The position numbers were made by a program, and so were the translations under genes. From Flavobacteriaceae bacterium (GTDB lineage: Bacteria > Bacteroidota > Bacteroidia > Flavobacteriales > Flavobacteriaceae), in NCBI GenBank assembly GCA_020435965.1, contig JAGQYS010000010.1, positions 12,687-76,686 of the forward strand: a stretch of 64,000 nt of DNA, read 5' to 3'. This document shows, piece after piece, positions 1-64,000 of this stretch (position 1 is its first letter; the number at the start of each line of letters is the position of its first letter). Below the pieces are notes generated by a model. The model was not told where the DNA came from. It made no database searches and was given only the letters and a program-made list of their open reading frames with translations.

Positions 1-1267
1 TTATTCGTTTACCATCTTCATCAAAAAACATCTGGATAATTTGCTGTAAAGAATAAAGATGTGCATGCTTATTATTAATATTAAGAATCACATCACCAAC
101 TTCTATACCTGCTCGATAAGCTGGAGAATCAATCCGTAATTCAACAATTTTAAAAGAAGGCGCTAAAGAATATTTATAACTACCAGAGGACATAAGTGAA
201 CTAGTAGCAACAGACTCGTTAACAGACTGAAAACGTGAAATACCACGATCCTGTTCTACCGTTTTTACAACTCTAACACCATCGTGCTCTAAACTTATCC
301 CACTTTTATTATAATAAAATGGATCTGAGAAATTCCTATTTCGTTTCAAGCTTATTTTTCGATTAGGATAATCAAAAATGATGTTAAATCGTTTTAAAAC
401 TTCGCCAGAAATGGTACCGCTTCGTTCTTTAAACTTTCTAGCAAAACTTATTGATGTAGAGTCTGGAAATGCAACGTTAACTCTATCTAATTTAAATTTC
501 CCTAAGGAAAACCCATCTACTTTGGCTCTTTTACCATAAACACTGCCACTTAAACCTCTTCCTAAAAAGTCGTCAAAATATTTTTCAGGAATATCAATAC
601 CTCGTTCTTCATCATGAAATAGCCAAAGGGCATCGCTTCCACCAGAATCAATTAATAAAGTGACAGGGATTTCTTGATTGTTCATGGTAACAACAGCATT
701 TATATAAGGCTTGTTATTAAAAAATTCTATATCAAAAATTTCACAAGAAGAGCACCTTTTGGTTTTGTACTTATCAGGAGTATAAAGTTTAAGATATCTT
801 GAAGCATAATTTATTTCAACTACAAAATCTTTTAAAAAATCATAACCTATAATTCCATGAATGGGCACTCCAAGCCTTGGAGCAAAATTTAAATCTGGAT
901 CAAAAACCGCATATAAACTCTGGCTAATGCTTAAAGCGTTTCCAATTTTAAAAATATTGTTTCTAGATATTAAGGCTTCGACAGATTCGCCTTCGCCCAA
1001 ACCACGTAAGTATAATTTTTCTGTTTGGTTTATTTTCAATTCTTCGGTTATGTTTAAAAAATTAAAAATAATAGGTTTGCTCACTCCTGTATCAAGTAAA
1101 AATGATAGTTCAACACCATTTATTTCAACAGGAATAACAATAAGGTTATTTATTAATTTAAAGTTGATTCTATCCTTATCTCTTTCTTGAAGTACAAACT
1201 TACCTTGAGAAAAAGAAAACAAACCACACCATAAAAATAAAAAAGCAATTTTTTTTGATTGATACAT
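1..1267 (-). CDS. Secreted protein with two retropepsin-like aspartyl-protease lobes and a C-terminal PDZ-like region; 3' end lies outside the window
   Basis: Absent from the supplied ORF track because it is open at the window edge. Manual minus-strand translation from ATG 1267-1265 gives MYQSKKIAFLFLWCGLFSFSQGKFVLQERDKDRINFKLINNLIVIPVEINGVELSFLLDTGVS... with no stop down to position 2. Two aspartic-protease signatures (LLDTGVS, LLIDSGGS). C-terminal part reads ...IDSPAYRAGIEVGDVILNINNK (PDZ-like). The 861-1190 + ORF is antisense to it. Confidence 0.7.
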   Translation of the reverse strand, partial: MYQSKKIAFLFLWCGLFSFSQGKFVLQERDKDRINFKLINNLIVIPVEINGVELSFLLDTGVSKPIIFNFLNITEELKINQTEKLYLRGLGEGESVEALISRNNIFKIGNALSISQSLYAVFDPDLNFAPRLGVPIHGIIGYDFLKDFVVEINYASRYLKLYTPDKYKTKRCSSCEIFDIEFFNNKPYINAVVTMNNQEIPVTLLIDSGGSDALWLFHDEERGIDIPEKYFDDFLGRGLSGSVYGKRAKVDGFSLGKFKLDRVNVAFPDSTSISFARKFKERSGTISGEVLKRFNIIFDYPNRKISLKRNRNFSDPFYYNKSGISLEHDGVRVVKTVEQDRGISRFQSVNESVATSSLMSSGSYKYSLAPSFKIVELRIDSPAYRAGIEVGDVILNINNKHAHLYSLQQIIQMFFDEDGKRI

Positions 1268-1399
1268 TAAAAAACAAAGTATTTAACGTGTGATCTCTAA
1301 TTTACAAATCTTTTTGTAAATTCTGCATTGAACTTTAATAATTTAAATGAAATTTAAGATAAATTTTGCAACTTTGCACTTCACTTTAAAGCACACAGA

Positions 1400-2590
1400 A
1401 TGCCTAATATTTCAAATAAAGGCTTATCAATGCCACAATCGCCAATTCGTAAATTGGTTCCTTATGCTGAATTGGCCTACAGCAAAGGAAAAACAGTATA
1501 TCACTTAAATATTGGTCAGCCAGACATTAAAACACCGCAAATTGCTATGGATGCTGTTAAGGTTCACTCTTTGGATATCTTAGCGTATACACGATCTGAA
1601 GGTTCTGATGAATACAGAACAAAAATTGCCAATTATTACAGCAAGCATGATATAAATATAACAAAGCATGATATTATTGTTACCACTGGAGGAAGTGAGG
1701 CACTATTATTTGCTTTTGGAAGTGTGATGGATACTGATGATGAAATTATTATCCCAGAACCTTTTTATGCTAATTACAACGGGTTTTCAACCGCTTCAGG
1801 TGTAAAAATAGTGCCTGTAATCTCTAAAATTGAAGACAATTTTGCTTTGCCTCCAATTGAGGAATTTGAAAAACTTATCACTCCAAAAACCAAAGCAATT
1901 TTAATTTGCAATCCTGGAAATCCTACAGGCTATTTATATTCTAAAGAAGAGATAAAAAAACTTGCTGATATTGTTAAAAAACACGACTTGTTTTTAATTG
2001 CTGACGAAGTATATAGAGAATTTGCTTATGATGGCATTAAACATTATTCCATACTTCAAGAAGAAGGCTTAGACGAACATGCCATTGTGATTGATTCGGT
2101 TTCAAAACGATACAGTATGTGTGGCGCAAGAATTGGTTGCTTGGTTTCAAGAAACAAAGCGGTAATTGCTACAGCACTAAAATTTGCACAAGCACGATTG
2201 AGCCCTCCAACTTTAGCTCAAATAGCCAGTGAAGCTGCCTTAGACACACCACAAAGTTATTTTGATGATGTGATTAATGAGTATGTAAAACGCAGAAACA
2301 CCTTAATTTCTGAGCTTAAAAAAATCGAAGGATTAAAAGTAGCTACGCCAAAAGGAGCATTTTATTGTATTGTAGAACTACCTGTAAAAAACTCTGATGA
2401 TTTTGCCCAATGGCTATTAGAATCGTTTGATGTAAATGGCGAAACCGTTATGGTAGCTCCAGCTGGAGGCTTTTACTCATCACCTGGAGTTGGCCTTAAC
2501 CAAATCAGGATTGCTTACGTCCTTAAAGAAGAAAGCCTTATCAAAGCTGTACATATTTTAAAGGAAGCCCTTAAGGTATACCAAGATTAG
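1400..2590 (+). CDS. PLP-dependent aminotransferase, class I (aspartate/aromatic aminotransferase-like)
   Basis: 396 aa; NPGNPTG and SVSKRYSMCGARIG (PLP-lysine region) patterns typical of class I aminotransferases. Confidence 0.88.
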   Translation: MPNISNKGLSMPQSPIRKLVPYAELAYSKGKTVYHLNIGQPDIKTPQIAMDAVKVHSLDILAYTRSEGSDEYRTKIANYYSKHDINITKHDIIVTTGGSEALLFAFGSVMDTDDEIIIPEPFYANYNGFSTASGVKIVPVISKIEDNFALPPIEEFEKLITPKTKAILICNPGNPTGYLYSKEEIKKLADIVKKHDLFLIADEVYREFAYDGIKHYSILQEEGLDEHAIVIDSVSKRYSMCGARIGCLVSRNKAVIATALKFAQARLSPPTLAQIASEAALDTPQSYFDDVINEYVKRRNTLISELKKIEGLKVATPKGAFYCIVELPVKNSDDFAQWLLESFDVNGETVMVAPAGGFYSSPGVGLNQIRIAYVLKEESLIKAVHILKEALKVYQD

Positions 2591-3603
2591 TGCACATTCA
2601 AAAAAACATATCGCTAAAGCCTTACAACACATTTGGCATTGATGTACTTGCGAAACAATTTGTTTCAATCAATAGTATCAATGAATTGATTGATGTTTTA
2701 AAATCTGAAAACCATCAATCAAAATTCATTTTAGGAGGAGGTAGCAATATGTTGCTAACCCAAGATATTGATGCCTTAGTCTTACATCTCAATTTAAAAG
2801 GTATTTCAATTATATCTAAATCTGAAAATACAGTTTTAGTAAAAGCTTCTGCAGGAGAAAATTGGCATAACTTTGTGTTGTGGTGTATTGATAATGATTT
2901 TGGAGGTGTTGAAAATTTATCCTTAATTCCAGGGAATGTTGGCACTGCTCCTATTCAAAATATTGGTGCTTATGGTGTTGAACTAAAAGATGTATTTGAC
3001 TCTTGTGAAGCCTTGCATATAAGTTCTGGCACTATAAGAACATTTAACCATCAAGATTGTCAGTTTGATTATAGAAATTCAGTATTTAAAAATGAAAAGA
3101 AAGGTGAATTCATCATACTGAATGTCACTTTTAAACTAACCACAAAAAATCATCAAATTAAAACTGATTATGGTGCTATTGCCAGTGAGTTAAAGCAAAA
3201 AAACATTAAAAAACCAACCATAAAAGATGTTTCAAAAGTAGTGATTGCAATACGTTCGTCAAAGCTTCCAGATCCAAAAAAAATTGGAAACAGTGGTAGT
3301 TTCTTTAAAAACCCTGTCATTTCAATAAAACATTACAGTGCGCTCAAGCAAAATTTTCCAGATATGCCAAGTTATAGTGTTTCAGAAAATTTGGTTAAAG
3401 TTCCTGCTGGTTGGTTAATTGAGCATGCTGGTTTTAAGGGTAAAACTTTTGGCAATTATGGTGTTCATAAAAACCAAGCTTTGGTTTTAGTAAACTATGG
3501 CAATGCTAACGGAATTGACATTAAAAATTTGGCACAACTTATTCAAAAAACAATTGTCAGAATTTTCAATATTGAGCTAGAAGTAGAAGTGAATATTATT
3601 TAA
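2590..3603 (+). CDS. murB: UDP-N-acetylenolpyruvoylglucosamine reductase
   Basis: 337 aa; FAD-binding N-terminus (FILGGGSNMLL), GSFFKNP and PAGWLIEHAGFKG MurB C-terminal motifs. GTG start overlaps the upstream TAG by 1 nt. Confidence 0.9.
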   Translation: MHIQKNISLKPYNTFGIDVLAKQFVSINSINELIDVLKSENHQSKFILGGGSNMLLTQDIDALVLHLNLKGISIISKSENTVLVKASAGENWHNFVLWCIDNDFGGVENLSLIPGNVGTAPIQNIGAYGVELKDVFDSCEALHISSGTIRTFNHQDCQFDYRNSVFKNEKKGEFIILNVTFKLTTKNHQIKTDYGAIASELKQKNIKKPTIKDVSKVVIAIRSSKLPDPKKIGNSGSFFKNPVISIKHYSALKQNFPDMPSYSVSENLVKVPAGWLIEHAGFKGKTFGNYGVHKNQALVLVNYGNANGIDIKNLAQLIQKTIVRIFNIELEVEVNII

Positions 3604-3709
3604 ACAATTTTTCCTTTACTTGAACGTTTGCTAAGTTTCAGCGCTCAAATTGGTACAATTGTTGCCATTTTTTAGTAAATTTAAACGCATCCTAACAAAT
3701 TAAATACGC

Positions 3710-4240
3710 TTGATTACAGATTTAGAAAAGGAAATCGTGAGCCTTTTAAAAAAAGGAGATAAAAGAGCAATTTCAATTATATATGAAAATTACTCAAGCG
3801 CTCTTTATGGTGTTATTTTAAAAATAACCATAGATGAAGCCATTGCTGAAGATGCATTACAAGAAAGCATTATTAAAATTTGGCGATACGCCAAAAAATA
3901 TGATGCCGAAAAAGCTAAGCTTTTCACATGGATGTATCGTATTGCAAGAAACACTGCTATTGACAAATTAAGAAGCCATAACTTAAAATTTACTAAAGAA
4001 GTCCAAATTTCAGATTCAAACGTATATAAGTTATCAACAGACAGTATAAATCAAGACGCGATTGATTTAAAAAAACATGTTGCAAACTTAGACTCTAAGT
4101 ACCAAATTGTGTTAAACGCTCTTTATTTTGAGGGCATGACACAACAAGAAGCTAGCGAAGAATTAAATATTCCGTTAGGCACTATAAAGTCTAGATTAAA
4201 AATTGGATTAAGAGAATTAAAAAAGGTCTATAATCCTTAA
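3710..4240 (+). CDS. ECF-type RNA polymerase sigma factor
   Basis: 176 aa; region 2 (FTWMYRIARNTAIDKLR) and region 4 HTH (MTQQEASEELNIPLGTIKSRL); TTG start. Confidence 0.85.
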   Translation: MITDLEKEIVSLLKKGDKRAISIIYENYSSALYGVILKITIDEAIAEDALQESIIKIWRYAKKYDAEKAKLFTWMYRIARNTAIDKLRSHNLKFTKEVQISDSNVYKLSTDSINQDAIDLKKHVANLDSKYQIVLNALYFEGMTQQEASEELNIPLGTIKSRLKIGLRELKKVYNP

Positions 4241-4251
4241 AACGTAAAGTC

Positions 4252-5049
4252 ATGAAAACAAAAGTACTCAATTTTTTAAATTCTGGATTACTGGATAAGT
4301 ATGTTATTGGTGCTACGACAGACTTAGAATCTAAACAAGTAGAAGATTACATTAACAAATACCCAGAAATTGAAGAAGAATACAACTTACTTCAAGAACA
4401 ATTGGAGTTGGCAGCCAGGACCAATGCTGTTAAACCTCCAACAAATGTATTGGCATCTATTTTAAATGAACTAGATGAAAAACCTGTTATCACCTTGAAC
4501 GAAACAAGAAAAAGATCAAAATCATGGTATAGCATTGCGGCAAGTATTGCTGCACTAGTATTTGCAGGTTCGTCATATATGCTTTACACTAAAAATCAAG
4601 TATTACTTGAAGAAAACAATACCATAGCTGAAGAAGTTTTTGATTTAAGAAAAGATATCAACGAAAACAACAATAAACTTGATAATGTACTTCGTGCATT
4701 TAATAGGCTAAACAATCCTGAAACCGAAAAATACGTGCTTCGAGGAAACGAAAGAGCTAAAGAACTAAAAACCGTTGCGTATATAAATCCTATTGATAAG
4801 TCTTCATTGATTGATGTGGTTTCATTACCTAAACTTTCAGATGAGCAAACCTATCAAATGTGGGCAAATTTACAAGATAGAAAGATAAACTTAGGAACAT
4901 TAGACGCCTCAAATGGCAAGCTAAAATCTGTTCCTTACATTGAAGATGCTCTAAGTTTAAGTATTACCATTGAGCCAAAAAACGGCAACAAAATGACATC
5001 TTCAGAGAATTCTGTTGCTGAAATACCTATAAAAAACAAAGACAATTAG
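4252..5049 (+). CDS. Anti-sigma factor (RskA-like C-terminal domain), single-pass membrane protein
   Basis: Starts 11 nt after the sigma gene. One TM (WYSIAASIAALVFAGSSYMLY). C-terminal YQMWA...SITIEPKNG pattern as in anti-sigma-K/RskA family. Confidence 0.7.
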   Translation: MKTKVLNFLNSGLLDKYVIGATTDLESKQVEDYINKYPEIEEEYNLLQEQLELAARTNAVKPPTNVLASILNELDEKPVITLNETRKRSKSWYSIAASIAALVFAGSSYMLYTKNQVLLEENNTIAEEVFDLRKDINENNNKLDNVLRAFNRLNNPETEKYVLRGNERAKELKTVAYINPIDKSSLIDVVSLPKLSDEQTYQMWANLQDRKINLGTLDASNGKLKSVPYIEDALSLSITIEPKNGNKMTSSENSVAEIPIKNKDN

Positions 5050-5064
5050 AGCAATCTAATTGCT

Positions 5065-5125
5065 AAAGAGAGGCTTCCTAAGAATTGATTAATAGCATTA
5101 TCCTTAAATTAGAAGCCTCTTTTTT
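5065..5125. terminator. Possible bidirectional terminator between convergent anti-sigma and aqpZ genes
   Basis: aaagagaggcttc (5065-5077) pairs with gaagcctcttt (5112-5123), followed by a T run; the loop is long (about 34 nt), so the call is weak. Confidence 0.35.
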
Positions 5126-5127
5126 AT

Positions 5128-5829
5128 TTAATTATTTTCGGTTGCAATACCATACTTCCAAATAAGTGTACCTAGAATACCACCAGCTAAAGGCGCCACA
5201 ATAAACAACCAAAGCTGTTGCAACGCCATACCTTGAGCTAGCACTGCAGGCCCAAAACTTCTAGCGGGATTCACAGAAGTTCCAGTTACTGGAATAACAA
5301 CCATGTGAATTAACACTAAAGTAATACCTATAGCCAATCCAGCCATTGTAGAATTACCTAATTTAGACGTTACTGCATGAATAACAATCAAGAAAATTGC
5401 AGTAAATACCAATTCTGCTATAAATGCCGATTGCATACTGTAATTCCCTAAGTATCCTTCTCCCCAGCCATTAGAGCCATAAGCCCATTCGCCAACTTCA
5501 AAACCAGATTGACCATTTAAGATAAGTGATAGTACTAAAGCACCTAGAAGCGCTCCAATACATTGCGCTATCACGTAACCAACTGTATCTTTCATAGATA
5601 ACTTGCCAGCTACAAGCATTCCAACGGAAATTGCTGGGTTAATGTGGCATCCTGAAATTGGACCAATAGCATAAGCCATAGCTACAACCGCTAAACCAAA
5701 AGCAAGTGAGATACCTAATAAACCAAGCCCTGAAACTGCTCCAACAGATCCACCAGCAATGGCAGCTGCACCACAACCAAATAAGACCAAGCAAAACGTT
5801 CCGAATAATTCTGAAATAAGTTTTTTCAT
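5128..5829 (-). CDS. aqpZ: Aquaporin Z
   Basis: 233 aa, six hydrophobic segments, both NPA boxes (HINPAISV and SVNPARSF). Confidence 0.93.
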   Translation of the reverse strand: MKKLISELFGTFCLVLFGCGAAAIAGGSVGAVSGLGLLGISLAFGLAVVAMAYAIGPISGCHINPAISVGMLVAGKLSMKDTVGYVIAQCIGALLGALVLSLILNGQSGFEVGEWAYGSNGWGEGYLGNYSMQSAFIAELVFTAIFLIVIHAVTSKLGNSTMAGLAIGITLVLIHMVVIPVTGTSVNPARSFGPAVLAQGMALQQLWLFIVAPLAGGILGTLIWKYGIATENN

Positions 5830-5968
5830 AAAAAAATAATTAATGGTTAGTTAGTAATAAATATAAACAATTATAAATAAGACACTTAAAAAAATTCGAA
5901 GTCACAAATACTATACTTATCTAAAAAAAAGAAATTTAAAGCCTCCTAAGTAATTTATTAGAAAACAT

Positions 5969-5976
5969 TATCTTTG
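5969..5976 (+). promoter_or_regulatory. Bacteroidota-type -7 promoter box (TAtcTTTG)
   Basis: TATCTTTG 18 nt upstream of ATG 5994; matches the TAnnTTTG -7 consensus described for Bacteroides/Flavobacterium sigma-A promoters. Confidence 0.5.
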
Positions 5977-5993
5977 CACAAAGAAATTACACA

Positions 5994-6197
5994 ATGAAAC
6001 TTCTACTTATTACACTTGTCATATTAGCTTTGTGCATTGCAGGAATTGCCATAAAACTTTGGGCAAAAAAAGACGGACAATTTGCTGGAACATGTGCAAG
6101 CCAAAACCCAATGCTAAACAAAGATGGCGAAGCTTGCGGGTTTTGTGGCAGAACTCCAGATCAGTTTAAAGATTGCAATGACCCTAAACATTCTTAG
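5994..6197 (+). CDS. Small Cys-rich membrane protein, unknown function
   Basis: 67 aa; N-terminal TM (LLLITLVILALCIAGIAI), then CASQNP...CGFCG...C. Preceded by a -7 box and followed 6 nt later by the glycosyltransferase gene. Confidence 0.45.
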   Translation: MKLLLITLVILALCIAGIAIKLWAKKDGQFAGTCASQNPMLNKDGEACGFCGRTPDQFKDCNDPKHS

Positions 6198-6203
6198 TTT
6201 TCA

Positions 6204-7316
6204 ATGTTTTTGTTTGATGTGCTGCTTTACGCATTCTTAGTAATTGTTGGCATTCAATTTGTTTATTACGTTATTATATTCTCTAAGTTCTCTTTTGCAG
6301 AAGGAGACAAACCATCCTTAAAGAACATTCCCGTTTCGGTTATTATTTGTGCTAAAAACGAAGCCAAAAATTTATCAGTTTTAATTCCAAAATTATTAGA
6401 GCAAGATTACAAACAATTTGAAATTGTATTGATAAATGATGCTTCAAGTGATAATAGCTTGGAGATCATGGAATCTTTTATGTTTAAATATTCAAACATA
6501 AAAATTGTTAATGTTGTAAATAATGAAGCCTTTTGGGGAAACAAAAAATACGCTTTAACGCTTGGCATAAAAGCAGCTACTCATGAGTTTTTGTTGTTTA
6601 CAGATGCAGATTGCATTCCTAATTCAAAATACTGGATTAAAACAATTAGCAGTCATTTTTCCAAAAATAAATCAATCGTTATTGGCTATGGAGCCTATGC
6701 TAAGCAAAAAGGTTCTTTTTTAAATAAGCTTATTCGGTTTGAAACACTACTTACGGCCGTACAATATTTTTCGTACACAAAAATTGGATTGCCATATATG
6801 GCAGTTGGGCGAAATTTAGCCTATAAAAAAGAGACCTTTTTTAAAACTAATGGTTTTATTAGCCATTTTAAAATAAGATCTGGTGATGATGATTTATTCG
6901 TAAATGAAGCTGCGACCAAAAAAAATACAAGCATTTGCTTTTCTGAAGATAGTTTTACTATATCCAAGCCTAAAACAACATTTATTGAGTGGTTCAATCA
7001 AAAACGTCGTCATGTATCAACAGCACACCATTACAAATTTAAGCACAAGTTCATGCTCGGTTTGTTTTATGTTTCACAATTCCTTTTTTGGCTGTTGGCT
7101 ATTGTACTTCTCGCTGTTGCTTTTAAACCAATAACAGTAATGTTACTTATTGGTTTAAGATTTATGTTTCAATATGGAATCATTGGCTCTTCAGCAAAAA
7201 AATTAAATGAAAAAGACATTATTTTGCTATTACCATTATTAGAACTCTTTTTAATTATTTTTCAATTCTATATCTTTATAACCAATCTTGTATCAAAACC
7301 AACACATTGGAAATAA
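6204..7316 (+). CDS. Family 2 glycosyltransferase, membrane-bound
   Basis: 370 aa; VSVIICAKNE...VLINDASSDNS...FTDADC GT-A motifs; N- and C-terminal TM helices. Confidence 0.8.
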   Translation: MFLFDVLLYAFLVIVGIQFVYYVIIFSKFSFAEGDKPSLKNIPVSVIICAKNEAKNLSVLIPKLLEQDYKQFEIVLINDASSDNSLEIMESFMFKYSNIKIVNVVNNEAFWGNKKYALTLGIKAATHEFLLFTDADCIPNSKYWIKTISSHFSKNKSIVIGYGAYAKQKGSFLNKLIRFETLLTAVQYFSYTKIGLPYMAVGRNLAYKKETFFKTNGFISHFKIRSGDDDLFVNEAATKKNTSICFSEDSFTISKPKTTFIEWFNQKRRHVSTAHHYKFKHKFMLGLFYVSQFLFWLLAIVLLAVAFKPITVMLLIGLRFMFQYGIIGSSAKKLNEKDIILLLPLLELFLIIFQFYIFITNLVSKPTHWK

Positions 7317-7858
7317 TTGAAGCCATTGAAAAGGCAAAAAAGAACAATCAAATTGCATTCAATTTTTTACTCGATAAGTTTTGGAACGATGTCTACGGAT
7401 TTCTTCTAAAACGTACTGAAAATGAAAATGATGCTGAAGACATATCTATTGAAACATTTTCACGTGCGTTTGATAAGATAAGTTTCTACGACCCGAAATA
7501 TAAGTTTAAAACATGGCTTATTACTATTGCCAAAAACATTCATGTTGATTTTTTAAGAAAGAAAAAGAACATTATTTCAAGCGATAAAAGTAAAGATGAT
7601 GAACATCATGCAAATTTAATTATTGATGAATCACCTTCGCCTGAAGACACTTTAATTACTGAGCAAAATTTAGCAAAACTTTTGCGTGATATTAAAAAAC
7701 TAAAACCTCATTATCAGGAAGTTATTAATTTAAGATACTTTCAGGAATTAAGTTACCAAGAAATTTCTGATGAACTCCAAGAACCAATGAGCAATGTAAA
7801 AGTCAAACTGCTTCGTGCCAAAAAACTGTTGGCAGAAATTATCCGAAAGAAAAAATGA
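7307..7858 (+). CDS. Sigma-70 family (ECF-like) RNA polymerase sigma factor
   Basis: 183 aa; region 2 (FKTWLITIAKNIHVDFLRK) and region 4 (LSYQEISDELQEPMSNVKVKLLRA). TTG start overlapping the GT2 gene by 10 nt; no in-frame ATG nearby. Confidence 0.78.
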   Translation: MEIIEAIEKAKKNNQIAFNFLLDKFWNDVYGFLLKRTENENDAEDISIETFSRAFDKISFYDPKYKFKTWLITIAKNIHVDFLRKKKNIISSDKSKDDEHHANLIIDESPSPEDTLITEQNLAKLLRDIKKLKPHYQEVINLRYFQELSYQEISDELQEPMSNVKVKLLRAKKLLAEIIRKKK

Positions 7859-9069
7859 CAGCAATTTTAAAGAAATTAGGCCCTGGCTTACTATTTGCAG
7901 GTGCAGCCATTGGAGTTTCACATTTAGTACAATCTACAAGGGCTGGAGCTGATTTTGGTTTGGGCTTACTTTGGGCTTTACTTTTGGTTAATTTATTTAA
8001 ATATCCTTTTTTTCAATTTGGCCCTCGTTATGCTTCGGCAACTGGAGAAAGTCTATTGGATGGATATAAAAAATTAGGAAAAGGTATTTTAATTGCTTAT
8101 TATATCTTAACATTTGCCACCATGTTTACTATACAAACTGCTGTTACTATTGTCACAGCTGGAATTGCCACATCACTCTTTGGCAATTTTTTAAGTATTG
8201 AAATGTGGACAGTAGTTATACTATTCATTTGCTTATTACTACTTGTTATTGGTCGTTACAACTTGCTTGATGTTTTAATGAAAATAATCATTATCACTCT
8301 AACAATAAGCACATTGGCTGCAGTTGTAGTTGCTCTTTCAAGTAACAATCAACCAATTTCGTTAACACAAATATTACCAAAAGAAACACTGGAAATTGGT
8401 TTTCTGATTGCATTTATGGGCTGGATGCCAGCACCTTTAGATATTTCTGTTTGGCACTCACTCTGGACTATTGAAAAAAAGAAAGACGATAACAACTTCG
8501 TAACAAAATCTGCTCTTTTCGATTTCAATATTGGCTACATTAGTACTATAATTTTGGGCATTTGTTTTATGTTTTTGGGCTATTTGGTTATGCATAGTCA
8601 AAACGAAACATTTAGTAGTAATGGAGGACAATTTGCAAACCAATTAATAGACATGTACACAACTAGCCTTGGTAATTGGTCTTACATTATTATTGGAATC
8701 GCAGCATTTACAACCATGTTCAGCACAACATTAACCACACTTGATGCCTCACCAAGAGCCATGCATAAAACCTCGCAACTACTATTTGGAAATACGTTTA
8801 GCAAAGGCTATTTATTCTGGATTTTATTACTTGCTACTGGAACCATCGTTATCTTTTTTGTGTTTGCTTCAGAAATGGGATTATTGGTTGAAATAGCAAC
8901 CATTTTATCCTTTCTAACAGCGCCTTTTTATGCTATAATCAATTACAAGCTCATTAGCAGCAAGCATACACCAAAAGAATGGCAACCTTCAAAAGCAGTA
9001 CATATTTTAAGCTGGTCTGGCATTCTTTTTCTATTAGGCTTTAGTATTTGGTATATATTCACTCTGTAA
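7855..9069 (+). CDS. NRAMP-like divalent metal cation transporter
   Basis: 404 aa polytopic membrane protein; N-terminus GPGLLFAGAAIGVSHLVQSTRAGADFGLGLLW resembles the MntH/NRAMP signature. ATGA overlap with the sigma gene. Confidence 0.65.
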   Translation: MTAILKKLGPGLLFAGAAIGVSHLVQSTRAGADFGLGLLWALLLVNLFKYPFFQFGPRYASATGESLLDGYKKLGKGILIAYYILTFATMFTIQTAVTIVTAGIATSLFGNFLSIEMWTVVILFICLLLLVIGRYNLLDVLMKIIIITLTISTLAAVVVALSSNNQPISLTQILPKETLEIGFLIAFMGWMPAPLDISVWHSLWTIEKKKDDNNFVTKSALFDFNIGYISTIILGICFMFLGYLVMHSQNETFSSNGGQFANQLIDMYTTSLGNWSYIIIGIAAFTTMFSTTLTTLDASPRAMHKTSQLLFGNTFSKGYLFWILLLATGTIVIFFVFASEMGLLVEIATILSFLTAPFYAIINYKLISSKHTPKEWQPSKAVHILSWSGILFLLGFSIWYIFTL

Positions 9070-9133
9070 AATTTATTCGTTGGACTTTACTGAATTTGGA
9101 TTTATGAATTTGCATATTGTTTAACTTACTTTG

Positions 9134-9141
9134 TATCTTTG
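9134..9141 (+). promoter_or_regulatory. Bacteroidota-type -7 promoter box (TAtcTTTG)
   Basis: TATCTTTG 17 nt upstream of lipA ATG 9159. Confidence 0.5.
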
Positions 9142-9158
9142 CAACTTATCATTAAAAA

Positions 9159-10034
9159 ATGACTACAGATCTTGCTTCAAATAATACAGAACGTATAGTC
9201 AAACCTAAATGGCTACGTGTAAAACTGCCAACTGGTAAAAAATACACAGAACTTCGTGGTTTAGTAGATAAATACAAATTAAATACCATTTGTACTTCTG
9301 GAAGTTGCCCAAATATGGGAGAATGTTGGGGAGAAGGTACGGCGACGTTTATGATTCTTGGTAATATCTGCACACGTTCTTGCGGATTTTGTGGCGTTAA
9401 AACTGGAAGGCCAGAAACTGTAGATTGGGACGAACCTGAAAAAGTGGCACGATCCATAAAAATCATGAACATTAAACATGCTGTGTTAACAAGTGTAGAT
9501 CGCGATGATCTAAAAGACATGGGAAGTATTATGTGGAGCGAAACTGTAAAGGCTGTAAGGCGCATGAACCCTGAAACAACCATGGAAACCCTTATTCCAG
9601 ATTTTCAAGGTATCGAAAAGCATTTAGATAGAATTTTAGAAGTTTCTCCAGAAGTCATTTCACATAACATGGAAACTGTGCGTAGATTAACAAGAGAAGT
9701 TCGCATTCAGGCAAAATACGATAGAAGTTTAGATGTTTTAAAATATTTAAAAAATTCTGGACAACGAAGAACCAAAACTGGAATCATGCTTGGCCTAGGT
9801 GAAACCCGAGACGAAGTCATAGAAACACTTCACGATTTAAAATCTGTAAATGTTGATGTTGTCACCATTGGGCAATATTTACAACCAAGTAAAAAACATT
9901 TACCAGTAAAACAGTTCATCACACCAGACCAATTTCAAGAATACAAAGAAATTGGACTTAATCTTGGCTTCAGACATGTAGAAAGCAGTGCTTTAGTTCG
10001 ATCTTCATACAAAGCACAAAAACATATCAATTAA
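9159..10034 (+). CDS. lipA: Lipoyl synthase
   Basis: 291 aa; [13 protein letters not shown] auxiliary-cluster motif and [10 protein letters not shown] radical-SAM motif. Confidence 0.95.
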
Positions 10035-11030
10035 ATGATTAGAGTTGCCTTAAACGGGTTTGGTCGTATTGGGAGAAGAGTCTTTAGACTTCTCCATAAT
10101 AATACTCAAATTGAAGTTGTTGCCATTAACGATCTCGCAGATGCCAAAACGCTGAGTCATTTATTAAAATATGATAGTATACATGGCATTTTTAAGGAAT
10201 CTATAACTCACGATGATAATCACATAATAGTTAATGGCAAAAAAATTCCACTGTCAAACCATTCACATCCAAAAGATACCAATTGGGAAAAATATAATGT
10301 TGATATAGTGGTTGAAGCATCAGGAAAATTCAAGTCACGTTCAGACTTGCAGCATCACATTAATAATGGTGCAAAAAAAGTAATCTTAACAGTGCCTCCA
10401 AACGATGAAGACATACCAACAGTAGTTTTAGGCGTAAATGATAATATATTAAAGAAAGAGGAAACCATTATTTCCAATGCATCATGCACAACCAATAATG
10501 CGGCACCAATGATTGCTGTAATTAATGAGCTTGCAGAAGTGAAACAAGCATATATTACAACTGTACATTCTTATACAACTGACCAGAGTTTACATGACCA
10601 ACCTCACCGTGATTTACGACGTGCTAGAGCCGCAGGACAATCTATTGTTCCAACAACTACAGGAGCTGCAAAAGCATTGACAAAAATTTTTCCTGAGTTA
10701 TCAAATGTAATTGGTGGCTGTGGAATTAGAGTTCCTGTTGCCAACGGCTCACTTACAGATATAACTTTTAATGTAGCAAAAACAGTAAGCGTTTCAGAGA
10801 TTAACAATGCTTTTAAAAAAGCTTCTGAAGGTCGTTATAAACATATTCTAGAATATACTGAAGATCCTATTGTTTCTATTGATATTGTTGGAAATACACA
10901 TTCATGCATATTTGATGCGCAAATGACTTCAGTAATCCGAAATATGGTAAAAATAATAGGTTGGTATGATAATGAAACTGGATATTCAAGCAGAATCATT
11001 GATTTAATCTACAAAGTATCAAGTACATAA
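10035..11030 (+). CDS. gap: Type I glyceraldehyde-3-phosphate dehydrogenase
   Basis: 331 aa; NGFGRIGR NAD-binding start, catalytic SNASCTTN, WYDNETGYS C-terminus. Confidence 0.93.
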   Translation: MIRVALNGFGRIGRRVFRLLHNNTQIEVVAINDLADAKTLSHLLKYDSIHGIFKESITHDDNHIIVNGKKIPLSNHSHPKDTNWEKYNVDIVVEASGKFKSRSDLQHHINNGAKKVILTVPPNDEDIPTVVLGVNDNILKKEETIISNASCTTNNAAPMIAVINELAEVKQAYITTVHSYTTDQSLHDQPHRDLRRARAAGQSIVPTTTGAAKALTKIFPELSNVIGGCGIRVPVANGSLTDITFNVAKTVSVSEINNAFKKASEGRYKHILEYTEDPIVSIDIVGNTHSCIFDAQMTSVIRNMVKIIGWYDNETGYSSRIIDLIYKVSST

Positions 11031-11086
11031 ATCTTAGTTGAAATACATAATTTTTACAAAAAAATGCATTTTATCGAATAAATTGT

Positions 11087-11094
11087 TATATTTG
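11087..11094 (+). promoter_or_regulatory. Bacteroidota-type -7 promoter box (TAtaTTTG)
   Basis: TATATTTG 13 nt upstream of TTG 11108 and 19 nt upstream of ATG 11114. Confidence 0.45.
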
Positions 11095-11107
11095 TCGATA
11101 AAACGAC

Positions 11108-13342
11108 TTGAAAATGTCCCGAATCAAATATTACATATTTGTTTTTTTGGTCTTAATTTGCGCACTAATTTACCCTCAAGATAAAATTGAGGATGATAAA
11201 GAGCTACAGCAAAGCGAAATTGCATTTGGCATACAAACTGCCGAATTAGAAACACAACGCAATAATTTTTACGAAGCCATAAAAAAGCTTGAAACCGTTC
11301 TTGCTTTAACAGAAAAAGTACAAGACAAAAAAAATCAAGGAATCGTTCTGTCAAAAATTGCAAACCTTCAATACGTTGTTGGAGAATATGATGATGCCGA
11401 AATAAGCATTATAAGAGCTATTGAAGTACAGCTAGGAATTGATGATACTGCAAATTTAGCAGTATCGCGTTTTACGTATGGTAAAATTGATTTAGCTCAA
11501 AAAGAATATAAAAAGGCTTTGGATTACTTCAAATCGTCAAAAGCTATTTTTGAAGAACAAGGGCTCAATGAGCTTGCCCTTCAAGCAACATTAAGCGAAG
11601 CCGAAGCCAACATTAAGCTTATTAACTTTGCAGAGGCTAATACGCTTTTAGATAAAGTAATTATTCTTTCAAAAAAGAATGAATTTGACCTCATTCATGC
11701 TTCAGCGTTAAATAAAAGCGGCTATATAGCATTACAGGAAGGAAAATTAGATAAAGCTCTTTCTCAAACTAGTAAAGGATTAGAATTTGCTGAAAATTTA
11801 AAAAACTTAGAACTTCTAAGGGAATCGAATGAAATTCTGAGTAAGGTTTATGAAGCTATAGGAAATGATGGTTTAGCTGTAAAAAGTTTAAGGACTTATA
11901 TAACACTAAATGACTCTATTTTAAAAATTCAAAGAGAAAATTTATCGCCAGAAAGAAGAGCGCAACTAATCATTGCAGATAAAGATGCTGTGATAAAAAA
12001 TCAGGCAGATGAAATTCAAGAAAAAGATGAGGCAAGTAGCTTAACAAGGCTAATTACTATTTTAAGTGTTTCATTAATAACAATTTTGTCGTTGCTTACA
12101 TTGTCCTTATATAAAAACAATAATATTAGGTTAAAAACCAATAATATGTTGTACAAGAAAAATGAAGAATTACTAACTGAAAAAGAACGTGCTGAAATTG
12201 CTGCAAAAACAAAAACCAATTTCCTATCAACTGTTACACATGAACTAAGAACGCCTTTATATGCTGTTACAGGACTAACAAATATGCTACTTGAAGACAA
12301 CCCTAAACCAGATCAAGTACAGCATTTAAAAAGCTTAAAATTTTCAGGTGACTATTTGCTTACCTTCATTAATGACATTCTTCAAATCAATAAAATTGAA
12401 GCCAATAAAGTAGAACTTGACCCAGAAATATTCAATTTAAAAAACAAAGTTGAAAACGTAATTGCGGCATTAAATAACTCAGCATTAGACAACAATATCA
12501 TGATGCATTTTGAGTACGATAAAAAACTTCCAGAAGTTTTTGATGGCGACCAACTAAAAATCTCTCAAATACTCATTAACCTTATAGGCAACTCTATTAA
12601 GTTTACTAAAGATGGTGATATTTGGGTACGAGTGACACAGCTAAATAAAGCTGACAAAATACACACCATACGCTTAGAAGTTGAAGATAATGGTATTGGA
12701 ATAACAAAAGAAAAGCAAGACAATATGTTTGAAAGCTTTTCACAAGGCTCTGTGCAAATTAACCGAAAATATGGAGGAACAGGACTTGGTCTTTCAATTG
12801 TAAAAGGCTTGGTCGACATATTAAAAGGTAAAATTTACATGAAGAGTGAATTAGGTAAAGGCACCTCTTTTTTCATTGAACTCCCTCTTAAAGAGTCTGA
12901 AGAAGTCAAAAAAGTCAAAAAGCATGACTATTCAAAAGATATTAGTAAACTAGATTTAAAAAACGTGAAAATTTTAGTAGTAGAAGACAACAAAATCAAC
13001 CAAATGATTACAAAGAAGATTCTTAACAAAATGAATCTTAATTGTGATTTAATTGACAATGGCGAAGACGCTGTTGAAATGGTTAAAGAAACATCTTATG
13101 ATGTTGTATTGATGGACATCCATATGCCTGGAATAAGTGGTCTTGAAGCCACAAAGCGCATTAGAAGTTTTGATAAAGAACTTACCATTTTTGCCTTAAC
13201 AGCTGTAACGCTTGAGGACAAAATGCAAGAGTTTGATGAAGCTGGTTTTAACGATATCATTTCAAAACCTTTTAAACAAGAAGACTTTGAAAAGAAATTG
13301 TATCTGGCATTAACTAAAAATCAAACTGAAGCTTCAGCTTAA
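11108..13342 (+). CDS. Hybrid sensor histidine kinase/response regulator with TPR-like periplasmic half
   Basis: 744 aa; N-terminal signal/TM, TPR-like repeats, internal TM (LITILSVSLITILSLLTLSLY), H-box THELRTPL, HATPase GGTGLGLSIV, C-terminal receiver (ILVVEDN...VLMDIHMPGISG). ATG 11114 is an equally plausible start. Confidence 0.9.
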   Translation: MKMSRIKYYIFVFLVLICALIYPQDKIEDDKELQQSEIAFGIQTAELETQRNNFYEAIKKLETVLALTEKVQDKKNQGIVLSKIANLQYVVGEYDDAEISIIRAIEVQLGIDDTANLAVSRFTYGKIDLAQKEYKKALDYFKSSKAIFEEQGLNELALQATLSEAEANIKLINFAEANTLLDKVIILSKKNEFDLIHASALNKSGYIALQEGKLDKALSQTSKGLEFAENLKNLELLRESNEILSKVYEAIGNDGLAVKSLRTYITLNDSILKIQRENLSPERRAQLIIADKDAVIKNQADEIQEKDEASSLTRLITILSVSLITILSLLTLSLYKNNNIRLKTNNMLYKKNEELLTEKERAEIAAKTKTNFLSTVTHELRTPLYAVTGLTNMLLEDNPKPDQVQHLKSLKFSGDYLLTFINDILQINKIEANKVELDPEIFNLKNKVENVIAALNNSALDNNIMMHFEYDKKLPEVFDGDQLKISQILINLIGNSIKFTKDGDIWVRVTQLNKADKIHTIRLEVEDNGIGITKEKQDNMFESFSQGSVQINRKYGGTGLGLSIVKGLVDILKGKIYMKSELGKGTSFFIELPLKESEEVKKVKKHDYSKDISKLDLKNVKILVVEDNKINQMITKKILNKMNLNCDLIDNGEDAVEMVKETSYDVVLMDIHMPGISGLEATKRIRSFDKELTIFALTAVTLEDKMQEFDEAGFNDIISKPFKQEDFEKKLYLALTKNQTEASA

Positions 13343-14346
13343 AAGCTTTTAATAAACATTTTTATATTATTGTCAAATGCCTCTGCATTTAATATTTTTG
13401 ACGCTATTGGCAAGTAGAAAACATTATTACCTTTCAAGGCATCTTTTAGTCTAACATAATCCTTTTCGGTAGTTAATACCAATTCCATTTTCTCAAGTTT
13501 ACTTATATCTGAAGCAGTAAAATCATGATGATCTTTATAAGCTTCATGGTTAAAATTAAATCCTTTCTTATTCAAATAATCCACAAGCGGCATCGGATTT
13601 GCAATTCCGGTAACTAAAGTAAATGGTTTGTTTTTCAATTCTTCTAAATCCATTCCTTTTTCTTTGGAAATTATTTCATTTGCATATGAAATTGAACTAA
13701 AAAACAATTGCTGATGCGATTTAATTTTCAGCTCGTCTTTAATTTTTTCCTGTTCTTTAACACTAATGTTTTCAGGACATTTGGTCACTATAATAAGATC
13801 TGCTCGTTTAGCTCCAGATTTTGGTTCGCGTAAGTTTCCTGTTGGCAAAACCATATCATTCACGTACAAATCGTTATAACTTGTTAGTAAAATATTGAGT
13901 CCTGCTTGTACCTTTCTATGCTGAAATGCATCATCTAAAAGTAAAACTTCAGGTGATTTTTCCAATTGTAGAAGTTGCTCAATAGCAAGTTGCCTATCTT
14001 CACCAACACTTACAATGATCTCTGAAAATTTCTGATAAAACTGAAATGGTTCATCGCCAACGGTTTTTGCTGTTGCAGTATCATCAGCCAACAAAAAACC
14101 TTTCGTTTCTCTTCTATAACCACGACTTAAAGTCCCAACATAGTAATCTTCTTTCAGTAGCTGAATTAAATACTCAATCATTGGTGTTTTTCCTGTTCCA
14201 CCAACACTTAAATTCCCCACACAGATAACTGGAAAATTGTAGGACTTCGATTTCAGAATATCGTTATCAAAACAATAATTGCGCAACCAAGTAATACCTT
14301 GATAAACTGGAACAGTTGGAATAAGTATTTTTCTTAATAAATTCAC
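13339..14346 (-). CDS. lpxK: Tetraacyldisaccharide 4'-kinase
   Basis: 335 aa; P-loop GNLSVGGTGKTP. Its stop and the stop of the convergent kinase gene share the palindrome TTAA at 13339-13342. Confidence 0.9.
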   Translation of the reverse strand: MNLLRKILIPTVPVYQGITWLRNYCFDNDILKSKSYNFPVICVGNLSVGGTGKTPMIEYLIQLLKEDYYVGTLSRGYRRETKGFLLADDTATAKTVGDEPFQFYQKFSEIIVSVGEDRQLAIEQLLQLEKSPEVLLLDDAFQHRKVQAGLNILLTSYNDLYVNDMVLPTGNLREPKSGAKRADLIIVTKCPENISVKEQEKIKDELKIKSHQQLFFSSISYANEIISKEKGMDLEELKNKPFTLVTGIANPMPLVDYLNKKGFNFNHEAYKDHHDFTASDISKLEKMELVLTTEKDYVRLKDALKGNNVFYLPIASKILNAEAFDNNIKMFIKSF

Positions 14347-14385
14347 CTTGGCTAAAGTAATTATTTATAAACTAAAGTAAATATT

Positions 14386-14393
14386 TATCTTTG
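14386..14393 (+). promoter_or_regulatory. Bacteroidota-type -7 promoter box (TAtcTTTG)
   Basis: TATCTTTG 17 nt upstream of ATG 14411. Confidence 0.5.
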
Positions 14394-14410
14394 AACATAA
14401 ATAAAATTTT

Positions 14411-15505
14411 ATGATTGTTCAAGACGTAATACATCATTTAGAAGAACTATCGCCTTTGGCTTATGCTGAAGATTTTGATAATGTTGGCCTGCTAGTTGGT
14501 GACAAAAACGCAAAAGTCACAGGAATTTTAGTCACCTTAGACACCATTGAAACCGTTGTTGATGAAGCCATTGAAAACAATTGCAATCTCATTGTAAGCT
14601 TTCATCCAATTATCTTTAAAGGCTTAAAAAAGTTAACAGGAAACAGTTACGTAGAACGTGTTGTGATGAAAGCCATAAAGCATGACATTTCCATTTTCGC
14701 CATTCATACAGCATTGGATAATGCGATTAATGGTGTAAACGATATGATTTGCGAAAAACTTGGACTTAAAAATAGACAGATTCTCATTCCTCAAAATGCA
14801 ACCATAAAAAAACTCACAACCTATGTCCCAAAAGATGAGATAAATAAAGTTCGTGAAGCCTTATTTCAAGCTGGAGCTGGTGCTATAGGAAATTATAACA
14901 ATTGTAGTTTTAATGTAGATGGCATTGGTACGTTTAATGGAAATGAGCAATCCAACCCAACAAAGGGAAAAAAAGGCATTACACAAGAAGAACACGAAGT
15001 AAAACTGTCAGTTATTTTTCCAAAACATGTTGAAAATGCTTTACTACAATCGCTTTTTAAAGCACATTCTTATGAAGAAGTGGCTTATGAAGTTGTTACA
15101 CTTGAAAATAAAAACCAGCACATTGGCATGGGAATGATAGGCGAATTACCTCAAGCAATGGATGAACTCACTTTTTTAAACGATTTGAAAACAAAAATGA
15201 ATACTTCTGCCATTAGACATTCACAATTACTAAAAAAGCCAATAAAAAAAGTTGCCGTTTTAGGAGGTTCCGGAAGCTTTGCCATTTCGGCTGCAAAAGC
15301 AGCAAAAGCCGATGTTTTTATCACTGCTGATCTAAAATACCACGACTTTTTTCAAGCCGAAAATTCCATTTTATTGGCAGATATTGGCCACTATGAAAGC
15401 GAACAATTCACAAAATCGCTTTTAGTAGCTTATCTTACAAAAAAAATTCATAATTTTGCAATCATTTTATCAAACACAAATACAAATCCAGTAAAGTATT
15501 TATAA
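14411..15505 (+). CDS. Nif3-like dinuclear metal centre protein (GTP cyclohydrolase 1 type 2 homologue)
   Basis: 364 aa; AEDFDNVGLLVG N-terminus, inserted PII-like middle domain, C-terminal GHYESE pattern. Confidence 0.85.
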   Translation: MIVQDVIHHLEELSPLAYAEDFDNVGLLVGDKNAKVTGILVTLDTIETVVDEAIENNCNLIVSFHPIIFKGLKKLTGNSYVERVVMKAIKHDISIFAIHTALDNAINGVNDMICEKLGLKNRQILIPQNATIKKLTTYVPKDEINKVREALFQAGAGAIGNYNNCSFNVDGIGTFNGNEQSNPTKGKKGITQEEHEVKLSVIFPKHVENALLQSLFKAHSYEEVAYEVVTLENKNQHIGMGMIGELPQAMDELTFLNDLKTKMNTSAIRHSQLLKKPIKKVAVLGGSGSFAISAAKAAKADVFITADLKYHDFFQAENSILLADIGHYESEQFTKSLLVAYLTKKIHNFAIILSNTNTNPVKYL

Positions 15506-15507
15506 GC

Positions 15508-16287
15508 ATGGCAAAAAAGAAAGAAGTTAGTGTAGAAGAGCGTTTAAGAGCACTATATGATTTACAGTTAATTGACTCTAGAGTTGACGAAATTAGAAAT
15601 GTAAGAGGAGAACTTCCTTTAGAAGTACGTGATTTAGAAGACGAAGTCGAAGGTCTTAGCACAAGACTTCAAAAACTTAACGAAAGTCTTGCTGATATTG
15701 ACGAGCAAATCAAGTCCAAGAAAAACTTAATTGAAGAAGCTAAAGCTTTAATTAAAAAATACTCAGAACAACAAAAGAATGTTCGTAACAATAGAGAGTA
15801 CAACTCTTTAACAAAAGAAACTGAATTTCAGGAACTTGAAATTCAATTGGCTGAAAAGCACATCAAAGAATTTAAAGTTCAAATTGAGCAAAAAAACGAG
15901 ATAATTAACGAAACCAAAGAGCGTTTAAAAGAACGCCAAGACCACTTAAAACATAAAAAAAGTGAGTTAGATGCTATTTTAGCTGAGACTGAAAAAGAAG
16001 AATTAGCTCTTATAGAAAAATCTAAAGATTTTAAAGAATCAATTGAAGAGCGCTTAGTGATTGCTTATGACAGAATCAGACAAAACGTAAAAAATGGATT
16101 AGCAGTTGTAGCTATTGAAAGAGGTGCATCTGGTGGTTCATTCTTTACAATTCCTCCTCAAGTTCAAATGGAGATTGCATCTCGCAAAAAAATCATTACA
16201 GACGAGCATAGTGGTCGTATTTTAGTGGATGAAGAACTTGCCAACGAAGAAAAAGAGAAAATGGAAAAAATGTTTGCTAAATTATAA
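15508..16287 (+). CDS. Coiled-coil protein of the COG1579 type whose C-terminal zinc-ribbon cysteines are all replaced
   Basis: 259 aa; long heptad-rich region, then ...ERGASGGSFFTIPPQ...ITDEHSGRILVDEE where relatives (from memory) carry CxxC...CxxC. Starts 2 nt after the Nif3-like gene, the usual partner of this family. Confidence 0.65.
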   Translation: MAKKKEVSVEERLRALYDLQLIDSRVDEIRNVRGELPLEVRDLEDEVEGLSTRLQKLNESLADIDEQIKSKKNLIEEAKALIKKYSEQQKNVRNNREYNSLTKETEFQELEIQLAEKHIKEFKVQIEQKNEIINETKERLKERQDHLKHKKSELDAILAETEKEELALIEKSKDFKESIEERLVIAYDRIRQNVKNGLAVVAIERGASGGSFFTIPPQVQMEIASRKKIITDEHSGRILVDEELANEEKEKMEKMFAKL

Positions 16288-16307
16288 TTAGCAACACTCA
16301 ACATAGA

Positions 16308-16342
16308 AAAAAGCCTTTAACAATACGTTAAAGGCTTTTTTT
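16308..16342 (+). terminator. Rho-independent terminator
   Basis: aaaagcctttaac / gttaaaggctttt stem with a 5-nt loop, followed by a T run, 20 nt after stop 16287. Confidence 0.8.
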
Positions 16343-16393
16343 ATGTGTAATTATTTTACTTACTTAACGACAGAGTTAAAAAATTAATACTAA

Positions 16394-17074
16394 ATGAAAT
16401 CTTTAATAGTCTCCCTTTCTATTGCATTACTTTTTAGTTGTAACAATAATGCACAGCAAAAAACGGTTTCTAAAAACACTAAATCCAAAATTGAACAAGG
16501 GCTCATGGATGCTGATCCTGTTGAAGTGCCTTTACAAAATGGGAAAGCAAGAGCTTATTTTGCAAGTGGCTGTTTTTGGTGTGTTGAAGCCATTTACGAA
16601 AGTGTAAAAGGTGTTGAAGAATCTATTTCTGGTTATTCTGGAGGTCATACCTTAAACCCAACTTACGAAAGCAGTAATACAGGAAGAACAGGACATGCCG
16701 AAGCTGTTGAGATTATTTATGACCCAAAGGTGGTGAGCTTTGCTACTTTGGTCGATGTGTATTTTGGCTCACAAAATCCAGTACAGGAAAATGGGCAAGG
16801 TCCAGATATTGGCTCGCAATATCGTTCCATTATTTTCTATCAAAATGAAGAACAAAAGCAGATTATTTTGGAGAAAAAAGAAACCTTAGCCAAAAAACTC
16901 AATAAACGTATTGCTGCCGAAGTGATGCCTTTCCAGAAGTTTTGGGTTGCAGAAGATTATCACCAAGACTATGAGCGTTTACATCCTGAAAGCAGCTATA
17001 TACAACGTATATCCATACCAAGACTAAACCGTTTTAAGCAGAAATTTCCACATTTATTGAAAGAGAATCATTAA
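16394..17074 (+). CDS. msrA: Peptide-methionine (S)-S-oxide reductase, lipoprotein-type signal
   Basis: 226 aa; GCFWCVE active site, HDPT-like block (IIYDPKV...), signal ending LLFSC. Confidence 0.92.
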   Translation: MKSLIVSLSIALLFSCNNNAQQKTVSKNTKSKIEQGLMDADPVEVPLQNGKARAYFASGCFWCVEAIYESVKGVEESISGYSGGHTLNPTYESSNTGRTGHAEAVEIIYDPKVVSFATLVDVYFGSQNPVQENGQGPDIGSQYRSIIFYQNEEQKQIILEKKETLAKKLNKRIAAEVMPFQKFWVAEDYHQDYERLHPESSYIQRISIPRLNRFKQKFPHLLKENH

Positions 17075-17225
17075 ATTTATAATTTGACTTTCTTATAAAA
17101 AACAGCTAACTTCGTTTAACGTCTGATATATAACATTGAAACGTTGCATATCATAACATTGGCATGCATTATGAGAATCTCGAAGTTATACTCGCATAAC
17201 CTTTGTAATTAAAACCTTTGATATT

Positions 17226-18293
17226 ATGGAAACAAAAAACATGCTCCTGATTATTTTCTTAATCCCATTAATCTGTTTTGGACAACGAAAAGAATTTAAT
17301 GAAATTCAAGGAAAAAAAGGTATTGAAGAAACTATAAATGCTTATACGGAATTTCTGGAAAAATATCCAGAAAGCAAATTTACAGAAAAGGCTATTGCAG
17401 GTAGACTTAAGGCTTGTAACAAATGGGCAGGATACCAAATCAACTACCATTACAAGAGCTATAAATATACGGTGTCAGGAAAGAATAAATATTTAATCAC
17501 CAAGCATCTTAATTCTATAAAATCGTTTATGGATAAATGCCCTGAAACGGATAGCATAAATTCAATAAAGCAGATGCTAAAAGAAACCATTTGGCAAAAT
17601 ACCACACTTGATAACACCCAAGATGCTTATAAAAATTTTCAAAAATTGTATCCAAATTCAGAATACGAGAACGAACTTTTAAAAAAAATAGAAGAATCGG
17701 CTTATCAAAAAGCATTAACAGCAGACAATGAAAGTGGTTACATAGAATATTTAAAAAACTACCCGAATTCCGATAGAAAGAATACTGTCGACAGTCTCTT
17801 AATAGCATCAAAAAAATTCGCACTTGTAAAAGCTGCACAAAAAGGAAATTTACAAAGAGTACAAGAAATAATTCCAAATTCTGACACTGAAATAAAATCT
17901 CGTGCTCTTATGGAAGCTGTAAGAGGAGCACTTTACACTGTACAAACTTATGAATATGACAAAAATGGAAACATAACTTTTAAAACCAAAAGAAAATTTG
18001 AAGTGCCTCGTGAAACCTATGTGGAAATCATTAAGTTGCTTATTGACAATGGAGCAAGTCCAAAACTCTTCTCATACGAAGAATTTGGAAGTGTAGAAGA
18101 TAGAGCTTCTACTGCGAGAGCTGCAAGTCAAATCAATAAAAAAAATACTGGTATTACCGTAATGAGAACAAAAATTGGAGGCGAAATTAATGAGAACCTT
18201 GTACCTTACCGAAAAAGTGGAAAGTCAGTTTATATAATACTTTCAATTCATAGAGCAAGGGACATAATGGAAATACTTCCTGAACAATTTTAA
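17226..18293 (+). CDS. Secreted hypothetical protein with three Y-x-x-F/Y-L-x-K/N-YP-x-S repeats
   Basis: 355 aa; signal peptide (LLIIFLIPLICFGQ). Repeats AYTEFLEKYPESKF, AYKNFQKLYPNSEY, GYIEYLKNYPNSDR (TPR/BamD-like half-motifs). C-terminal part has a weak ankyrin-like feel (LMEAVRGA...LIDNGASP). Confidence 0.4.
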   Translation: METKNMLLIIFLIPLICFGQRKEFNEIQGKKGIEETINAYTEFLEKYPESKFTEKAIAGRLKACNKWAGYQINYHYKSYKYTVSGKNKYLITKHLNSIKSFMDKCPETDSINSIKQMLKETIWQNTTLDNTQDAYKNFQKLYPNSEYENELLKKIEESAYQKALTADNESGYIEYLKNYPNSDRKNTVDSLLIASKKFALVKAAQKGNLQRVQEIIPNSDTEIKSRALMEAVRGALYTVQTYEYDKNGNITFKTKRKFEVPRETYVEIIKLLIDNGASPKLFSYEEFGSVEDRASTARAASQINKKNTGITVMRTKIGGEINENLVPYRKSGKSVYIILSIHRARDIMEILPEQF

Positions 18294-18640
18294 AAAGAAA
18301 TAACAAATAACGACATGCCAACAATGGCTATAAGTAATTGCTCAGTTGGTCAAGACAAGGAATTTTTCCTAACTTTAATAAAACTCAGTTGCGACGGAAC
18401 AATAATTGCCAAACCAAAACGCAACTACCCATAGCCTAAGACGTTAAACGAACTCCTCAAATTTTCATAGCCTTCAACTCAAAAAATATTTCGTATCATA
18501 CGTATCAATCACTTTAGGTTTTTTATTTTTGAGAAAACCACCATACATTATGAAATGCCCAATAATAACTTTCTAAAATATACTGAAATGATAATTTTGG
18601 GCATTGCATCTGACATTAACAAAACAATACACATTTACAG

Positions 18641-19321
18641 ATGAAAAAACTATTCCTCCTTTCGTTGCTAATTATTTTTTCCGCTTGCAAACAAACCGAA
18701 GACAAAAAAGATATTGAACAAGAATCAAAAAAAGAACTTACCATTGCTGAAAAAATTGCCAATGCTCATGGTTATGAACACTGGAACAACGTCAAAACAT
18801 TTGAATTTAAATTTGGTGGCACTTTAGAAGATTCTACAAGTGGACGTTCTTGGGTTTGGAACCCAAAAACAAGTGATGTTAAAATGACACGAAATGGTGA
18901 AACCACAGAATACAATAGAAACAAGATGGATTCTGTAGCCATAAATGCAGACAGAGCCTTTATTAACGATAAATTTTGGGCTTTAATTCCGTTTCAATTG
19001 GTTTGGGATACTAGTGCAACAATTACTGAATCAACAAAAGAAAAATCACCTGTTTTAGAACAAGATTTAAATAAAATTACAATCACCTACTCAAATGAAG
19101 GAGGCTATACTCCAGGTGATGCTTATGACATTTATTTTGACGATGATTACATTATTAGAGAATGGAGTTACAGACGAGGCAATGCTCCAGAACCATCACT
19201 TTCTAATACTTTTGAAAACTACAGTGATTACAATGGTATAAAAGTAGCACAAGATCATAAATTCGCTGGAAGTGATCGTAATTTACTTGTCAGGAATGTG
19301 AAAGTGACTTTAGAAGAATAA
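18641..19321 (+). CDS. Hypothetical lipoprotein
   Basis: 226 aa; lipobox LLIIFSAC; no recognisable catalytic motif. Confidence 0.4.
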   Translation: MKKLFLLSLLIIFSACKQTEDKKDIEQESKKELTIAEKIANAHGYEHWNNVKTFEFKFGGTLEDSTSGRSWVWNPKTSDVKMTRNGETTEYNRNKMDSVAINADRAFINDKFWALIPFQLVWDTSATITESTKEKSPVLEQDLNKITITYSNEGGYTPGDAYDIYFDDDYIIREWSYRRGNAPEPSLSNTFENYSDYNGIKVAQDHKFAGSDRNLLVRNVKVTLEE

Positions 19322-19337
19322 TTTTACCAACTAACTT

Positions 19338-19757
19338 TTAACCAACAAACCCTTGCTTATTGTGTGTACCATCACAATAAGGTTTATTAGATGAACTACC
19401 ACATCTGCAAAAGGCTGTGGTTTTGGATTTGGTTTCTTCTTTTCCGTCTTTATGCACAACTTTTAAACTACCATGTACCAACAAAGGTCCATTTTCAAGA
19501 ACATCAACTTTAGTTTCAGAACTTGTGGTTTCCTCAGGTGTTTCATTATTCATATAATAACTCAAAGCACCTGAAGGACAAGCCTTAACCTGATTAACTA
19601 AGGCATCAGTTGCTGCAGCATCAATTTTTATCCAAGGTCGTTCTCTAGGTTGAAACACTTGTGGCAAACCTTTGGCACAAATTGCAGAATGAATACATTT
19701 CTCTGCTTCCCAAACCACTGTAACGTCTCCATTTGAATATTCTTTTATTTTTCCCAT
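19338..19757 (-). CDS. Fusion of a divergent 4Fe-4S mono-cluster domain and a CDGSH iron-sulfur domain
   Basis: 139 aa; N-terminal C-x-x-x-x-C...C-P pattern (EKCIHSAICAKG...KACPSGALSY) and C-terminal FCRCGSSSNKPYCDGTHNK (CDGSH signature). Confidence 0.72.
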   Translation of the reverse strand: MGKIKEYSNGDVTVVWEAEKCIHSAICAKGLPQVFQPRERPWIKIDAAATDALVNQVKACPSGALSYYMNNETPEETTSSETKVDVLENGPLLVHGSLKVVHKDGKEETKSKTTAFCRCGSSSNKPYCDGTHNKQGFVG

Positions 19758-19841
19758 ACCTTATTGTTTTTACTAAAGATACAAAAAAATTGAGCAGAAA
19801 TTAAGTATGTTTTTAAGCTTCATTTCTAAACTTATAATTCT

Positions 19842-19849
19842 TATTTTTG
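19842..19849 (+). promoter_or_regulatory. Bacteroidota-type -7 promoter box (TAttTTTG)
   Basis: TATTTTTG 25 nt upstream of the kynU TTG start at 19875. Confidence 0.4.
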
Positions 19850-19874
19850 TTGGAAACCGAAAAAACTACAACTC

Positions 19875-21143
19875 TTGTCAAACTACAAAACAGGTCTTGA
19901 TTACGCCAAAGAGCAAGATGAAAAAGACCCATTGGCATTGTATAGAAACAAATTCCACATTCCAAAAGATAATAACGGAAACGAACTTATTTATCTCTGT
20001 GGTAATTCTCTTGGACTACAACCAAAATCAACCAAAGACTATATAAATCAAGAACTTTTAGATTGGGCTAATCTAGGTGTTGAAGGTCATCTGGAAGCAA
20101 AAAACCCTTGGTTGCCTTATCATGAGTTTTTAGCTAAAAGCACAGCAAAATTAGTTGGCGCTAAGCCTATAGAAGTGGTTACTATGAATACCTTAACCAC
20201 CAATTTGCACTTAATGATGGTGTCGTTTTACCAACCAACTCCAGAACGTTACAAAATACTTATTGAGAGTGATGCTTTCCCTTCCGATAAATATGCTGTT
20301 GAATCCCAATTACGACACCATGGATTTGATGACAAAGAAGGATTAATTCTTTGGAAACCAAGACAAGGAGAAGAATTATTGCGTTATGAAGATTTGGAAC
20401 AGATTCTAGAGAATCAAGGCGACGAGATTGCATTGATTATGATAGGAGGCGTTAATTATTATACAGGACAATATTTCGATTTAAAACGAATCACGCAACT
20501 TGGGCATAAACATGGTTGTATGGTTGGTTTTGATTGTGCTCATGGCGCAGGAAATGTACAATTGAATCTTCATGATTCTGGAGCAGATTTTGCAGTATGG
20601 TGCACCTATAAATATTTAAATTCTGGACCAGGAAGTTTAAGTGGTTGCTTTGTACATGAACGTCATGCACATAACAAAGATCTTAACCGATTTACAGGTT
20701 GGTGGAGTCATAACAAGCAAACGCGCTTTAATATGAGACATGAATTTGATGTGCTACCAGGAGCCGAAGGTTGGCAATTGAGCAATCCTCCTATCCTATC
20801 TATGGCTGCTATAAAAGCATCATTGGATATGTTTAATGAAGTTGGTATTGAAAAGCTAACAGAAAAATCTAAAAAACTAACTGGTTATTTTGAGTTTCTG
20901 TTAAAGCAATTAGGTGAAGATATGATTAGAATAATTACTCCTGAAAATCCAAATGAACGTGGTTGTCAACTTTCCATACAAGTAAAAAGTGCCAATAAAG
21001 CATTACACAATAAATTAACTGAAGCTGGTGTGATTAGTGATTGGAGAGAACCTGATGTAATACGTTGCTCTCCTGTTCCTTTGTACAACAGTTTTGAAGA
21101 TGTTTTCAGAATGGTTGAAAAATTAAAGGAAATAGTAAACTAA
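19875..21143 (+). CDS. kynU: Kynureninase
   Basis: 422 aa; N-terminus ...DPLALYRNKFHIP, PLP region CTYKYLNSGPGS, overall kynureninase layout. TTG start; no in-frame ATG before the conserved N-terminus. Confidence 0.92.
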   Translation: MSNYKTGLDYAKEQDEKDPLALYRNKFHIPKDNNGNELIYLCGNSLGLQPKSTKDYINQELLDWANLGVEGHLEAKNPWLPYHEFLAKSTAKLVGAKPIEVVTMNTLTTNLHLMMVSFYQPTPERYKILIESDAFPSDKYAVESQLRHHGFDDKEGLILWKPRQGEELLRYEDLEQILENQGDEIALIMIGGVNYYTGQYFDLKRITQLGHKHGCMVGFDCAHGAGNVQLNLHDSGADFAVWCTYKYLNSGPGSLSGCFVHERHAHNKDLNRFTGWWSHNKQTRFNMRHEFDVLPGAEGWQLSNPPILSMAAIKASLDMFNEVGIEKLTEKSKKLTGYFEFLLKQLGEDMIRIITPENPNERGCQLSIQVKSANKALHNKLTEAGVISDWREPDVIRCSPVPLYNSFEDVFRMVEKLKEIVN

Positions 21144-21145
21144 GT

Positions 21146-21244
21146 TGTCATTCCGCACTGTCCCACTGAGCGCAGTCGAAGTGTGATGCGGAATCCATTA
21201 TAATTAAAAACTAAAAGTAGATTCCTGCCTTCGCAGGAATGACA
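21146..21244. repeat. REP/MITE-like palindromic element (TGTCATTCC...GGAATGACA termini)
   Basis: tgtcattccgca...gagcgcagtcga...tgcggaatcc...gattcctgccttcgcaggaatgaca: terminal inverted repeats plus two internal hairpins. Fills the whole kynU-kmo spacer. Confidence 0.85.
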
Positions 21245-22648
21245 AAAATGAAAGAAAAAAAACAAAACATACTCATCATTGGTGCAGGACTTTGCGGAAG
21301 CTTACTAGCACTTCGTTTAGGGCAAAGAGGCTATAATGTAACCGTTTACGAAATGCGTCCAGACCTAAGGAAAGTAGACATTTCTGCTGGACGTTCTATC
21401 AACTTAGCGTTTTCAGATAGAGGCATTAAGGCTATGAAACTTGTTGGCATTCAAGACAAAGTAAAAGCGCTTTGCATACCTATGAATGGTCGTATGCTAC
21501 ATGATAAAGATGGCAATACATTTCTTTCAAATTATAGTGGACGAGACCATGAATATATCAATTCAATATCGAGAGGAGGTTTAAATGCTCTATTATTGGA
21601 TGAAGCCGAAAAACATAAAAATGTAAAGATTCATTTTAATAGAAAATGTAAGTCGGTTGATTTTGAAAAAACCACAGCCTTATTTAAGGATTATGATGGC
21701 AATTCAGAATTTGTTGAAGATGCAGATGTAATTATTGCTACAGATGGAGCAGGATCAGCAATGCGCAAAAGTTATTTTTTAAGCAAAAAATTCTTGTTTA
21801 GTTTTTCACAAGATTGGCTTACTCATGGTTATAAAGAGTTGAGCATATTACCAACAAAAGATGGAGATTATAAAACGTATAAAAACGCTTTACATATTTG
21901 GCCTCGTGGCGATTTTATGCTCATAGCATTACCTAATTTAGATGGTAGTTTTACAGTTACTTTATTTTTACATCATAGTGAAGGTGAATACAATTTTAGT
22001 AATTTAACCACACCTGAGATTGTCACTAAATTTTTCCAAAAAGAATTTCCAGATGCACTGGAACTCATGCCAAATCTGGTTGACGATTTCTTTGAGAATC
22101 CAACAGCAGCACTAGGCACTGTAAAATGTTCTCCTTGGCATTATAAAGGCAACACATTGTTAATGGGAGATGCTGCACATGCCATCGTTCCTTTTTATGG
22201 ACAAGGTATGAATGCCTCATTTGAAGATGTGGTTGAATTTGACAAAGTTCTTGACCAGAACCTCGATAATTGGAAAGCCATTTTTACAGCTTATGAAAAG
22301 TCACGTAAAAAAGATACTGATGCCATTGCAGATTTAGCAATTGACAACTTTCATGAAATGAAAGACCATGTAGCCAACCCAATATTTCAGAAAAAGCGTA
22401 AATTAGAAATGGCCTTAGAGAAACATTTTCCTGATGACTATTCTTCTAAATATTCATTAGTAACGTTTAATGAAGATATAAACTACAGAGCGGCAATGCT
22501 AAGAGGTCGTGCACAAGATAAAGCCATATTAAACATGCTTTCAGATGGTGAAATTGATCTTAAAGGTGATTTAAAAAGCATATTAGAAAAAGTAAAACAT
22601 GAAACCGAGGCCATTCTACAAGACGATAGAATTGCTGGATTAAAATAA
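21239..22648 (+). CDS. kmo: Kynurenine 3-monooxygenase
   Basis: 469 aa; FAD fold ILIIGAGLCGSLLALRL, GDAAHAIVPFYGQGMN motif. ATG 21239 lies inside the repeat terminus; ATG 21248 (MKEKKQN) is an alternative start. Confidence 0.9.
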   Translation: MTKMKEKKQNILIIGAGLCGSLLALRLGQRGYNVTVYEMRPDLRKVDISAGRSINLAFSDRGIKAMKLVGIQDKVKALCIPMNGRMLHDKDGNTFLSNYSGRDHEYINSISRGGLNALLLDEAEKHKNVKIHFNRKCKSVDFEKTTALFKDYDGNSEFVEDADVIIATDGAGSAMRKSYFLSKKFLFSFSQDWLTHGYKELSILPTKDGDYKTYKNALHIWPRGDFMLIALPNLDGSFTVTLFLHHSEGEYNFSNLTTPEIVTKFFQKEFPDALELMPNLVDDFFENPTAALGTVKCSPWHYKGNTLLMGDAAHAIVPFYGQGMNASFEDVVEFDKVLDQNLDNWKAIFTAYEKSRKKDTDAIADLAIDNFHEMKDHVANPIFQKKRKLEMALEKHFPDDYSSKYSLVTFNEDINYRAAMLRGRAQDKAILNMLSDGEIDLKGDLKSILEKVKHETEAILQDDRIAGLK

Positions 22649-22654
22649 CCAACT

Positions 22655-23059
22655 ATGAGTGAAAAAACAGTAACACCTAGAGGCGCTTATCCACACACAA
22701 AACGTGCTGGCGATTTTATTTTTGTGTCAGGCACAAGTTCACGTCGTGCAGACAATACCATTGCAGGAGTTGATATTATTGACGAAATGGGAACAAAACG
22801 CCTGAATATTGAAGTACAAACCAGAGAAGTACTTCAAAACATAGAAAAAAACCTCATAAAAGTAGGTGCATCAATGAAAGACGTAGTTGATGTAACTTCC
22901 TTTTTAGTGAATATGAATGACTTTGCTGGCTACAATAAAGCCTATGCAGAATTTTTTAATGCCGAAACAGGACCAGCTCGAACTACTGTTGCAGTACACC
23001 AACTTCCACATCCTGATTTGGTGGTTGAAATTAAGGTAATGGCATACAAACCACAATAA
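22655..23059 (+). CDS. RidA/YjgF-family enamine/imine deaminase (candidate 2-aminomuconate deaminase)
   Basis: 134 aa; YjgF/RidA pattern ([11 protein letters not shown]...[12 protein letters not shown]...VEIKVMA). The deaminase role is inferred from context only. Confidence 0.85.
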
Positions 23060-23067
23060 AAATAGTC

Positions 23068-23142
23068 TGTCATTCCGACAGAGCGCAGCGACGAGGAATC
23101 TCATCATTGGATTTCTCAATTGTTCCTCATGTTGAAATGACA
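23068..23142. repeat. REP/MITE-like palindromic element, same family as 47715-47792
   Basis: tgtcattccgacagagcgcagcgacgaggaatctc...atttctcaattgttcctcatgttgaaatgaca; termini TGTCAT/ATGACA; shares the right half almost verbatim with the element at 47715. Confidence 0.85.
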
Positions 23143-23222
23143 ATACTTAATATTAAAATTACCTATATTTAGATAACCAACCTCAAACCAACCTTAGCTT
23201 AATCACTTTTTAATTATAAACT

Positions 23223-24005
23223 GTGATTAAATTTTTCCGTAATATTCGAAAGCAACTTCTTGGAGAAGGAAAAACTTCCAAATACTTTAAATACGCTGTT
23301 GGTGAAATACAATTAGTAGTTATAGGAATCCTTATTGCGCTTCAAATTAATAATTGGAACGAAAACAGAAAATTAGAAAGTAGCAAACACAAGCTATTGT
23401 TAGCCTTAAAAAAGGAATTGGTTAATAATAAAAATGCAATGGATGATTATCTACTTGAGATGCATAAGAGCAATGCCAAATTTAATAAAGTGCTTCTTTA
23501 TTCAGTTGGACAATATAATATCCCAACCGATAGCTTAAAATACTATCTTTCTAATATGGTCTACGGAAGAACATTATCTCTATTAAACTCAGTACAGGAA
23601 GAAGCTATTAATTCTGGTAAATTTGAACTGTTAAACGATAGCCTAAAACAAACTCTTTCTCAACTAAAAGATTATACCAATTCAAGAAATTATGTTCAAG
23701 AACAAGGTATAGATATGTATTATTTTAAAAGTGACAAACAGACAGATAAGTTAATTAATAGTTTATACATGTCTCCAGTTGTGCCTGATGAATTATCAAA
23801 TCATCCATTAATCCCTACACATCCTGATTTAATATTAAGCAATAGTGAATTATCGGTTTTACTTAAAGATGCTGATACTTATTTAACATTAAATAAAATA
23901 TACCTAACACATATAGCTGACGAAGTTTGGGTTAAACATGGTCTTTTTAGAATTACAAACAATACAATTGAATTGATTAAAAAAGAACTGAATGCTTATG
24001 ATTAA
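23223..24005 (+). CDS. MIKFF...NNWNE family single-pass membrane protein, copy 1 (unknown function)
   Basis: 260 aa; GTG start; VIKFFRNIRKQLLGEGKTSKYFKYAVGEIQLVVIGILIALQINNWNE anchor module, divergent C-terminal domain. Confidence 0.8.
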   Translation: MIKFFRNIRKQLLGEGKTSKYFKYAVGEIQLVVIGILIALQINNWNENRKLESSKHKLLLALKKELVNNKNAMDDYLLEMHKSNAKFNKVLLYSVGQYNIPTDSLKYYLSNMVYGRTLSLLNSVQEEAINSGKFELLNDSLKQTLSQLKDYTNSRNYVQEQGIDMYYFKSDKQTDKLINSLYMSPVVPDELSNHPLIPTHPDLILSNSELSVLLKDADTYLTLNKIYLTHIADEVWVKHGLFRITNNTIELIKKELNAYD

Positions 24006-24702
24006 GTTTTTTAGAAAAATACGTCACGGACTCATGAATGAAAACAAAATGGGAAAATACTTTAAATATGCTATTGGTGAGATTCTTCTGGTAGTTATAG
24101 GTATCCTCATTGCATTAGGCGTTAACAATTGGAACGAAAAAAGAAAAGAAAAAAACAAAGAAGTTGTTTACTTAAATAGGTTAATGTCCAATTTAAGTTA
24201 TGATGTGTCATTGTACAAACAAATCATGCAAAGAGATTCCTTATTATTGGAAAGCATGACAAACTTAGAGGATGGGCTCACATCTAATGTTCTTTTGGAT
24301 AAAGAAAACATAACAGAATTAGTAACTGGTTATAGATTTACTTCCAACAAAACTACTATTGACAATTTAATATCCTCTGGACAAATTGAAGTACTAAGAA
24401 GTCATTATTTAGTGGAAAAAATATTCATGTACTACAGAACTGTGGAAAACATAGATAATGGAACTGACGAGGCTATATCCAATAATAATCGAAATACATT
24501 TGGACCCTTAATAATTAATTCAGGATATTTTAAAAATTCAGAAATTGATTTATACACATTAAAAAAGGATACTTCATTATTAACATCTATACGATTTAAA
24601 AAATTTTTGCTAGATAATCAATTAAAATTATACAATGGTCAGTATCAATTAGCACAAGAGCTTATTGAAGACATTAGAAATGAACTAAATTATATAGATT
24701 AA
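23998..24702 (+). CDS. MIKFF...NNWNE family single-pass membrane protein, copy 2
   Basis: Track ORF starts at 23992 (MLM...). The family-conserved MIKFFRKIRHGL start is ATG 23998, whose ATGATTAA contains the stop (TAA 24003-24005) of copy 1. Confidence 0.8.
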   Translation: MIKFFRKIRHGLMNENKMGKYFKYAIGEILLVVIGILIALGVNNWNEKRKEKNKEVVYLNRLMSNLSYDVSLYKQIMQRDSLLLESMTNLEDGLTSNVLLDKENITELVTGYRFTSNKTTIDNLISSGQIEVLRSHYLVEKIFMYYRTVENIDNGTDEAISNNNRNTFGPLIINSGYFKNSEIDLYTLKKDTSLLTSIRFKKFLLDNQLKLYNGQYQLAQELIEDIRNELNYID

Positions 24703-25436
24703 TGATTAAATTCTTACGTCATTTCCGCAAAACACTAATCTCAGAAAACAAAATGGGTAAATACTTCAAATACGCTATTGGTGAAATTCTATTAGTAGTT
24801 ATAGGAATTCTTATTGCATTACAAATTAATAATTGGAACGAACAACGTAAAGCAGAAAAATTAGGTCAAGATTATTTAAAAGGCATTAAAAGTGACCTTA
24901 CTAAAGATTTTGTATTGCTCGACTCAATTCTAAAAGGATACAGTAATGATATTAGTCTTATTAATTCAATTGATAATGAGTTTGAAAAACCCATTTATGA
25001 AATTAACCCTAAGTATAAACAGGTCTTAATTGAACCTGACACCAGTAGAACAAAACACTTGTTTTATAGAGGGATTTCTTTTAGACCAATACAAGCAACT
25101 TATAGTTCTTTGGTGGCAGATGGTAAATCCAGTCTAATAAAAAACCGTGATCTTTTTGAAGTCATTCAAGAGATTTACGATGAACGCCACAACCGCATTG
25201 AAAGTGTTTATGAATCCTTTAAAGCTAGTGAAAATCGCATTCATTGGAACTATGCTTACGAAAAGAAAAACTGGAACTATACAGATTTATTAAACTCTAA
25301 AAACGACAAAATATTTTTAGACCTATTTAATTTCACCGAAATTAAATACTTCTATAGTCAACATTTACTAAACCTCAGAAAAAAAATGACAGAAGTTATT
25401 ACTTTAATTGATAAAGAAATAAACCAAATTAAATGA
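24702..25436 (+). CDS. MIKFF...NNWNE family single-pass membrane protein, copy 3
   Basis: 244 aa; MIKFLRHFRKTLISENKMGKYFKYAIGEILLVVIGILIALQINNWNE; TAATG overlap with copy 2. Confidence 0.8.
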   Translation: MIKFLRHFRKTLISENKMGKYFKYAIGEILLVVIGILIALQINNWNEQRKAEKLGQDYLKGIKSDLTKDFVLLDSILKGYSNDISLINSIDNEFEKPIYEINPKYKQVLIEPDTSRTKHLFYRGISFRPIQATYSSLVADGKSSLIKNRDLFEVIQEIYDERHNRIESVYESFKASENRIHWNYAYEKKNWNYTDLLNSKNDKIFLDLFNFTEIKYFYSQHLLNLRKKMTEVITLIDKEINQIK

Positions 25437-26227
25437 TTAAATTCTTCCGTCATATTAGAAAATCGTTAATCGAAAAGAACAAAATGGGAAAGTACTTTAA
25501 ATACGCTATTGGTGAAATCATTTTGGTAGTTATCGGAATTTTAATTGCCTTAGGTATTAATAACTGGAATGAAAATAGAAAACAAAAGCTTGAAGAAAAA
25601 ATTATATTAGCTCAATTACATACCGAGTTTAACAGCAACCTTAAACAATTAAATCAAAAAATTGAACTAAAAAAAGAAATCATTAATTCGGCTTTAAAAC
25701 TATTTAAATATATAGATTTTGAAGAACTTAGAAACAAAGATAGTATCGATTATTATTTAGCCAGAACCATCCCATACACAACATTCGATCCAATTGTAAA
25801 CGAAATAACACTGTCCAATCAATTAAACCTATTACAAAATGACAGTTTAAAACAAAAACTTACTTATTGGACTTCTGAATTAGCCGATAATAGAGAAGAT
25901 GAATTAACTTGGAAATACTACCGTGAAAATAAATACATTCCATTTTTAGTAGAACATTACCAACTTAGAACCATTAGAAATCTTGCCAATCAATCAAATT
26001 TATTAGAAAAATATTTAATCGAAGAAAACACTTCTAACATTGTTGCTAAAATTGGAAAATCGAAGTATGAAGAAAATTATAATACATTATTAAATCTGCC
26101 AAATTTTGAGGATCACATAGAAAGATGTGTCACACAAAATAGGCATTCGCTTAATCAATCGTTAATTTTAAGAAAAAAAATAATGCAAATTATTGGTATC
26201 TTGGATCATGAAATCAAGCATCGATAA
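25433..26227 (+). CDS. MIKFF...NNWNE family single-pass membrane protein, copy 4 (full-length paralogue of copy 8)
   Basis: 264 aa; ATGA overlap with copy 3. The C-terminal domain aligns along its whole length with the 50076-50879 product. Confidence 0.8.
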   Translation: MIKFFRHIRKSLIEKNKMGKYFKYAIGEIILVVIGILIALGINNWNENRKQKLEEKIILAQLHTEFNSNLKQLNQKIELKKEIINSALKLFKYIDFEELRNKDSIDYYLARTIPYTTFDPIVNEITLSNQLNLLQNDSLKQKLTYWTSELADNREDELTWKYYRENKYIPFLVEHYQLRTIRNLANQSNLLEKYLIEENTSNIVAKIGKSKYEENYNTLLNLPNFEDHIERCVTQNRHSLNQSLILRKKIMQIIGILDHEIKHR

Positions 26228-26234
26228 ATTAAAG

Positions 26235-27674
26235 ATGAACATCCAAAACTATATAAACGGAAATTTCTACAACCCAATACAAGATAATTGGTTAGATAAC
26301 TACAACCCTTCAAACGGAGAAGTTTATGGCAAAATTCCTAATTCATCCAAAGAAGATGTAGAAAATGCTTACATCGCAGCAAAATCTGCTTTTCCAAGTT
26401 GGAGTCAAACCACTTTAGATGAACGCAGCAGAATCTTGCTCAAAATTTCTGAGCTCATCGAAACTAATCTTGACAGATTAGCTGAAGCAGAAAGCAAAGA
26501 CAATGGCAAACCCATTTGGCTAGCCAAAGCAGTAGATATACCAAGAGCATCTAGCAATTTTCGTTTTTTTGCTAACGCCACAACGCAATTTGCGAGTGAA
26601 AGCCACGAAAGTGTTGGTCATGATGCTATAAATTACACTCTGCGTCAACCTATTGGAGTTGTGGGCTGTATTAGCCCTTGGAACCTTCCACTCTATTTAT
26701 TTACTTGGAAAATCGCTCCAGCCATTGCAGCTGGAAACTGTGTAGTTGCCAAACCAAGTGAAGTCACACCAATGACAGCTTATTTGTTAAGCGAAATTTG
26801 CAATGAAGCAGGTTTACCAAAAGGTGTACTAAACATTGTTCATGGCTTAGGAACTACTGCAGGACAAGCTATTATAGAACATCCAGATATTAAAGCCATT
26901 TCTTTTACTGGAGGCACTGCGACTGGAGCACATATTGCTAAAGTAGCTGCACCTATGTTTAAAAAATTATCATTAGAACTAGGTGGTAAAAACCCAAACA
27001 TCATTTTTGATGATTGCGATTATGAAGATATGCTTAATACAACTATTCGCTCTTCCTTTGGTAATCAAGGTCAAATATGTTTATGTGGTAGTCGTATTTT
27101 TGTTCAAGATACTATTTACGAGCAGTTCAAAAAAGACTTTGTAAATGTAGTCAGCAAACAAAAAGTAGGTCATCCATCAGCTCGTGACACAAAAATTGGA
27201 GCCTTAGTATCAAAATCTCATCTGGAAAAAGTGTTGAGTTATGTAGATATAGCAAAAGATGAAGGTGGAAAAATATTATATGGTGGTAATCAGCTTACTA
27301 TTGAAGGTTATGAAAATGGTTATTATATGGAACCAACCATTATTGAAGTACCAACTGATGAATGTCGTGTAAACCAAGAAGAAATTTTTGGTCCAATTGT
27401 AAGTATCATGCCTTTTAAAACTGAAGATGAAGTGTTACAAATGGCAAACAAAGTGAAGTATGGATTATCAGCCACATTGTGGACGAACGATTTAAAACGA
27501 ACCATGCGCATGACCAATCAATTACAAGCAGGAATTGTTTGGGTAAACACGTGGCTAATGAGAGATTTACGTACACCTTTTGGAGGTGTAAAAGACTCTG
27601 GAGTTGGCCGTGAAGGTGGTTTTGAAGCTTTGCGCTTTTTTACAGAAGCAAAGAATGTTTGTATAAAGTATTAA
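26235..27674 (+). CDS. NAD-dependent aldehyde dehydrogenase, probable 2-aminomuconate-6-semialdehyde dehydrogenase
   Basis: Track ORF begins at 26193, but the ALDH-typical N-terminus (MNIQNYINGNF...) starts at ATG 26235. ELGGKNP and catalytic FGNQGQICLCGSR motifs. Pathway role inferred from neighbours. Confidence 0.82.
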   Translation: MNIQNYINGNFYNPIQDNWLDNYNPSNGEVYGKIPNSSKEDVENAYIAAKSAFPSWSQTTLDERSRILLKISELIETNLDRLAEAESKDNGKPIWLAKAVDIPRASSNFRFFANATTQFASESHESVGHDAINYTLRQPIGVVGCISPWNLPLYLFTWKIAPAIAAGNCVVAKPSEVTPMTAYLLSEICNEAGLPKGVLNIVHGLGTTAGQAIIEHPDIKAISFTGGTATGAHIAKVAAPMFKKLSLELGGKNPNIIFDDCDYEDMLNTTIRSSFGNQGQICLCGSRIFVQDTIYEQFKKDFVNVVSKQKVGHPSARDTKIGALVSKSHLEKVLSYVDIAKDEGGKILYGGNQLTIEGYENGYYMEPTIIEVPTDECRVNQEEIFGPIVSIMPFKTEDEVLQMANKVKYGLSATLWTNDLKRTMRMTNQLQAGIVWVNTWLMRDLRTPFGGVKDSGVGREGGFEALRFFTEAKNVCIKY

Positions 27675-27792
27675 AAGCCCACCCCAACCCTCTCAAAGGG
27701 AGGAAGTGTGCTAGAAACTAGAAAATAATGTATAATTAACTCTACTTTCCCGTTAGAGAGTTCCTCCCCTTTGGGGAGGTTAGGAGGGGCTT
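27675..27792. repeat. Palindromic intergenic element (AAGCCCACCCCAACC...GGTTAGGAGGGGCTT type)
   Basis: aagcccaccccaaccctctcaaagggagg ... cctcccctttggggaggttaggaggggctt: long imperfect inverted repeat filling the ALDH-SDR spacer. Confidence 0.8.
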
Positions 27793-27795
27793 ATT

Positions 27796-28578
27796 ATGAA
27801 TCTAAACTTAAACAATAAATACGCATTAGTCTGCGGAAGCACAGCAGGAATTGGTAAAGCAACAGCAATAGCTTTAGCAAGTGAAGGTGTACAAGTAACA
27901 CTAATTGCAAGAAACGAAGCTAAACTAAAAACAGTTTTAACAGAGTTGCCTCAACAGCGAAAACATAACTACATTGTTGCTGATTTCTCAAACCCAACAG
28001 AATTAAAACAAAAGGTATTAAATTATATAAACGAGAAGCATGGCTTTCATATTCTAGTAAATAATACTGGAGGACCAAAAGGAGGTCCTGTGTTTTCAGC
28101 TGAAATTGAAGAATTTGAATCTGCTTTTACACAGCATCTAAAATGCAACCATGTATTAGCACAAGCTGTAGTTCCGTTTATGAAAAGTGAAGGTTTTGGA
28201 AGAATTATTAATGTCATTTCAACCTCAGTAAAACAACCTTTAGATGGACTTGGTGTGAGCAACACCATTCGTGGTGCTGTAGCCAATTGGAGCAAAACCT
28301 TAGCTAATGAATTAGGTCAATTTGGAATTACAGTAAACAATGTACTTCCAGGAGCCACAGGAACTGAACGTTTAACAGAAATCATAAAAAATAAAAGTGC
28401 TAAAACTGGAAGTTCTGAAGATGAAGCTGCCAATGCCATGAAAAATGCAGTGCCAGCAAAACGTTTTGCTAAACCTGAAGAACTAGCTGATGCCATTACG
28501 TTTTTAGCAAGTGAACGCGCAGCATATATTAACGGAATTAACCTTCCTGTTGATGGCGGAAGAACAAAATCTTTGTAA
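27796..28578 (+). CDS. Short-chain dehydrogenase/reductase with atypical S-x3-R in place of the Y-x3-K catalytic pair
   Basis: 260 aa; cofactor motif CGSTAGIGKA, NNTGG, Ser in NVISTSV. A gapless alignment to FabG places S and R (GVSNTIRGAV) where Tyr151 and Lys155 sit. Confidence 0.82.
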   Translation: MNLNLNNKYALVCGSTAGIGKATAIALASEGVQVTLIARNEAKLKTVLTELPQQRKHNYIVADFSNPTELKQKVLNYINEKHGFHILVNNTGGPKGGPVFSAEIEEFESAFTQHLKCNHVLAQAVVPFMKSEGFGRIINVISTSVKQPLDGLGVSNTIRGAVANWSKTLANELGQFGITVNNVLPGATGTERLTEIIKNKSAKTGSSEDEAANAMKNAVPAKRFAKPEELADAITFLASERAAYINGINLPVDGGRTKSL

Positions 28579-28712
28579 AGCCATCCTAACCTTCCCAAAG
28601 GGAAGGAAAATCAAAAGGATTGTATTATCTTTAAGCTTTATTAATGATGTTAAATACTAACTCAAAACACCCCGTTTGAGTTTTTCCCCTTTGGGGAAAT
28701 TAAAAGGGGCTT
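28579..28712. repeat. Palindromic intergenic element, same family as 27675-27792
   Basis: aagccatcctaaccttcccaaagggaagg ... ttcccctttggggaaattaaaaggggctt; fills the SDR-HAO spacer and creates the false N-terminal extension of ORF 28676. Confidence 0.8.
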
Positions 28713-28717
28713 ATATC

Positions 28718-29254
28718 ATGAGCAAATTATATTCTCCAATTAATTTTAAAGCCTGGATTGAAGAAAACAGACATCTTTTAAAACCACCAGTAGGCAATAA
28801 AGTAGTTTGGAAAGATGGCGATTTTATTGTTATGGTTGTTGGTGGCCCTAATAGCCGAAAGGATTATCACTACAACGAAACACCAGAATTTTTCTATCAA
28901 GTTGAAGGTGATATTGTCTTAAAAGTGATTGACAAAGGCACACCAAAAGACATTCATATTAAAGAAGGTGAAATTTTCTTATTACCTCCAAAAGTACCGC
29001 ATTCACCTCAACGTGGCGCTAATACAGTAGGTTTAGTGATTGAATACCCAAGAGAAAAAGGGGTTAAAGATGCCTTACTTTGGTTCTGCGAAAATTGCAC
29101 AACCAAATTATATGAAGAAGATTTTACTTTAGATAATATTGAAACTGATATGCCTGTAATTTTTGACAAATATTATGGCGATAAAGGTAAACGTACATGC
29201 CCAAATTGCAGAGAAGTGATGCAACCACCAAAAAAAATTCAGATAGAAGACTAA
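28718..29254 (+). CDS. nbaC: 3-hydroxyanthranilate 3,4-dioxygenase
   Basis: Family-typical start MSKLYSPINFKAWIEENRHLLKPPVGNK at ATG 28718. Cupin core YHYNETPEFFYQVEG...LLPPKVPHSPQR. C-terminal rubredoxin-like CENC...CPNC site. Confidence 0.92.
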   Translation: MSKLYSPINFKAWIEENRHLLKPPVGNKVVWKDGDFIVMVVGGPNSRKDYHYNETPEFFYQVEGDIVLKVIDKGTPKDIHIKEGEIFLLPPKVPHSPQRGANTVGLVIEYPREKGVKDALLWFCENCTTKLYEEDFTLDNIETDMPVIFDKYYGDKGKRTCPNCREVMQPPKKIQIED

Positions 29255-29265
29255 TTAAAAAATTC

Positions 29266-29336
29266 GTCATGACGAGGAAGTGTGACGAAGTAATCTCACA
29301 ATAAAAGATTGCCACGCCAAATGGCTCGCAATGACA
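29266..29336. repeat. REP/MITE-like palindromic element (GTCAT...AGATTGCCACG...CTCGCAATGACA type)
   Basis: gtcatgacgaggaagtgtgacgaagtaatctc...agattgccacgccaaatggctcgcaatgaca; its right half recurs at 45633-45665. Confidence 0.8.
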
Positions 29337-30425
29337 ACTATGGAAAAACGTAAATTACGAATAAACGGTCACTCACACTTGCTTCCATATCCTGAGGAAA
29401 TCCCCCAGTTTATGAAAGACAAAGGTATTTTTTGGGTAGATAAAGACCGGAAATTTATGCTTCAAAAAGATTGGAATCGCCCAATAACTGATTCTAGTTT
29501 TTTCTTAAATGAAAAATTAGCATGGATGGAGCGTTTCAAGATAGATCACGCTGTTGTTTTAAATTTGTCACAACTCTATGGTAATGGTTTGCGTGTAGAA
29601 GAAATGAAGCAAGCACTACGTTTTCAAAATGATTTTAATGCAAGAATACAACGAGAGAATCCTAGTAAATTCACTTGTGGCTTTGTGGTTCATCCTGGTT
29701 TTGTTAAAGGAGCTTGTTGGGAAATTGAGCGTTGTGTTGAAGAATTAGGAATGCAACTATTGTGCTTACCAACACATTATATGGACACCATTGGCACTTG
29801 GCGTTGTATTTTTGATGAAGAAAACGAACCCATTTTTGAACTTGCAAATAAGTATAATCTTGCGGTTGAAATCCACCCTTATGATGGTGAAAAATTCATC
29901 AAATTAGAAAATACTTCTTGGCGTTTTCACCTTATATGGATGTTGGCGCAATGTGCTGATGCCTATCACTTTTTAACTTTAAATGGTTATCAAGAAAAAT
30001 ATCCAAATATGCGTACGTGTTTTGCTCATGGAGGACAATTAGCACAAATAAACTTAGGAAGACGCATACAAGGGTTTGATGGACGACCAGATTTATTTGA
30101 AGGCAAACATCACCCAAGGAAGGCTGTTGGCCATAAAAACATTTTCTTTGACACTTTGGTTCATGACACTGGTGGACTGCAACTTTTAATTAAGAATCAA
30201 GGTTCAAAACAAGTCCTGATGGGATTAGACGACCCTTATCCTTTAGGGGAAATGGAGAGTGCCAAGCAAAGCTCGTATCCAGGTAAAATTTTAGATTTAG
30301 CCATGGAACGCCAAATCATTACAGAAGAAGAACGCGACGCCATTTGGGAAGACAATGTGATACAATGGTTGTGTGGTGGTGATGAAGAAGCAAAACAAAA
30401 ATTACTCAACAGAATATTAGATTAA
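29331..30425 (+). CDS. nbaD: Amidohydrolase-2 family decarboxylase, probable 2-amino-3-carboxymuconate-6-semialdehyde decarboxylase (ACMSD)
   Basis: 364 aa; blocks shared with human ACMSD as I recall it: HSHLLP, ERCVEELG, EIHPYD, CFAHGG, RPDLF, DTLVHD, DDPYPLGE. ATG 29331 is inside the repeat terminus; ATG 29340 is an alternative. Confidence 0.78.
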   Translation: MTTMEKRKLRINGHSHLLPYPEEIPQFMKDKGIFWVDKDRKFMLQKDWNRPITDSSFFLNEKLAWMERFKIDHAVVLNLSQLYGNGLRVEEMKQALRFQNDFNARIQRENPSKFTCGFVVHPGFVKGACWEIERCVEELGMQLLCLPTHYMDTIGTWRCIFDEENEPIFELANKYNLAVEIHPYDGEKFIKLENTSWRFHLIWMLAQCADAYHFLTLNGYQEKYPNMRTCFAHGGQLAQINLGRRIQGFDGRPDLFEGKHHPRKAVGHKNIFFDTLVHDTGGLQLLIKNQGSKQVLMGLDDPYPLGEMESAKQSSYPGKILDLAMERQIITEEERDAIWEDNVIQWLCGGDEEAKQKLLNRILD

Positions 30426-30435
30426 TGAAAAAGAA

Positions 30436-30510
30436 TGTCACCTCGAGCGCAGTCGAGAGGTCTTTTTTATAAAATAATTTTAATAGGTCTCGACTGCGCT
30501 CGACCAGACA
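30436..30510. repeat. REP/MITE-like palindromic element with GAGCGCAGTCGAGA core
   Basis: tgtcacctcgagcgcagtcgagaggtc...(AT-rich loop)...ggtctcgactgcgctcgaccagaca: 16-nt perfect arms (tcgagcgcagtcgaga); creates the false N-terminal extension of ORF 30435. Confidence 0.85.
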
Positions 30511-30515
30511 TTGTA

Positions 30516-31160
30516 ATGCACTTTTTACCTGAAAAAATTGATGATTATGTTGTAAAACATTCTGAAGAGGAACCAGAATTATTGCAACAACTTAATAGAG
30601 AAACCTTTCAAAAGATTTTGCAACCACGAATGTTGAGTGGTCATTACCAAGGTCGTGTTTTAAGCATGATATCTAAGCTGGTTAATCCGAAACATATTCT
30701 TGAAATAGGTACTTACACAGGTTATTCAGCTATATGTTTAGCTGAAGGTATGCAAAAATCTGGAGAATTACACACTATTGATATTAATGAAGAGTTGTAC
30801 GATTTTCAACGTAAGTATTTTGATAAATTTGGTTTTGGGCAACAAATCATTCAACATCTAGGAAATGCTTTAGATATCATTCCGAAACTTGATAAGACTT
30901 TTGATCTTGTTTTTATTGATGCTGACAAAGAAAATTACTCAAACTATTTTCATGCCATCATTGACAAGATGAATACTGGAGGAATCATTCTGTCTGATAA
31001 TGTGTTATGGAGTGGAAAAGTATTGGATACAGAATTTAAAAAAGAAGACAAATCCACACCTGCTTTAATTGAGTACAATAAACTATTAAAAGCAGATAAA
31101 CGAGTTGAAACCATCATTCTACCGATTAGAGATGGGTTAACTATTTCTAGAAAATTGTAG
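30516..31160 (+). CDS. Class I SAM-dependent O-methyltransferase (caffeoyl-CoA OMT-like)
   Basis: Start moved to ATG 30516 (MHFLPEKIDDYV...). LEIGTYTGYSAICLA SAM motif and FIDADKENY motif. Confidence 0.8.
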   Translation: MHFLPEKIDDYVVKHSEEEPELLQQLNRETFQKILQPRMLSGHYQGRVLSMISKLVNPKHILEIGTYTGYSAICLAEGMQKSGELHTIDINEELYDFQRKYFDKFGFGQQIIQHLGNALDIIPKLDKTFDLVFIDADKENYSNYFHAIIDKMNTGGIILSDNVLWSGKVLDTEFKKEDKSTPALIEYNKLLKADKRVETIILPIRDGLTISRKL

Positions 31161-31162
31161 TA

Positions 31163-31450
31163 CTATAACTTTCTTTTTACAGAACCTGTAAAATCGTCAA
31201 GTCCTTCTTTAACTTTTTTAACCTCCTCATTGATGCTACTGGCAACATCAGTATCAATGCCATGCTTATCAGCACTTTTAGCTATTTCGTGTTTAATATC
31301 ATTGGTAGCATCTTTTAGCGTACGCATTCCTTTACCAAGTCCACGCGCTATTTCAGGAATTTTATCTGCACCAAAAACCATAACCACAATAAAAAGCACC
31401 ACTGCGATTTCGGCTCCACTGATAAATAAAAAAGTTACTAGTTGTATCAC
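31163..31450 (-). CDS. tatA: Twin-arginine translocase subunit TatA/E
   Basis: 95 aa; TM plus amphipathic helix, VVLFIVVMVFGADKIPEIARGLGKGMR. Confidence 0.85.
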   Translation of the reverse strand: MIQLVTFLFISGAEIAVVLFIVVMVFGADKIPEIARGLGKGMRTLKDATNDIKHEIAKSADKHGIDTDVASSINEEVKKVKEGLDDFTGSVKRKL

Positions 31451-31486
31451 GTTACAAATATAGTGAGTAAGTTTAAATTGATTAAA

Positions 31487-31516
31487 AAAATACCGACTTT
31501 TAAAAGTCGGTATTTT
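31487..31516 (-). terminator. Perfect palindromic hairpin terminator downstream of the M1 peptidase gene
   Basis: aaaataccgactttt / aaaagtcggtatttt, flanked by A/T runs on both sides. Confidence 0.75.
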
Positions 31517-31537
31517 AATTTTTAACTAAAAACAGTA

Positions 31538-33835
31538 TTAATTTTTACTTTTAAACTGTTCAAATTTACTTTGTTTGATTTCTTTTGGCCAAGAATTATT
31601 TGATGTATCTATATCTGCTGTTTCTAAATCTGGATCAATTTCTATAGATACAATTTCTTTTTGTGTAGCCATAGCTCTTGTAACTTGCTTATCATTATGT
31701 CTCCAAATTTGTGCAGGATATGTTATTCGTTCTTTAGAACCATCTGCATAAGTATATTCAACAATAATTGGCATTACCAAACCTCCTGGTTTTTCAAATG
31801 TTATATTGTAAAAATACTTAGGTGATTTTATGTTTTTACGTTCGGCTTCAGTGAAGTTATCCATTAAATATTCTTTTAATGTTGTTGAGTTTTCCAATGG
31901 TTCGTTATTTTTCATACTTGCCATATACTCTTCACTACCTTCTTCTACAAAATAAACCAAAGGCCCTAATTCTTCAACACTTGTTTTTCTAAAATCAGCA
32001 ATTCTTTTAGCTGCAGCGTTAGGTTGCGAAGAAACGTATAGTTTTTTTACATCTTTAAGTCCAATATCTACATAATCCGTTGTATAAAACCATCCTCTCC
32101 AAAACCAATCTAAATCCATTGCTGAGGCATCTTCCATGGTTCTGAAAAAATCCTCAGGAGTTGGGTGTTTAAATTTCCAACGGTTTGCATATTCTTTAAA
32201 CGAATAGTCAAATAAGTCTCTTCCCATAACGGTTTCACGTAAAATATTTAAAGCAGTTGCAGGCTTTGCGTAGGCATTATTACCAAATTGGTAGGTATTT
32301 AAGCCCTTACTCATAATTGGAGCAATGAAGTCTTGGTCGCCAGACATATAAGGTATAATATTCTTAGCTGGACCACGTCTTGCTGGAAACTCTGTATCTC
32401 CTTCAGCTAAAGCATCTGGGTATTTTTCTCCAAAATCTCTCTCTGCTACATATTGCACAAAAGTATTTAAACCTTCGTCCATCCATGTCCATTGACGCTC
32501 ATCACTATTAACAATCATTGGAAAGAAATTATGTCCAACTTCATGAATAATAACTCCTTGCATACCATATCTGGTTCTTGGAGGTATTGTTCCATCTTTA
32601 TTTGGACGTCCAAAATTATAGCATATCATTGGATATTCCATTCCCATTGGCGCACTTACTGAAATGGCTTTGTGGTAAGGATAATCAAAGGTCATTCTTG
32701 AATAAGAAATTAAGGTGCTAGCCACAGTTTTTGATGACCAATCGCCCCAAAGTGGATTAGCCTCTGGTGGATACATTGACACAGCCATCACATCTTTACC
32801 TCCAATTTTAACAGCCATCATATCCCAAATAAACTTTCTAGAGGATGCCCAACCAAAATCGCGTACATTTTCTGCATGTAATTTCCAAGTCTTTTTGGCA
32901 CTACTCTTTTTTTGTGAGGCTGCTTCAGCTTCTTTTTGGGTAACAATTTCAACTGGTTCATCAAATGATCTTTTTGCTTTTTCATAGCGCGCCATCATGT
33001 CTTTGGTAAAAACCTCACTCCTATTCATTAGACGTCCCGTTCCATCTAAAATATGATCGGCTGGCACTGTAATGTTCACTTCAAAATTACCGAATGGTAA
33101 CGCAAATTCATCACGACCAAAAAACTGTGCGTTTTGCCATCCTTCAACATCATTGTAAACTGCCATTCTTGGGTAGAATTGTGCCATTACATAGATTTTA
33201 TTATCTGTATCTGGGAAGTACTCAAATCCTGAACGGCCTCCTTCTTCTACATGGTTGTTGATATTGTACCACCATTGTATCTTGAATGAAAATTTATCTC
33301 CTGTATTCATTGGTTGTGGCAATTCAACTCGCATCATAGTTCCATTGATCATGTGAGATAATGGCTTACCGTTTGTATCTGTAACTTTTTCTATGTGAAA
33401 CCCTCTCTCTAAAGGATCTTTCATGTATTTTTTTACAAAATTTGAAGGGCTTTCAACAGGACTGGTAAACGTACTTTCAATTAATGGTGTTTTTGAGTCT
33501 GGAGCTCTCATGTTTTGATCTAACTGAACCCATAAAAACTTTAATTCGTCTGGTGAATTGTTTGTATAGGTTATGGTTTCGTTACCTGACAACCTGCTGT
33601 TAACGTCATCAAGTTCTATGTCCATTTTATAATCTGCTTGTTGCTGATAATATCCTGGTCCTGGTGCTCCTGAACCTGTTCTGAACATGTTTGGAGTAGC
33701 AAATTCATCGTATAATTCTTTGAATTTGTTTTCGTTTTTATGTCCTGGTTTACGTTCTGGCTGCGTTTGTTCTTGAGCAAACATTCCTATGGAAACAAAT
33801 AGAAATGAAAGACATAAGTATTTGATTTTTTTCAT
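31538..33835 (-). CDS. M1-family zinc metallopeptidase (aminopeptidase N-like), secreted
   Basis: 765 aa; signal peptide; HEVGHNFF...WMDEGLNTF (HExxH-x18-E). Confidence 0.9.
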   Translation of the reverse strand: MKKIKYLCLSFLFVSIGMFAQEQTQPERKPGHKNENKFKELYDEFATPNMFRTGSGAPGPGYYQQQADYKMDIELDDVNSRLSGNETITYTNNSPDELKFLWVQLDQNMRAPDSKTPLIESTFTSPVESPSNFVKKYMKDPLERGFHIEKVTDTNGKPLSHMINGTMMRVELPQPMNTGDKFSFKIQWWYNINNHVEEGGRSGFEYFPDTDNKIYVMAQFYPRMAVYNDVEGWQNAQFFGRDEFALPFGNFEVNITVPADHILDGTGRLMNRSEVFTKDMMARYEKAKRSFDEPVEIVTQKEAEAASQKKSSAKKTWKLHAENVRDFGWASSRKFIWDMMAVKIGGKDVMAVSMYPPEANPLWGDWSSKTVASTLISYSRMTFDYPYHKAISVSAPMGMEYPMICYNFGRPNKDGTIPPRTRYGMQGVIIHEVGHNFFPMIVNSDERQWTWMDEGLNTFVQYVAERDFGEKYPDALAEGDTEFPARRGPAKNIIPYMSGDQDFIAPIMSKGLNTYQFGNNAYAKPATALNILRETVMGRDLFDYSFKEYANRWKFKHPTPEDFFRTMEDASAMDLDWFWRGWFYTTDYVDIGLKDVKKLYVSSQPNAAAKRIADFRKTSVEELGPLVYFVEEGSEEYMASMKNNEPLENSTTLKEYLMDNFTEAERKNIKSPKYFYNITFEKPGGLVMPIIVEYTYADGSKERITYPAQIWRHNDKQVTRAMATQKEIVSIEIDPDLETADIDTSNNSWPKEIKQSKFEQFKSKN

Positions 33836-33873
33836 AATTAAGTGGTAGTTGATAATTGTATTAAAAGTTTTTG

Positions 33874-34377
33874 TTAATCAAAATGTAATTCGGCTTTATT
33901 GTTCTGTGAGGTTAATAGGTGGCTTTTATGTTTGTTTTTAATTTTGGTTTTAATAATATTTTGTTGCTCACTGAAAACATCAAAAAATAAGTTGTTTATT
34001 ATTTCAAAGTCGTTAATATCTGTAACATTATTTATTTCTAAATAACAATAAACAATATCGTTTTCGTATTCTTTGCCTAAAAACTTAAAATTTGTTGGCT
34101 TATTATCAATTTTGATTTCAACTTTATTGGTAAGATACTTATTAATGTAGTCGTCTATTTTGTCTTCATTTTTTGATACATCAAGTGTTATTGATTCGTC
34201 ATATCTTTTTCGTAACAATGTTTCAAAATCATCAATAAAAATACGCATTATGATTTGCACAGACTCTTTACTTTCAACGTATTCTATTTGTGTAACACTA
34301 ACGTAATATTTGTGCGCAACTGTGAACGACAGTAACGGAATTAGTACGGCGACAAACAGTATTTTAATTGATTTCAT
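33874..34377 (-). CDS. Secreted hypothetical protein
   Basis: 167 aa; signal/TM (ILFVAVLIPLLSFTVA); no motif recognised; upstream in the same operon-like string as the M1 peptidase. Confidence 0.4.
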   Translation of the reverse strand: MKSIKILFVAVLIPLLSFTVAHKYYVSVTQIEYVESKESVQIIMRIFIDDFETLLRKRYDESITLDVSKNEDKIDDYINKYLTNKVEIKIDNKPTNFKFLGKEYENDIVYCYLEINNVTDINDFEIINNLFFDVFSEQQNIIKTKIKNKHKSHLLTSQNNKAELHFD

Positions 34378-34446
34378 AAATAATGACTACTGAGGTATAC
34401 AAATTTATTAATTTGTAATCTGAATTACTATTTATTTAAGATAAAA

Positions 34447-35244
34447 TTAATCCTTTGATGCTTTGATGTTGGCCTTGAACTCCATATATTTTTCACTTAG
34501 AAATTGATGCACTTCGATACCGCTTTTCCCTTTGCATCTGGAGACAAAATTTGGATCTTCGGAGCAAAAATAAAAAAATTCCATTATTAGGCTTTCATCT
34601 AATGGATGTGTTTTGAGAAATTCATCTGAAAGCTCTTCTTTTATGCGGTACATAAGCTCATCATTGGCTTCTAACCTAACACGTTCTTTCAACATTTTGG
34701 TTCTACCAGTAATGGTATTTAATAGTTTATAAAAATTAAGGCTGAACCCAAAACCAATGCTAGGTATCATTTTTCCAGCATCAGCTTCATGCAGCCGTCG
34801 TTCATTTTGTGTTTTTGGTTTTCCTGTATAACCTGGAATGCCAACATCATAAAAATCGATAGGCTTTTCAACCTCAGCGTTTTTAACATCAAATTCTAAA
34901 TCACCTGAAAGCACTTTCCCGACGGTTACTTCTGGCAGTGCATTAATTTGTTCTTCCAAAAAAATGGTCATCTTTTTTTCTGCAATTATTTCGGAAGTGA
35001 CACGAACAGCGGTTAGCTTATACTGTATTGAAGAAAACACAATGGTGTCATTTAATTTTACATCAATTTCAAAACTTCCTGAAGCAGTAGTTGTTGTATA
35101 CTTTTTTGAAGTTTTATTGATAACATGAATACTTTCAACATCAGAATTTGCAAAGACTTGCCCTTCAATTTCAACCGATTGAGCTAAGCCAATTGAAACG
35201 GAAAATAAAATTACACTAAAAAAATATAGCCTAATCCTTTCCAT
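34447..35244 (-). CDS. Carboxypeptidase-regulatory-like (CarbopepD_reg) domain protein, paralogue A
   Basis: 265 aa; signal peptide, then IEGQVFANSDVESIHVINKTSKKYTTTTASGSFEIDVKLNDTIVFSSIQYK, a beta-sandwich pattern shared with the next gene. Confidence 0.55.
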   Translation of the reverse strand: MERIRLYFFSVILFSVSIGLAQSVEIEGQVFANSDVESIHVINKTSKKYTTTTASGSFEIDVKLNDTIVFSSIQYKLTAVRVTSEIIAEKKMTIFLEEQINALPEVTVGKVLSGDLEFDVKNAEVEKPIDFYDVGIPGYTGKPKTQNERRLHEADAGKMIPSIGFGFSLNFYKLLNTITGRTKMLKERVRLEANDELMYRIKEELSDEFLKTHPLDESLIMEFFYFCSEDPNFVSRCKGKSGIEVHQFLSEKYMEFKANIKASKD

Positions 35245-36055
35245 TCTTATTAGCTTGAAACTCCTTGCTTTTTTTTATTATGTAATCTAAGAATTGTAAC
35301 TCTTTACCATCATCCAACAAATTTTTATCCATTCCGGAATCTTCAACAAAATAAATAAATTCAGTTATTTGATGTTTAGGGATATTAAGTTTTTCCATTA
35401 AGTATTCTGGGGAATATTTATCAACAATATCTCTATCAAAAGCAAATTCATTTTTCAATATTTGTTTTTTATCAGATTTAAAAAGTGGTTTTAGAGCAAA
35501 ACCTAAAATTTTTACAAAATCTACACCATTGATAAGTCTTGTTTCATTTATTGCAATATTTTTTACTCCTGAAATATAATCGTCTGTAAATTCAAATTTA
35601 TCAAGATTATCCAATCCAAAATACAAGGCATCTAAATTTGGGTTAACGATTTTTGCCCTTACAGCATCAACTGTTAGGTTACCCGTTAAGCCATATGGTA
35701 AAATGATAATTTCCGGGAGTTTGTTTACTTCTTCAACCAAAACAACTGTTAAGGCTTTAGAGTCTATAATATCTTGGGTGACTACAATTTCAAAGTCTTC
35801 AAATTGCAAAGCAGAAATTTGTAATCTGTCATTGAGAGCCACTAGAATACTAAATTTGCCTTCTGCATCTGTTATGGTGCCTTTATTTGAAGATGTATTA
35901 AAAATAGCAACACCTTCTATATCTGGAGAGTCTACAATAATTTTCCCATTTACTTCAATACGCTGAACATCTTGAGCATTTATTAAAAAAATATTGAGTC
36001 CGAAAAACACAATTAAGCATAAAGGTTTAAGTAGTTTTAATGTTGGTTTGGTCAT
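35231..36055 (-). CDS. Carboxypeptidase-regulatory-like domain protein, paralogue B
   Basis: 274 aa; VNGKIIVDSPDIEGVAIFNTSSNKGTITDAEGKFSILVALNDRLQISALQFE; overlaps paralogue A by 14 nt. Confidence 0.55.
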   Translation of the reverse strand: MTKPTLKLLKPLCLIVFFGLNIFLINAQDVQRIEVNGKIIVDSPDIEGVAIFNTSSNKGTITDAEGKFSILVALNDRLQISALQFEDFEIVVTQDIIDSKALTVVLVEEVNKLPEIIILPYGLTGNLTVDAVRAKIVNPNLDALYFGLDNLDKFEFTDDYISGVKNIAINETRLINGVDFVKILGFALKPLFKSDKKQILKNEFAFDRDIVDKYSPEYLMEKLNIPKHQITEFIYFVEDSGMDKNLLDDGKELQFLDYIIKKSKEFQANKNGKD

Positions 36056-36200
36056 AGCTTTTAATTATTGCATAAATAAAGTTATTACAATTCATAAAAT
36101 TTGTGAATGATAATTAAACTTTTGTTAAATGATACATTTAATTAAATTTACAAAAATGGTTTGGTATGCAACGAATACTAAACGTTAAAACTATACTCAG

Positions 36201-36908
36201 TTGAAAAATTTAATTATCGCAAGCACTTCAACAGTTCATGGAAGTGACTTTTTAGAGTATCTTCTCAATGAATTAAAAGTGCTTTTTGAAAATACTAATC
36301 AAGTTATTTTTGTGCCTTATGCACGACCTGGAGGTATTACCCATGAACTTTATACAGATAAAGTAAAATCCGTATTTAAAAAGATTGGGAAATCAGTAAA
36401 TGGGCTACATGAATTCAAAAATTCTGCTGAAGCCATTAAAAATTCAAAAGGGATTTTTGTTGGTGGTGGCAATACTTTTGTTTTGGTCAATCAGCTTTAT
36501 AAAAACCATTTAATTAAACCTCTTCAAGATTCTGTTTTGACTGGAACTCCATATTTAGGAACAAGTGCAGGCAGCAATATTTGTGGTTTGACCATGAATA
36601 CAACCAACGATATGCCAATCGTGTATCCTCCAAGTTTTAAAACATTGGCTTTGGTACCTTTTAATATCAATCCACATTATTTAGATCCAGATCCAAATAG
36701 CAAGCATATGGGAGAAACGCGAGAAACACGTATTAAAGAGTTTCATAAATTTAACACACAACCTGTTATTGGGTTAAGAGAAGGTAGCTATCTGAAAGTA
36801 AAAAATGATGATGTTATTTTAAAAGGAAACCTTTCTGCTAGAATATTTGAATTTGATAAGTTACCTTATGAATTAAACTCAAATTCCAGTTTAACTTTCC
36901 TTAAATAA
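36201..36908 (+). CDS. pepE: Dipeptidase E (S51 peptidase)
   Basis: 235 aa; GGGNTF and nucleophile GTSAGS motifs; TTG start. Confidence 0.83.
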   Translation: MKNLIIASTSTVHGSDFLEYLLNELKVLFENTNQVIFVPYARPGGITHELYTDKVKSVFKKIGKSVNGLHEFKNSAEAIKNSKGIFVGGGNTFVLVNQLYKNHLIKPLQDSVLTGTPYLGTSAGSNICGLTMNTTNDMPIVYPPSFKTLALVPFNINPHYLDPDPNSKHMGETRETRIKEFHKFNTQPVIGLREGSYLKVKNDDVILKGNLSARIFEFDKLPYELNSNSSLTFLK

Positions 36909-37001
36909 AAAACTGTGACTTTTCAAGCTCTTGTAGTGTCAAAAGTTTATAAACCATAACATAATCTTTTGTATTTTTAAAAATACATTAAAATAACAAT
37001 C

Positions 37002-37775
37002 ATGAGAAGAGGTAATAACAAAATAAGGCTATTAATTGGTGCAGGAATTGTATTATTTGCAGTTATTAAATATTGCTCTAGTGCAGAAATTAACCCTTAC
37101 ACTGGCGAAAAGCAACATATAGCACTTAACGAAGAACAAGAAATTGCACTTGGCTTGCAAGCTGCTCCACAAATGGCACAACAACATGGTGGTTTATATC
37201 CAAATGACAACTATCAAGCTTTTGTAGATCAAGTTGGTAACCGATTGGTAAACAATAGCATTGCTAGACAAACTGGTTATAAATACGACTTTCACTTACT
37301 AGCAGATAAAAACACCATCAATGCGTTTGCACTTCCTGGTGGACAAATATTTATTACATATGCCTTGTTTTCAAAGCTAAAAAACGAAGATCAACTTGCT
37401 GGTGTTTTGGGTCATGAAATTGGTCATGTGGTTGGAAGGCATTCTGCTGAGCGTATGGCAAATCAAGGCTTAATGGAAGGCATCTTAAATGGAGTTGCTG
37501 TTGGTATTGATCCAAGTACTGCACAAGGAGCTGCTGCCATTGCGCAAATGGTAAATATGAGTTATGGTAGAGAAGATGAGCTACAAAGCGATGATCTGGG
37601 AGTAAAATTCATGATGGAATCCAATTACAACCCTGAGGCTATGATTGGTGTTATGGAAATATTAAAAGCTGCAGCTGGACCAAATAGAACTCCTGAGCGA
37701 ATGAGTACACATCCTGATCCAGAAAATCGTGTTCAAAAAATTAAAGAAGCGATTGAAAAATATAAAAACATGTAG
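37002..37775 (+). CDS. M48-family zinc metalloprotease
   Basis: 257 aa; N-terminal TM; HEIGHVVGRH motif, NAFALPGG block. Confidence 0.87.
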   Translation: MRRGNNKIRLLIGAGIVLFAVIKYCSSAEINPYTGEKQHIALNEEQEIALGLQAAPQMAQQHGGLYPNDNYQAFVDQVGNRLVNNSIARQTGYKYDFHLLADKNTINAFALPGGQIFITYALFSKLKNEDQLAGVLGHEIGHVVGRHSAERMANQGLMEGILNGVAVGIDPSTAQGAAAIAQMVNMSYGREDELQSDDLGVKFMMESNYNPEAMIGVMEILKAAAGPNRTPERMSTHPDPENRVQKIKEAIEKYKNM

Positions 37776-37798
37776 TCTACTTAACACGACATTAATAC

Positions 37799-37830
37799 AA
37801 ATCCTGCCTTTAAGCAGGATTTTGTTTTTT
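37799..37830 (+). terminator. Rho-independent terminator
   Basis: aaatcctgc / gcaggattt stem, 6-nt loop, T-rich tail; it abuts the gpmI -7 box. Confidence 0.75.
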
Positions 37831-37837
37831 ATCTTTG
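37830..37837 (+). promoter_or_regulatory. Bacteroidota-type -7 promoter box (TAtcTTTG)
   Basis: TATCTTTG 17 nt upstream of gpmI ATG 37855. Confidence 0.5.
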
Positions 37838-37854
37838 TACCATAATCTAAGTAC

Positions 37855-39372
37855 ATGAACAAAAAAGTAATCTTGATGATTTTGGATGGTTGGGGAAAAT
37901 CTCCAGACCCAAAAGTTTCTGCTATTGATAATGCCAACACGCCATTTATTGATTCTCTTTACCAAAAATACCCTAATGCAAGCTTAAGAACAGATGGGCT
38001 AAATGTTGGTTTGCCTGAAGGGCAAATGGGAAATAGTGAAGTTGGCCACATGAACCTTGGCGCTGGACGTATTGTATATCAGGATTTGGTAAAAGTAAAC
38101 TTAGCGGTAAAAAACAAAACCTTAGGTCAGGAAAAAGCACTTGTAAATGCTTTCAATTATGCGAAAAGTAACTATAAGAATGTTCATTTTCTAGGCTTGG
38201 TTAGTGATGGTGGTGTACATTCGCATATCAATCATTTATTTGGATTATTAGATGCTGCAAACGATTATGGCTTATCCAATGTTTTTGTACATGCCTTTAC
38301 TGATGGTCGTGATGTTGACCCAAAATCAGGTTTTGGTTTTATTACAGAACTGGAAGCGTATTTAGAAAAATCTACAGGACAACTTGCAACCGTAACTGGA
38401 CGATATTATGCTATGGATCGTGACAAACGTTGGGAACGTGTTAAAATCGCTTATGACGCTTTAGTGAATGGCAAGGGCGAGCTAACCAATAATATCACAA
38501 AATCAATAGAAAACAGCTACGATAATGATATTACTGACGAATTTTTAAAGCCAATAATTAATACAGATGAACATGGAAAACCCATTGCAACAATTCAAGA
38601 CGATGATGTTGTGATTTTTTTCAATTTCAGAACAGATAGAGGACGACAACTTACACAAGCCTTAACTCAAGAACATTTCCATGAGTTTAATATGCACAAA
38701 TTGAGGCTTCATTATGTAACACTTACTAATTATGATGAAACTTTTAAAAACATCAATGTAGTGTTCAACAAAGATAACCTTAAAGACACTTTAGGTGAAG
38801 TACTTGAAAAGCACCACAAAAAACAAATACGTATAGCTGAAACCGAAAAATATCCTCATGTCACATTTTTCTTTTCTGGTGGACGAGAAGAACCTTTTAA
38901 TGGAGAAACTCGTATTCTTAGAAATTCGCCAAAAGTAGCAACTTACGATTTGAAACCTGAAATGAGCGCTTTTGAATTAAAAGATGCACTTATTCCTGAA
39001 CTTGAAAAAGGTGAAGTTGATTTTGTTTGTTTGAATTTTGCAAATGGTGACATGGTTGGTCATACAGGAGTTATGGAAGCAGCAATTAAAGCTTGTGAAG
39101 CAGTTGATAAATGTGTTGAAGAAATCGTTAATTCTGCACTAAAGAATAACTATACAACATTACTCATTGCAGACCATGGTAATTGCGAAACAATGATAAA
39201 TCCTGATGGTTCTCCAAATACTGCTCACACAACCAATCCTGTTCCAATTATTCTTATTGACAAAGATTTAAAACATATCAACGATGGTGTTTTAAGTGAT
39301 TTAGCTCCAACCATTTTAAAACTGATTGGCATTGAAAAACCAGCAGCAATGTCGCAAAATTCGTTAATTTAA
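37855..39372 (+). CDS. gpmI: 2,3-bisphosphoglycerate-independent phosphoglycerate mutase
   Basis: 505 aa; MILDGWG, GNSEVGHMNLGAGR, ADHGN motifs. Confidence 0.96.
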   Translation: MNKKVILMILDGWGKSPDPKVSAIDNANTPFIDSLYQKYPNASLRTDGLNVGLPEGQMGNSEVGHMNLGAGRIVYQDLVKVNLAVKNKTLGQEKALVNAFNYAKSNYKNVHFLGLVSDGGVHSHINHLFGLLDAANDYGLSNVFVHAFTDGRDVDPKSGFGFITELEAYLEKSTGQLATVTGRYYAMDRDKRWERVKIAYDALVNGKGELTNNITKSIENSYDNDITDEFLKPIINTDEHGKPIATIQDDDVVIFFNFRTDRGRQLTQALTQEHFHEFNMHKLRLHYVTLTNYDETFKNINVVFNKDNLKDTLGEVLEKHHKKQIRIAETEKYPHVTFFFSGGREEPFNGETRILRNSPKVATYDLKPEMSAFELKDALIPELEKGEVDFVCLNFANGDMVGHTGVMEAAIKACEAVDKCVEEIVNSALKNNYTTLLIADHGNCETMINPDGSPNTAHTTNPVPIILIDKDLKHINDGVLSDLAPTILKLIGIEKPAAMSQNSLI

Positions 39373-39390
39373 TGTAACTTTCGGCATTAT

Positions 39391-39801
39391 ATGGATATAT
39401 ACAACAGACTTACAATTGCTATAGATTTTGATGGAACCATTGTAGAAGATGCGTATCCGAAAATTGGAAAACCTCGTATTTTTGCTTTTGAAACACTTAC
39501 TAAACTTCAAGAAGATGGTCACCGACTTATTTTATGGACCTATAGAAGTGGAGTGCGATTAGACGAAGCCGTTGAATTCTGCAAAAACAATGGTGTTGAG
39601 TTTTATGCAGTCAATAAAAGTTTTCCTGAGGAACAATTTGATTATACCAAAAGCCGCAAAATTCACGCAGACCTTTTTATTGATGATCGGAATATTGGTG
39701 GCATTTTAGGCTGGGGCGAAATTTACCAAATGCTCACCAACGCTAAACCACACATTAAACCAAACCAAAAGAAAAAAGGTTTTTTTGGTCTTTTTCGCTA
39801 A
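39391..39801 (+). CDS. Small HAD-superfamily phosphatase-like protein
   Basis: 136 aa; DFDGTI (DxDxT) motif I and late FIDDRN motif; resembles the small BT0820-type HAD proteins as I recall them. Confidence 0.5.
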   Translation: MDIYNRLTIAIDFDGTIVEDAYPKIGKPRIFAFETLTKLQEDGHRLILWTYRSGVRLDEAVEFCKNNGVEFYAVNKSFPEEQFDYTKSRKIHADLFIDDRNIGGILGWGEIYQMLTNAKPHIKPNQKKKGFFGLFR

Positions 39802-39802
39802 C

Positions 39803-41074
39803 TTAACTTCTTATTAAATTAAAATAATCACGCTCTATTGACTCCCTAAAATCAGGATGAGCAATTTCAGTTAAGGCTTTTACTCGTTGCTTAATTGTTT
39901 TTCCATATAAATTGGCTACACCATACTCTGTAACCACATAATGAACGTGAGAACGTGTTGTAACAACTCCTGCTCCTGGCTTTAAAGAAGGTACAATTCT
40001 GCTAATTCCTTTTCCTGTAACTGATGGTAAAGCAATAATAGCTTTTCCGCCCTCACTTAAAGACGCAGCTCTAATAAAATCCATCTGACCTCCTACTCCT
40101 GAATACATTTTAGCACCAATGGAATCTGCACAAACCTGACCAGTAACATCCACTTCAATGGCCGAATTTATGGCTACCATCCTAGGGTTTTGCTTAATTA
40201 TAGAAACATCATTTACATAATCTGAAGCACGCATTTCTATAAAAGGATTATCATCAACATAATCATACAATCGTTTAGAACCCATTAAAAAGGTTGTTAA
40301 CGCTCTTCCTCTGTTTATACCTTTATAATTGCCATTAATAACATCATTTAAAATTAAATCAATCACACCATCAGAAAACATTTCAGTATGCAACCCTAAA
40401 TCTTTATGATTTGTCAATCTTGATAATACAGCATTTGGAATATTACCAATTCCCATTTGTAAGGTGCTTTTATCATCAATTAGTCCTGCAACATTATTCC
40501 CTATTTTGCTTTCTATTTCGTTTGGTTCAGACACAGCATGAATTGGCAATGGCTCATCACACTCTACAAAAGCATTAATTTCAGACACATGAATAATTCC
40601 AGCACCATGAGTTCTTGGCATCTGCTTATTTACTTGAGCAATCACATAATCTGCATTATCAATAGCTGCCAATGTGGCTTCAACTGAAACACCTAAAGAA
40701 CAATAACCATGCTTATCTGGCACAGACACATGAATCAAAGCCACTTGTAAATCGACAATATTTCTCTTAAACAACAAAGGTAATTCGCTTAAAAAAACTG
40801 GTGTATAAGATCCATTTCCTGCTTTAAGCGTATGCCTTACATTTTTTCCAATAAAAAAGGAGTTTACATGAAAGCTATCTTTAAGTTCTGGGTTAGCATA
40901 AGGAGCTTCGCCTTCTGTGTGTAGTTGACAAATTTGAACATTTCTTAGTTCTTCATGACGATTAGTCATTGCATTGATTAAAACTTGAGGCACTGCTGCT
41001 GCTGCTTGCAAATATACTTTATCGTTTGATTTAATAATTTTTACCGCATCTTCTGCGCTTATTGCTTTGTACAT
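39803..41074 (-). CDS. Acetyl-CoA hydrolase/transferase family protein (CoA-transferase)
   Basis: 423 aa; overall pattern incl. LQMGIGNIPNAV and GGQMDF(I)RAA blocks typical of 4-hydroxybutyrate/succinyl-CoA:acetate CoA-transferases. Confidence 0.87.
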   Translation of the reverse strand: MYKAISAEDAVKIIKSNDKVYLQAAAAVPQVLINAMTNRHEELRNVQICQLHTEGEAPYANPELKDSFHVNSFFIGKNVRHTLKAGNGSYTPVFLSELPLLFKRNIVDLQVALIHVSVPDKHGYCSLGVSVEATLAAIDNADYVIAQVNKQMPRTHGAGIIHVSEINAFVECDEPLPIHAVSEPNEIESKIGNNVAGLIDDKSTLQMGIGNIPNAVLSRLTNHKDLGLHTEMFSDGVIDLILNDVINGNYKGINRGRALTTFLMGSKRLYDYVDDNPFIEMRASDYVNDVSIIKQNPRMVAINSAIEVDVTGQVCADSIGAKMYSGVGGQMDFIRAASLSEGGKAIIALPSVTGKGISRIVPSLKPGAGVVTTRSHVHYVVTEYGVANLYGKTIKQRVKALTEIAHPDFRESIERDYFNLIRS

Positions 41075-41171
41075 TTTATTATTATTTAGGGTGCAAAACT
41101 ATAGATTAAAACGTTTTAAAAAACTGTCGAAAGTCATAAAAACATAAAAAAATTACATTTTATTTTTTGAG

Positions 41172-41179
41172 TATCTTTG
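41172..41179 (+). promoter_or_regulatory. Bacteroidota-type -7 promoter box (TAtcTTTG)
   Basis: TATCTTTG 16 nt upstream of map ATG 41196. Confidence 0.5.
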
Positions 41180-41195
41180 CCATTATTTTTTAAGC

Positions 41196-42014
41196 ATGAT
41201 CATAGTAAAAACAAGAGAGGAAATTGAATTGATGCGTGAAAGCGCTTTGGTAGTTTCAAGAACCTTAGGAATGTTGGCCAAAGAAGTGAAACCAGGTGTC
41301 ACTACTTTACAATTAGATAAATTAGCAGAAGACTATATTCGCTCACAAGGTGCTGTTCCAGGATTTTTAGGGTTGTACGATTTTCCAAATACGCTTTGTA
41401 TGAGTCCTAATGAACAAGTGGTTCATGGTTTTCCAACCAATGAGCCTTTAAAAGAAGGTGATATTATATCTATTGACTGTGGTGCAATAAAGAATGATTT
41501 TTATGGTGATCATGCCTATACATTTGCTGTTGGAGAAATAGCTCCTGAAACCGAAAAACTCTTACAAGTAACTAAAGAATCACTTTATGTTGGCATCAGA
41601 GAATTAAAAATCAATAATCGAGTTGGCGATGTTGGTTATGCTATACAACAATATTGCGAAGCTCATGGTTATGGTGTGGTTAGAGAATTAGTTGGACATG
41701 GAATAGGACGTAAAATGCACGAAGATCCAGAAATGCCAAATTATGGAAAACGTGGCAGAGGTAAAAAGTTTATTGAAGGTATGGTCGTGGCCATAGAACC
41801 TATGATAAACATGGGAACTCATCGTATTAAACAACATCGCGATGGTTGGACCATTACCACTTTAGACGGAAAACCGAGTGCACACTTTGAACACGATGTT
41901 GCTATTGTTGATGGAAAACCTGAATTACTGTCAACCTTTGCATATATTTATCAGGCATTAGGTATTGAAAGTAATGAAGAAGATGAATTTAGACAAGAAG
42001 CAATAATTTTATAA
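41196..42014 (+). CDS. map: Type I methionine aminopeptidase
   Basis: 272 aa; VVHGFP, IDCGAIKNDFYGD, GHGIG, EPM, HFEH metal-ligand blocks. Confidence 0.95.
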   Translation: MIIVKTREEIELMRESALVVSRTLGMLAKEVKPGVTTLQLDKLAEDYIRSQGAVPGFLGLYDFPNTLCMSPNEQVVHGFPTNEPLKEGDIISIDCGAIKNDFYGDHAYTFAVGEIAPETEKLLQVTKESLYVGIRELKINNRVGDVGYAIQQYCEAHGYGVVRELVGHGIGRKMHEDPEMPNYGKRGRGKKFIEGMVVAIEPMINMGTHRIKQHRDGWTITTLDGKPSAHFEHDVAIVDGKPELLSTFAYIYQALGIESNEEDEFRQEAIIL

Positions 42015-42019
42015 TATTC

Positions 42020-42098
42020 TGTCATCCTGAACTTGATTCAGTATCTTTTTTATTTTTATACAATTTATAATAGATTCCGCATCAAGTGCGGAATGACA
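42020..42098. repeat. REP/MITE-like palindromic element (TGTCATCCTGAAC...GCGGAATGACA)
   Basis: tgtcatcctgaacttgattcagtatc...gattccgcatcaagtgcggaatgaca; two hairpins and TGTCAT/ATGACA termini. Confidence 0.8.
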
Positions 42099-42105
42099 AA
42101 AGAAG

Positions 42106-42870
42106 TTGAAAAAACTATTCAAACTCATTTTAAACTTAATTCCAAGACCAATACTTATTCGCTTAAGTTATGTGGTTAGACCAATTCTTGCTTTTTTCTT
42201 AAAAGGCAACACATTTACTGATCCAATAGATGGAAAGAGCTTTAAGTCTTTTCTGCCTTATGGTTATGGTACACAAAGGCAAAATGTGTTATCTCCTTCT
42301 ACGCTAAGTTTAGAACGTCACAGGTTATTGTGGTTGTATTTACAGAATGAATCTGATTTCTTTTCGGCTGAAAAAAAAGTACTTCACTTTGCTCCTGAAC
42401 AAGCGTTTTACAAACGTTTTAGAAAGATGAAAAATCTGGATTATGTAACAACCGATTTGAATTCGCCTTTAGCTGATGTGAAAGCAAATATATGTGACCT
42501 TCCTTTTAAAGACAATGAGTTTGATGCTATTTTATGTAACCATGTCTTAGAGCATATTCAAGATGATACTAAAGCGATGCAAGAATTGTATCGTATTTTA
42601 AAACCTGGAGGTTATGGCGTGTTTCAAATTCCGCAAGATTTAAATAGGGCAACGACTTTTGAAGATGATAGCATCACTGATAAAAAAGAGCGTGCGAAAA
42701 TTTTTGGTCAATACGATCATGTTCGCATTTACGGCAGGGATTATTTTGACAAGCTTCGTTCAGTTGGTTTTAAAGTTGAAGAAGTTGACTATACAAGTAA
42801 GCTATCGGAATCAGACATTACTAAATACTGTTTAGCAAAAGGAGAAATAATTCCTGTGGTAAGCAAATAG
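42106..42870 (+). CDS. Class I SAM-dependent methyltransferase
   Basis: 254 aa; methyltransferase type-11 pattern (FDAILCNHVLEHIQD, LKPGGYGVF); TTG start directly after the repeat. Confidence 0.78.
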   Translation: MKKLFKLILNLIPRPILIRLSYVVRPILAFFLKGNTFTDPIDGKSFKSFLPYGYGTQRQNVLSPSTLSLERHRLLWLYLQNESDFFSAEKKVLHFAPEQAFYKRFRKMKNLDYVTTDLNSPLADVKANICDLPFKDNEFDAILCNHVLEHIQDDTKAMQELYRILKPGGYGVFQIPQDLNRATTFEDDSITDKKERAKIFGQYDHVRIYGRDYFDKLRSVGFKVEEVDYTSKLSESDITKYCLAKGEIIPVVSK

Positions 42871-42874
42871 ACTT

Positions 42875-44149
42875 TTAGGTTTTTATAGTCAATATTTCAT
42901 GCCATTGGGTTGTGTAACGAGCACTACGTTCTTCTTTAATCAGTTCCCACTCCTTTATTCTAGTACCAATAGAACCAGACATCACTTTTGATTTTCCAAA
43001 TTTAGAGTTTAGCCTATCTATAGTGTCCACAAGCCGAGCATCATTATATCTATTTTGGCTTTCAAATAAATTGCCTTGCACATATTGCTCTGGTACAATG
43101 CCACTAAGGCACACACCTACTTTTTTGTAACGAAATCCAGGTTTATAAATGGCGTGCAGGGCTTTTTTTGCTTCAGTTATTAAAATAAAGGTGTTGTTGG
43201 TTGGTATAGCAAGTGTGCTGGTAATACTGTTAGAATATTGTTTATCTGTTTTACTATGGTAATTGGTATGTAAAAATACTTGTACATACGTTGCGCACGA
43301 TTTTTGGCTACGTAATACTTCGGCAACTTCTGCAATATAATACGAGCAAGCTTCTTCTATCAGGCTTATATTTTCAAGTCGCTTTCCAAAGGATTTGGCA
43401 GTTCCAATATTTTTTTTGGGTTTTGGCTCTGTCATAAAATCAATACAAGGGTCACCTTGTAGTTCATTCCAAAGGCGTTCGCCAACCACTGTCATTTGTT
43501 TACGCACCCAATGTAGTGGCAACTGTGTAAAGTGATAAGCCGTAACAACACCAACAGCATTCAATCGTTTTGCGTGTTTTCTTCCTATTCCCCAAACATC
43601 CTTAATAGCTGTACTTTTGAGTGCCTCTATCCTCTTTTCTTCAGAGTCTATAACATATACCTGATCGGTTTCCGAGGTTTTTTTCTTAGCAATACGATTT
43701 GCTAGCTTTGCCAACACCTTTGTTGGTGCTATACCTACACCAACTGGCAATCCAGTATGCTTAAAAACTGTGTTTTTTATCTCTTGCCCATAATCTGTAT
43801 AGGAGGTAGTATGGCATACACCTGAAAGGTCTAAAAAAGATTCATCAATACTGTAAACTTCCACCAAAGGTGAAAATGTTCGGAGGATATTTATAACGCG
43901 TTGGGACATATCTCCATACAACGTATAGTTAGAAGAAAAGCAGGTTATACCATTTTCGCCCAAAACTTTTTTGATTTTGAAAACAGGTTCATAAAGCGGT
44001 ATGTGCGTTAGTGCCTTTGCTTGTTTATTTGCAGCAATGATACAACCGTCGTTATTGCTCAATACCACAACTGGTTTATTCCATAAATCTGGTCTAAAAA
44101 CCTGCTCGCACGAAGCGTAAAAACTATTGCAATCTACCAACGCAATCAT
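42875..44149 (-). CDS. umuC: Y-family translesion DNA polymerase, UmuC-like
   Basis: Track ORF starts at 44185, but the family start MIALVDCNSFYASCEQVFRP is ATG 44149-44147, which forms an ATGA overlap with the umuD-like stop. SIDESFLD catalytic block present. Confidence 0.9.
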   Translation of the reverse strand: MIALVDCNSFYASCEQVFRPDLWNKPVVVLSNNDGCIIAANKQAKALTHIPLYEPVFKIKKVLGENGITCFSSNYTLYGDMSQRVINILRTFSPLVEVYSIDESFLDLSGVCHTTSYTDYGQEIKNTVFKHTGLPVGVGIAPTKVLAKLANRIAKKKTSETDQVYVIDSEEKRIEALKSTAIKDVWGIGRKHAKRLNAVGVVTAYHFTQLPLHWVRKQMTVVGERLWNELQGDPCIDFMTEPKPKKNIGTAKSFGKRLENISLIEEACSYYIAEVAEVLRSQKSCATYVQVFLHTNYHSKTDKQYSNSITSTLAIPTNNTFILITEAKKALHAIYKPGFRYKKVGVCLSGIVPEQYVQGNLFESQNRYNDARLVDTIDRLNSKFGKSKVMSGSIGTRIKEWELIKEERSARYTTQWHEILTIKT

Positions 44150-44511
44150 GAGACAGCGTGTATAATGTAAGTAATTATTCCCCAAATGGTGTAAGGTTCA
44201 GATGGCCTTTTAGAAAAGCGCTTTACCTTAAATTCGCCTTCTTCAACAGCTAGTACCAAACCGTTTTCTTTTGGTGTTAATGACCTGTCAATTATCAAAA
44301 CATCGTTATTGTGGATATTAAACCCTGAAAGACCATCACCATCAATACGAACAAAAAATGTGGCGTCTGTATTTTTTATAAGATGCTCATGCAAATCTAT
44401 GGTATGCTCCAGATAATGTGTGGCAGGACTTGGGAAACCCGTTTGTTTGGAGACCTCTGGAGTATGCTTTGCTTTTGCTCTTTTAAGTTTATTAAATGCG
44501 ATTAAATCCAT
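44146..44511 (-). CDS. umuD: UmuD-like S24 peptidase-fold protein with Gly at the catalytic serine position
   Basis: 121 aa; gapless alignment with E. coli UmuD from GFPSPA to VKK. Residue 60 is Gly (codon GGT at 44334-44332) where UmuD has Ser60; Lys97 equivalent retained; positions 24/25 are Thr-Gly instead of Cys-Gly. Confidence 0.8.
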   Translation of the reverse strand: MDLIAFNKLKRAKAKHTPEVSKQTGFPSPATHYLEHTIDLHEHLIKNTDATFFVRIDGDGLSGFNIHNNDVLIIDRSLTPKENGLVLAVEEGEFKVKRFSKRPSEPYTIWGIITYIIHAVS

Positions 44512-44631
44512 GCTTAAAATTAAACAAATTGAAGGTAAAAGAATAGGATTTTTTTAAATAAAAGTTCATTGAGATATTCTACAGCAGACTCTCAGATAAC
44601 GTGTAGCTTTGGATAAAATGATATGGCTTTT

Positions 44632-45606
44632 TTAGCTTTCAGGAAACCCATTTAAAGCGAGGGTTTCTAATTCTTTATTTTCATTTTCGAAAATAAAAAA
44701 CACTTTCAATTCAGGATGTGTTTTTAAAAGCTCTGTTACCTTTTCAATTCCCATAGCTTGAAATGCAGTAGCATAAGCATCAGCAGTCATGCAATCATTA
44801 GCTATTACAGATACGCTTAGCACATTTGTTTTACTTGGATAACCTGTTTTGGTATCAATGATATGTGCATAACGATTGCCATTTTCATCAAGTTTAAATT
44901 TTCTATAAGTTCCAGAGGTTGCCATAGCTCCATCTTCTAAATTTATAGCCTTAATAACAGATTGAGAGCCATCAAAATTTGGTTTGTCAATACCAACCAT
45001 CCAATTGGATTGCTTTTCTTTGTTTGTGCCTTTGCAGCGTATCTCTCCTCCTATTTCAACGAGATAGTTATTAACATTTTGAGATTCTAAAAATTCAGCA
45101 ATCACATCTACAGCATAGCCTTTGGCAATAGCATTAAAATCTAAAAACGTATTCAGATTCTCTTTTGAAATAGCGTTCCTTCTCAACGTTACCTTATCTA
45201 AACCAACGGAAAGCATCAAACTATCAATTTTTAGGCTATCCAAGGATACAATTTTCCCTTCAGGCCCAAAATCCCAAGCGTTTACAACAGCTCCAATAGT
45301 TGGGTCAAAAGCTCCATAAGTAGCGTCGTAAATTGCTTTTGAAGTATTAAAAACATTGGTAAAGTGCGCATCAACCTCAACAGCTTCATTTCTGTTTATT
45401 TTAGAAATATCTGAGTTTTCAATGTAAGTTGACATGGATTTGTTTATCACATAAAACAGGCTGTCAAACTGCTTTTCGTAATTTTCATTACTATCATAAA
45501 TTACGCTATAAGAAGTACCAAAAACCTGACCTGAAAGTTTAGTGTTTTTAGGCTCTTTCTTACAAGAAAAAATTGATATCAATAATAAAATTATAACCTT
45601 TTTCAT
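44632..45606 (-). CDS. apbE: FAD:protein FMN transferase (flavinylates NqrB/NqrC), lipoprotein
   Basis: 324 aa; lipobox LISIFSC; ATSGTYRKF...YAHIIDTKTGYP and ADAYATA blocks typical of ApbE. Confidence 0.9.
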   Translation of the reverse strand: MKKVIILLLISIFSCKKEPKNTKLSGQVFGTSYSVIYDSNENYEKQFDSLFYVINKSMSTYIENSDISKINRNEAVEVDAHFTNVFNTSKAIYDATYGAFDPTIGAVVNAWDFGPEGKIVSLDSLKIDSLMLSVGLDKVTLRRNAISKENLNTFLDFNAIAKGYAVDVIAEFLESQNVNNYLVEIGGEIRCKGTNKEKQSNWMVGIDKPNFDGSQSVIKAINLEDGAMATSGTYRKFKLDENGNRYAHIIDTKTGYPSKTNVLSVSVIANDCMTADAYATAFQAMGIEKVTELLKTHPELKVFFIFENENKELETLALNGFPES

Positions 45607-45632
45607 AGTGAAATTAATTCCAGTCTATTAAC

Positions 45633-45665
45633 AGATTGCCACGTCGTAAACTCCTCGCAATGACA
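45633..45665. repeat. Solo half-copy of the AGATTGCCACG...CTCGCAATGACA element
   Basis: agattgccacgtcgtaaactcctcgcaatgaca matches the right arm of the element at 29266-29336. Confidence 0.65.
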
Positions 45666-45667
45666 CT

Positions 45668-46045
45668 TCAATTTAAATTAGTATCAACAACTTGAATGCC
45701 ATTGTACTCAATAAGATAATCTTCGTTTAAGTAAATTGGTAAATCTTCACCTTTAGGATTGCCAAGACCTACTCCTGCATACAACACTTTAGCATCTTTT
45801 TCCCTAGCATGCTTTTTAAAGGTCTCCATCCAAACCACATCATAATTATTTGGGTTTTCAGGTAAGATTACAGCTCTAACTATCACAAAAAAGTACTGGC
45901 TATTTTTGTCAACACATACAAACTGAGGATGTTTTTTTAGTTTACTGTTTATGGCAACAAACTCAAAGCCTCTGTTTTCCAGATCTTTACCAACATGATT
46001 CATGGCCAAATTATGTAATTCTTGTGTTGTAAGTGCAATACTCAT
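45668..46045 (-). CDS. Hypothetical cytoplasmic protein
   Basis: 125 aa; no signal peptide or recognised motif; directly upstream of apbE on the same strand. Confidence 0.35.
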   Translation of the reverse strand: MSIALTTQELHNLAMNHVGKDLENRGFEFVAINSKLKKHPQFVCVDKNSQYFFVIVRAVILPENPNNYDVVWMETFKKHAREKDAKVLYAGVGLGNPKGEDLPIYLNEDYLIEYNGIQVVDTNLN

Positions 46046-46155
46046 AATGCAAAAATACTATTTATAAAATGATAGATAAAATTGTTTAACTTTAAATGCT
46101 ACAACCAACCAAAGCTACACGTTAACTAAATACTACTTACAACTAGTGTAAGTAT

Positions 46156-46938
46156 ATGATTAAATTTTTTCGTCGTATTAGACAACGATTGGTTTCTGAA
46201 AGCAAATTTTCTAAATACATATTATACGCCATTGGTGAAATTATTCTCGTAGTTATCGGAATTCTTTTAGCGCTTCAAATAAATAACTGGAATCAACAAC
46301 GAATTGAAGACAAAAAAGAGATAGAACTACTTATCGATCTAAAAGATGAATTTAAAAATAATTTAACCGAATTGGAAGAGTCTATTAACATCAATAAAAA
46401 AGTTACTCAATCCTGCGTTGACCTTACCAATATTATCAGGTCAAATTCATTATCCAAAAAACCTGATGTTGTAGATAAACTATTGATCTCAATTGGCAAT
46501 TTTAATTCTTTTGATGCCAAAACTGGAGTTTCAAGCGAAATAGTTAACTCTGGCAAATTGAGCATTTTAAAAAACGAAGCCCTAAGAATACAATTAAACA
46601 ATTGGTTAACCATAATTATTGACTCTGAAGAAGATATTCTTTTTAGGTCAGACAACTACACGATTAGCCTAATGCCTTTTTTGATGAAGCGGTTTCCGCT
46701 CGCAAATGGAGAGCTTACCAAAAAACTACCTTTTGATAGGAACAACAAATTGCAAACATACCAAGAAAAATCGCCTTTTGAAGCTGATTTAAACCAAGAG
46801 GATTTAATGGAATTTGAAAATCAGATCTGGCACCATAAACATAATCAAGATTATGTTGCTATCAACGAACTAAACCTAAAGGATTTTATTCTGGCCACAA
46901 TTGGTATGATTGAAAACGAGTTAAACAAAAAGTTATAA
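46156..46938 (+). CDS. MIKFF...NNWNE family single-pass membrane protein, copy 5
   Basis: 260 aa; MIKFFRRIRQRLVSESKFSKYILYAIGEIILVVIGILLALQINNWNQ. Confidence 0.8.
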   Translation: MIKFFRRIRQRLVSESKFSKYILYAIGEIILVVIGILLALQINNWNQQRIEDKKEIELLIDLKDEFKNNLTELEESININKKVTQSCVDLTNIIRSNSLSKKPDVVDKLLISIGNFNSFDAKTGVSSEIVNSGKLSILKNEALRIQLNNWLTIIIDSEEDILFRSDNYTISLMPFLMKRFPLANGELTKKLPFDRNNKLQTYQEKSPFEADLNQEDLMEFENQIWHHKHNQDYVAINELNLKDFILATIGMIENELNKKL

Positions 46939-47679
46939 ATGATTAAATTCTTTAGAAAAATACGCTACAACCTCATGGAAACAGGAAAAACTGGTAAATA
47001 CCTAAAATATGCCATTGGCGAAATTATTCTCGTAATGATTGGTATTCTTTTAGCACTACAAGTAAACAATTGGAATCAAGATCGATTAAACACTATCGAA
47101 AAAAAGGAGTTGCTCTCAAAACTACACTTTGAGTTTAAATCCAATAAAAAAGCTATTGAAACTTTTAGAATTGCTGAAGACAAAGCCATGAGTTCAAGTA
47201 TTGAATTAATCAATCTTGTTGGAGCTACTAAACAAGAGTTATCTAAACATAATCTCGATAGCTTATTTTTTGAATCTTTTCCTGCAAATGAATTGGCTTT
47301 TGCTAATAATGCTGTAAACGATATAGTACAAAATGGACATCTTAATCTTTTTAAAGACGAAGAAATTACAACATTGTTGTACCAATGGAATTCGCTTTCC
47401 GAGATTAGAAAAACCCGATTCGAAAAACTGGATTTATGGAACAACGAGCAGTTTATCCCCTTTTTATTGCCTTTTATTTCAATGAGGGAAATGGACAAAT
47501 ATTCCAATTACAAATGGACTGGAAAATCTAAAGTAAAGCCAGATTATTACCCTTTGTTCCAGAAAGTTGAATTTGAAAACCTATTGGACAATTCTTTATG
47601 GTTACATCAACAGATTGTTGAGAGGCTTAATGAAACTGAAAAACTGATTGATGAGATAATCAATGCCACAAAACCTTAA
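46939..47679 (+). CDS. MIKFF...NNWNE family single-pass membrane protein, copy 6
   Basis: 246 aa; ATG immediately follows the copy-5 stop (TAAATG); N-terminal 46 aa are identical to copy 7 except for 1 residue. Confidence 0.8.
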   Translation: MIKFFRKIRYNLMETGKTGKYLKYAIGEIILVMIGILLALQVNNWNQDRLNTIEKKELLSKLHFEFKSNKKAIETFRIAEDKAMSSSIELINLVGATKQELSKHNLDSLFFESFPANELAFANNAVNDIVQNGHLNLFKDEEITTLLYQWNSLSEIRKTRFEKLDLWNNEQFIPFLLPFISMREMDKYSNYKWTGKSKVKPDYYPLFQKVEFENLLDNSLWLHQQIVERLNETEKLIDEIINATKP

Positions 47680-47685
47680 CTATTT

Positions 47686-47714
47686 ATGATTAAATTCTTT
47701 AGAAACATATCAAC
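47686..47714 (+). pseudogene. Orphan 5' stub of a MIKFF-family gene, truncated at the MITE-like element
   Basis: atgattaaattctttagaaac (MIKFFRN) is identical to the copy-6 start for 20 nt, then runs straight into the repeat at 47715. Confidence 0.6.
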
Positions 47715-47792
47715 TGTCATGTTGAGCGCAGTCGAGACATCTCATTATGAGATTTCTCAATCGTCACTTCGTTTCCTCATGTCGAAATGACA
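47715..47792. repeat. REP/MITE-like palindromic element, same family as 23068-23142
   Basis: tgtcatgttgagcgcagtcgagacatctcattatgagatttctcaatcgtcacttcgtttcctcatgtcgaaatgaca. Confidence 0.85.
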
Positions 47793-47798
47793 AACAAA

Positions 47799-48518
47799 AT
47801 GATAAAGTTCTTTAGAAAAATACGATACAACCTTATGGAAACAGGAAAAACTGGTAAATACCTAAAATATGCCATTGGCGAAATTATTCTCGTAATGATT
47901 GGTATTCTTTTAGCACTACAAGTAAGCAATTGGAATGAAAAACGCAAAGACAGGATAAAAGAGCAATCCGTTTTATCATCAATCAATAAAGAATTTAAAA
48001 TGAACAAAATTCAATTTGATTCTGTTTTATACTTTCATAAAAAGGCTTATAATGGCTGCAACAAATTGATTGCAATGTTTCCCATTGATATTGAAAGGGA
48101 TAATTTAGATACCATTTCAAAGCACCTTTGGGATGCTGCATATAATTGGACGTTTAACCCTTCACAAGGAACTATAAACAGCATTATAAATACATCATCT
48201 TTTGATATTATAAGCAATGATGAGCTTAGAGGTTTGCTGGTATCTTGGTCAGACATCGTTTTGGATTTACAAGAAGATGAAATTCAGAATAAGAAAGTAG
48301 TATTTGAGCAGATGGATCCTTTTTTTGCAGGAAACATTGACTATAATTTTAATTTAAAAGACAAGCGAAATAATTTAAACGTACTAGAATCCATTAAATT
48401 TGAATATCTCATTAGGTTAAGGCAAGCTCTTCTTTGGGAACTTTTTAAACCAGGAGCAGAAATTGAAGTTTTAGAGAAAAACCTAGAAAGAATTATTGAA
48501 CTTACATCAGAAAAATAG
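47799..48518 (+). CDS. MIKFF...NNWNE family single-pass membrane protein, copy 7
   Basis: Track ORF begins at 47787 inside the repeat terminus (MTNK); the family start MIKFFRKIRYNL is ATG 47799. Confidence 0.8.
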   Translation: MIKFFRKIRYNLMETGKTGKYLKYAIGEIILVMIGILLALQVSNWNEKRKDRIKEQSVLSSINKEFKMNKIQFDSVLYFHKKAYNGCNKLIAMFPIDIERDNLDTISKHLWDAAYNWTFNPSQGTINSIINTSSFDIISNDELRGLLVSWSDIVLDLQEDEIQNKKVVFEQMDPFFAGNIDYNFNLKDKRNNLNVLESIKFEYLIRLRQALLWELFKPGAEIEVLEKNLERIIELTSEK

Positions 48519-48538
48519 AAACTCTTAAACCAACACAC

Positions 48539-49966
48539 ATGAAAAAAGCTTTAAAACTATTAGGAATACTAATACTCATCGTTTTAGCTGTCTTAATTTT
48601 TAATACCTTAAGACTAAGCTCAAAACAAGTAGCTCCACAAGCCTTAGAAAGTGTCAACCTACCAAGTGATGCCTTTCACAACCTTTCAAAAGCCATACAA
48701 TTTCCAACCGTTTCTTTCAGTGAAGATGCCATTCCAGACTCAACAGCATTTTTTGGTTTTCACAGATTTCTTGAAGAAACCTTTCCGTTAACACATACTA
48801 ATTTATCTCTAGAAAAAATAAACGATTACAGTTTACTCTATAAATGGGAAGGTTCAGACGCTTCAAAAAAACCTATTATCTTAATGTCACATCAAGACGT
48901 AGTTCCTGTTGATGAGCCAACTTTAAACGATTGGGAAGCCGAGCCGTTTTCAGGTAAGATTACTGACACGCATATTATTGGTCGTGGCACAATGGACGAT
49001 AAAGGTACATTGATAGGATTATTAGAGGCTGTGGAAAAATTACTCGAAGAAGGTTTTGTACCAACTCGAACCATTTATCTTGCTTCTGGACACGATGAAG
49101 AAGTTGGTGGAAGCAATGGTGCTGCTGCCATCGCAGCACATTTAAAAGCAAAAGGAATACATGCAGCCATGACACTCGATGAAGGTGGTTTTATTGCTGA
49201 AGATTTAGTTCCAGGAGTAAATAATCCTGTTGCTATGATTAATCTATCCGAAAAAGGTTTTGCTTCATTTAGGTTGATTGTAGAAACCACTGGAGGACAC
49301 AGCTCGCAACCTCCACGCGAAAATACCATTGGCATGTTGGCACAAGCCATTGTAGATTTAGAAAACAATCAGTTACCTTACAAATTGGTTAATCCTGTTG
49401 ATTACCAATTAGAATATATGGGAGCTGAACTACCCTTTTTTCAAAAAATGGCTTTTGCCAATCCTTGGTTGTTTAAAAAACCAATATTGGAAGCTTTAAA
49501 TGCGCATACCACGACTGCTCCAACCATAATTGATGGAGGAGTGAAAAACAATGTGATTCCAACAGTTGCTGAAGCAACCATTAATTTTAGAATTCTACCT
49601 GGTGAAACCATAGAATCTACACAGCAACATATTGAAGCTGCCATTTCAGATAAAATAAGAGTAGAACCTGTTGGTTTTTTAACCAATCCATCTCCTGTTT
49701 CAAGTATCGATTCTGAAGCTTTTAAAATATTAGAACAAACCATTCGTGATATGTTTCCAACAAGTATTGTTGTTCCAGGTTTAGTTGGTGGTGGCACTGA
49801 TGCCAGATATTTTTATGACATTTCAGATGATGTGTATCGTTTTTACCCTATTCGTATCGGTCCAGACAGCATGACCAGATTTCATGGTATTGACGAAAAA
49901 ATAAGTAAAGACAATTACAAAGAGATTATTGAATTTGCCTACCATTTAATAAAAAAGTTTAATTAA
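48539..49966 (+). CDS. M20/M25/M40-family metallopeptidase with N-terminal membrane anchor
   Basis: 475 aa; TM (LLGILILIVLAVLIF); SHQDVVPV, GRGTMDDKG, GHDEEVGG metal-binding blocks. Confidence 0.85.
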   Translation: MKKALKLLGILILIVLAVLIFNTLRLSSKQVAPQALESVNLPSDAFHNLSKAIQFPTVSFSEDAIPDSTAFFGFHRFLEETFPLTHTNLSLEKINDYSLLYKWEGSDASKKPIILMSHQDVVPVDEPTLNDWEAEPFSGKITDTHIIGRGTMDDKGTLIGLLEAVEKLLEEGFVPTRTIYLASGHDEEVGGSNGAAAIAAHLKAKGIHAAMTLDEGGFIAEDLVPGVNNPVAMINLSEKGFASFRLIVETTGGHSSQPPRENTIGMLAQAIVDLENNQLPYKLVNPVDYQLEYMGAELPFFQKMAFANPWLFKKPILEALNAHTTTAPTIIDGGVKNNVIPTVAEATINFRILPGETIESTQQHIEAAISDKIRVEPVGFLTNPSPVSSIDSEAFKILEQTIRDMFPTSIVVPGLVGGGTDARYFYDISDDVYRFYPIRIGPDSMTRFHGIDEKISKDNYKEIIEFAYHLIKKFN

Positions 49967-49983
49967 TGATAAAGTTTTTTAGA
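49966..49983 (+). pseudogene. Orphan 5' stub of a MIKFF-family gene overlapping the M20 stop (TAATG)
   Basis: atgataaagttttttaga = MIKFFR, then unrelated sequence and a stop after 33 codons. Confidence 0.55.
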
Positions 49984-50075
49984 TTATCGAAACAAAATTT
50001 TGCTACTGCAAAATCAAATGTCCAATGGACATTTGGTGGAGATAGCCGCTTGCGGAAAAAATAGAAACTAAAAGT

Positions 50076-50879
50076 ATGATAAAATTCTTCAGAAAAATAA
50101 GATACAATCTTATGGAAACTGGTAAAACTTCAAAATATTTAAAGTATGCTATTGGCGAAATTATTCTTGTAGTTATTGGTATCCTCATTGCTTTAAGCAT
50201 TAATAATTGGAATGAGTCAAGGAAAGAAGCTATTCAAGAAACTGCAATACTAAACCAATTACATATTGAATTTAGAAGCAATTTAAGACAATTGGATGAA
50301 AAAATTGATTTGAAAAAGGAAGCGATAAATTCATCATTACAGCTATTTAAATATATTGATTTTCAAAATCTTCGAAATAAAGATAGCGTTGATTATCATT
50401 TAGCAAGGACATTGCCATTTTCTACATTTGACCCAATAGTAAATGACTTGGCTAGTTCAGGAGAATTAAGAATGATAAAAAACGATAGTTTAAAACAAAA
50501 GCTCTCTTTTTGGACGTCTGAAGTAAAGGATTTACGAGAAGAAGAGGTGGCTTGGCAAGAGCATAGAAATAATAAATATGAACCTTTCCTTATTAAGCAT
50601 TATCAACTAAGAACCATTAGAAATATCGCCAATAAAACGAACGTTTTAGGAAAATATTTAATTGAAGACAAGTCGACCATCATGAAACCTGTAATTGGTG
50701 TCACTAAACATCCTGAAAATTTTAACCTATTGTTGAATCACCCAGACTTTGAAGATCATATAGAAAGGTGCTTAACAAAAAATAATCATGCGCTTAACCA
50801 AGCTTCTATTTTGAGAAAAAGATTAATAGAAATATTAGACATATTAAATTCTGAATTAAAGAATACAAACAATGATTAA
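50076..50879 (+). CDS. MIKFF...NNWNE family single-pass membrane protein, copy 8 (paralogue of copy 4)
   Basis: 267 aa; MIKFFRKIRYNLMETGKTSKYLKYAIGEIILVVIGILIALSINNWNE; the C-terminal domain aligns along its whole length with copy 4. Confidence 0.8.
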   Translation: MIKFFRKIRYNLMETGKTSKYLKYAIGEIILVVIGILIALSINNWNESRKEAIQETAILNQLHIEFRSNLRQLDEKIDLKKEAINSSLQLFKYIDFQNLRNKDSVDYHLARTLPFSTFDPIVNDLASSGELRMIKNDSLKQKLSFWTSEVKDLREEEVAWQEHRNNKYEPFLIKHYQLRTIRNIANKTNVLGKYLIEDKSTIMKPVIGVTKHPENFNLLLNHPDFEDHIERCLTKNNHALNQASILRKRLIEILDILNSELKNTNND

Positions 50880-51593
50880 ATTCTTTCGTCATATTCGTAA
50901 ATCACTCCTTATGGAAAACAAAACAGGAAAGTACTTTAAATACGCTATTGGCGAAATTGTACTCGTTGTAATTGGTATTCTTATTGCTTTAAGCATTAAT
51001 AATTGGAATGAAAAACGAAAAACAGAAGAAAAAAAACCCATAGGTTTTTATTAGGCTTAAAAGCCGATTTACAAAACGATTTAGAAGCCATCAATTTTGT
51101 GATTGATATCCAAAATTCACGATTTAATGCTATTAAAGATTTAATTGATTTTAGCAACTCGCCAAATGTAAAAACCATCATTGAAAATGACTCCATGAAA
51201 GCATCACAAGGTGGTAGGAATTTTACTTTTTTTCCTGTTGTTGGTTCGTATAAAGCAGCCAGCAATACAGGATTAATTGATAATATAAAAGATGAACAAC
51301 TCAAAAACAATATTTTAAACTTATATGAACATTTATATGTAAGAATAAATTATAATGGAGAAATTAATGATAATAGATACGAAATGGTTGATTGGGAAAG
51401 CAGGAACTATATTGATTATACAAAAAAGGAACTTGTGTTTGATAAGCGTGGACTGCTCGATAAGGATTTCGTGAATCAATTAGGCTTTTTAAATAGATTT
51501 GTAAGAGTATATATTGGACGATGTGATGACACAAAATTAGCGATAGAAACAACCTTAAAGGAAATAAACAATTATTTAATGGTTTATGATTAA
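50872..51593 (+). pseudogene. MIKFF-family copy 9, split by a frameshift at an A8 tract
   Basis: ORF 50872-51054 carries the anchor module and stops 6 codons after A8 (51029-51036). Frame 0 is open from 51012 and continues as ...HRFLLGLKADLQNDLEAINFVIDIQNSRFN... into ORF 51099-51593, matching the juxtamembrane pattern of copy 3 (YLKGIKSDLTKD). One extra A or two fewer As would restore about 241 aa. Confidence 0.75.
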
Positions 51594-51612
51594 ATGCTTT
51601 AAAAACTTATAA
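51586..51612 (+). pseudogene. Orphan 5' stub of a MIKFF-family gene at the array end
   Basis: atgattaaatgctttaaaaacttataa (MIKCFKNL*); its ATGATTAA supplies the stop codon of copy 9. Confidence 0.55.
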
Positions 51613-51724
51613 ACCCATCACCTAAAAAAGATCTTCAGCTCTTTAAATGTGTTAAAAACCACTAATTCTATAAACCAAAATAGTCTTTTTTTGTATCTTA
51701 ATCGTATCATAAATACATCAGGTT

Positions 51725-52186
51725 ATGAAATCAGCATCTCGTTTAGACCAAGCCATTGCGAAACTTTACAACGCTTTTAATAATAATACCTTACATCCTG
51801 AATGCTCCAAGAATTGTGCTGTTGGGAATATCCTTGATAATAGCGATTTTTGGAAACACATATCAGATAATCATGGTTCATTACAACTGAATTATGTTGG
51901 TTTGGTCAATCAAAAAATTGGCAAACGCTTTAATGGTTATACACCTTATGAGCTGCTACAGATTGAAGCGGTCTTTCTAAAGGCTTGCAACTATGAGCTT
52001 CCATTTCATCATCAAAACAAAAAGCCAAAAAACCCTACAGATAAAGATGTTTTGTTTAAAGGTCTTTCTGCCGTGGTATCATTTTTATGCCAATTAGATG
52101 GCATTGACAATGTGATGGATTATTCCAAGATATTTAAATTAAAAAATGGTACACCTTTTTATGAATTAAATGAAATTCTTATATAA
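51725..52186 (+). CDS. Hypothetical cytoplasmic protein
   Basis: 153 aa; no motif recognised; convergent with nqrF. Confidence 0.35.
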   Translation: MKSASRLDQAIAKLYNAFNNNTLHPECSKNCAVGNILDNSDFWKHISDNHGSLQLNYVGLVNQKIGKRFNGYTPYELLQIEAVFLKACNYELPFHHQNKKPKNPTDKDVLFKGLSAVVSFLCQLDGIDNVMDYSKIFKLKNGTPFYELNEILI

Positions 52187-52222
52187 AACAGAAACCCAAC
52201 AGAAAATGTTGGGTTTTGTTTT
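52186..52222. terminator. Bidirectional hairpin terminator between the hypothetical gene and nqrF
   Basis: aaacccaac / gttgggttt stem with a 7-nt loop, flanked by an A-rich run on the left and a T-rich run on the right. Confidence 0.75.
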
Positions 52223-52237
52223 ATAATTGATTGAAGA

Positions 52238-53545
52238 TTATCCTCCAAAGTCATCAAATCTGATGTGCTCATCTGGGATTCCAAAATCTTCTCCCATTTT
52301 CTGAACGGCTTTGTTCATTAATGGTGGTCCACAGAAGTAAAGCTCAATATCTTCTGGAGCTTCATGATGATTTAAGTAGTTGTCTATAACACAATTGTGT
52401 ATAAATCCAACAAAACCATCTCCAGGAGCATCAATATTTTCTTTTACTTTCCAGTTATCTTCTGGTAAAGGCTCAGATAAAGCAAGGTAGAACTTAAAGT
52501 TTGGGAAATCGCGCTCTAAAGCTTCAAAATGCTCTAAGTAGAACAACTCACGTTTAGATCGTCCTCCATACCAATAGGTTACTTTTCTACCAGTTTTTAA
52601 GGTTTTAAACAAGTGATATAAATGTGAACGCATTGGTGCCATTCCTGCTCCACCACCAACGTATAGCATTTCGCTTTCAGATTCGTTGATAAAGAATTCT
52701 CCATAAGGTCCTGAAATGGTAACTTTATCACCAGGTTTTTGAGCAAAAATATAAGAAGATGCTACACCTGGATTTACGTCCATCCATCCATTCTTATTAC
52801 GATCCCAAGGTGGAGTTGCAATACGAACGTTTAACATGATCTCACGTCCTTCAGCTGGATAAGAAGCCATAGAGTAAGCTCTTTCAACTGTTTCAGTGTT
52901 TTTCATCACTAAAGGCCAAAGCCCAAATTTATCCCATTCTGCTTGAAATTTATCTGGTGTTTCGTGCTCTTCAGGATGCGCAGTAATATCTATATCTGAA
53001 TATTTAATTTCGCATGGAGGGATTTCAATTTGAATATATCCTCCAGCTTTATAGTTCATATCTTCAGGAATACGAACAACAAATTCTTTAATAAACGAAG
53101 CTACGTTATAGTTTCTTACCACTTCAGCTTCCCATTTCTTAATACCAAAAACTTCTTCTGGAATGGTGATTTCCATGTCTTGTTTTACTTTGACTTGACA
53201 AGACAAACGTGCGCCATGCTGTAATTCTTTACGTGTAAAGTGTGGTGTTTCAGTAGGCAAAGCTTCTCCACCACCTGACAATACATGACATTCACATTGA
53301 ATACATGTTCCACCACCACCACATGCAGATGGTAAAAATATTTTTTCACCACCTAAAGTAGCTAACAAACTGTTTCCAGAGGCAACTTCAATTTCTCTCT
53401 CACCATTAATTAAGATCTTTACAGGACCTGAAGGTGATAATTTTTGTTTTACAAATAATAGTAATGCAACCAATAATAAGGTTAAAACCAAAAATGCAGC
53501 AACTGTTGCTAAAATTGTTCCTAATGTACTTGCGGCTAATATCAT
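52238..53545 (-). CDS. nqrF: Na+-translocating NADH:quinone oxidoreductase subunit F
   Basis: 435 aa; N-terminal TM, 2Fe-2S ferredoxin motif CGGGGTCIQC, FAD (RAYSMAS) and NADH (GGGAGMAP) motifs. Confidence 0.95.
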   Translation of the reverse strand: MILAASTLGTILATVAAFLVLTLLLVALLLFVKQKLSPSGPVKILINGEREIEVASGNSLLATLGGEKIFLPSACGGGGTCIQCECHVLSGGGEALPTETPHFTRKELQHGARLSCQVKVKQDMEITIPEEVFGIKKWEAEVVRNYNVASFIKEFVVRIPEDMNYKAGGYIQIEIPPCEIKYSDIDITAHPEEHETPDKFQAEWDKFGLWPLVMKNTETVERAYSMASYPAEGREIMLNVRIATPPWDRNKNGWMDVNPGVASSYIFAQKPGDKVTISGPYGEFFINESESEMLYVGGGAGMAPMRSHLYHLFKTLKTGRKVTYWYGGRSKRELFYLEHFEALERDFPNFKFYLALSEPLPEDNWKVKENIDAPGDGFVGFIHNCVIDNYLNHHEAPEDIELYFCGPPLMNKAVQKMGEDFGIPDEHIRFDDFGG

Positions 53546-53546
53546 G

Positions 53547-54296
53547 TTATTCCTCTTCTTTTAAAGTGTTATTAGCTAATTCTTCTGTTTTCTCTTCTGT
53601 TGAAGTAATTATCTTTTCAGATTCTATTTGTTCTTTTTGAACCAATACTGTTTTTTCTTCTTTTACTTCTTCATCTCCTCCAGTAAGCATTCCACCGAAG
53701 CTCATAAAACCAATAGCCATTAAACCAGTAATGATGAAAGTAATTCCTAATCCTCTTAAAGGTGCTGGCACATTTGAGTATCTGATTTTTTCACGTATTG
53801 CTGCTATTGCTAAAATGGCTAAAAACCATCCAATTCCAGACGATACACCATAATTAAATGCCAAACCAAATGTTGCAATTTCACGTGATTGCATAAATAA
53901 CGAGCCTCCTAAAATTGCACAGTTTACAGCAATTAATGGTAAAAAAATACCAAGTGAGTTATATAACGATGGTGAAAATTTCTCTACTACAATCTCTACT
54001 AATTGTACCATGGTTGCAATAGTTGCGATAAACATGATGAATGAAAGGAAACTTAAATCGTAATCTGAATATTCTGCACCTAACCATTTACCTAATGCTC
54101 CTGGTTGCAAAATATATTGATCTAATAACCAGTTTAAAGGCACTGTAATGGCCAATACAAATATTACAGCAGCTCCAAGACCAACAGCTGTTGATACTTT
54201 TTTAGATACTGCAAGGTATGAACACATTCCTAAGAACGTGGCAAATACCATGTTGTCTATAAATATTGATTTGAAAAATAATTCTATATGTTCCAT
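53547..54296 (-). CDS. nqrE: Na+-NQR subunit E with a roughly 45-aa acidic C-terminal extension
   Basis: 249 aa; NqrE/RnfA-type core to ...[13 protein letters not shown], then [44 protein letters not shown]. Confidence 0.9.
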
Positions 54297-54307
54297 AATA
54301 TTTTATT

Positions 54308-54955
54308 CTAGTTGTCTTCAATTAATGCTGGGTTCTTGCTACGTTGCACCCAAATTATAATCCCTACAACAATTAATGCCATTGGTGCCAATAACATAAA
54401 TCCGTTATTTTCGTAACCAATACTATATAATCCTGTTTTTGCTATAGGATCTCCTAAAACTTTAAATCCTAGCAAAGTACCTGATCCTAACAATTCTCTA
54501 AAGAATCCTACAATGATTAAGATAATTCCATATCCTAATGCATTACCAATTCCATCTAAGAAAGATCTCCAAGGTCCATTTCCTAAAGCAAAGGCTTCAA
54601 AACGTCCCATAATGATACAGTTGGTAATAATAAGTCCGATAAAAGCTCCAAGCTCTTTACTTAATTGATAAGAGAATGCTTTTAAAACCTGATCTACGAT
54701 AATTACTAAAGCAGCTACGACAGTTAGCTGTACAATAATTCTGATTTTTGATGGAATGATGTTTCTAATCAGTGAGATAACAACGTTACCAACACCTAAT
54801 ACAAATATTACAGAAACTGCCATTACAATGGACGCTTTTAACTGCGCTGTAATTGCCAAAGCCGAACAAATACCTAATACCTGAATAGTAATTGGGTTAT
54901 CGTCTGCTAAAGGATCTAATATTAATTTGCTGTCTTTTTTAGATAAAAGTCCCAT
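54308..54955 (-). CDS. nqrD: Na+-NQR subunit D
   Basis: 215 aa polytopic; NqrD/RnfE pattern (LGICSALAIT, ITNCIIMGR). Confidence 0.92.
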   Translation of the reverse strand: MGLLSKKDSKLILDPLADDNPITIQVLGICSALAITAQLKASIVMAVSVIFVLGVGNVVISLIRNIIPSKIRIIVQLTVVAALVIIVDQVLKAFSYQLSKELGAFIGLIITNCIIMGRFEAFALGNGPWRSFLDGIGNALGYGIILIIVGFFRELLGSGTLLGFKVLGDPIAKTGLYSIGYENNGFMLLAPMALIVVGIIIWVQRSKNPALIEDN

Positions 54956-54958
54956 AAA

Positions 54959-55711
54959 TTAATTGTTTTTTAAAGTTTTAAAATAAGGTAAGTACAGCTT
55001 TAAATCTTTTTTCAGCATTGCTGCAACACCATCTCCTGTAATGGTTGCGCCAGCGATAGCATCAACCTCATTATCTGTTTTGTCATTATTTAACGGATCT
55101 GCATTACTTTTTGAAATGTTAATTCCAACAAAGTTTCCAGATTCATCCAATAAATGTTCTCCAATAAAATCGTCCATAAAGAAACGTTCTTTTATGTTTG
55201 CTCCCAGACCAGCGGTTTCTCCTTGATGGTCAAAATAAGCTCCTTGAACAACCATATTCTCATCCATAGCTACATAAGCCCAAACCGCATCCCAAAGTCC
55301 TTTTCCTCTAATTGGTGCTATATAATATGTTTTACCATCTTTTTCACCAATAAATAGTGGTAACCGTCTTTCTTTTCCTTCCTTAGCATTAGACTGCTCT
55401 TTCTTAACATCTATTAAATAAGCTTGGTCATCTTCTTTAACATCTGTTCCGTTAGTGATTACAATTTGATGTGTAATGTATTTTGAAAACTCGTCTCCTA
55501 CTTTTGCATCTTCAATAAAAGCAACGCTGCTTTCATCATTTTCATGAATTCCCATGGCATATAGGATGTTTTGTTGCTTTTCTATGCGTTTGTTTTCATC
55601 AATTTTTGGTCTCAATGAAGATGCAACAAAAGCTAATAAAGAACCTACTACTACTACCATACCAATGGCAAATAGTATTGTATATACATTTTTATCTGTT
55701 TTCTTTTCCAT
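54959..55711 (-). CDS. nqrC: Na+-NQR subunit C (FMN-binding)
   Basis: 250 aa; one N-terminal TM; FMN-attachment region DAIAGATITGDGV. Confidence 0.92.
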   Translation of the reverse strand: MEKKTDKNVYTILFAIGMVVVVGSLLAFVASSLRPKIDENKRIEKQQNILYAMGIHENDESSVAFIEDAKVGDEFSKYITHQIVITNGTDVKEDDQAYLIDVKKEQSNAKEGKERRLPLFIGEKDGKTYYIAPIRGKGLWDAVWAYVAMDENMVVQGAYFDHQGETAGLGANIKERFFMDDFIGEHLLDESGNFVGINISKSNADPLNNDKTDNEVDAIAGATITGDGVAAMLKKDLKLYLPYFKTLKNN

Positions 55712-55713
55712 TG

Positions 55714-56919
55714 TTAAGCCGTTTTTGTTTTAAGACGCTTAAGTCTACGTTTAACATTACCTTGAACCACATAATGATCAATAGTTGGTGCAAATACGTT
55801 CATTAATAAAATAGCAAGCATTACACCTTCAGGATAAGCTGGGTTGAACACTCGAATCATAATTGAAATAAAACCAGCTAAAAACCCATAAATCCATTTT
55901 CCTTTATTGGTTTGTGAGGCAGTAACAGGATCTGTTGCCATGAACACTGTACCAAAAGCAAAACCACCTATTATTAAGTGATGCCACCAAGTGGTACTCA
56001 TTAAGCTATAAAATTTACTGCTTTCTCCTATCCATCCTGAATCTACAACTCCATTAAAAATTAATCCCATGGCTAATCCACCTAATGTCATAGATAGCAT
56101 GATTCTCCAACTTCCAATTTTTGTGAATATTAAGAACAAACCTGCTAGTAAGATTAATAGTGCAGACGTCTCTCCAACAGAACCTGGAATAATTCCGTAG
56201 AACATATCCATTATGCTATAAGAAGCTTCATGGCCTTGAGCTAAACTTCCTAAAATAGTTTCTCCTGAAATTGCATCAGGTGTTCCAGCGCGTTCTACTG
56301 CACCATGAACCCAAACTTTATCACCAGACATCCATGTTGGATAAGCAAAGAATAAAAAGGCTCTAATAGTTAAAGCTGGGTTAAGAATATTCATTCCTGT
56401 ACCACCAAAAACTTCTTTACCAATAACAACTCCAAAAGCGACTGCAACAGCGAGCATCCAAAGAGGAATATCAACAGGTACAATTAATGGCACTAACATT
56501 CCTGTTACCAAATAACCTTCTTCTACTTCGTGTTTTTTGATGATTGCGAATAAAAACTCTATTCCTAATCCAACTCCATAAGATACAATCACTAAAGGTA
56601 GCACTTTCCAAAGTCCTATTACTAAGTTATCCCAAGACCAGAAAATTGGATCCAAAAATCCGCTTGCTCTTGAAATATCGCCTAAGGCTAAGTGGTGCTG
56701 ATAACCAGCGTTAAACATACCAAAGATTAAACATGGAATCAATGCCATGATAACCGTATTCATTGTACGTTTTAAATCGTCGGCTGCTTTTATATGAGTT
56801 CCACCATGAGTGGTCTCATTTGGTAAGTATAAAAACGTATGGATTGCGTTAAACGCAGGCGCCATTTTGGTTCCTTTATACTTTTCTTTTAAATTGTGTA
56901 AGTTTTGTTTTAAGCCCAT
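55714..56919 (-). CDS. nqrB: Na+-NQR subunit B
   Basis: 401 aa polytopic; NqrB/RnfD pattern incl. PDAISGETILGS flavinylation-site region; TAATG overlap with nqrA. Confidence 0.93.
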   Translation of the reverse strand: MGLKQNLHNLKEKYKGTKMAPAFNAIHTFLYLPNETTHGGTHIKAADDLKRTMNTVIMALIPCLIFGMFNAGYQHHLALGDISRASGFLDPIFWSWDNLVIGLWKVLPLVIVSYGVGLGIEFLFAIIKKHEVEEGYLVTGMLVPLIVPVDIPLWMLAVAVAFGVVIGKEVFGGTGMNILNPALTIRAFLFFAYPTWMSGDKVWVHGAVERAGTPDAISGETILGSLAQGHEASYSIMDMFYGIIPGSVGETSALLILLAGLFLIFTKIGSWRIMLSMTLGGLAMGLIFNGVVDSGWIGESSKFYSLMSTTWWHHLIIGGFAFGTVFMATDPVTASQTNKGKWIYGFLAGFISIMIRVFNPAYPEGVMLAILLMNVFAPTIDHYVVQGNVKRRLKRLKTKTA

Positions 56920-58274
56920 TATCCTATCTCTTTAAGCATTAAGTCTAAACCTTCTCTTATAATTTTTTGATGTGGTTGTTTAGACACACACACAAATTCT
57001 GTTAATGCAAAATCTTCAGGAGCTACTTCATACATACCTAAAGCCTCCATTTCATCAAGGTCTTTATACATACAAGCCTTTAAAATTTGCATTGGATAAA
57101 TATCTAAAGGAAACACTTCTTCATAAGTTCCTGTAGTCACAAAAGCACGATGTTCACCATTGGTATTGGTATTTAGATCGTATTTTTTCTTTGGGTTTAA
57201 CCAAGAAAATGTCAGAGCTCGTGAAGTAGAAATTTTATTGAAAACTGGTTTGTTCCATCCGAAGAATTCATAATCATCGCCTTCTGGAATTACTGTAATG
57301 GTGTTACTATAATAGTCAAGGTAACCATCAGGTTTAATCTGCTTCCCGCTTAATACATTTCCTGAAATGATTCTAACATTGGCATCTTTTTCAACACCAT
57401 GATCGTAAATCATTGTTGCTACTTCACAACCTAATTTTGTAGTAAAGTATCTTGGTTTTTTAACTGAGGAACCTACTAAAGCCACAACACGTTCTGCATT
57501 GAATTTTCCAGTAACTAACAATTCTCCAATAATTACAAGGTCTTGTGCATTAACTGTCCACACTGTTTCACCCTTATTAATAGGATCAACCTTATTGATT
57601 AAAGTGCCAACATTTCCTGATGGATGTGGTCCAGAAACTTTGTGAATGGTTACTCCTGCTAAATTACCTAAAGGAGAGTTAGCATTCTTTCCTACAGAAA
57701 TATGAACTTTCCCTTCTGTTAATTTTCCTAAGGCAGTCACAGCAGCTTGCAACTCTTTTTCTTTACCTTGAAGTGTAAAATCTAAATCAGCACTTAAAGG
57801 AGCAGACGCATAACCAGAAATAAAAATTGCTTTTGGTAATTTGCTTGGATTTGCAATCACATCATAAGGACGTTGCTTAATAAAAGGCCAACAACCAGCA
57901 GTTAATAATTTTGATTTTACCTCATCTGCAGAAGCACTATTAACATTTAATGATCCAAAATCTTGATATGCTTGTTCTTTATCTGCCTGAATTTTAATAG
58001 ATAAAATTCTTCGTTTTTCACCACGTGCTATCTCAATAACTTCACCAGATACTGGAGAAGCAAATTTTATTGCTTCATTAGATTTATCGTAAAAAATGGT
58101 TTCACCAGCTTTTACTTTTGATCCTTCTTTAGCAACAAGTTTTGGAATAACACTGTGAAAGTCTTCAGGTCTAATGGTGTAAAAATTGCTTATAATAGCA
58201 GCTTCTTTAGCCTTTTCGGCTTCACCTTTAAGATTAATGTCTAGACCTTTTTTGATTCGAATGTCGTTTGACAT
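56919..58274 (-). CDS. nqrA: Na+-NQR subunit A
   Basis: 451 aa; IRIKKGLDINLKG start typical of NqrA; first gene of the six-gene minus-strand operon. Confidence 0.93.
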   Translation of the reverse strand: MSNDIRIKKGLDINLKGEAEKAKEAAIISNFYTIRPEDFHSVIPKLVAKEGSKVKAGETIFYDKSNEAIKFASPVSGEVIEIARGEKRRILSIKIQADKEQAYQDFGSLNVNSASADEVKSKLLTAGCWPFIKQRPYDVIANPSKLPKAIFISGYASAPLSADLDFTLQGKEKELQAAVTALGKLTEGKVHISVGKNANSPLGNLAGVTIHKVSGPHPSGNVGTLINKVDPINKGETVWTVNAQDLVIIGELLVTGKFNAERVVALVGSSVKKPRYFTTKLGCEVATMIYDHGVEKDANVRIISGNVLSGKQIKPDGYLDYYSNTITVIPEGDDYEFFGWNKPVFNKISTSRALTFSWLNPKKKYDLNTNTNGEHRAFVTTGTYEEVFPLDIYPMQILKACMYKDLDEMEALGMYEVAPEDFALTEFVCVSKQPHQKIIREGLDLMLKEIG

Positions 58275-58429
58275 ATTTAATTTTTTGAGTTTAGTTGTCT
58301 AAAAATCCGTGCAAATTTACGAATTTAAAATGCAGTTTTCATAATAAATGAGCCAAAATTTAGCAATGATTTTTAGTATGAATTTTAAGGCACAGATTTT
58401 GTTTATCTTTACCACAAATATACTTATTA

Positions 58430-59680
58430 ATGACCTCAAAATATTTTAGTCTATTCATCACATTTTTTTGGTTTCAATTTATGGCAAGTCAAGTTGCTGA
58501 AGAAGTTGAACCTCCTTATTACATTAAAACCATTACTTTTAAAAGTAATACAAACGAAAGCGAATTGCCCATTTTAAGGTTAGGTGAGCGTTTGCAATTG
58601 GAGTTTGATGTATTGAATAATGAAGAAGCCGATTTTTACTATGTGATAGAACATTACGATTACGATTGGACGCCTTCACGACTTATAAAATCAAGATATT
58701 TACAAGGATTTGATGACCAACGTATTGTGAATTATGAAAACTCGTTTAACACATATCAATTGTATTCGCACTACAGATTGCAAATTCCAAACAATCAAAC
58801 TCAATTATTGGTTTCAGGGAATTATATGATGAAAATTTTTGATGAAAATGGTGAGTTGATGTTTAGTAGAAAATTTATGGTTTATGAAGATTTGGCAACT
58901 GTTGGTGTTGCAGTAAAGCGTTCTCGTGATGTGAGATATATTAACCAAAAGCAATCGGTTGATATCAGTATTGGTTCACTCAATTTAAATTTTGTTAACC
59001 CTAAGCAAACTGTCAATGTTGCCATCGTTCAGAATAACAACCTAAAAACTGCTATCACTGGTTTAAAACCTCAATATACACTTGGCAATGAGTTGCTTTA
59101 CAAATATGACACTGAAACCAGTTTTTGGGGAGGAAATGAGTACTTATTCTTTGAAAATAAAAATGTAAGAGGCGCTAATATTGGTGTACAGTTTTTTGAC
59201 TTAAAAGATTTGTACCACAACTATTTATACACAGATATTGTTAGAGCTAACAGGCCTTATACTTACAATCCAGATATTAATGGAAACTTTCTAATAACTG
59301 CGTTAGACACAGATAACGTTGACATTGAAGCCGATTATACTATACTTCATTTTTCGCTACAACATCCAGAAATGTTATTAGACAAAAATATACATGTATA
59401 TGGTAATTTTAATAATTACGCTATTACTGATGATACCAAAATGACTTTTAATCCTGATACCAATGTTTATGAAACACGTTTACTTTTAAAGCAAGGTTTC
59501 TACAATTACAAATATGTGGTGGTTGATAAAAACAATAATCTTGATGAAGGAGCTATTAGTGGGAATTTTGACCAAACAGAAAATAATTATAAAGTATTGG
59601 TCTATTATAGAGATTTGGGTGGTTTATACGACAAGATTATTGGTGTTGGTGAGGCTTCATCGACTTTAATTACCAATTAA
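58430..59680 (+). CDS. Secreted beta-rich protein, possibly DUF5103 / type IX secretion plug family
   Basis: 416 aa; signal peptide (FITFFWFQFMASQ). Length and N-terminal pattern (IKTITFKS...LPILRLGE.L.LEFD) resemble my recollection of DUF5103; not verifiable here. Confidence 0.4.
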   Translation: MTSKYFSLFITFFWFQFMASQVAEEVEPPYYIKTITFKSNTNESELPILRLGERLQLEFDVLNNEEADFYYVIEHYDYDWTPSRLIKSRYLQGFDDQRIVNYENSFNTYQLYSHYRLQIPNNQTQLLVSGNYMMKIFDENGELMFSRKFMVYEDLATVGVAVKRSRDVRYINQKQSVDISIGSLNLNFVNPKQTVNVAIVQNNNLKTAITGLKPQYTLGNELLYKYDTETSFWGGNEYLFFENKNVRGANIGVQFFDLKDLYHNYLYTDIVRANRPYTYNPDINGNFLITALDTDNVDIEADYTILHFSLQHPEMLLDKNIHVYGNFNNYAITDDTKMTFNPDTNVYETRLLLKQGFYNYKYVVVDKNNNLDEGAISGNFDQTENNYKVLVYYRDLGGLYDKIIGVGEASSTLITN

Positions 59681-59786
59681 CCCTTTGTTATGTTAAATTT
59701 ATGTTGGTTTATCTACTTTTACGCATTCCAATTGACGTGTTTAAATATTTTTAATTAAATTTAGCTTTAAAGTTTCAATAAAATCT

Positions 59787-60173
59787 ATGGTACAACAAGT
59801 AACACAAGGCATAAAAATTTCGGTCGAAACAAATTTTGAAGGCACTTTTTACAAAAACTATAAAGTGCATTTTGCTTTTGGTTATAAAGTTACCATTGAG
59901 AACCAAAGCAAAGACTCAGTGCAGCTAAATTCAAGACATTGGAGAATTCTCGATGCTTTAAATAATGTTGAGTTTGTTGATGGTGAAGGTGTTATAGGGA
60001 AAAAACCCATTTTAAAACCTGGAGAATCTCACACGTACACATCTGGATGTTTGCTTACATCTCCTTTTGGCGCTATGCAAGGACATTATAACATGGTAAA
60101 TTTCACAACTTCAAATACGTTTCAAGTTGCCATTCCAACATTTAAATTGAGCGCTCAGTTTGCACTTAATTAA
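59787..60173 (+). CDS. apaG: ApaG (DUF525) protein
   Basis: 128 aa; FAYKVTIEN-type core (FGYKVTIENQS...VQLNSRHWRI.D...V.GEGV.G..P.L.PGE...Y.S). Confidence 0.88.
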   Translation: MVQQVTQGIKISVETNFEGTFYKNYKVHFAFGYKVTIENQSKDSVQLNSRHWRILDALNNVEFVDGEGVIGKKPILKPGESHTYTSGCLLTSPFGAMQGHYNMVNFTTSNTFQVAIPTFKLSAQFALN

Positions 60174-61167
60174 ACTTCTTAGACAAAATAAATTTAAAAA
60201 CTTTGTTTTTTTGTTCTATGTGAAAAAAAGCACAATTTGAATATTGTATAAAACTATAGGTTTCTGAGTAATTGAAAGTGGCATCATGCACTAAATACAA
60301 ACCATCAACATCAATATTTCCATGTGGTGAAATTCGCTTAAACCTGTACAATTGCAATTGTTCTGTAAGATGCAATTCAAACCAAGCACCAGCAGCAATA
60401 CCGTCTAGCCACTGTGCATGATGACTTTTTATATCTGTATGTTTTGGCTCTAAGGTTCCAACAAAATTTGGCGAATGATCTTTTAATCGATCTAAAAAAT
60501 AACGCCTATTATCCTTTTTTACCGAAGATTGATACTCTGATATTTCTCCTTTCTCACTAACCTCATAAACATGGTTTTCAGTATCAGCAATCACCACATT
60601 GCCAATAGTACTTGGTGTAAACCATTTCGATTTTTTTAAGCGTTTCTTGATACCAACATTAGTAACTGAGGCTATCAAACTATCTGTAACAAATCGAGCG
60701 CAATTACAGCTGTTTTTTTCAAAAGCTGCATACTTAATAAACTGACGGTTTTGCATTCTTGTAATGTGGCTTCTTGCTTTCTCATAATCAACCTCCCTAC
60801 AAACCGAAGCAATTAATTTTCCATCACCATGGGTTAGCTTTGGGTGTGTTGCCAAAAATTCTAAAATGGCATTTAGGTTTTGTATTTTATCGCCTTTAAT
60901 ATCTGCTTTAATGGGAAAATCCAGTTCATGGTCAGTATCTCTTCCTCTTACGCGACCATTGGGAATTGGTGTAATGTAACGTCCAAAATCATGATACTCC
61001 AAAACACCTGTTGTTTTATCTATCAGCACCAATGCTGAGTGTCCAGCCCTTACATAATTTTTTTTTCCAATACCAAAATAGTGCATGTATGGTGAGTACC
61101 ATTCATCAGCAACCATGACTATGGTTTCAGGATAAGCCAAGGTTAAAACGATTGCTGAATTAGTCAT
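60166..61167 (-). CDS. Hypothetical protein with a His...His...NC-x-x-F pattern (possible permuted papain/LRAT-like thiol enzyme)
   Basis: 333 aa; AGH43SALVL, EYH59DFG and NSCNC156ARFV. The last resembles the NCEHF catalytic-Cys motif of LRAT/H-Rev107 enzymes. Motif-level inference only. Confidence 0.35.
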   Translation of the reverse strand: MTNSAIVLTLAYPETIVMVADEWYSPYMHYFGIGKKNYVRAGHSALVLIDKTTGVLEYHDFGRYITPIPNGRVRGRDTDHELDFPIKADIKGDKIQNLNAILEFLATHPKLTHGDGKLIASVCREVDYEKARSHITRMQNRQFIKYAAFEKNSCNCARFVTDSLIASVTNVGIKKRLKKSKWFTPSTIGNVVIADTENHVYEVSEKGEISEYQSSVKKDNRRYFLDRLKDHSPNFVGTLEPKHTDIKSHHAQWLDGIAAGAWFELHLTEQLQLYRFKRISPHGNIDVDGLYLVHDATFNYSETYSFIQYSNCAFFHIEQKNKVFKFILSKKFN

Positions 61168-61885
61168 TTATGGCTATTGGGAATTTGAACACTTGTTTTG
61201 AAGTATTATTTGTTTGAAGATTTTCAAAACTCATCTGCACCTCATTATTTAATTTTATAATTTGAGTTATACTTGTGGTTTTTACGAAAAACCTGTCCAT
61301 AATAACACCATAATCTTCATTGCCTAGTCCAGCGGTTTTATGAAATTTCATGATACTTTTAGAGGACAAATCCTTTTCATTTTTAAAATCGGCAAACCAT
61401 TGCAATCGTTCTTGTTTCATTTCGCTGTCATACAATGACGAAGATGACCATAATTTAGGCTCTAAAGGCAAATCACTAAGGTGTTTTTTTGTACCATCCC
61501 AGACCAGTTCCATGAATTTCATTGACGAACGCCACTCAACAATCACCAAAGTAAAAGGCTCAACACCATCTAATTTATAATTTTTAATTGCTTTTGCTAA
61601 ATTTTCGGCTACCAATAAATCTTTCATGACCACGCCTCTACTCAATCTATAAGACGCTTTACGCTTATGCATTTCAAATCCACCATTCAACACACACAAC
61701 ACACGTTGTTTTTCACTAACACCAATCCACGAACCTCCTGCAACCTCATCTTTTGGGAATAGCAACCTAGTATTATTAATGCGATAAAATTCTGGAGACA
61801 AGGTTGTTCTGTTTGGAGCTTCGTCTCTGTTTGAAGTCAACACAAAATCGTTTGTTCCAGTTGGAATAAGGGTTACCGTACACAT
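61160..61885 (-). CDS. NRDE-family (TANGO2-like) protein
   Basis: 241 aa; MCTV N-terminus with Cys2 and TSNRDE motif characteristic of the NRDE/TANGO2 family; overlaps the downstream gene by 8 nt (ATGACTAA). Confidence 0.8.
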   Translation of the reverse strand: MCTVTLIPTGTNDFVLTSNRDEAPNRTTLSPEFYRINNTRLLFPKDEVAGGSWIGVSEKQRVLCVLNGGFEMHKRKASYRLSRGVVMKDLLVAENLAKAIKNYKLDGVEPFTLVIVEWRSSMKFMELVWDGTKKHLSDLPLEPKLWSSSSLYDSEMKQERLQWFADFKNEKDLSSKSIMKFHKTAGLGNEDYGVIMDRFFVKTTSITQIIKLNNEVQMSFENLQTNNTSKQVFKFPIAIND

Positions 61886-61941
61886 GAGTTTTTAAGTCTG
61901 TAATCCATTGAGCAACTTACAAAATATCATCAAAAAAATCG

Positions 61942-61949
61942 TACCTTTG
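61942..61949 (+). promoter_or_regulatory. Bacteroidota-type -7 promoter box (TAccTTTG)
   Basis: TACCTTTG 35 nt upstream of pruA ATG 61985. Confidence 0.45.
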
Positions 61950-61984
61950 CAGTCATTTTTAATAATTATAAAACAAAATATATT

Positions 61985-63610
61985 ATGGGAAAAGGTTTCT
62001 TTAACGTACCAATTGCAGTCAACGAACCTGTAAAAAGTTATGCTCCAGGATCTCCAGAAAGAGAAGCTGTTTTAAAAGCTTACAAAGATATGTATAACAG
62101 TCACATTGATGTGCCAATGTACATTAACGGAAAAGACGTTACCACAGGAAATACGAGAACCTTGTCGCCTCCGCATGACCATAAACACGTGGTTGGAACT
62201 TTTCATTTAGCTGAAAAATCTCATGTAGAAGAAGCTATTGCAACTGCACTAGAAGCAAGAAAAGCTTGGGCAGATATGCCTTGGGAGCAGCGTGCAGGCA
62301 TCTTTTTAAAAGCAGCCGAATTAATTGCAGGCCCATACAGAGCAAAAATAAATGCTGCTACCATGATAGCTCAATCTAAAACCATTCATCAAGCTGAAAT
62401 TGATTCAGCCTGCGAGTTGATAGATTTTTTACGTTTCAACGTTCAGTTTATGTCTAACATTTACATGGAGCAACCCGAAAGCACAAGTGATGCTTGGAAC
62501 CGAATTGAGTACAGACCACTTGAAGGGTTTACGTATGCTGTAACGCCTTTTAACTTTACTGCTATCGCTGGAAACTTACCATCTTGTATGGCTTTAATGG
62601 GAAATGTAGTGATTTGGAAGCCAAGTAACAACCAAATATATTCGGCTAAAGTCATTATGGATGTTTTTAAGGAAGCTGGTGTACCTGACGGTGTTATTAA
62701 TGTTGTTTTTGGAAATCCAGGAATGATTACAGATACCGTTATGGCTAATCCACATTTTTCTGGATTGCATTACACAGGTTCTACACCTGTTTTCCAGAGC
62801 TTATGGAAACAAATTGGAAATAATATTGAAAACTATAAAACCTACCCAAGAATTGTAGGTGAAACAGGAGGGAAAGACTTTATCGTAGCTCATAAATCTG
62901 CCGATGCAAAACAAGTAGCGACTGCTATTTCTAGAGGTGCTTTTGAATTCCAAGGGCAAAAATGTAGTGCTGCCTCTCGTGTATATATTCCAACTAATCT
63001 ATGGGATGACGTAAAAAAATATCTTGTAGAAGATATCAAATCATTTAAAATGGGCTCTCCTGAAGATATGAGTAATTTTATTACTGCTGTAATCAACGAA
63101 GGGTCTTTTGACAAATTAGCTAAATATATAGACCAAGCAAAAGCAGATAATGATGCTGAAATTATTGCTGGTGGTGGTTACGATAAAAGCAAAGGTTACT
63201 TTATAGAACCAACCGTTATTGTAACTACAAACCCAAAATATGACACGATGTGTACCGAGCTATTTGGTCCAATTGTTACTATTTATGTATATGATGAAAA
63301 AGCATATTCTGAAACCTTAAAATTGGTTGATGAAACCAGTGAATATGCTTTAACAGGAGCCATTTTAGCAACTGACAGATATGCTATAGTTGAAGCGACT
63401 AAAGCATTACAAAACTCTGCCGGAAACTTCTATATTAACGATAAACCAACAGGAGCAGTTGTAGGTCAGCAACCATTTGGTGGCGCAAGAGCCTCTGGAA
63501 CCAATGACAAAGCAGGTTCTGCTCAAAACTTATTACGTTGGGTATCTCCAAGAATGATTAAAGAAACGTTTGTAACACCAGTAGATTACAGGTATCCTTT
63601 TTTAGGATAA
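61985..63610 (+). CDS. pruA: L-glutamate gamma-semialdehyde (1-pyrroline-5-carboxylate) dehydrogenase
   Basis: 541 aa; ALDH core with ETGGKDF and catalytic FEFQGQKCSAASR, long N-terminal P5CDH-type extension. Confidence 0.9.
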   Translation: MGKGFFNVPIAVNEPVKSYAPGSPEREAVLKAYKDMYNSHIDVPMYINGKDVTTGNTRTLSPPHDHKHVVGTFHLAEKSHVEEAIATALEARKAWADMPWEQRAGIFLKAAELIAGPYRAKINAATMIAQSKTIHQAEIDSACELIDFLRFNVQFMSNIYMEQPESTSDAWNRIEYRPLEGFTYAVTPFNFTAIAGNLPSCMALMGNVVIWKPSNNQIYSAKVIMDVFKEAGVPDGVINVVFGNPGMITDTVMANPHFSGLHYTGSTPVFQSLWKQIGNNIENYKTYPRIVGETGGKDFIVAHKSADAKQVATAISRGAFEFQGQKCSAASRVYIPTNLWDDVKKYLVEDIKSFKMGSPEDMSNFITAVINEGSFDKLAKYIDQAKADNDAEIIAGGGYDKSKGYFIEPTVIVTTNPKYDTMCTELFGPIVTIYVYDEKAYSETLKLVDETSEYALTGAILATDRYAIVEATKALQNSAGNFYINDKPTGAVVGQQPFGGARASGTNDKAGSAQNLLRWVSPRMIKETFVTPVDYRYPFLG

Positions 63611-63632
63611 GAAATAGGTAACTCTCTTATTT

Positions 63633-63667
63633 AAAAACCCTTAAACAAAATGTTTAAGGGTTTTTTA
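63633..63667 (+). terminator. Rho-independent terminator
   Basis: aaaaacccttaaac / gtttaagggttttt stem, 5-nt loop, T run; 22 nt after the pruA stop. Confidence 0.85.
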
Positions 63668-63723
63668 TTGGTCTTTTTTGGGATTTCTTTTGTATCTTGA
63701 AGTGCTAATTAATCAACAATTAT

Positions 63724-64000
63724 TATGAAAAAAATTACTTTATTACTCTTACTCCCTTTTTCACTTTTTGCGCAAAACAATCTGAATTCTATTTTTAGTG
63801 ATTTAGATACATCAGGAATGAAAACCTCAATTTTGTTCAATCATTTTATGAGTTCATCAGATATTGTAAATGATTCTAAAACCCATTTTGATACCTATGG
63901 TTATTTTCAAGCCTACAATGAACTGGCAAGTGGCGACAAGCAAAAACGTTTCAAAGATTTTTCTTTTTTAAAGATGCTTCAAAAAGAAGAAAAATTAAAC
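63724..64000 (+). CDS. Secreted hypothetical protein, 5' part only (runs off window)
   Basis: Manual translation from ATG 63724: MKKITLLLLLPFSLFAQNNLNSIFSDLDTSGMKTS... gives a signal peptide and stays open to the window end; not in the ORF track. Confidence 0.45.

Follow-up and report, generated by a model that had tools for sequence, protein, structure and literature searches.

In Vibrio cholerae, apbE is found downstream of the nqr operon, and flavinylation of NqrB and NqrC requires it (PMC12052999). The window analysed here, a 64-kb stretch of DNA from a Flavobacteriaceae bacterium, carries a Na+-NQR operon with its maturation gene, as judged from the ordered set of six subunit genes nqrA-F and a nearby gene for an ApbE-family flavin transferase. 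The nqrFEDCBA operon (52238-58274, minus strand) was identified by NCBIfam and Pfam matches; nqrF, nqrB and nqrA lie above the NCBIfam equivalog cut-offs, and nqrE, nqrD and nqrC match Rnf-Nqr and FMN_bind. The apbE gene (FAD:protein FMN transferase; 44632-45606, minus strand) matches Pfam ApbE at 279 bits and the NCBIfam ApbE model below its equivalog cut-off. Its conserved upstream partner is a 125-aa gene, hyp125 (45668-46045, minus strand), for which Pfam, NCBIfam, PADLOC and PHROGs gave no match and the PDB gave chance-level sequence matches only. The arrangement resembles that of V. cholerae in so far as only the 125-aa gene parts apbE from nqrF in 20 of 62 Flavobacteriaceae loci. However, the conserved 125-aa gene between nqrF and apbE is itself a difference from V. 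cholerae, and in the window genome 6.2 kb of opposite-strand genes separate nqrF from hyp125-apbE. Most of these genes belong to a second described system, the Pfam family DUF6090 (PF19578), with which they agree in length (~240-270 aa) and in the N-terminal module. The Pfam entry records nothing on function, array organisation or an intergenic element; NCBI names the homologues 'DUF6090 family protein'.

According to our preferred reading, which we hold at a probability of roughly 70%, the 6.2-kb stretch would be cargo at a junction that is variable throughout the Flavobacteriaceae. It would consist mostly of a head-to-tail array of membrane-anchored DUF6090 genes that gains and loses units, together with an M20 peptidase gene and a 153-aa gene, and a structured intergenic element, S, would serve as leader, promoter or spacer within the array. 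The features that the first-pass annotation had placed in this region, namely copies 5 to 9 of the family, three stubs, the M20 gene, apbE and nqr, were all recovered where it had put them. On the plus strand, copy 5 (c5; 46156-46938, Pfam 46.6 bits) and copy 6 (c6; 46939-47679, 21.0 bits) are followed by stub 1, a start-motif match comprising the opening codons of a DUF6090 gene (MIKFFRNIS..; 47686-47714). A REP/MITE-like palindromic element (TGTCAT..GAGCGCAGTCGAGAC..ATGACA; 47712-47793, strand not assigned), recognised by its homologous copies in the window, comes next. It is followed by copy 7 (c7; 47799-48518, 32.7 bits), the ORF of which can be extended to an upstream ATG at 47787, and by the M20 family peptidase gene (48539-49966; Peptidase_M20 115 bits, M20_dimer 64.7 bits), which encodes an N-terminal hydrophobic stretch. 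The S element (49957-50078, plus strand), defined by a covariance model and homologous copies, includes stub 2 (49966-49983), the ATG of which overlaps the M20 stop codon (TAATG). Copy 8 (c8; 50076-50879, 46.9 bits), a paralogue of copy 4, is followed by the frameshifted copy 9 (c9; 50872-51593), read in two frames (50872-51054, 35.2 bits; 51099-51593, 44.3 bits), and by stub 3 (51586-51614), again a start-motif match. Copies 1-4 form a first array elsewhere in the window (23223-26227, plus strand), with a kynureninase / FAD-binding monooxygenase / RidA group on one side and an aldehyde dehydrogenase gene on the other. Two further features went unlisted in the first-pass annotation: the 153-aa gene, hyp153 (51725-52186, plus strand), convergent with nqrF, and a bidirectional terminator-like hairpin in the gap between the two (52191-52217, strand not assigned), identified by consensus match only. 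No Pfam or NCBIfam match was found for hyp153, and NCBIfam holds no model for DUF6090, hyp125 or hyp153.

We surveyed the junction in 80 Flavobacteriaceae nqrF loci, 62 of them with both anchors. The hyp125 gene lies downstream of nqrF on the same strand in 62 of the 80, and apbE follows directly wherever it falls within the DNA fetched; across the 62 genomes nqrF > 125-aa gene > apbE is the ancestral order. The gap ranges from 20 nt to 9.3 kb, being at most 229 nt in 20 loci and holding 0.6-9.3 kb of unrelated cargo in the others. This cargo falls into 44 gene clusters (25 singletons), with DUF6090 genes inside the gap in six loci and hyp153 adjoining nqrF in 22. Conserved flanks thus enclose content that differs across related genomes, and the proposal that the junction is variable and accessory held up, no single gene set being conserved. 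The varying content, taken together with the differences from a close relative described below, indicates that the site is a variable hotspot in which the array turns over. It had also been proposed that the family expanded into functionally linked neighbourhoods; since this junction houses many unrelated genes elsewhere among the genera, the sites are better read as permissive places between transcription units. Both the nqr operon and hyp125-apbE stay intact, each as a transcription unit of its own. In Flavobacteriaceae, apbE is often uncoupled from nqr, and its constant pairing with the 125-aa gene makes the latter a candidate NQR-maturation factor. Elsewhere, in other genomes and unrelated contexts, DUF6090 arrays of 2-13 genes occur, several with 8-nt overlaps. 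Orthology between the window copies and the arrays at the same junction in other genera was considered and rejected, because the similarity is mostly N-terminal and the best full-length match reaches 47%.

Membership in DUF6090 was judged by the Pfam gathering score (23.5 bits). Five of the six reading frames in the second locus (c5, c7, c8 and both parts of c9) exceed it; c6 falls just below, and its N-terminal 50 aa are 92% identical to those of c7. In c5, c7 and c9 the profile match runs far past the N-terminal module (in c9 to profile position 174 of 182), so that these C-terminal regions, at least, are DUF6090 sequence too. Across the nine copies in the window, the N-terminal 50 aa share 64-92% identity and the remainder 10-26%, with the exception of c4/c8 (59%). 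With 0.21 occurrences expected by chance, the window has 11 copies of the start motif ATGATHAARTTYTTYMG, among them the three stubs (47686, 49966 and 51586). At conserved residues the fraction of identical codons is 0.53, close to the 0.49 expected at saturation, and the N-terminus is accordingly maintained by purifying selection on the protein. The pair c6/c7 (0.88) is the exception: a 5' tract of ~147 nt matches at 94-95% identity, whereas beyond it the two proteins share only 18% identity, and these are the only copies to show recent conversion.

Proteins of the family have a single membrane helix, and their outer domain is predicted to be all-helical. An AlphaFold2 model of c8 (pLDDT 83, pTM 0.68) is all-helical, with a single helix across residues 18-95. 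The proteins consist of a basic N-terminal tail of ~27 aa, a membrane helix with an invariant G27-E28, an NNWN motif and a helical domain of ~200 aa, for which the sequence predicts a periplasmic location. With 19,001 clusters at 50% identity (E <= 0.001), the family is large. The copies are not fast-evolving variants: full-length orthologues in other genera were found for the c8 subtype (54-94% identity) and the c9 subtype (53-67%). The outer domains represent old, diverged subtypes, each conserved across genera. No function emerged from the searches: the c8 model gave only generic coiled-coil/axonemal matches in the PDB with Foldseek (TM <= 0.28), the PADLOC defence search returned nothing, PHROGs and PDB sequence/profile searches gave weak, chance-level matches only, and the literature searched contains no mention of DUF6090 or PF19578. 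Our best guess is that these are inner-membrane-anchored periplasmic binding or adaptor proteins. The N-terminal module that they share would then be recognised by one membrane partner common to all, and specificity would reside in the outer domains. The partner of the G-E...NNWN helix would be a starting place for studies of DUF6090 function.

Most gene junctions in the array lack a spacer, and neighbouring genes adjoin or overlap in a constant way (ATGATTAA, TAATG or ATGA), each gene start containing the stop codon of its predecessor; such junctions suggest co-transcription and translational coupling. A relative (L085; ~88-90% nt identity) has the same locus, with the M20/c8 core next to nqrF. 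Only M20 (88% nt identity, same position) and c8 (95% aa identity outside the N-terminus) are common to the two; the other four DUF6090 genes of L085 (X1, X2, X3 and X5) have no orthologue in the window locus, and a different gene stands in place of hyp153, which L085 lacks. Arrays acquire and shed entire units. The differences lie at gene boundaries, a position that suggests recombination between the conserved 5' modules as the simplest route. The traces left would be the single recent conversion tract in c6/c7, a poly-A frameshift in c9 and the stubs. The first-pass view of a recombinogenic family is thus borne out in part: the differing content of L085 and the near-identical 5' tract of c6 and c7 speak for it, but the N-terminus is held by selection, and four metagenome assemblies of this strain, 99.99-100% identical, are collinear and free of variation, which is a weak test of variation within the species. 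Two contigs (L003 and L004) that end in c5 were considered as evidence of strain-level structural variation and rejected, because partner contigs from the same samples (L091 and L092) continue in the same order; the break coincides with the 140-nt c6/c7 repeat.

The frameshift in c9 lies exactly within a homopolymeric A8 run (51029-51036), which forms the slippery pattern A_AAA_AAA. Shifting frame at this run restores a full-length protein 53-67% identical to intact orthologues of 228-243 aa, and the C-terminal 164-aa frame is otherwise intact, retaining residues invariant in the orthologues. A chimeric origin of c9, considered because nucleotide similarity to L085 ends near the frameshift, was rejected: that similarity amounts to no more than the conserved 5' module, and c9, once reconstructed, can be aligned over its entire length with intact orthologues. 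The homopolymer and the preserved frame raise the question of whether the array is a phase-variable contingency locus, a switchable repertoire in which slipped-strand mispairing or transcriptional/ribosomal slippage at A8 would turn c9 on and off and 5'-module recombination, of which the converted module of c6 and c7 might be an instance, would reshuffle the outer domains expressed. We consider this improbable, since all four independent assemblies of the strain agree in gene order, in the A8 run and in the 60-aa and 164-aa ORFs, with no difference in tract length at assembly level. In addition, the c9 orthologues are intact and read ..KT-EEKT.. at the frameshift point, the interval holds neither strong inverted repeats nor a recombinase gene, and the subtypes, instead of diversifying, are each conserved across genera.

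Stub 2 had been read as an orphan 5' stub. It is not a private deletion scar but belongs to the conserved S element, ~120 nt long, which consists of the stub, two hairpins, an invariant block GCCGCTTGCGGAAAAAATAGAAAC and the ATG of c8. An exact 22-mer scan located S in 10 metagenome loci, all beside DUF6090 genes, and a covariance model built from those matches located 17 copies distributed over 11 loci, all of which run up to and include the ATG with which a DUF6090 gene begins; because of this search procedure the conservation of S is partly ascertained. The window copy is 90% identical to that at 10326-10446 of L088. On the model-fitted alignment, 94% of cells are paired compared with 37-52% in slid controls, and compensatory changes were counted at four pairs (13 cells). 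S is absent upstream of the c8 orthologue of L085 and from the other 80 nqrF loci, so it is not required for every array, and in the second locus of the window it occurs at one junction only. S looks like an internally collapsed DUF6090 unit placed at the head of an array or inside it, directly upstream of a gene, and its role would be that of a leader or promoter within the array, or of an uncoupling spacer. A fuller proposal, which we advance only tentatively, is that S is an undescribed, family-specific cis element, a collapsed unit keeping its first and last codons around two hairpins, co-opted as a leader or promoter that splits long arrays into sub-operons under separate control, with the start-codon repeat serving as a short homology patch for unit gain and loss. 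If so, DUF6090 arrays would be a modular, turnover-prone repertoire of envelope proteins. S is a candidate regulatory motif that can be tested. A sigma-70 promoter scan gave 27 sites, fewer than the 30.7 in shuffled sequence, that consensus not being applicable to Bacteroidota. Exact matches to the Bacteroidetes -7 box (TAnnTTTG) were found only upstream of hyp125, upstream of nqrA and inside c7, 137 nt upstream of M20, with none in S or upstream of c5, c7 or c8.

Plain decay would account for the same features differently, the stubs, frameshift and spacers being neutral debris of array loss and S a selfish repeat or gene-conversion passenger without function. The broken frame of c9 fits such an account, as does X3 of L085, a full gene that begins at the same TAATG overlap as stub 2 of the window. 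Stub 3, the ATGATTAA of which provides the stop codon of c9, and the stub-like starts at or just past the array ends in L047 and L016 resemble leftovers of lost downstream neighbours; REP-like elements have invaded stub 1 and the S copies of L100/L102, where the insert carries a REP-like core (TTGAGCGCAGTCGAAAT); and the mini-ORF of S is broken in many copies. However, the S body is more conserved (mean 83% nt identity) than the selected coding module beside it (76%), though the genes downstream belong to different subtypes at most 32% identical. The preservation of the hairpin pairs by compensatory changes, the constant position of S relative to the gene start and the intactness of four of the five copies in the second locus likewise make decay an unlikely explanation of the whole. 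The REP/MITE-like element recurs as a homologous copy upstream of copy 1 (23069-23145), and a further, related sequence lies at 30440-30515. A degraded S element was also considered as the origin of insert 1 and of stub 3; this is unproven, as the alignment shares only the stub and the REP-like core; the link of stubs 1 and 3 to S is, on this comparison, weak.

The hairpins of S and the direct repeats of the gene start that flank it could also suggest integron- or MITE-like mobile cassettes, in which a dedicated recombinase recognising S or the conserved start would move DUF6090 units; this would explain the unrelated neighbourhoods and the differing arrays at one junction in different genera. 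We regard this as very improbable, as neither the interval nor the DNA next to the arrays examined contains an integrase or transposase ORF, most junctions are spacer-free, S is missing from most arrays and composition is not atypical (GC 0.30-0.36 in the interval, 0.33-0.36 in the flanks). Four points are added to what is recorded of DUF6090. The genes typically stand in translationally overlapped arrays, with coupling suggested by the overlaps; the strongly conserved part is, by predicted topology, the cytoplasmic tail plus membrane helix; the outer-domain subtypes are all old; and the arrays of close relatives differ in content.

Among known systems, polymorphic toxin or orphan-module arrays combine a conserved N-terminal domain with unrelated C-terminal toxins, each followed by an immunity gene; here the copies match no Pfam toxin domain and no small genes are interleaved between them. 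An integron or cassette array needs an integrase next to it and a recombination site behind each cassette, unlike the single S junction of this recombinase-free interval. Invertible shufflons need inverted repeats around alternative segments and an invertase; in this locus all copies lie on one strand, there is no invertase gene and the inverted repeats are weak only (20-27 nt, 72-82% complementarity). The junction resembles known chromosomal hotspots in its conserved flanks (nqrF; hyp125-apbE) and in cargo whose length and content differ among genomes, but it lacks an integrase, tRNA or other mobile-element hallmark, and the cargo is a paralogue array rather than a typical island. Like REP/BIME and Correia-type elements and 5' leader RNAs, S is short, has hairpins, is present in several copies per locus and is conserved from genome to genome. 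In contrast to them, it has no Rfam match (with Rfam 15, none in the window at gathering scores, and at E <= 1 two chance-level matches, neither overlapping 49957-50078), begins with the first 6-9 codons of DUF6090 and ends at the ATG of the next gene, and is found only before genes of one protein family.

Five reading units starting MIKFFR... (c5-c9) lie on the plus strand at 46156-51593, and all five match Pfam DUF6090 (PF19578), with five of six frames above the 23.5-bit gathering score and c6 under it at 21.0 bits. c9 is split by a frameshift within an A8 run (51029-51036). Across the window, 11 occurrences of the start motif ATGATHAARTTYTTYMG were counted versus 0.21 expected by chance: four in the first array (c1-c4, 23223-26227), five at the nqrF-apbE locus, and two in stubs, i.e. 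short DUF6090 gene starts, at 47686 and 49966. A third stub at 51586, more degraded than the other two, was detected by repeat search. An M20 peptidase gene identified by family matches (48539-49966, plus strand) is embedded in the array. Flanking it are apbE (44632-45606, minus strand; family match) and an adjoining 125-aa gene, hyp125 (45668-46045, minus strand), on one side, and nqrF to nqrA (52238-58274, minus strand; family matches) on the other. Every coordinate in the first-pass annotation was borne out. It had missed two features: an ORF of 153 aa convergent with nqrF (51725-52186, plus strand) and a bidirectional terminator-like hairpin (52191-52217). A umuD-umuC-like pair with Peptidase_S24 and IMS/Y-family polymerase domains (42875-44511, minus strand) lies directly downstream of apbE. 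The gene divergent from nqrA (58430-59680, plus strand) carries a T9SS_plug_1st domain according to precomputed Pfam matches for L089, and has no bearing on the finding.

ApbE flavinylates NqrB and NqrC, and in Vibrio cholerae its gene lies immediately downstream of nqrF, as the first-pass annotation had stated and the literature confirms (PMC12052999). We retrieved 80 Flavobacteriaceae loci surrounding genes for NqrF homologues (87-94% identity) and used the window proteins and an HMM of DUF6090 to annotate them. In 62 of the 80, hyp125 (45-90% identity) is encoded downstream of nqrF in the same orientation, and apbE follows it directly wherever the fetched DNA reaches that far. The gap between nqrF and hyp125 is at most 229 nt in 20 of these 62 loci, about 0.6 kb (580-665 nt) in five, where the 153-aa gene is the sole occupant, and 0.8-9.3 kb in the rest; in the window it is 6,192 nt. 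In total 44 distinct gene clusters occur in these gaps, and 25 are singletons. Most common are the 153-aa gene (22 of the 62 loci, the most frequent first occupant), a family found in 14 loci whose longest member has 316 aa, and DUF6090, with 12 copies spread over six loci. No single conserved gene set separates nqrF from apbE among the 62 loci, the case that would have refuted the first-pass reading; the junction is a variable hotspot. The strand orientation fits insertion between nqrF and hyp125 rather than inversion. hyp125 has no Pfam or NCBIfam match; because it is constantly paired with apbE, it is a candidate for a lineage-specific NQR-maturation or accessory factor.

Array content also differs between close relatives, as the metagenome contig L085 illustrates, which carries a c8 homologue (P0001, 94% identity) and shares 88-90% nucleotide identity with the window across the nqr genes, M20 and c8. 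Its order is M28 peptidase fragment, 37-aa ORF, stub with REP-like element, X1, X2, M20, X3, X4, X5, 195-aa gene and nqrF, where X1-X5 are DUF6090 genes. Only M20 and X4 have counterparts in the window locus (X4 is c8, with 95% amino acid identity outside the N-terminus); none was found there for X1, X2, X3 or X5, and the 153-aa gene is swapped for the unrelated 195-aa gene. Within the species, four metagenome assemblies (99.99-100% identical) are collinear with the window, including the c9 frameshift, and no variation was seen, a comparison of little weight. Other genera also carry DUF6090 arrays at the nqrF-apbE junction, which are not orthologues of the window arrays, and their c8-type orthologues occupy unrelated contexts, in arrays of 2-6 genes, several with 8-nt overlaps. 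The first array of the window (within 19875-27674) has a group of kynureninase, FAD-binding monooxygenase and RidA genes on one side and an aldehyde dehydrogenase gene on the other. Near the six-gene DUF6090 array of L088 there is likewise a RidA-like gene, together with one for an M28 peptidase, and the M28 fragment flanks the array of L085.

The first-pass annotation took the family for an accessory, recombinogenic one, and its interpretation is partly supported. Over the first 50 residues the nine copies of the window share 64-92% identity, and over the remainder 10-26%, except for c4 and c8 (59%). The N-terminal similarity is not a product of ongoing homogenisation: the identical-codon fraction at conserved residues averages 0.53 versus 0.49 for saturated synonymous sites under the codon usage of this genome. 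The sole outlier pair is c6/c7 (fraction 0.88; 94% nucleotide identity across 147 nt), the one recent conversion visible. The outer domains are not hypervariable: full-length orthologues of c8 (54-94% identity) occur in Robiginitalea, Winogradskyella, Psychroflexus and others, and for repaired c9 there are intact orthologues 228-243 aa long (53-67% identity). A profile search with the eight unbroken copies of the window retrieved 19,001 clusters at 50% identity (E <= 0.001), the top matches being nearly all 210-280 aa long and aligned over most of their length. The variable site and the array turnover between close relatives stand, but the subtypes are old and selectively maintained.

Neighbouring genes in the arrays are tightly joined, by a ATGATTAA overlap at c1/c2 and c8/c9, by ATGA at c3/c4, by TAATG at c2/c3 and M20/stub 2, and by direct abutment at c5/c6. 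The final Asp and stop codon of the upstream gene are often encoded by the start of the next, and the c9 stop codon lies in stub 3; stubs of this type occur at or slightly past array ends in L047 and L016. After stub 1 comes a REP/MITE-like palindromic element (47712-47793), of which two further copies, homologous or related, lie at 23069-23145 and 30440-30515; in L085 (about 715-790) a stub is likewise followed by a REP-like element and then a gene. Elements of this family follow the pattern TGTCAT[T/G]..GAGCGCAGTCGA..ATGACA upstream of or within DUF6090 array junctions, with one copy in an unrelated intergenic site, and translate to spurious peptides such as ..IPAFAGMT. In both window arrays an AACCAAC(C) motif precedes the first gene by 40-60 nt (46100-46112 and 23175-23200). 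It is also present slightly upstream of the stub of the S element described below in several metagenome loci (L096-L098), and may serve the arrays as a promoter or as a binding site for a regulator.

Stub 2, an apparent scar, belongs to a conserved element, S (49957-50078), in which a 92-nt spacer links the stub to the c8 ATG. S is 90% identical to a copy that separates two genes of an array from another genus (L088, 10326-10446), and an exact 22-mer from it recurs in 10 metagenome loci, each time directly upstream of a DUF6090 ORF. A covariance model derived from seven of the copies detected 17 copies in 11 loci. All 17 end with a DUF6090 start codon (ATG), either heading an array or in its interior; one array of 13 genes (L101) has three. 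Among the 80 nqrF loci the model gave weak matches only (E >= 0.18) and no convincing copy. REP/MITE-like copies also lie within S in L100 and L102. The 92-nt body has a mean pairwise identity of 83% versus 76% for the adjacent 147-nt coding module, and the downstream genes are of different subtypes, at most 32% identical. Four helices are proposed, with 94% of cells paired versus 37-52% with slid partners and compensatory changes in four pairs (13 cells), chiefly in the 11-bp hairpin 2; these counts are indicative only, because the alignment was model-fitted and the sequences were found via a conserved word. A mini-ORF (MIKFFRLSK...) reaches ...KNRNKKYD* in six of 15 copies and stops at ...KNRN* in one more, but is broken in the others, including that of the window, and therefore coding is not the conserved property of S. 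S has no Rfam match and looks like an internally collapsed DUF6090 unit retaining both repeat ends. X3 of L085 is a full 244-aa gene beginning at a TAATG overlap with M20, the site of stub 2 in the window. An ancestor M20-X3-S-c8 would fit both loci if one line lost X3 and the other the S body, probably via recombination between the short start-codon repeats.

An AlphaFold2 model of the c8 subtype (57-sequence alignment; pLDDT 83, pTM 0.68) is all-helical, with a continuous helix at 18-95 that includes the membrane segment and long helices at 137-175 and 223-265; the topology is predicted to be N-in/C-out because the N-terminal tail is basic. Foldseek of this model against the PDB was uninformative (TM <= 0.28), a PDB sequence profile search gave a single chance-level match (E 0.39), PADLOC and PHROGs gave no meaningful match, and a literature search returned no paper on the family. 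In Winogradskyella aurantiaca (L087, 9057-11234), the gene after an array of two DUF6090 genes encodes a 725-aa protein that combines TPR and guanylate-cyclase domains. Tentatively, DUF6090 proteins may be periplasmic adaptor or binding proteins that are anchored in the inner membrane and share a partner via the conserved N-terminal module. A variable hotspot of this sort is an ordinary kind of feature, and the DUF6090 family is already catalogued, yet unstudied; the S element is the concrete new lead.

Follow-up and report, generated by a model that had tools for sequence, protein, structure and literature searches.

Copies 6 and 7 of the DUF6090 family, two tandem neighbours in the analysed window (the whole 64,000-nt stretch of DNA from a Flavobacteriaceae bacterium), share a nearly identical 5′ coding module in front of very divergent C-terminal parts. 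The best explanation, to which we assign a probability of roughly 0.8, is recent short-tract gene conversion, or a template switch, between the two genes. Gene conversion is here an ordinary mechanism in an uncharacterised family.

The genome is a Flavobacteriaceae metagenome-assembled genome (MAG) of 3.27 Mb, with 33% GC and 144 contigs, that contains 19 DUF6090 copies. Nine of these paralogues are located in the window, four at 23.2–26.2 kb (array A) and five at 46.2–51.6 kb, and their N-termini follow the pattern MIKFFRKIR...KY.KYAIGEI.LV.IGIL.AL...NNWN. Each DUF6090 protein consists of a near-invariant 46-residue N-terminal module, comprising a basic helix, one transmembrane helix and the NNWN motif, and a helical cassette of about 200 residues whose sequence differs greatly from copy to copy. 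Every intact copy starts at an ATG or GTG codon of its own and contains the full 46-codon module. Thousands of homologues with the same N-terminal module are present in Flavobacteriaceae such as Gaetbulibacter, Psychroserpens, Formosa and Winogradskyella. Proteins matching Pfam PF19578 are named ‘DUF6090 family protein’ in NCBI annotation; a profile search against NCBIfam matched no model, and no paper in the literature collection searched mentions DUF6090.

Relative to the PF19578 gathering cut-off of 23.5 bits, every paralogue of the window except copy 6 scores above the threshold, with 30–49 bits for copies 1–4, 46.6 bits for copy 5, 32.5 bits for copy 7 and 46.9 bits for copy 8, whereas copy 6 reaches only 21.0 bits. 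That copy 6 may nevertheless belong to PF19578 is suggested by its module, which is the same as that of copy 7 at 45 of 46 residues, by its cassette, which matches copy 8 at E = 1.8e-8, and by its orthologues, many of which carry the PF19578 annotation. Its score lies slightly below the cut-off owing to poor coverage of its cassette subfamily by the Pfam model.

Copies 5–8, together with the two stub starts and the 78-nt element described below, are on the forward strand. Copy 6 (46939–47679, 246 aa) is composed of the 46-codon 5′ anchor module (46939–47076) and the C-terminal cassette with the stop codon (47077–47679); in copy 7 (47799–48518, 239 aa), the corresponding parts are at 47799–47936 and 47937–48518. 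A longer open reading frame for copy 7 starts at the ATG at 47787, inside the repetitive element described below, and this ATG is probably not the real start. Copy 5 (46156–46938, 260 aa) is the upstream tandem neighbour of copy 6, and the modules of these two genes share only 69% identity. Copy 8 (50076–50879) served as an internal control for protein-level constraint. Copy 9 (50872–51593) is split into a 60-aa anchor ORF (50872–51054) and a 164-aa cassette ORF (51099–51593) and probably represents a pseudogene with a frameshift or a gene subject to phase variation. The cassettes of copy 4 (25433–26227) and copy 8, which belong to different arrays, share 60% identity over 216 aa, and no other cassette pair in the genome comes near this value; the DNA identity of their modules is nevertheless only 70%.

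The exact tract extends over 46975–47065 in copy 6, from codon 13 (ATG) into codon 43, of which it includes the first two bases, and over 47835–47925 in copy 7, so that the 91-nt perfect identity read from the letters in the original prediction is confirmed; this stretch would be the minimal conversion tract. Across the whole 138-nt module the two genes differ, as had also been reported, at five positions only (46944, 46947, 46965, 46974 and 47066): the mismatch at 47066 is followed by 10 further matching nucleotides (47067–47076), and the sequences diverge from 47077 on. Only one of these differences alters the protein (Asn43 to Ser); the other four are synonymous.

We compared the modules of all 19 genes at the DNA level and at synonymous sites, and copies 6 and 7 emerged as the outlier. 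Among the 171 module pairs, their identity (133/138, 96%) is followed by 86% for the next best pair, with a median of 69%, and their 91-nt exact run compares with at most 27 nt in each of the other 170 pairs. None of the 28 synonymous-capable codons in the tract differs, against a background of 27–50%; even at the lowest background rate seen, the probability of 0/28 is 1.5e-4. Pairs encoding an almost equal anchor protein differ synonymously at 13–17 codons, compared with four in copies 6 and 7: copy 6 and copy 8 share 41 of 46 residues yet have 17 synonymous-different codons and 30 nucleotide differences, and the C27 pair shares 43 of 46 residues with 13 such codons. The contrast drawn earlier with copies 2 and 3, a similar anchor encoded with many synonymous differences, also stands (37 of 46 residues the same, 15 synonymous-different codons, 34 nucleotide differences). 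The identity of copies 6 and 7 therefore goes beyond protein constraint, as originally claimed, and the identity, exact-run and synonymous-site comparisons exclude both chance and protein constraint as its cause. The few differences are, moreover, unevenly placed, with four in the first 36 nt of the module and none in the next 91 (Fisher p = 0.006), which points to a tract boundary inside the module. The two genes are adjacent and co-oriented, and the tracts form direct repeats 860 nt apart.

The cassettes have a different history. It had been proposed that the identity is restricted to the module and that the genes become unrelated directly after the NNWN codons; the restriction holds, but the parts that follow are very divergent members of the same family. 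Cassettes 6 and 7 share 18% amino acid identity, with a direct BLASTP E-value of 1.2, and each of them matches other DUF6090 copies at E-values of 1e-8 to 1e-11. Judged from these sequence matches, the two cassettes are anciently diverged paralogues and not unrelated sequences.

The cassette 6 subfamily is kept at 60–77% amino acid identity across Flavobacteriaceae, with orthologues in the congener G003 (75%) and in Flavobacteriaceae bacterium MAR_2010_72 (77%). In G003 the orthologue is located in a different, RidA-adjacent array, and in another genome it is found within a 12-gene array. Cassette 7 is 90% identical in protein and 87% in DNA to a gene on a JGI metagenome contig (L053) that has the same downstream M20 peptidase gene, and 73% identical in amino acids to a gene in a syntenic, ApbE-adjacent array of GCA_015221975.1; the synteny of cassette 7 and the M20 peptidase is old. 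In the five congeners searched, no close orthologue of copy 7 was found (best match, 31% amino acid identity). Since each cassette has its own orthologues, only the 5′ module has been homogenised. The RidA-adjacent array of G003 that holds the cassette 6 orthologue (G003:C120) corresponds to array A of the window, and the orthologue of the copy 1 cassette in G003:C120 has an anchor identical at 43 of 46 positions to the module of copies 6 and 7. With this arrangement, cassette position and the pairing of module and cassette are evidently not kept between species.

With the module of its paralogue, copy 7, the copy 6 module shares 96% identity, but with that of its orthologue in G003 only 78%, which is the signature of concerted evolution. 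This excess of paralogue over orthologue similarity is combined with an abrupt-edged tract that is homogenised at synonymous sites and gives way to unalignable sequence from 47077, the combination that characterises gene conversion. Of the two explanations offered originally, the better supported is that the 5′ module recently underwent gene conversion, given that the identity is confined to the module, the differences are clustered and both cassettes are old.

Under gene conversion, the 5′ module of one gene would have been overwritten, recently and non-reciprocally, over about 91–102 nt by the sequence of its neighbour, either by short-tract gene conversion of the RecA type or by template switching during replication, between the direct repeats 860 nt apart. 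The 5′ boundary of the transfer would lie between 46974 and 46975 and the 3′ boundary at 47066–47077, where homology ends, and the transfer would have left the old-lineage cassettes untouched. We infer both this molecular mechanism and neutral homogenisation rather than selection. On its 3′ side the tract ends where homology does, with only 10 identical bases beyond, which is awkward for classical two-sided conversion; a template switch or patchy mismatch repair fits as well.

A search of close relatives found no pre-conversion state, and hints at the donor come from the orthologues of the two cassettes. The closest cassette 7 orthologues carry the transmembrane sequence VMIGILLALQV, and the closest cassette 6 orthologues have VVIGILIALSI but share METGKTGKY with the module of copies 6 and 7. 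These hints conflict: the transmembrane haplotypes point to copy 7 as the donor to copy 6, whereas the cytoplasmic segment points in the opposite direction. The distribution suggests that the cytoplasmic half (METGKTGKY) may belong originally to the lineage of copy 6, and the transmembrane half (VMIGILLALQV) to that of copy 7, and the shared tract accordingly looks like a possible mosaic of both. If the halves of the tract are indeed native to different lineages, more than one event is implied.

A rearrangement is an unlikely source of the identity. It would require either a recent duplication of a module-bearing segment or the insertion of cassette 6 beside copy 7, along with the start of the gene that formerly followed it, through recombination within the module. 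Either route would leave cassette 6 between two near-identical modules. The region between the two genes invites such a reading, as an orphan stub start and a REP/MITE-like element are positioned exactly between copies 6 and 7, cassette 6 orthologues are found in other arrays (the RidA-adjacent one in G003 and the 12-gene array elsewhere), cassette 7 and the M20 peptidase gene form an old syntenic unit, and array content is clearly fluid. However, a single duplication should spread differences evenly, whereas all but one of the five fall within the first 36 nt; the similarity runs exactly from the ATG to NNWN, with unrelated sequence on both outer sides; and simple Campbell-type or insertion models fail to give the observed order of stub, element and complete module. 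A rearrangement needs at least two events and conversion one. The other explanation in the original prediction, a duplication followed by replacement of the 3′ cassette, is likewise less parsimonious than conversion.

The stub between the two genes (47686–47714) begins with ATGATTAAATTCTTTAGAAACATA..., encoding MIKFFRNI, at the place where the next array gene would begin. It is followed by a 78-nt palindromic REP/MITE-like element (47715–47792) with TGTCAT...ATGACA ends and the core GAGCGCAGTCGA. In a core-motif search of the genome, the core GAGCGCAGYCGA of these elements occurs 38 times, with both strands counted. In the window, elements with TGTCA...TGACA ends are present at 47715–47792, 23069–23143, 21150–21245 and 30436–30510; one of them precedes array A, and another separates copies 6 and 7. 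An Rfam scan of the 46–52 kb region returned nothing relevant and no family for the REP-like element, and a blastn-short search with the element matched only the element itself. A second orphan stub start, ATGATAAAGTTTTTTAGA (MIKFFR; 49967–49984), directly follows the stop codon of the M20 peptidase gene and uses the same rare ATA-AAG codons as the start of copy 7. It is conserved in the 87%-identical metagenome contig L053 (2087–2110) and is therefore an old footprint. A genome-wide search revealed only these two stubs, both in this cluster, the other matches being chance TTG. Taken with the REP-like element and the presence of a cassette 6 orthologue in a RidA-adjacent array, the stubs imply that the composition of the arrays is fluid.

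Selection on the DNA or RNA itself, for example on a regulatory RNA structure or a recombinase site in the 5′ module, is a very improbable cause of the identity. The region is at the 5′ end of the mRNA, and the module start is associated with the stub footprints; against this, synonymous sites vary freely among the remaining 17 copies (in the median pair, 50% of the codons for identical amino acids are different), the orthologues of both genes differ within the tract, and there is no Rfam match. Near-identical assemblies carry the 91-nt tract, and no exact copy of it was found in distant-strain orthologues. Scans of public metagenome and genome contigs, which may omit this and very near genomes, gave no exact match to a 49-nt piece of the tract.

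The remaining alternative is that two slightly different modules were collapsed, or joined chimerically through the repeat, during assembly. The genome is a MAG in 144 contigs, and one public scaffold breaks inside the tract; yet the same sequence, including the five distinguishing differences, is present in records of GCA_041392045.1, ERZ27309148 and ERZ28655656, the ENA contigs have k141-type names that imply a k of 141, longer than the 91–102-nt repeat (we take these names to denote a final MEGAHIT k of 141), and orthologous loci support the gene order. In GCA_041392045.1, contig JAWKMT010000007.1 differs by two SNPs over 45885–51518, neither of them in the modules, and both modules are identical. 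The ENA assemblies are identical to the window over 44439–50179 (ERZ27309150), 46836–50179 (ERZ27309148) and 47011–50518 (ERZ28655656). This check was made on public assemblies alone, and ERZ27309150 may be the source of this genome. The scaffold of ERZ28655656 starts within the copy 6 tract, which is the behaviour expected of an assembler at a genuine repeat. The presence of the tract in the records of three other accessions, together with the scaffold break inside the repeat, makes an artefact highly improbable.

Two further observations arose from these alignments. Between the window and GCA_041392045.1, about 98 of 100 differences (mismatches and many short indels) fall within approximately 1.1 kb, at 44812–45884; this divergent patch covers an ApbE-like lipoprotein gene and the start of a 125-aa gene and looks like a strain-level recombination patch. 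In ERZ27309148, nucleotides 1–99 of contig k141_25966 (L058) match the copy 6 cassette (47156–47254) and are joined, at an 11-nt microhomology (TAAACATAATC), to window sequence from 46836 onward, where copy 5 has its 3′ end; the rest of the contig is identical to the window. The junction is head-to-tail, with a 408-nt unit; a tandem duplication or a circular form could explain it, and so could a chimeric read at the contig end.

Module conversion seems to recur in the DUF6090 family. In this genome, mean module identity is 0.78 between tandem neighbours and 0.67 between non-neighbours (Mann–Whitney p = 0.006), and in G003, which has 25 copies, the corresponding values are 0.78 and 0.71 (p = 0.0006); the pairs are non-independent, and these p-values are rough. 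In neither genome do neighbouring cassettes exceed other cassettes in similarity (p = 0.12 in this genome and 0.90 in G003), and the effect on the modules therefore does not result from recent whole-gene duplication. Exact runs of 56 nt and 40 nt are found between neighbours in G003. For two orthologous pairs from this genome and G003, the cassettes are 92–93% identical in nucleotides and the modules only 80–83%, which suggests that the module was replaced in one lineage.

Among about 230 orthologues, the transmembrane haplotypes VVIGILIALQI, VVIGILIALSI and VMIGILLALQV are few, linked types that are found in both cassette subfamilies, with few intermediates. On trees built from the cassettes only, switches between M32-L37-V41 and V-I-I number at least 7 for cassette 6 and at least 21 for cassette 7, compared with means of 22 and 33, respectively, for shuffled labels, counts that tree error or epistasis could inflate. 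In GCA_015221975.1 (L054, 2431–4100), three consecutive array genes share the cytoplasmic sequence FRKIRQNLIM(E/K)N(K/Q)T, which is absent from orthologues elsewhere; this segment is likely another case of partial module homogenisation among neighbours.

The tuf genes and the rRNA operons are classic cases of concerted evolution. Ectopic or tandem gene conversion is known to drive concerted evolution in prokaryotic multigene families (PMC6053082, Commun Biol 2018). Copies 6 and 7 resemble these families in that a stretch of the paralogues is more similar within the genome than to the orthologues and has sharp edges, neighbours are favoured and both copies are kept. They differ in that homogenisation is limited to a 5′ module of about 100 nt, and what follows in each gene is an anciently diverged cassette. 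If conversion is the correct reading, the tract is a clean example, dated by its identity, of short-tract gene conversion in a bacterial tandem array, and the constant anchor of a very large, unstudied flavobacterial family would evolve in concert and be exchanged as a block, while the variable domains would be old and shuffled between arrays. The module sequence would then be unusable for inferring DUF6090 orthology. The 91-nt direct repeats are also potential breakpoints, both for assemblers and for the deletion of cassette 6.

A combination of a constant handle and a variable cassette is found in Neisseria pilE/pilS, in orphan cdiA-CT modules and in Rhs tips. As in these systems, a conserved 5′ segment precedes highly variable 3′ parts in DUF6090 genes, and homology in the constant part can mediate exchange. 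In contrast to them, every DUF6090 copy has a start codon and a complete module, and toxin or immunity features are absent. The arrangement also does not correspond to antigenic or effector switching from silent cassettes, as there is no single expression locus accompanied by start-less silent cassettes, only the two short stubs. It is rather doubtful, though conceivable, that the DUF6090 5′ module serves flavobacteria as a portable recombination handle for re-assorting, inserting and deleting periplasmic helical-bundle cassettes. If it did, the arrays would be a system for generating diversity in membrane-anchored proteins, and it would have left its footprints in the tract shared by copies 6 and 7, in the stub starts, in the greater similarity of neighbouring modules and in the recurrent switching of haplotypes.

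We also examined the predicted structure of copy 7. The AlphaFold2 model, built on 49 orthologues, is confident (pLDDT 90.5) and is predicted to contain a short N-terminal helix, a very long helix (residues 18–93) that includes the transmembrane segment, and a helical bundle. A Foldseek search of this model against the PDB gave no match better than E = 0.05. The best matches (E = 0.05–0.5, target-normalised TM-scores of 0.4–0.5) were designed bundles and the four-helix ligand-binding domains of chemoreceptors. The cassette was considered as a 4HB_MCP chemoreceptor ligand-binding domain, as in PcaY_PP or Tar, and rejected, with neither a significant fold match nor a Pfam match; in the model, its likeness to chemoreceptor domains appears to be that of a generic helical bundle only. 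The N-terminus is not type IV prepilin-like (G|(F/M)xxxE5) either: the Glu residue directly follows the Gly (AIGEI) and is not at position +5, and Pfam N_methyl gave no match at E ≤ 0.01. By the positive-inside rule, the cassette is predicted to face the periplasm.
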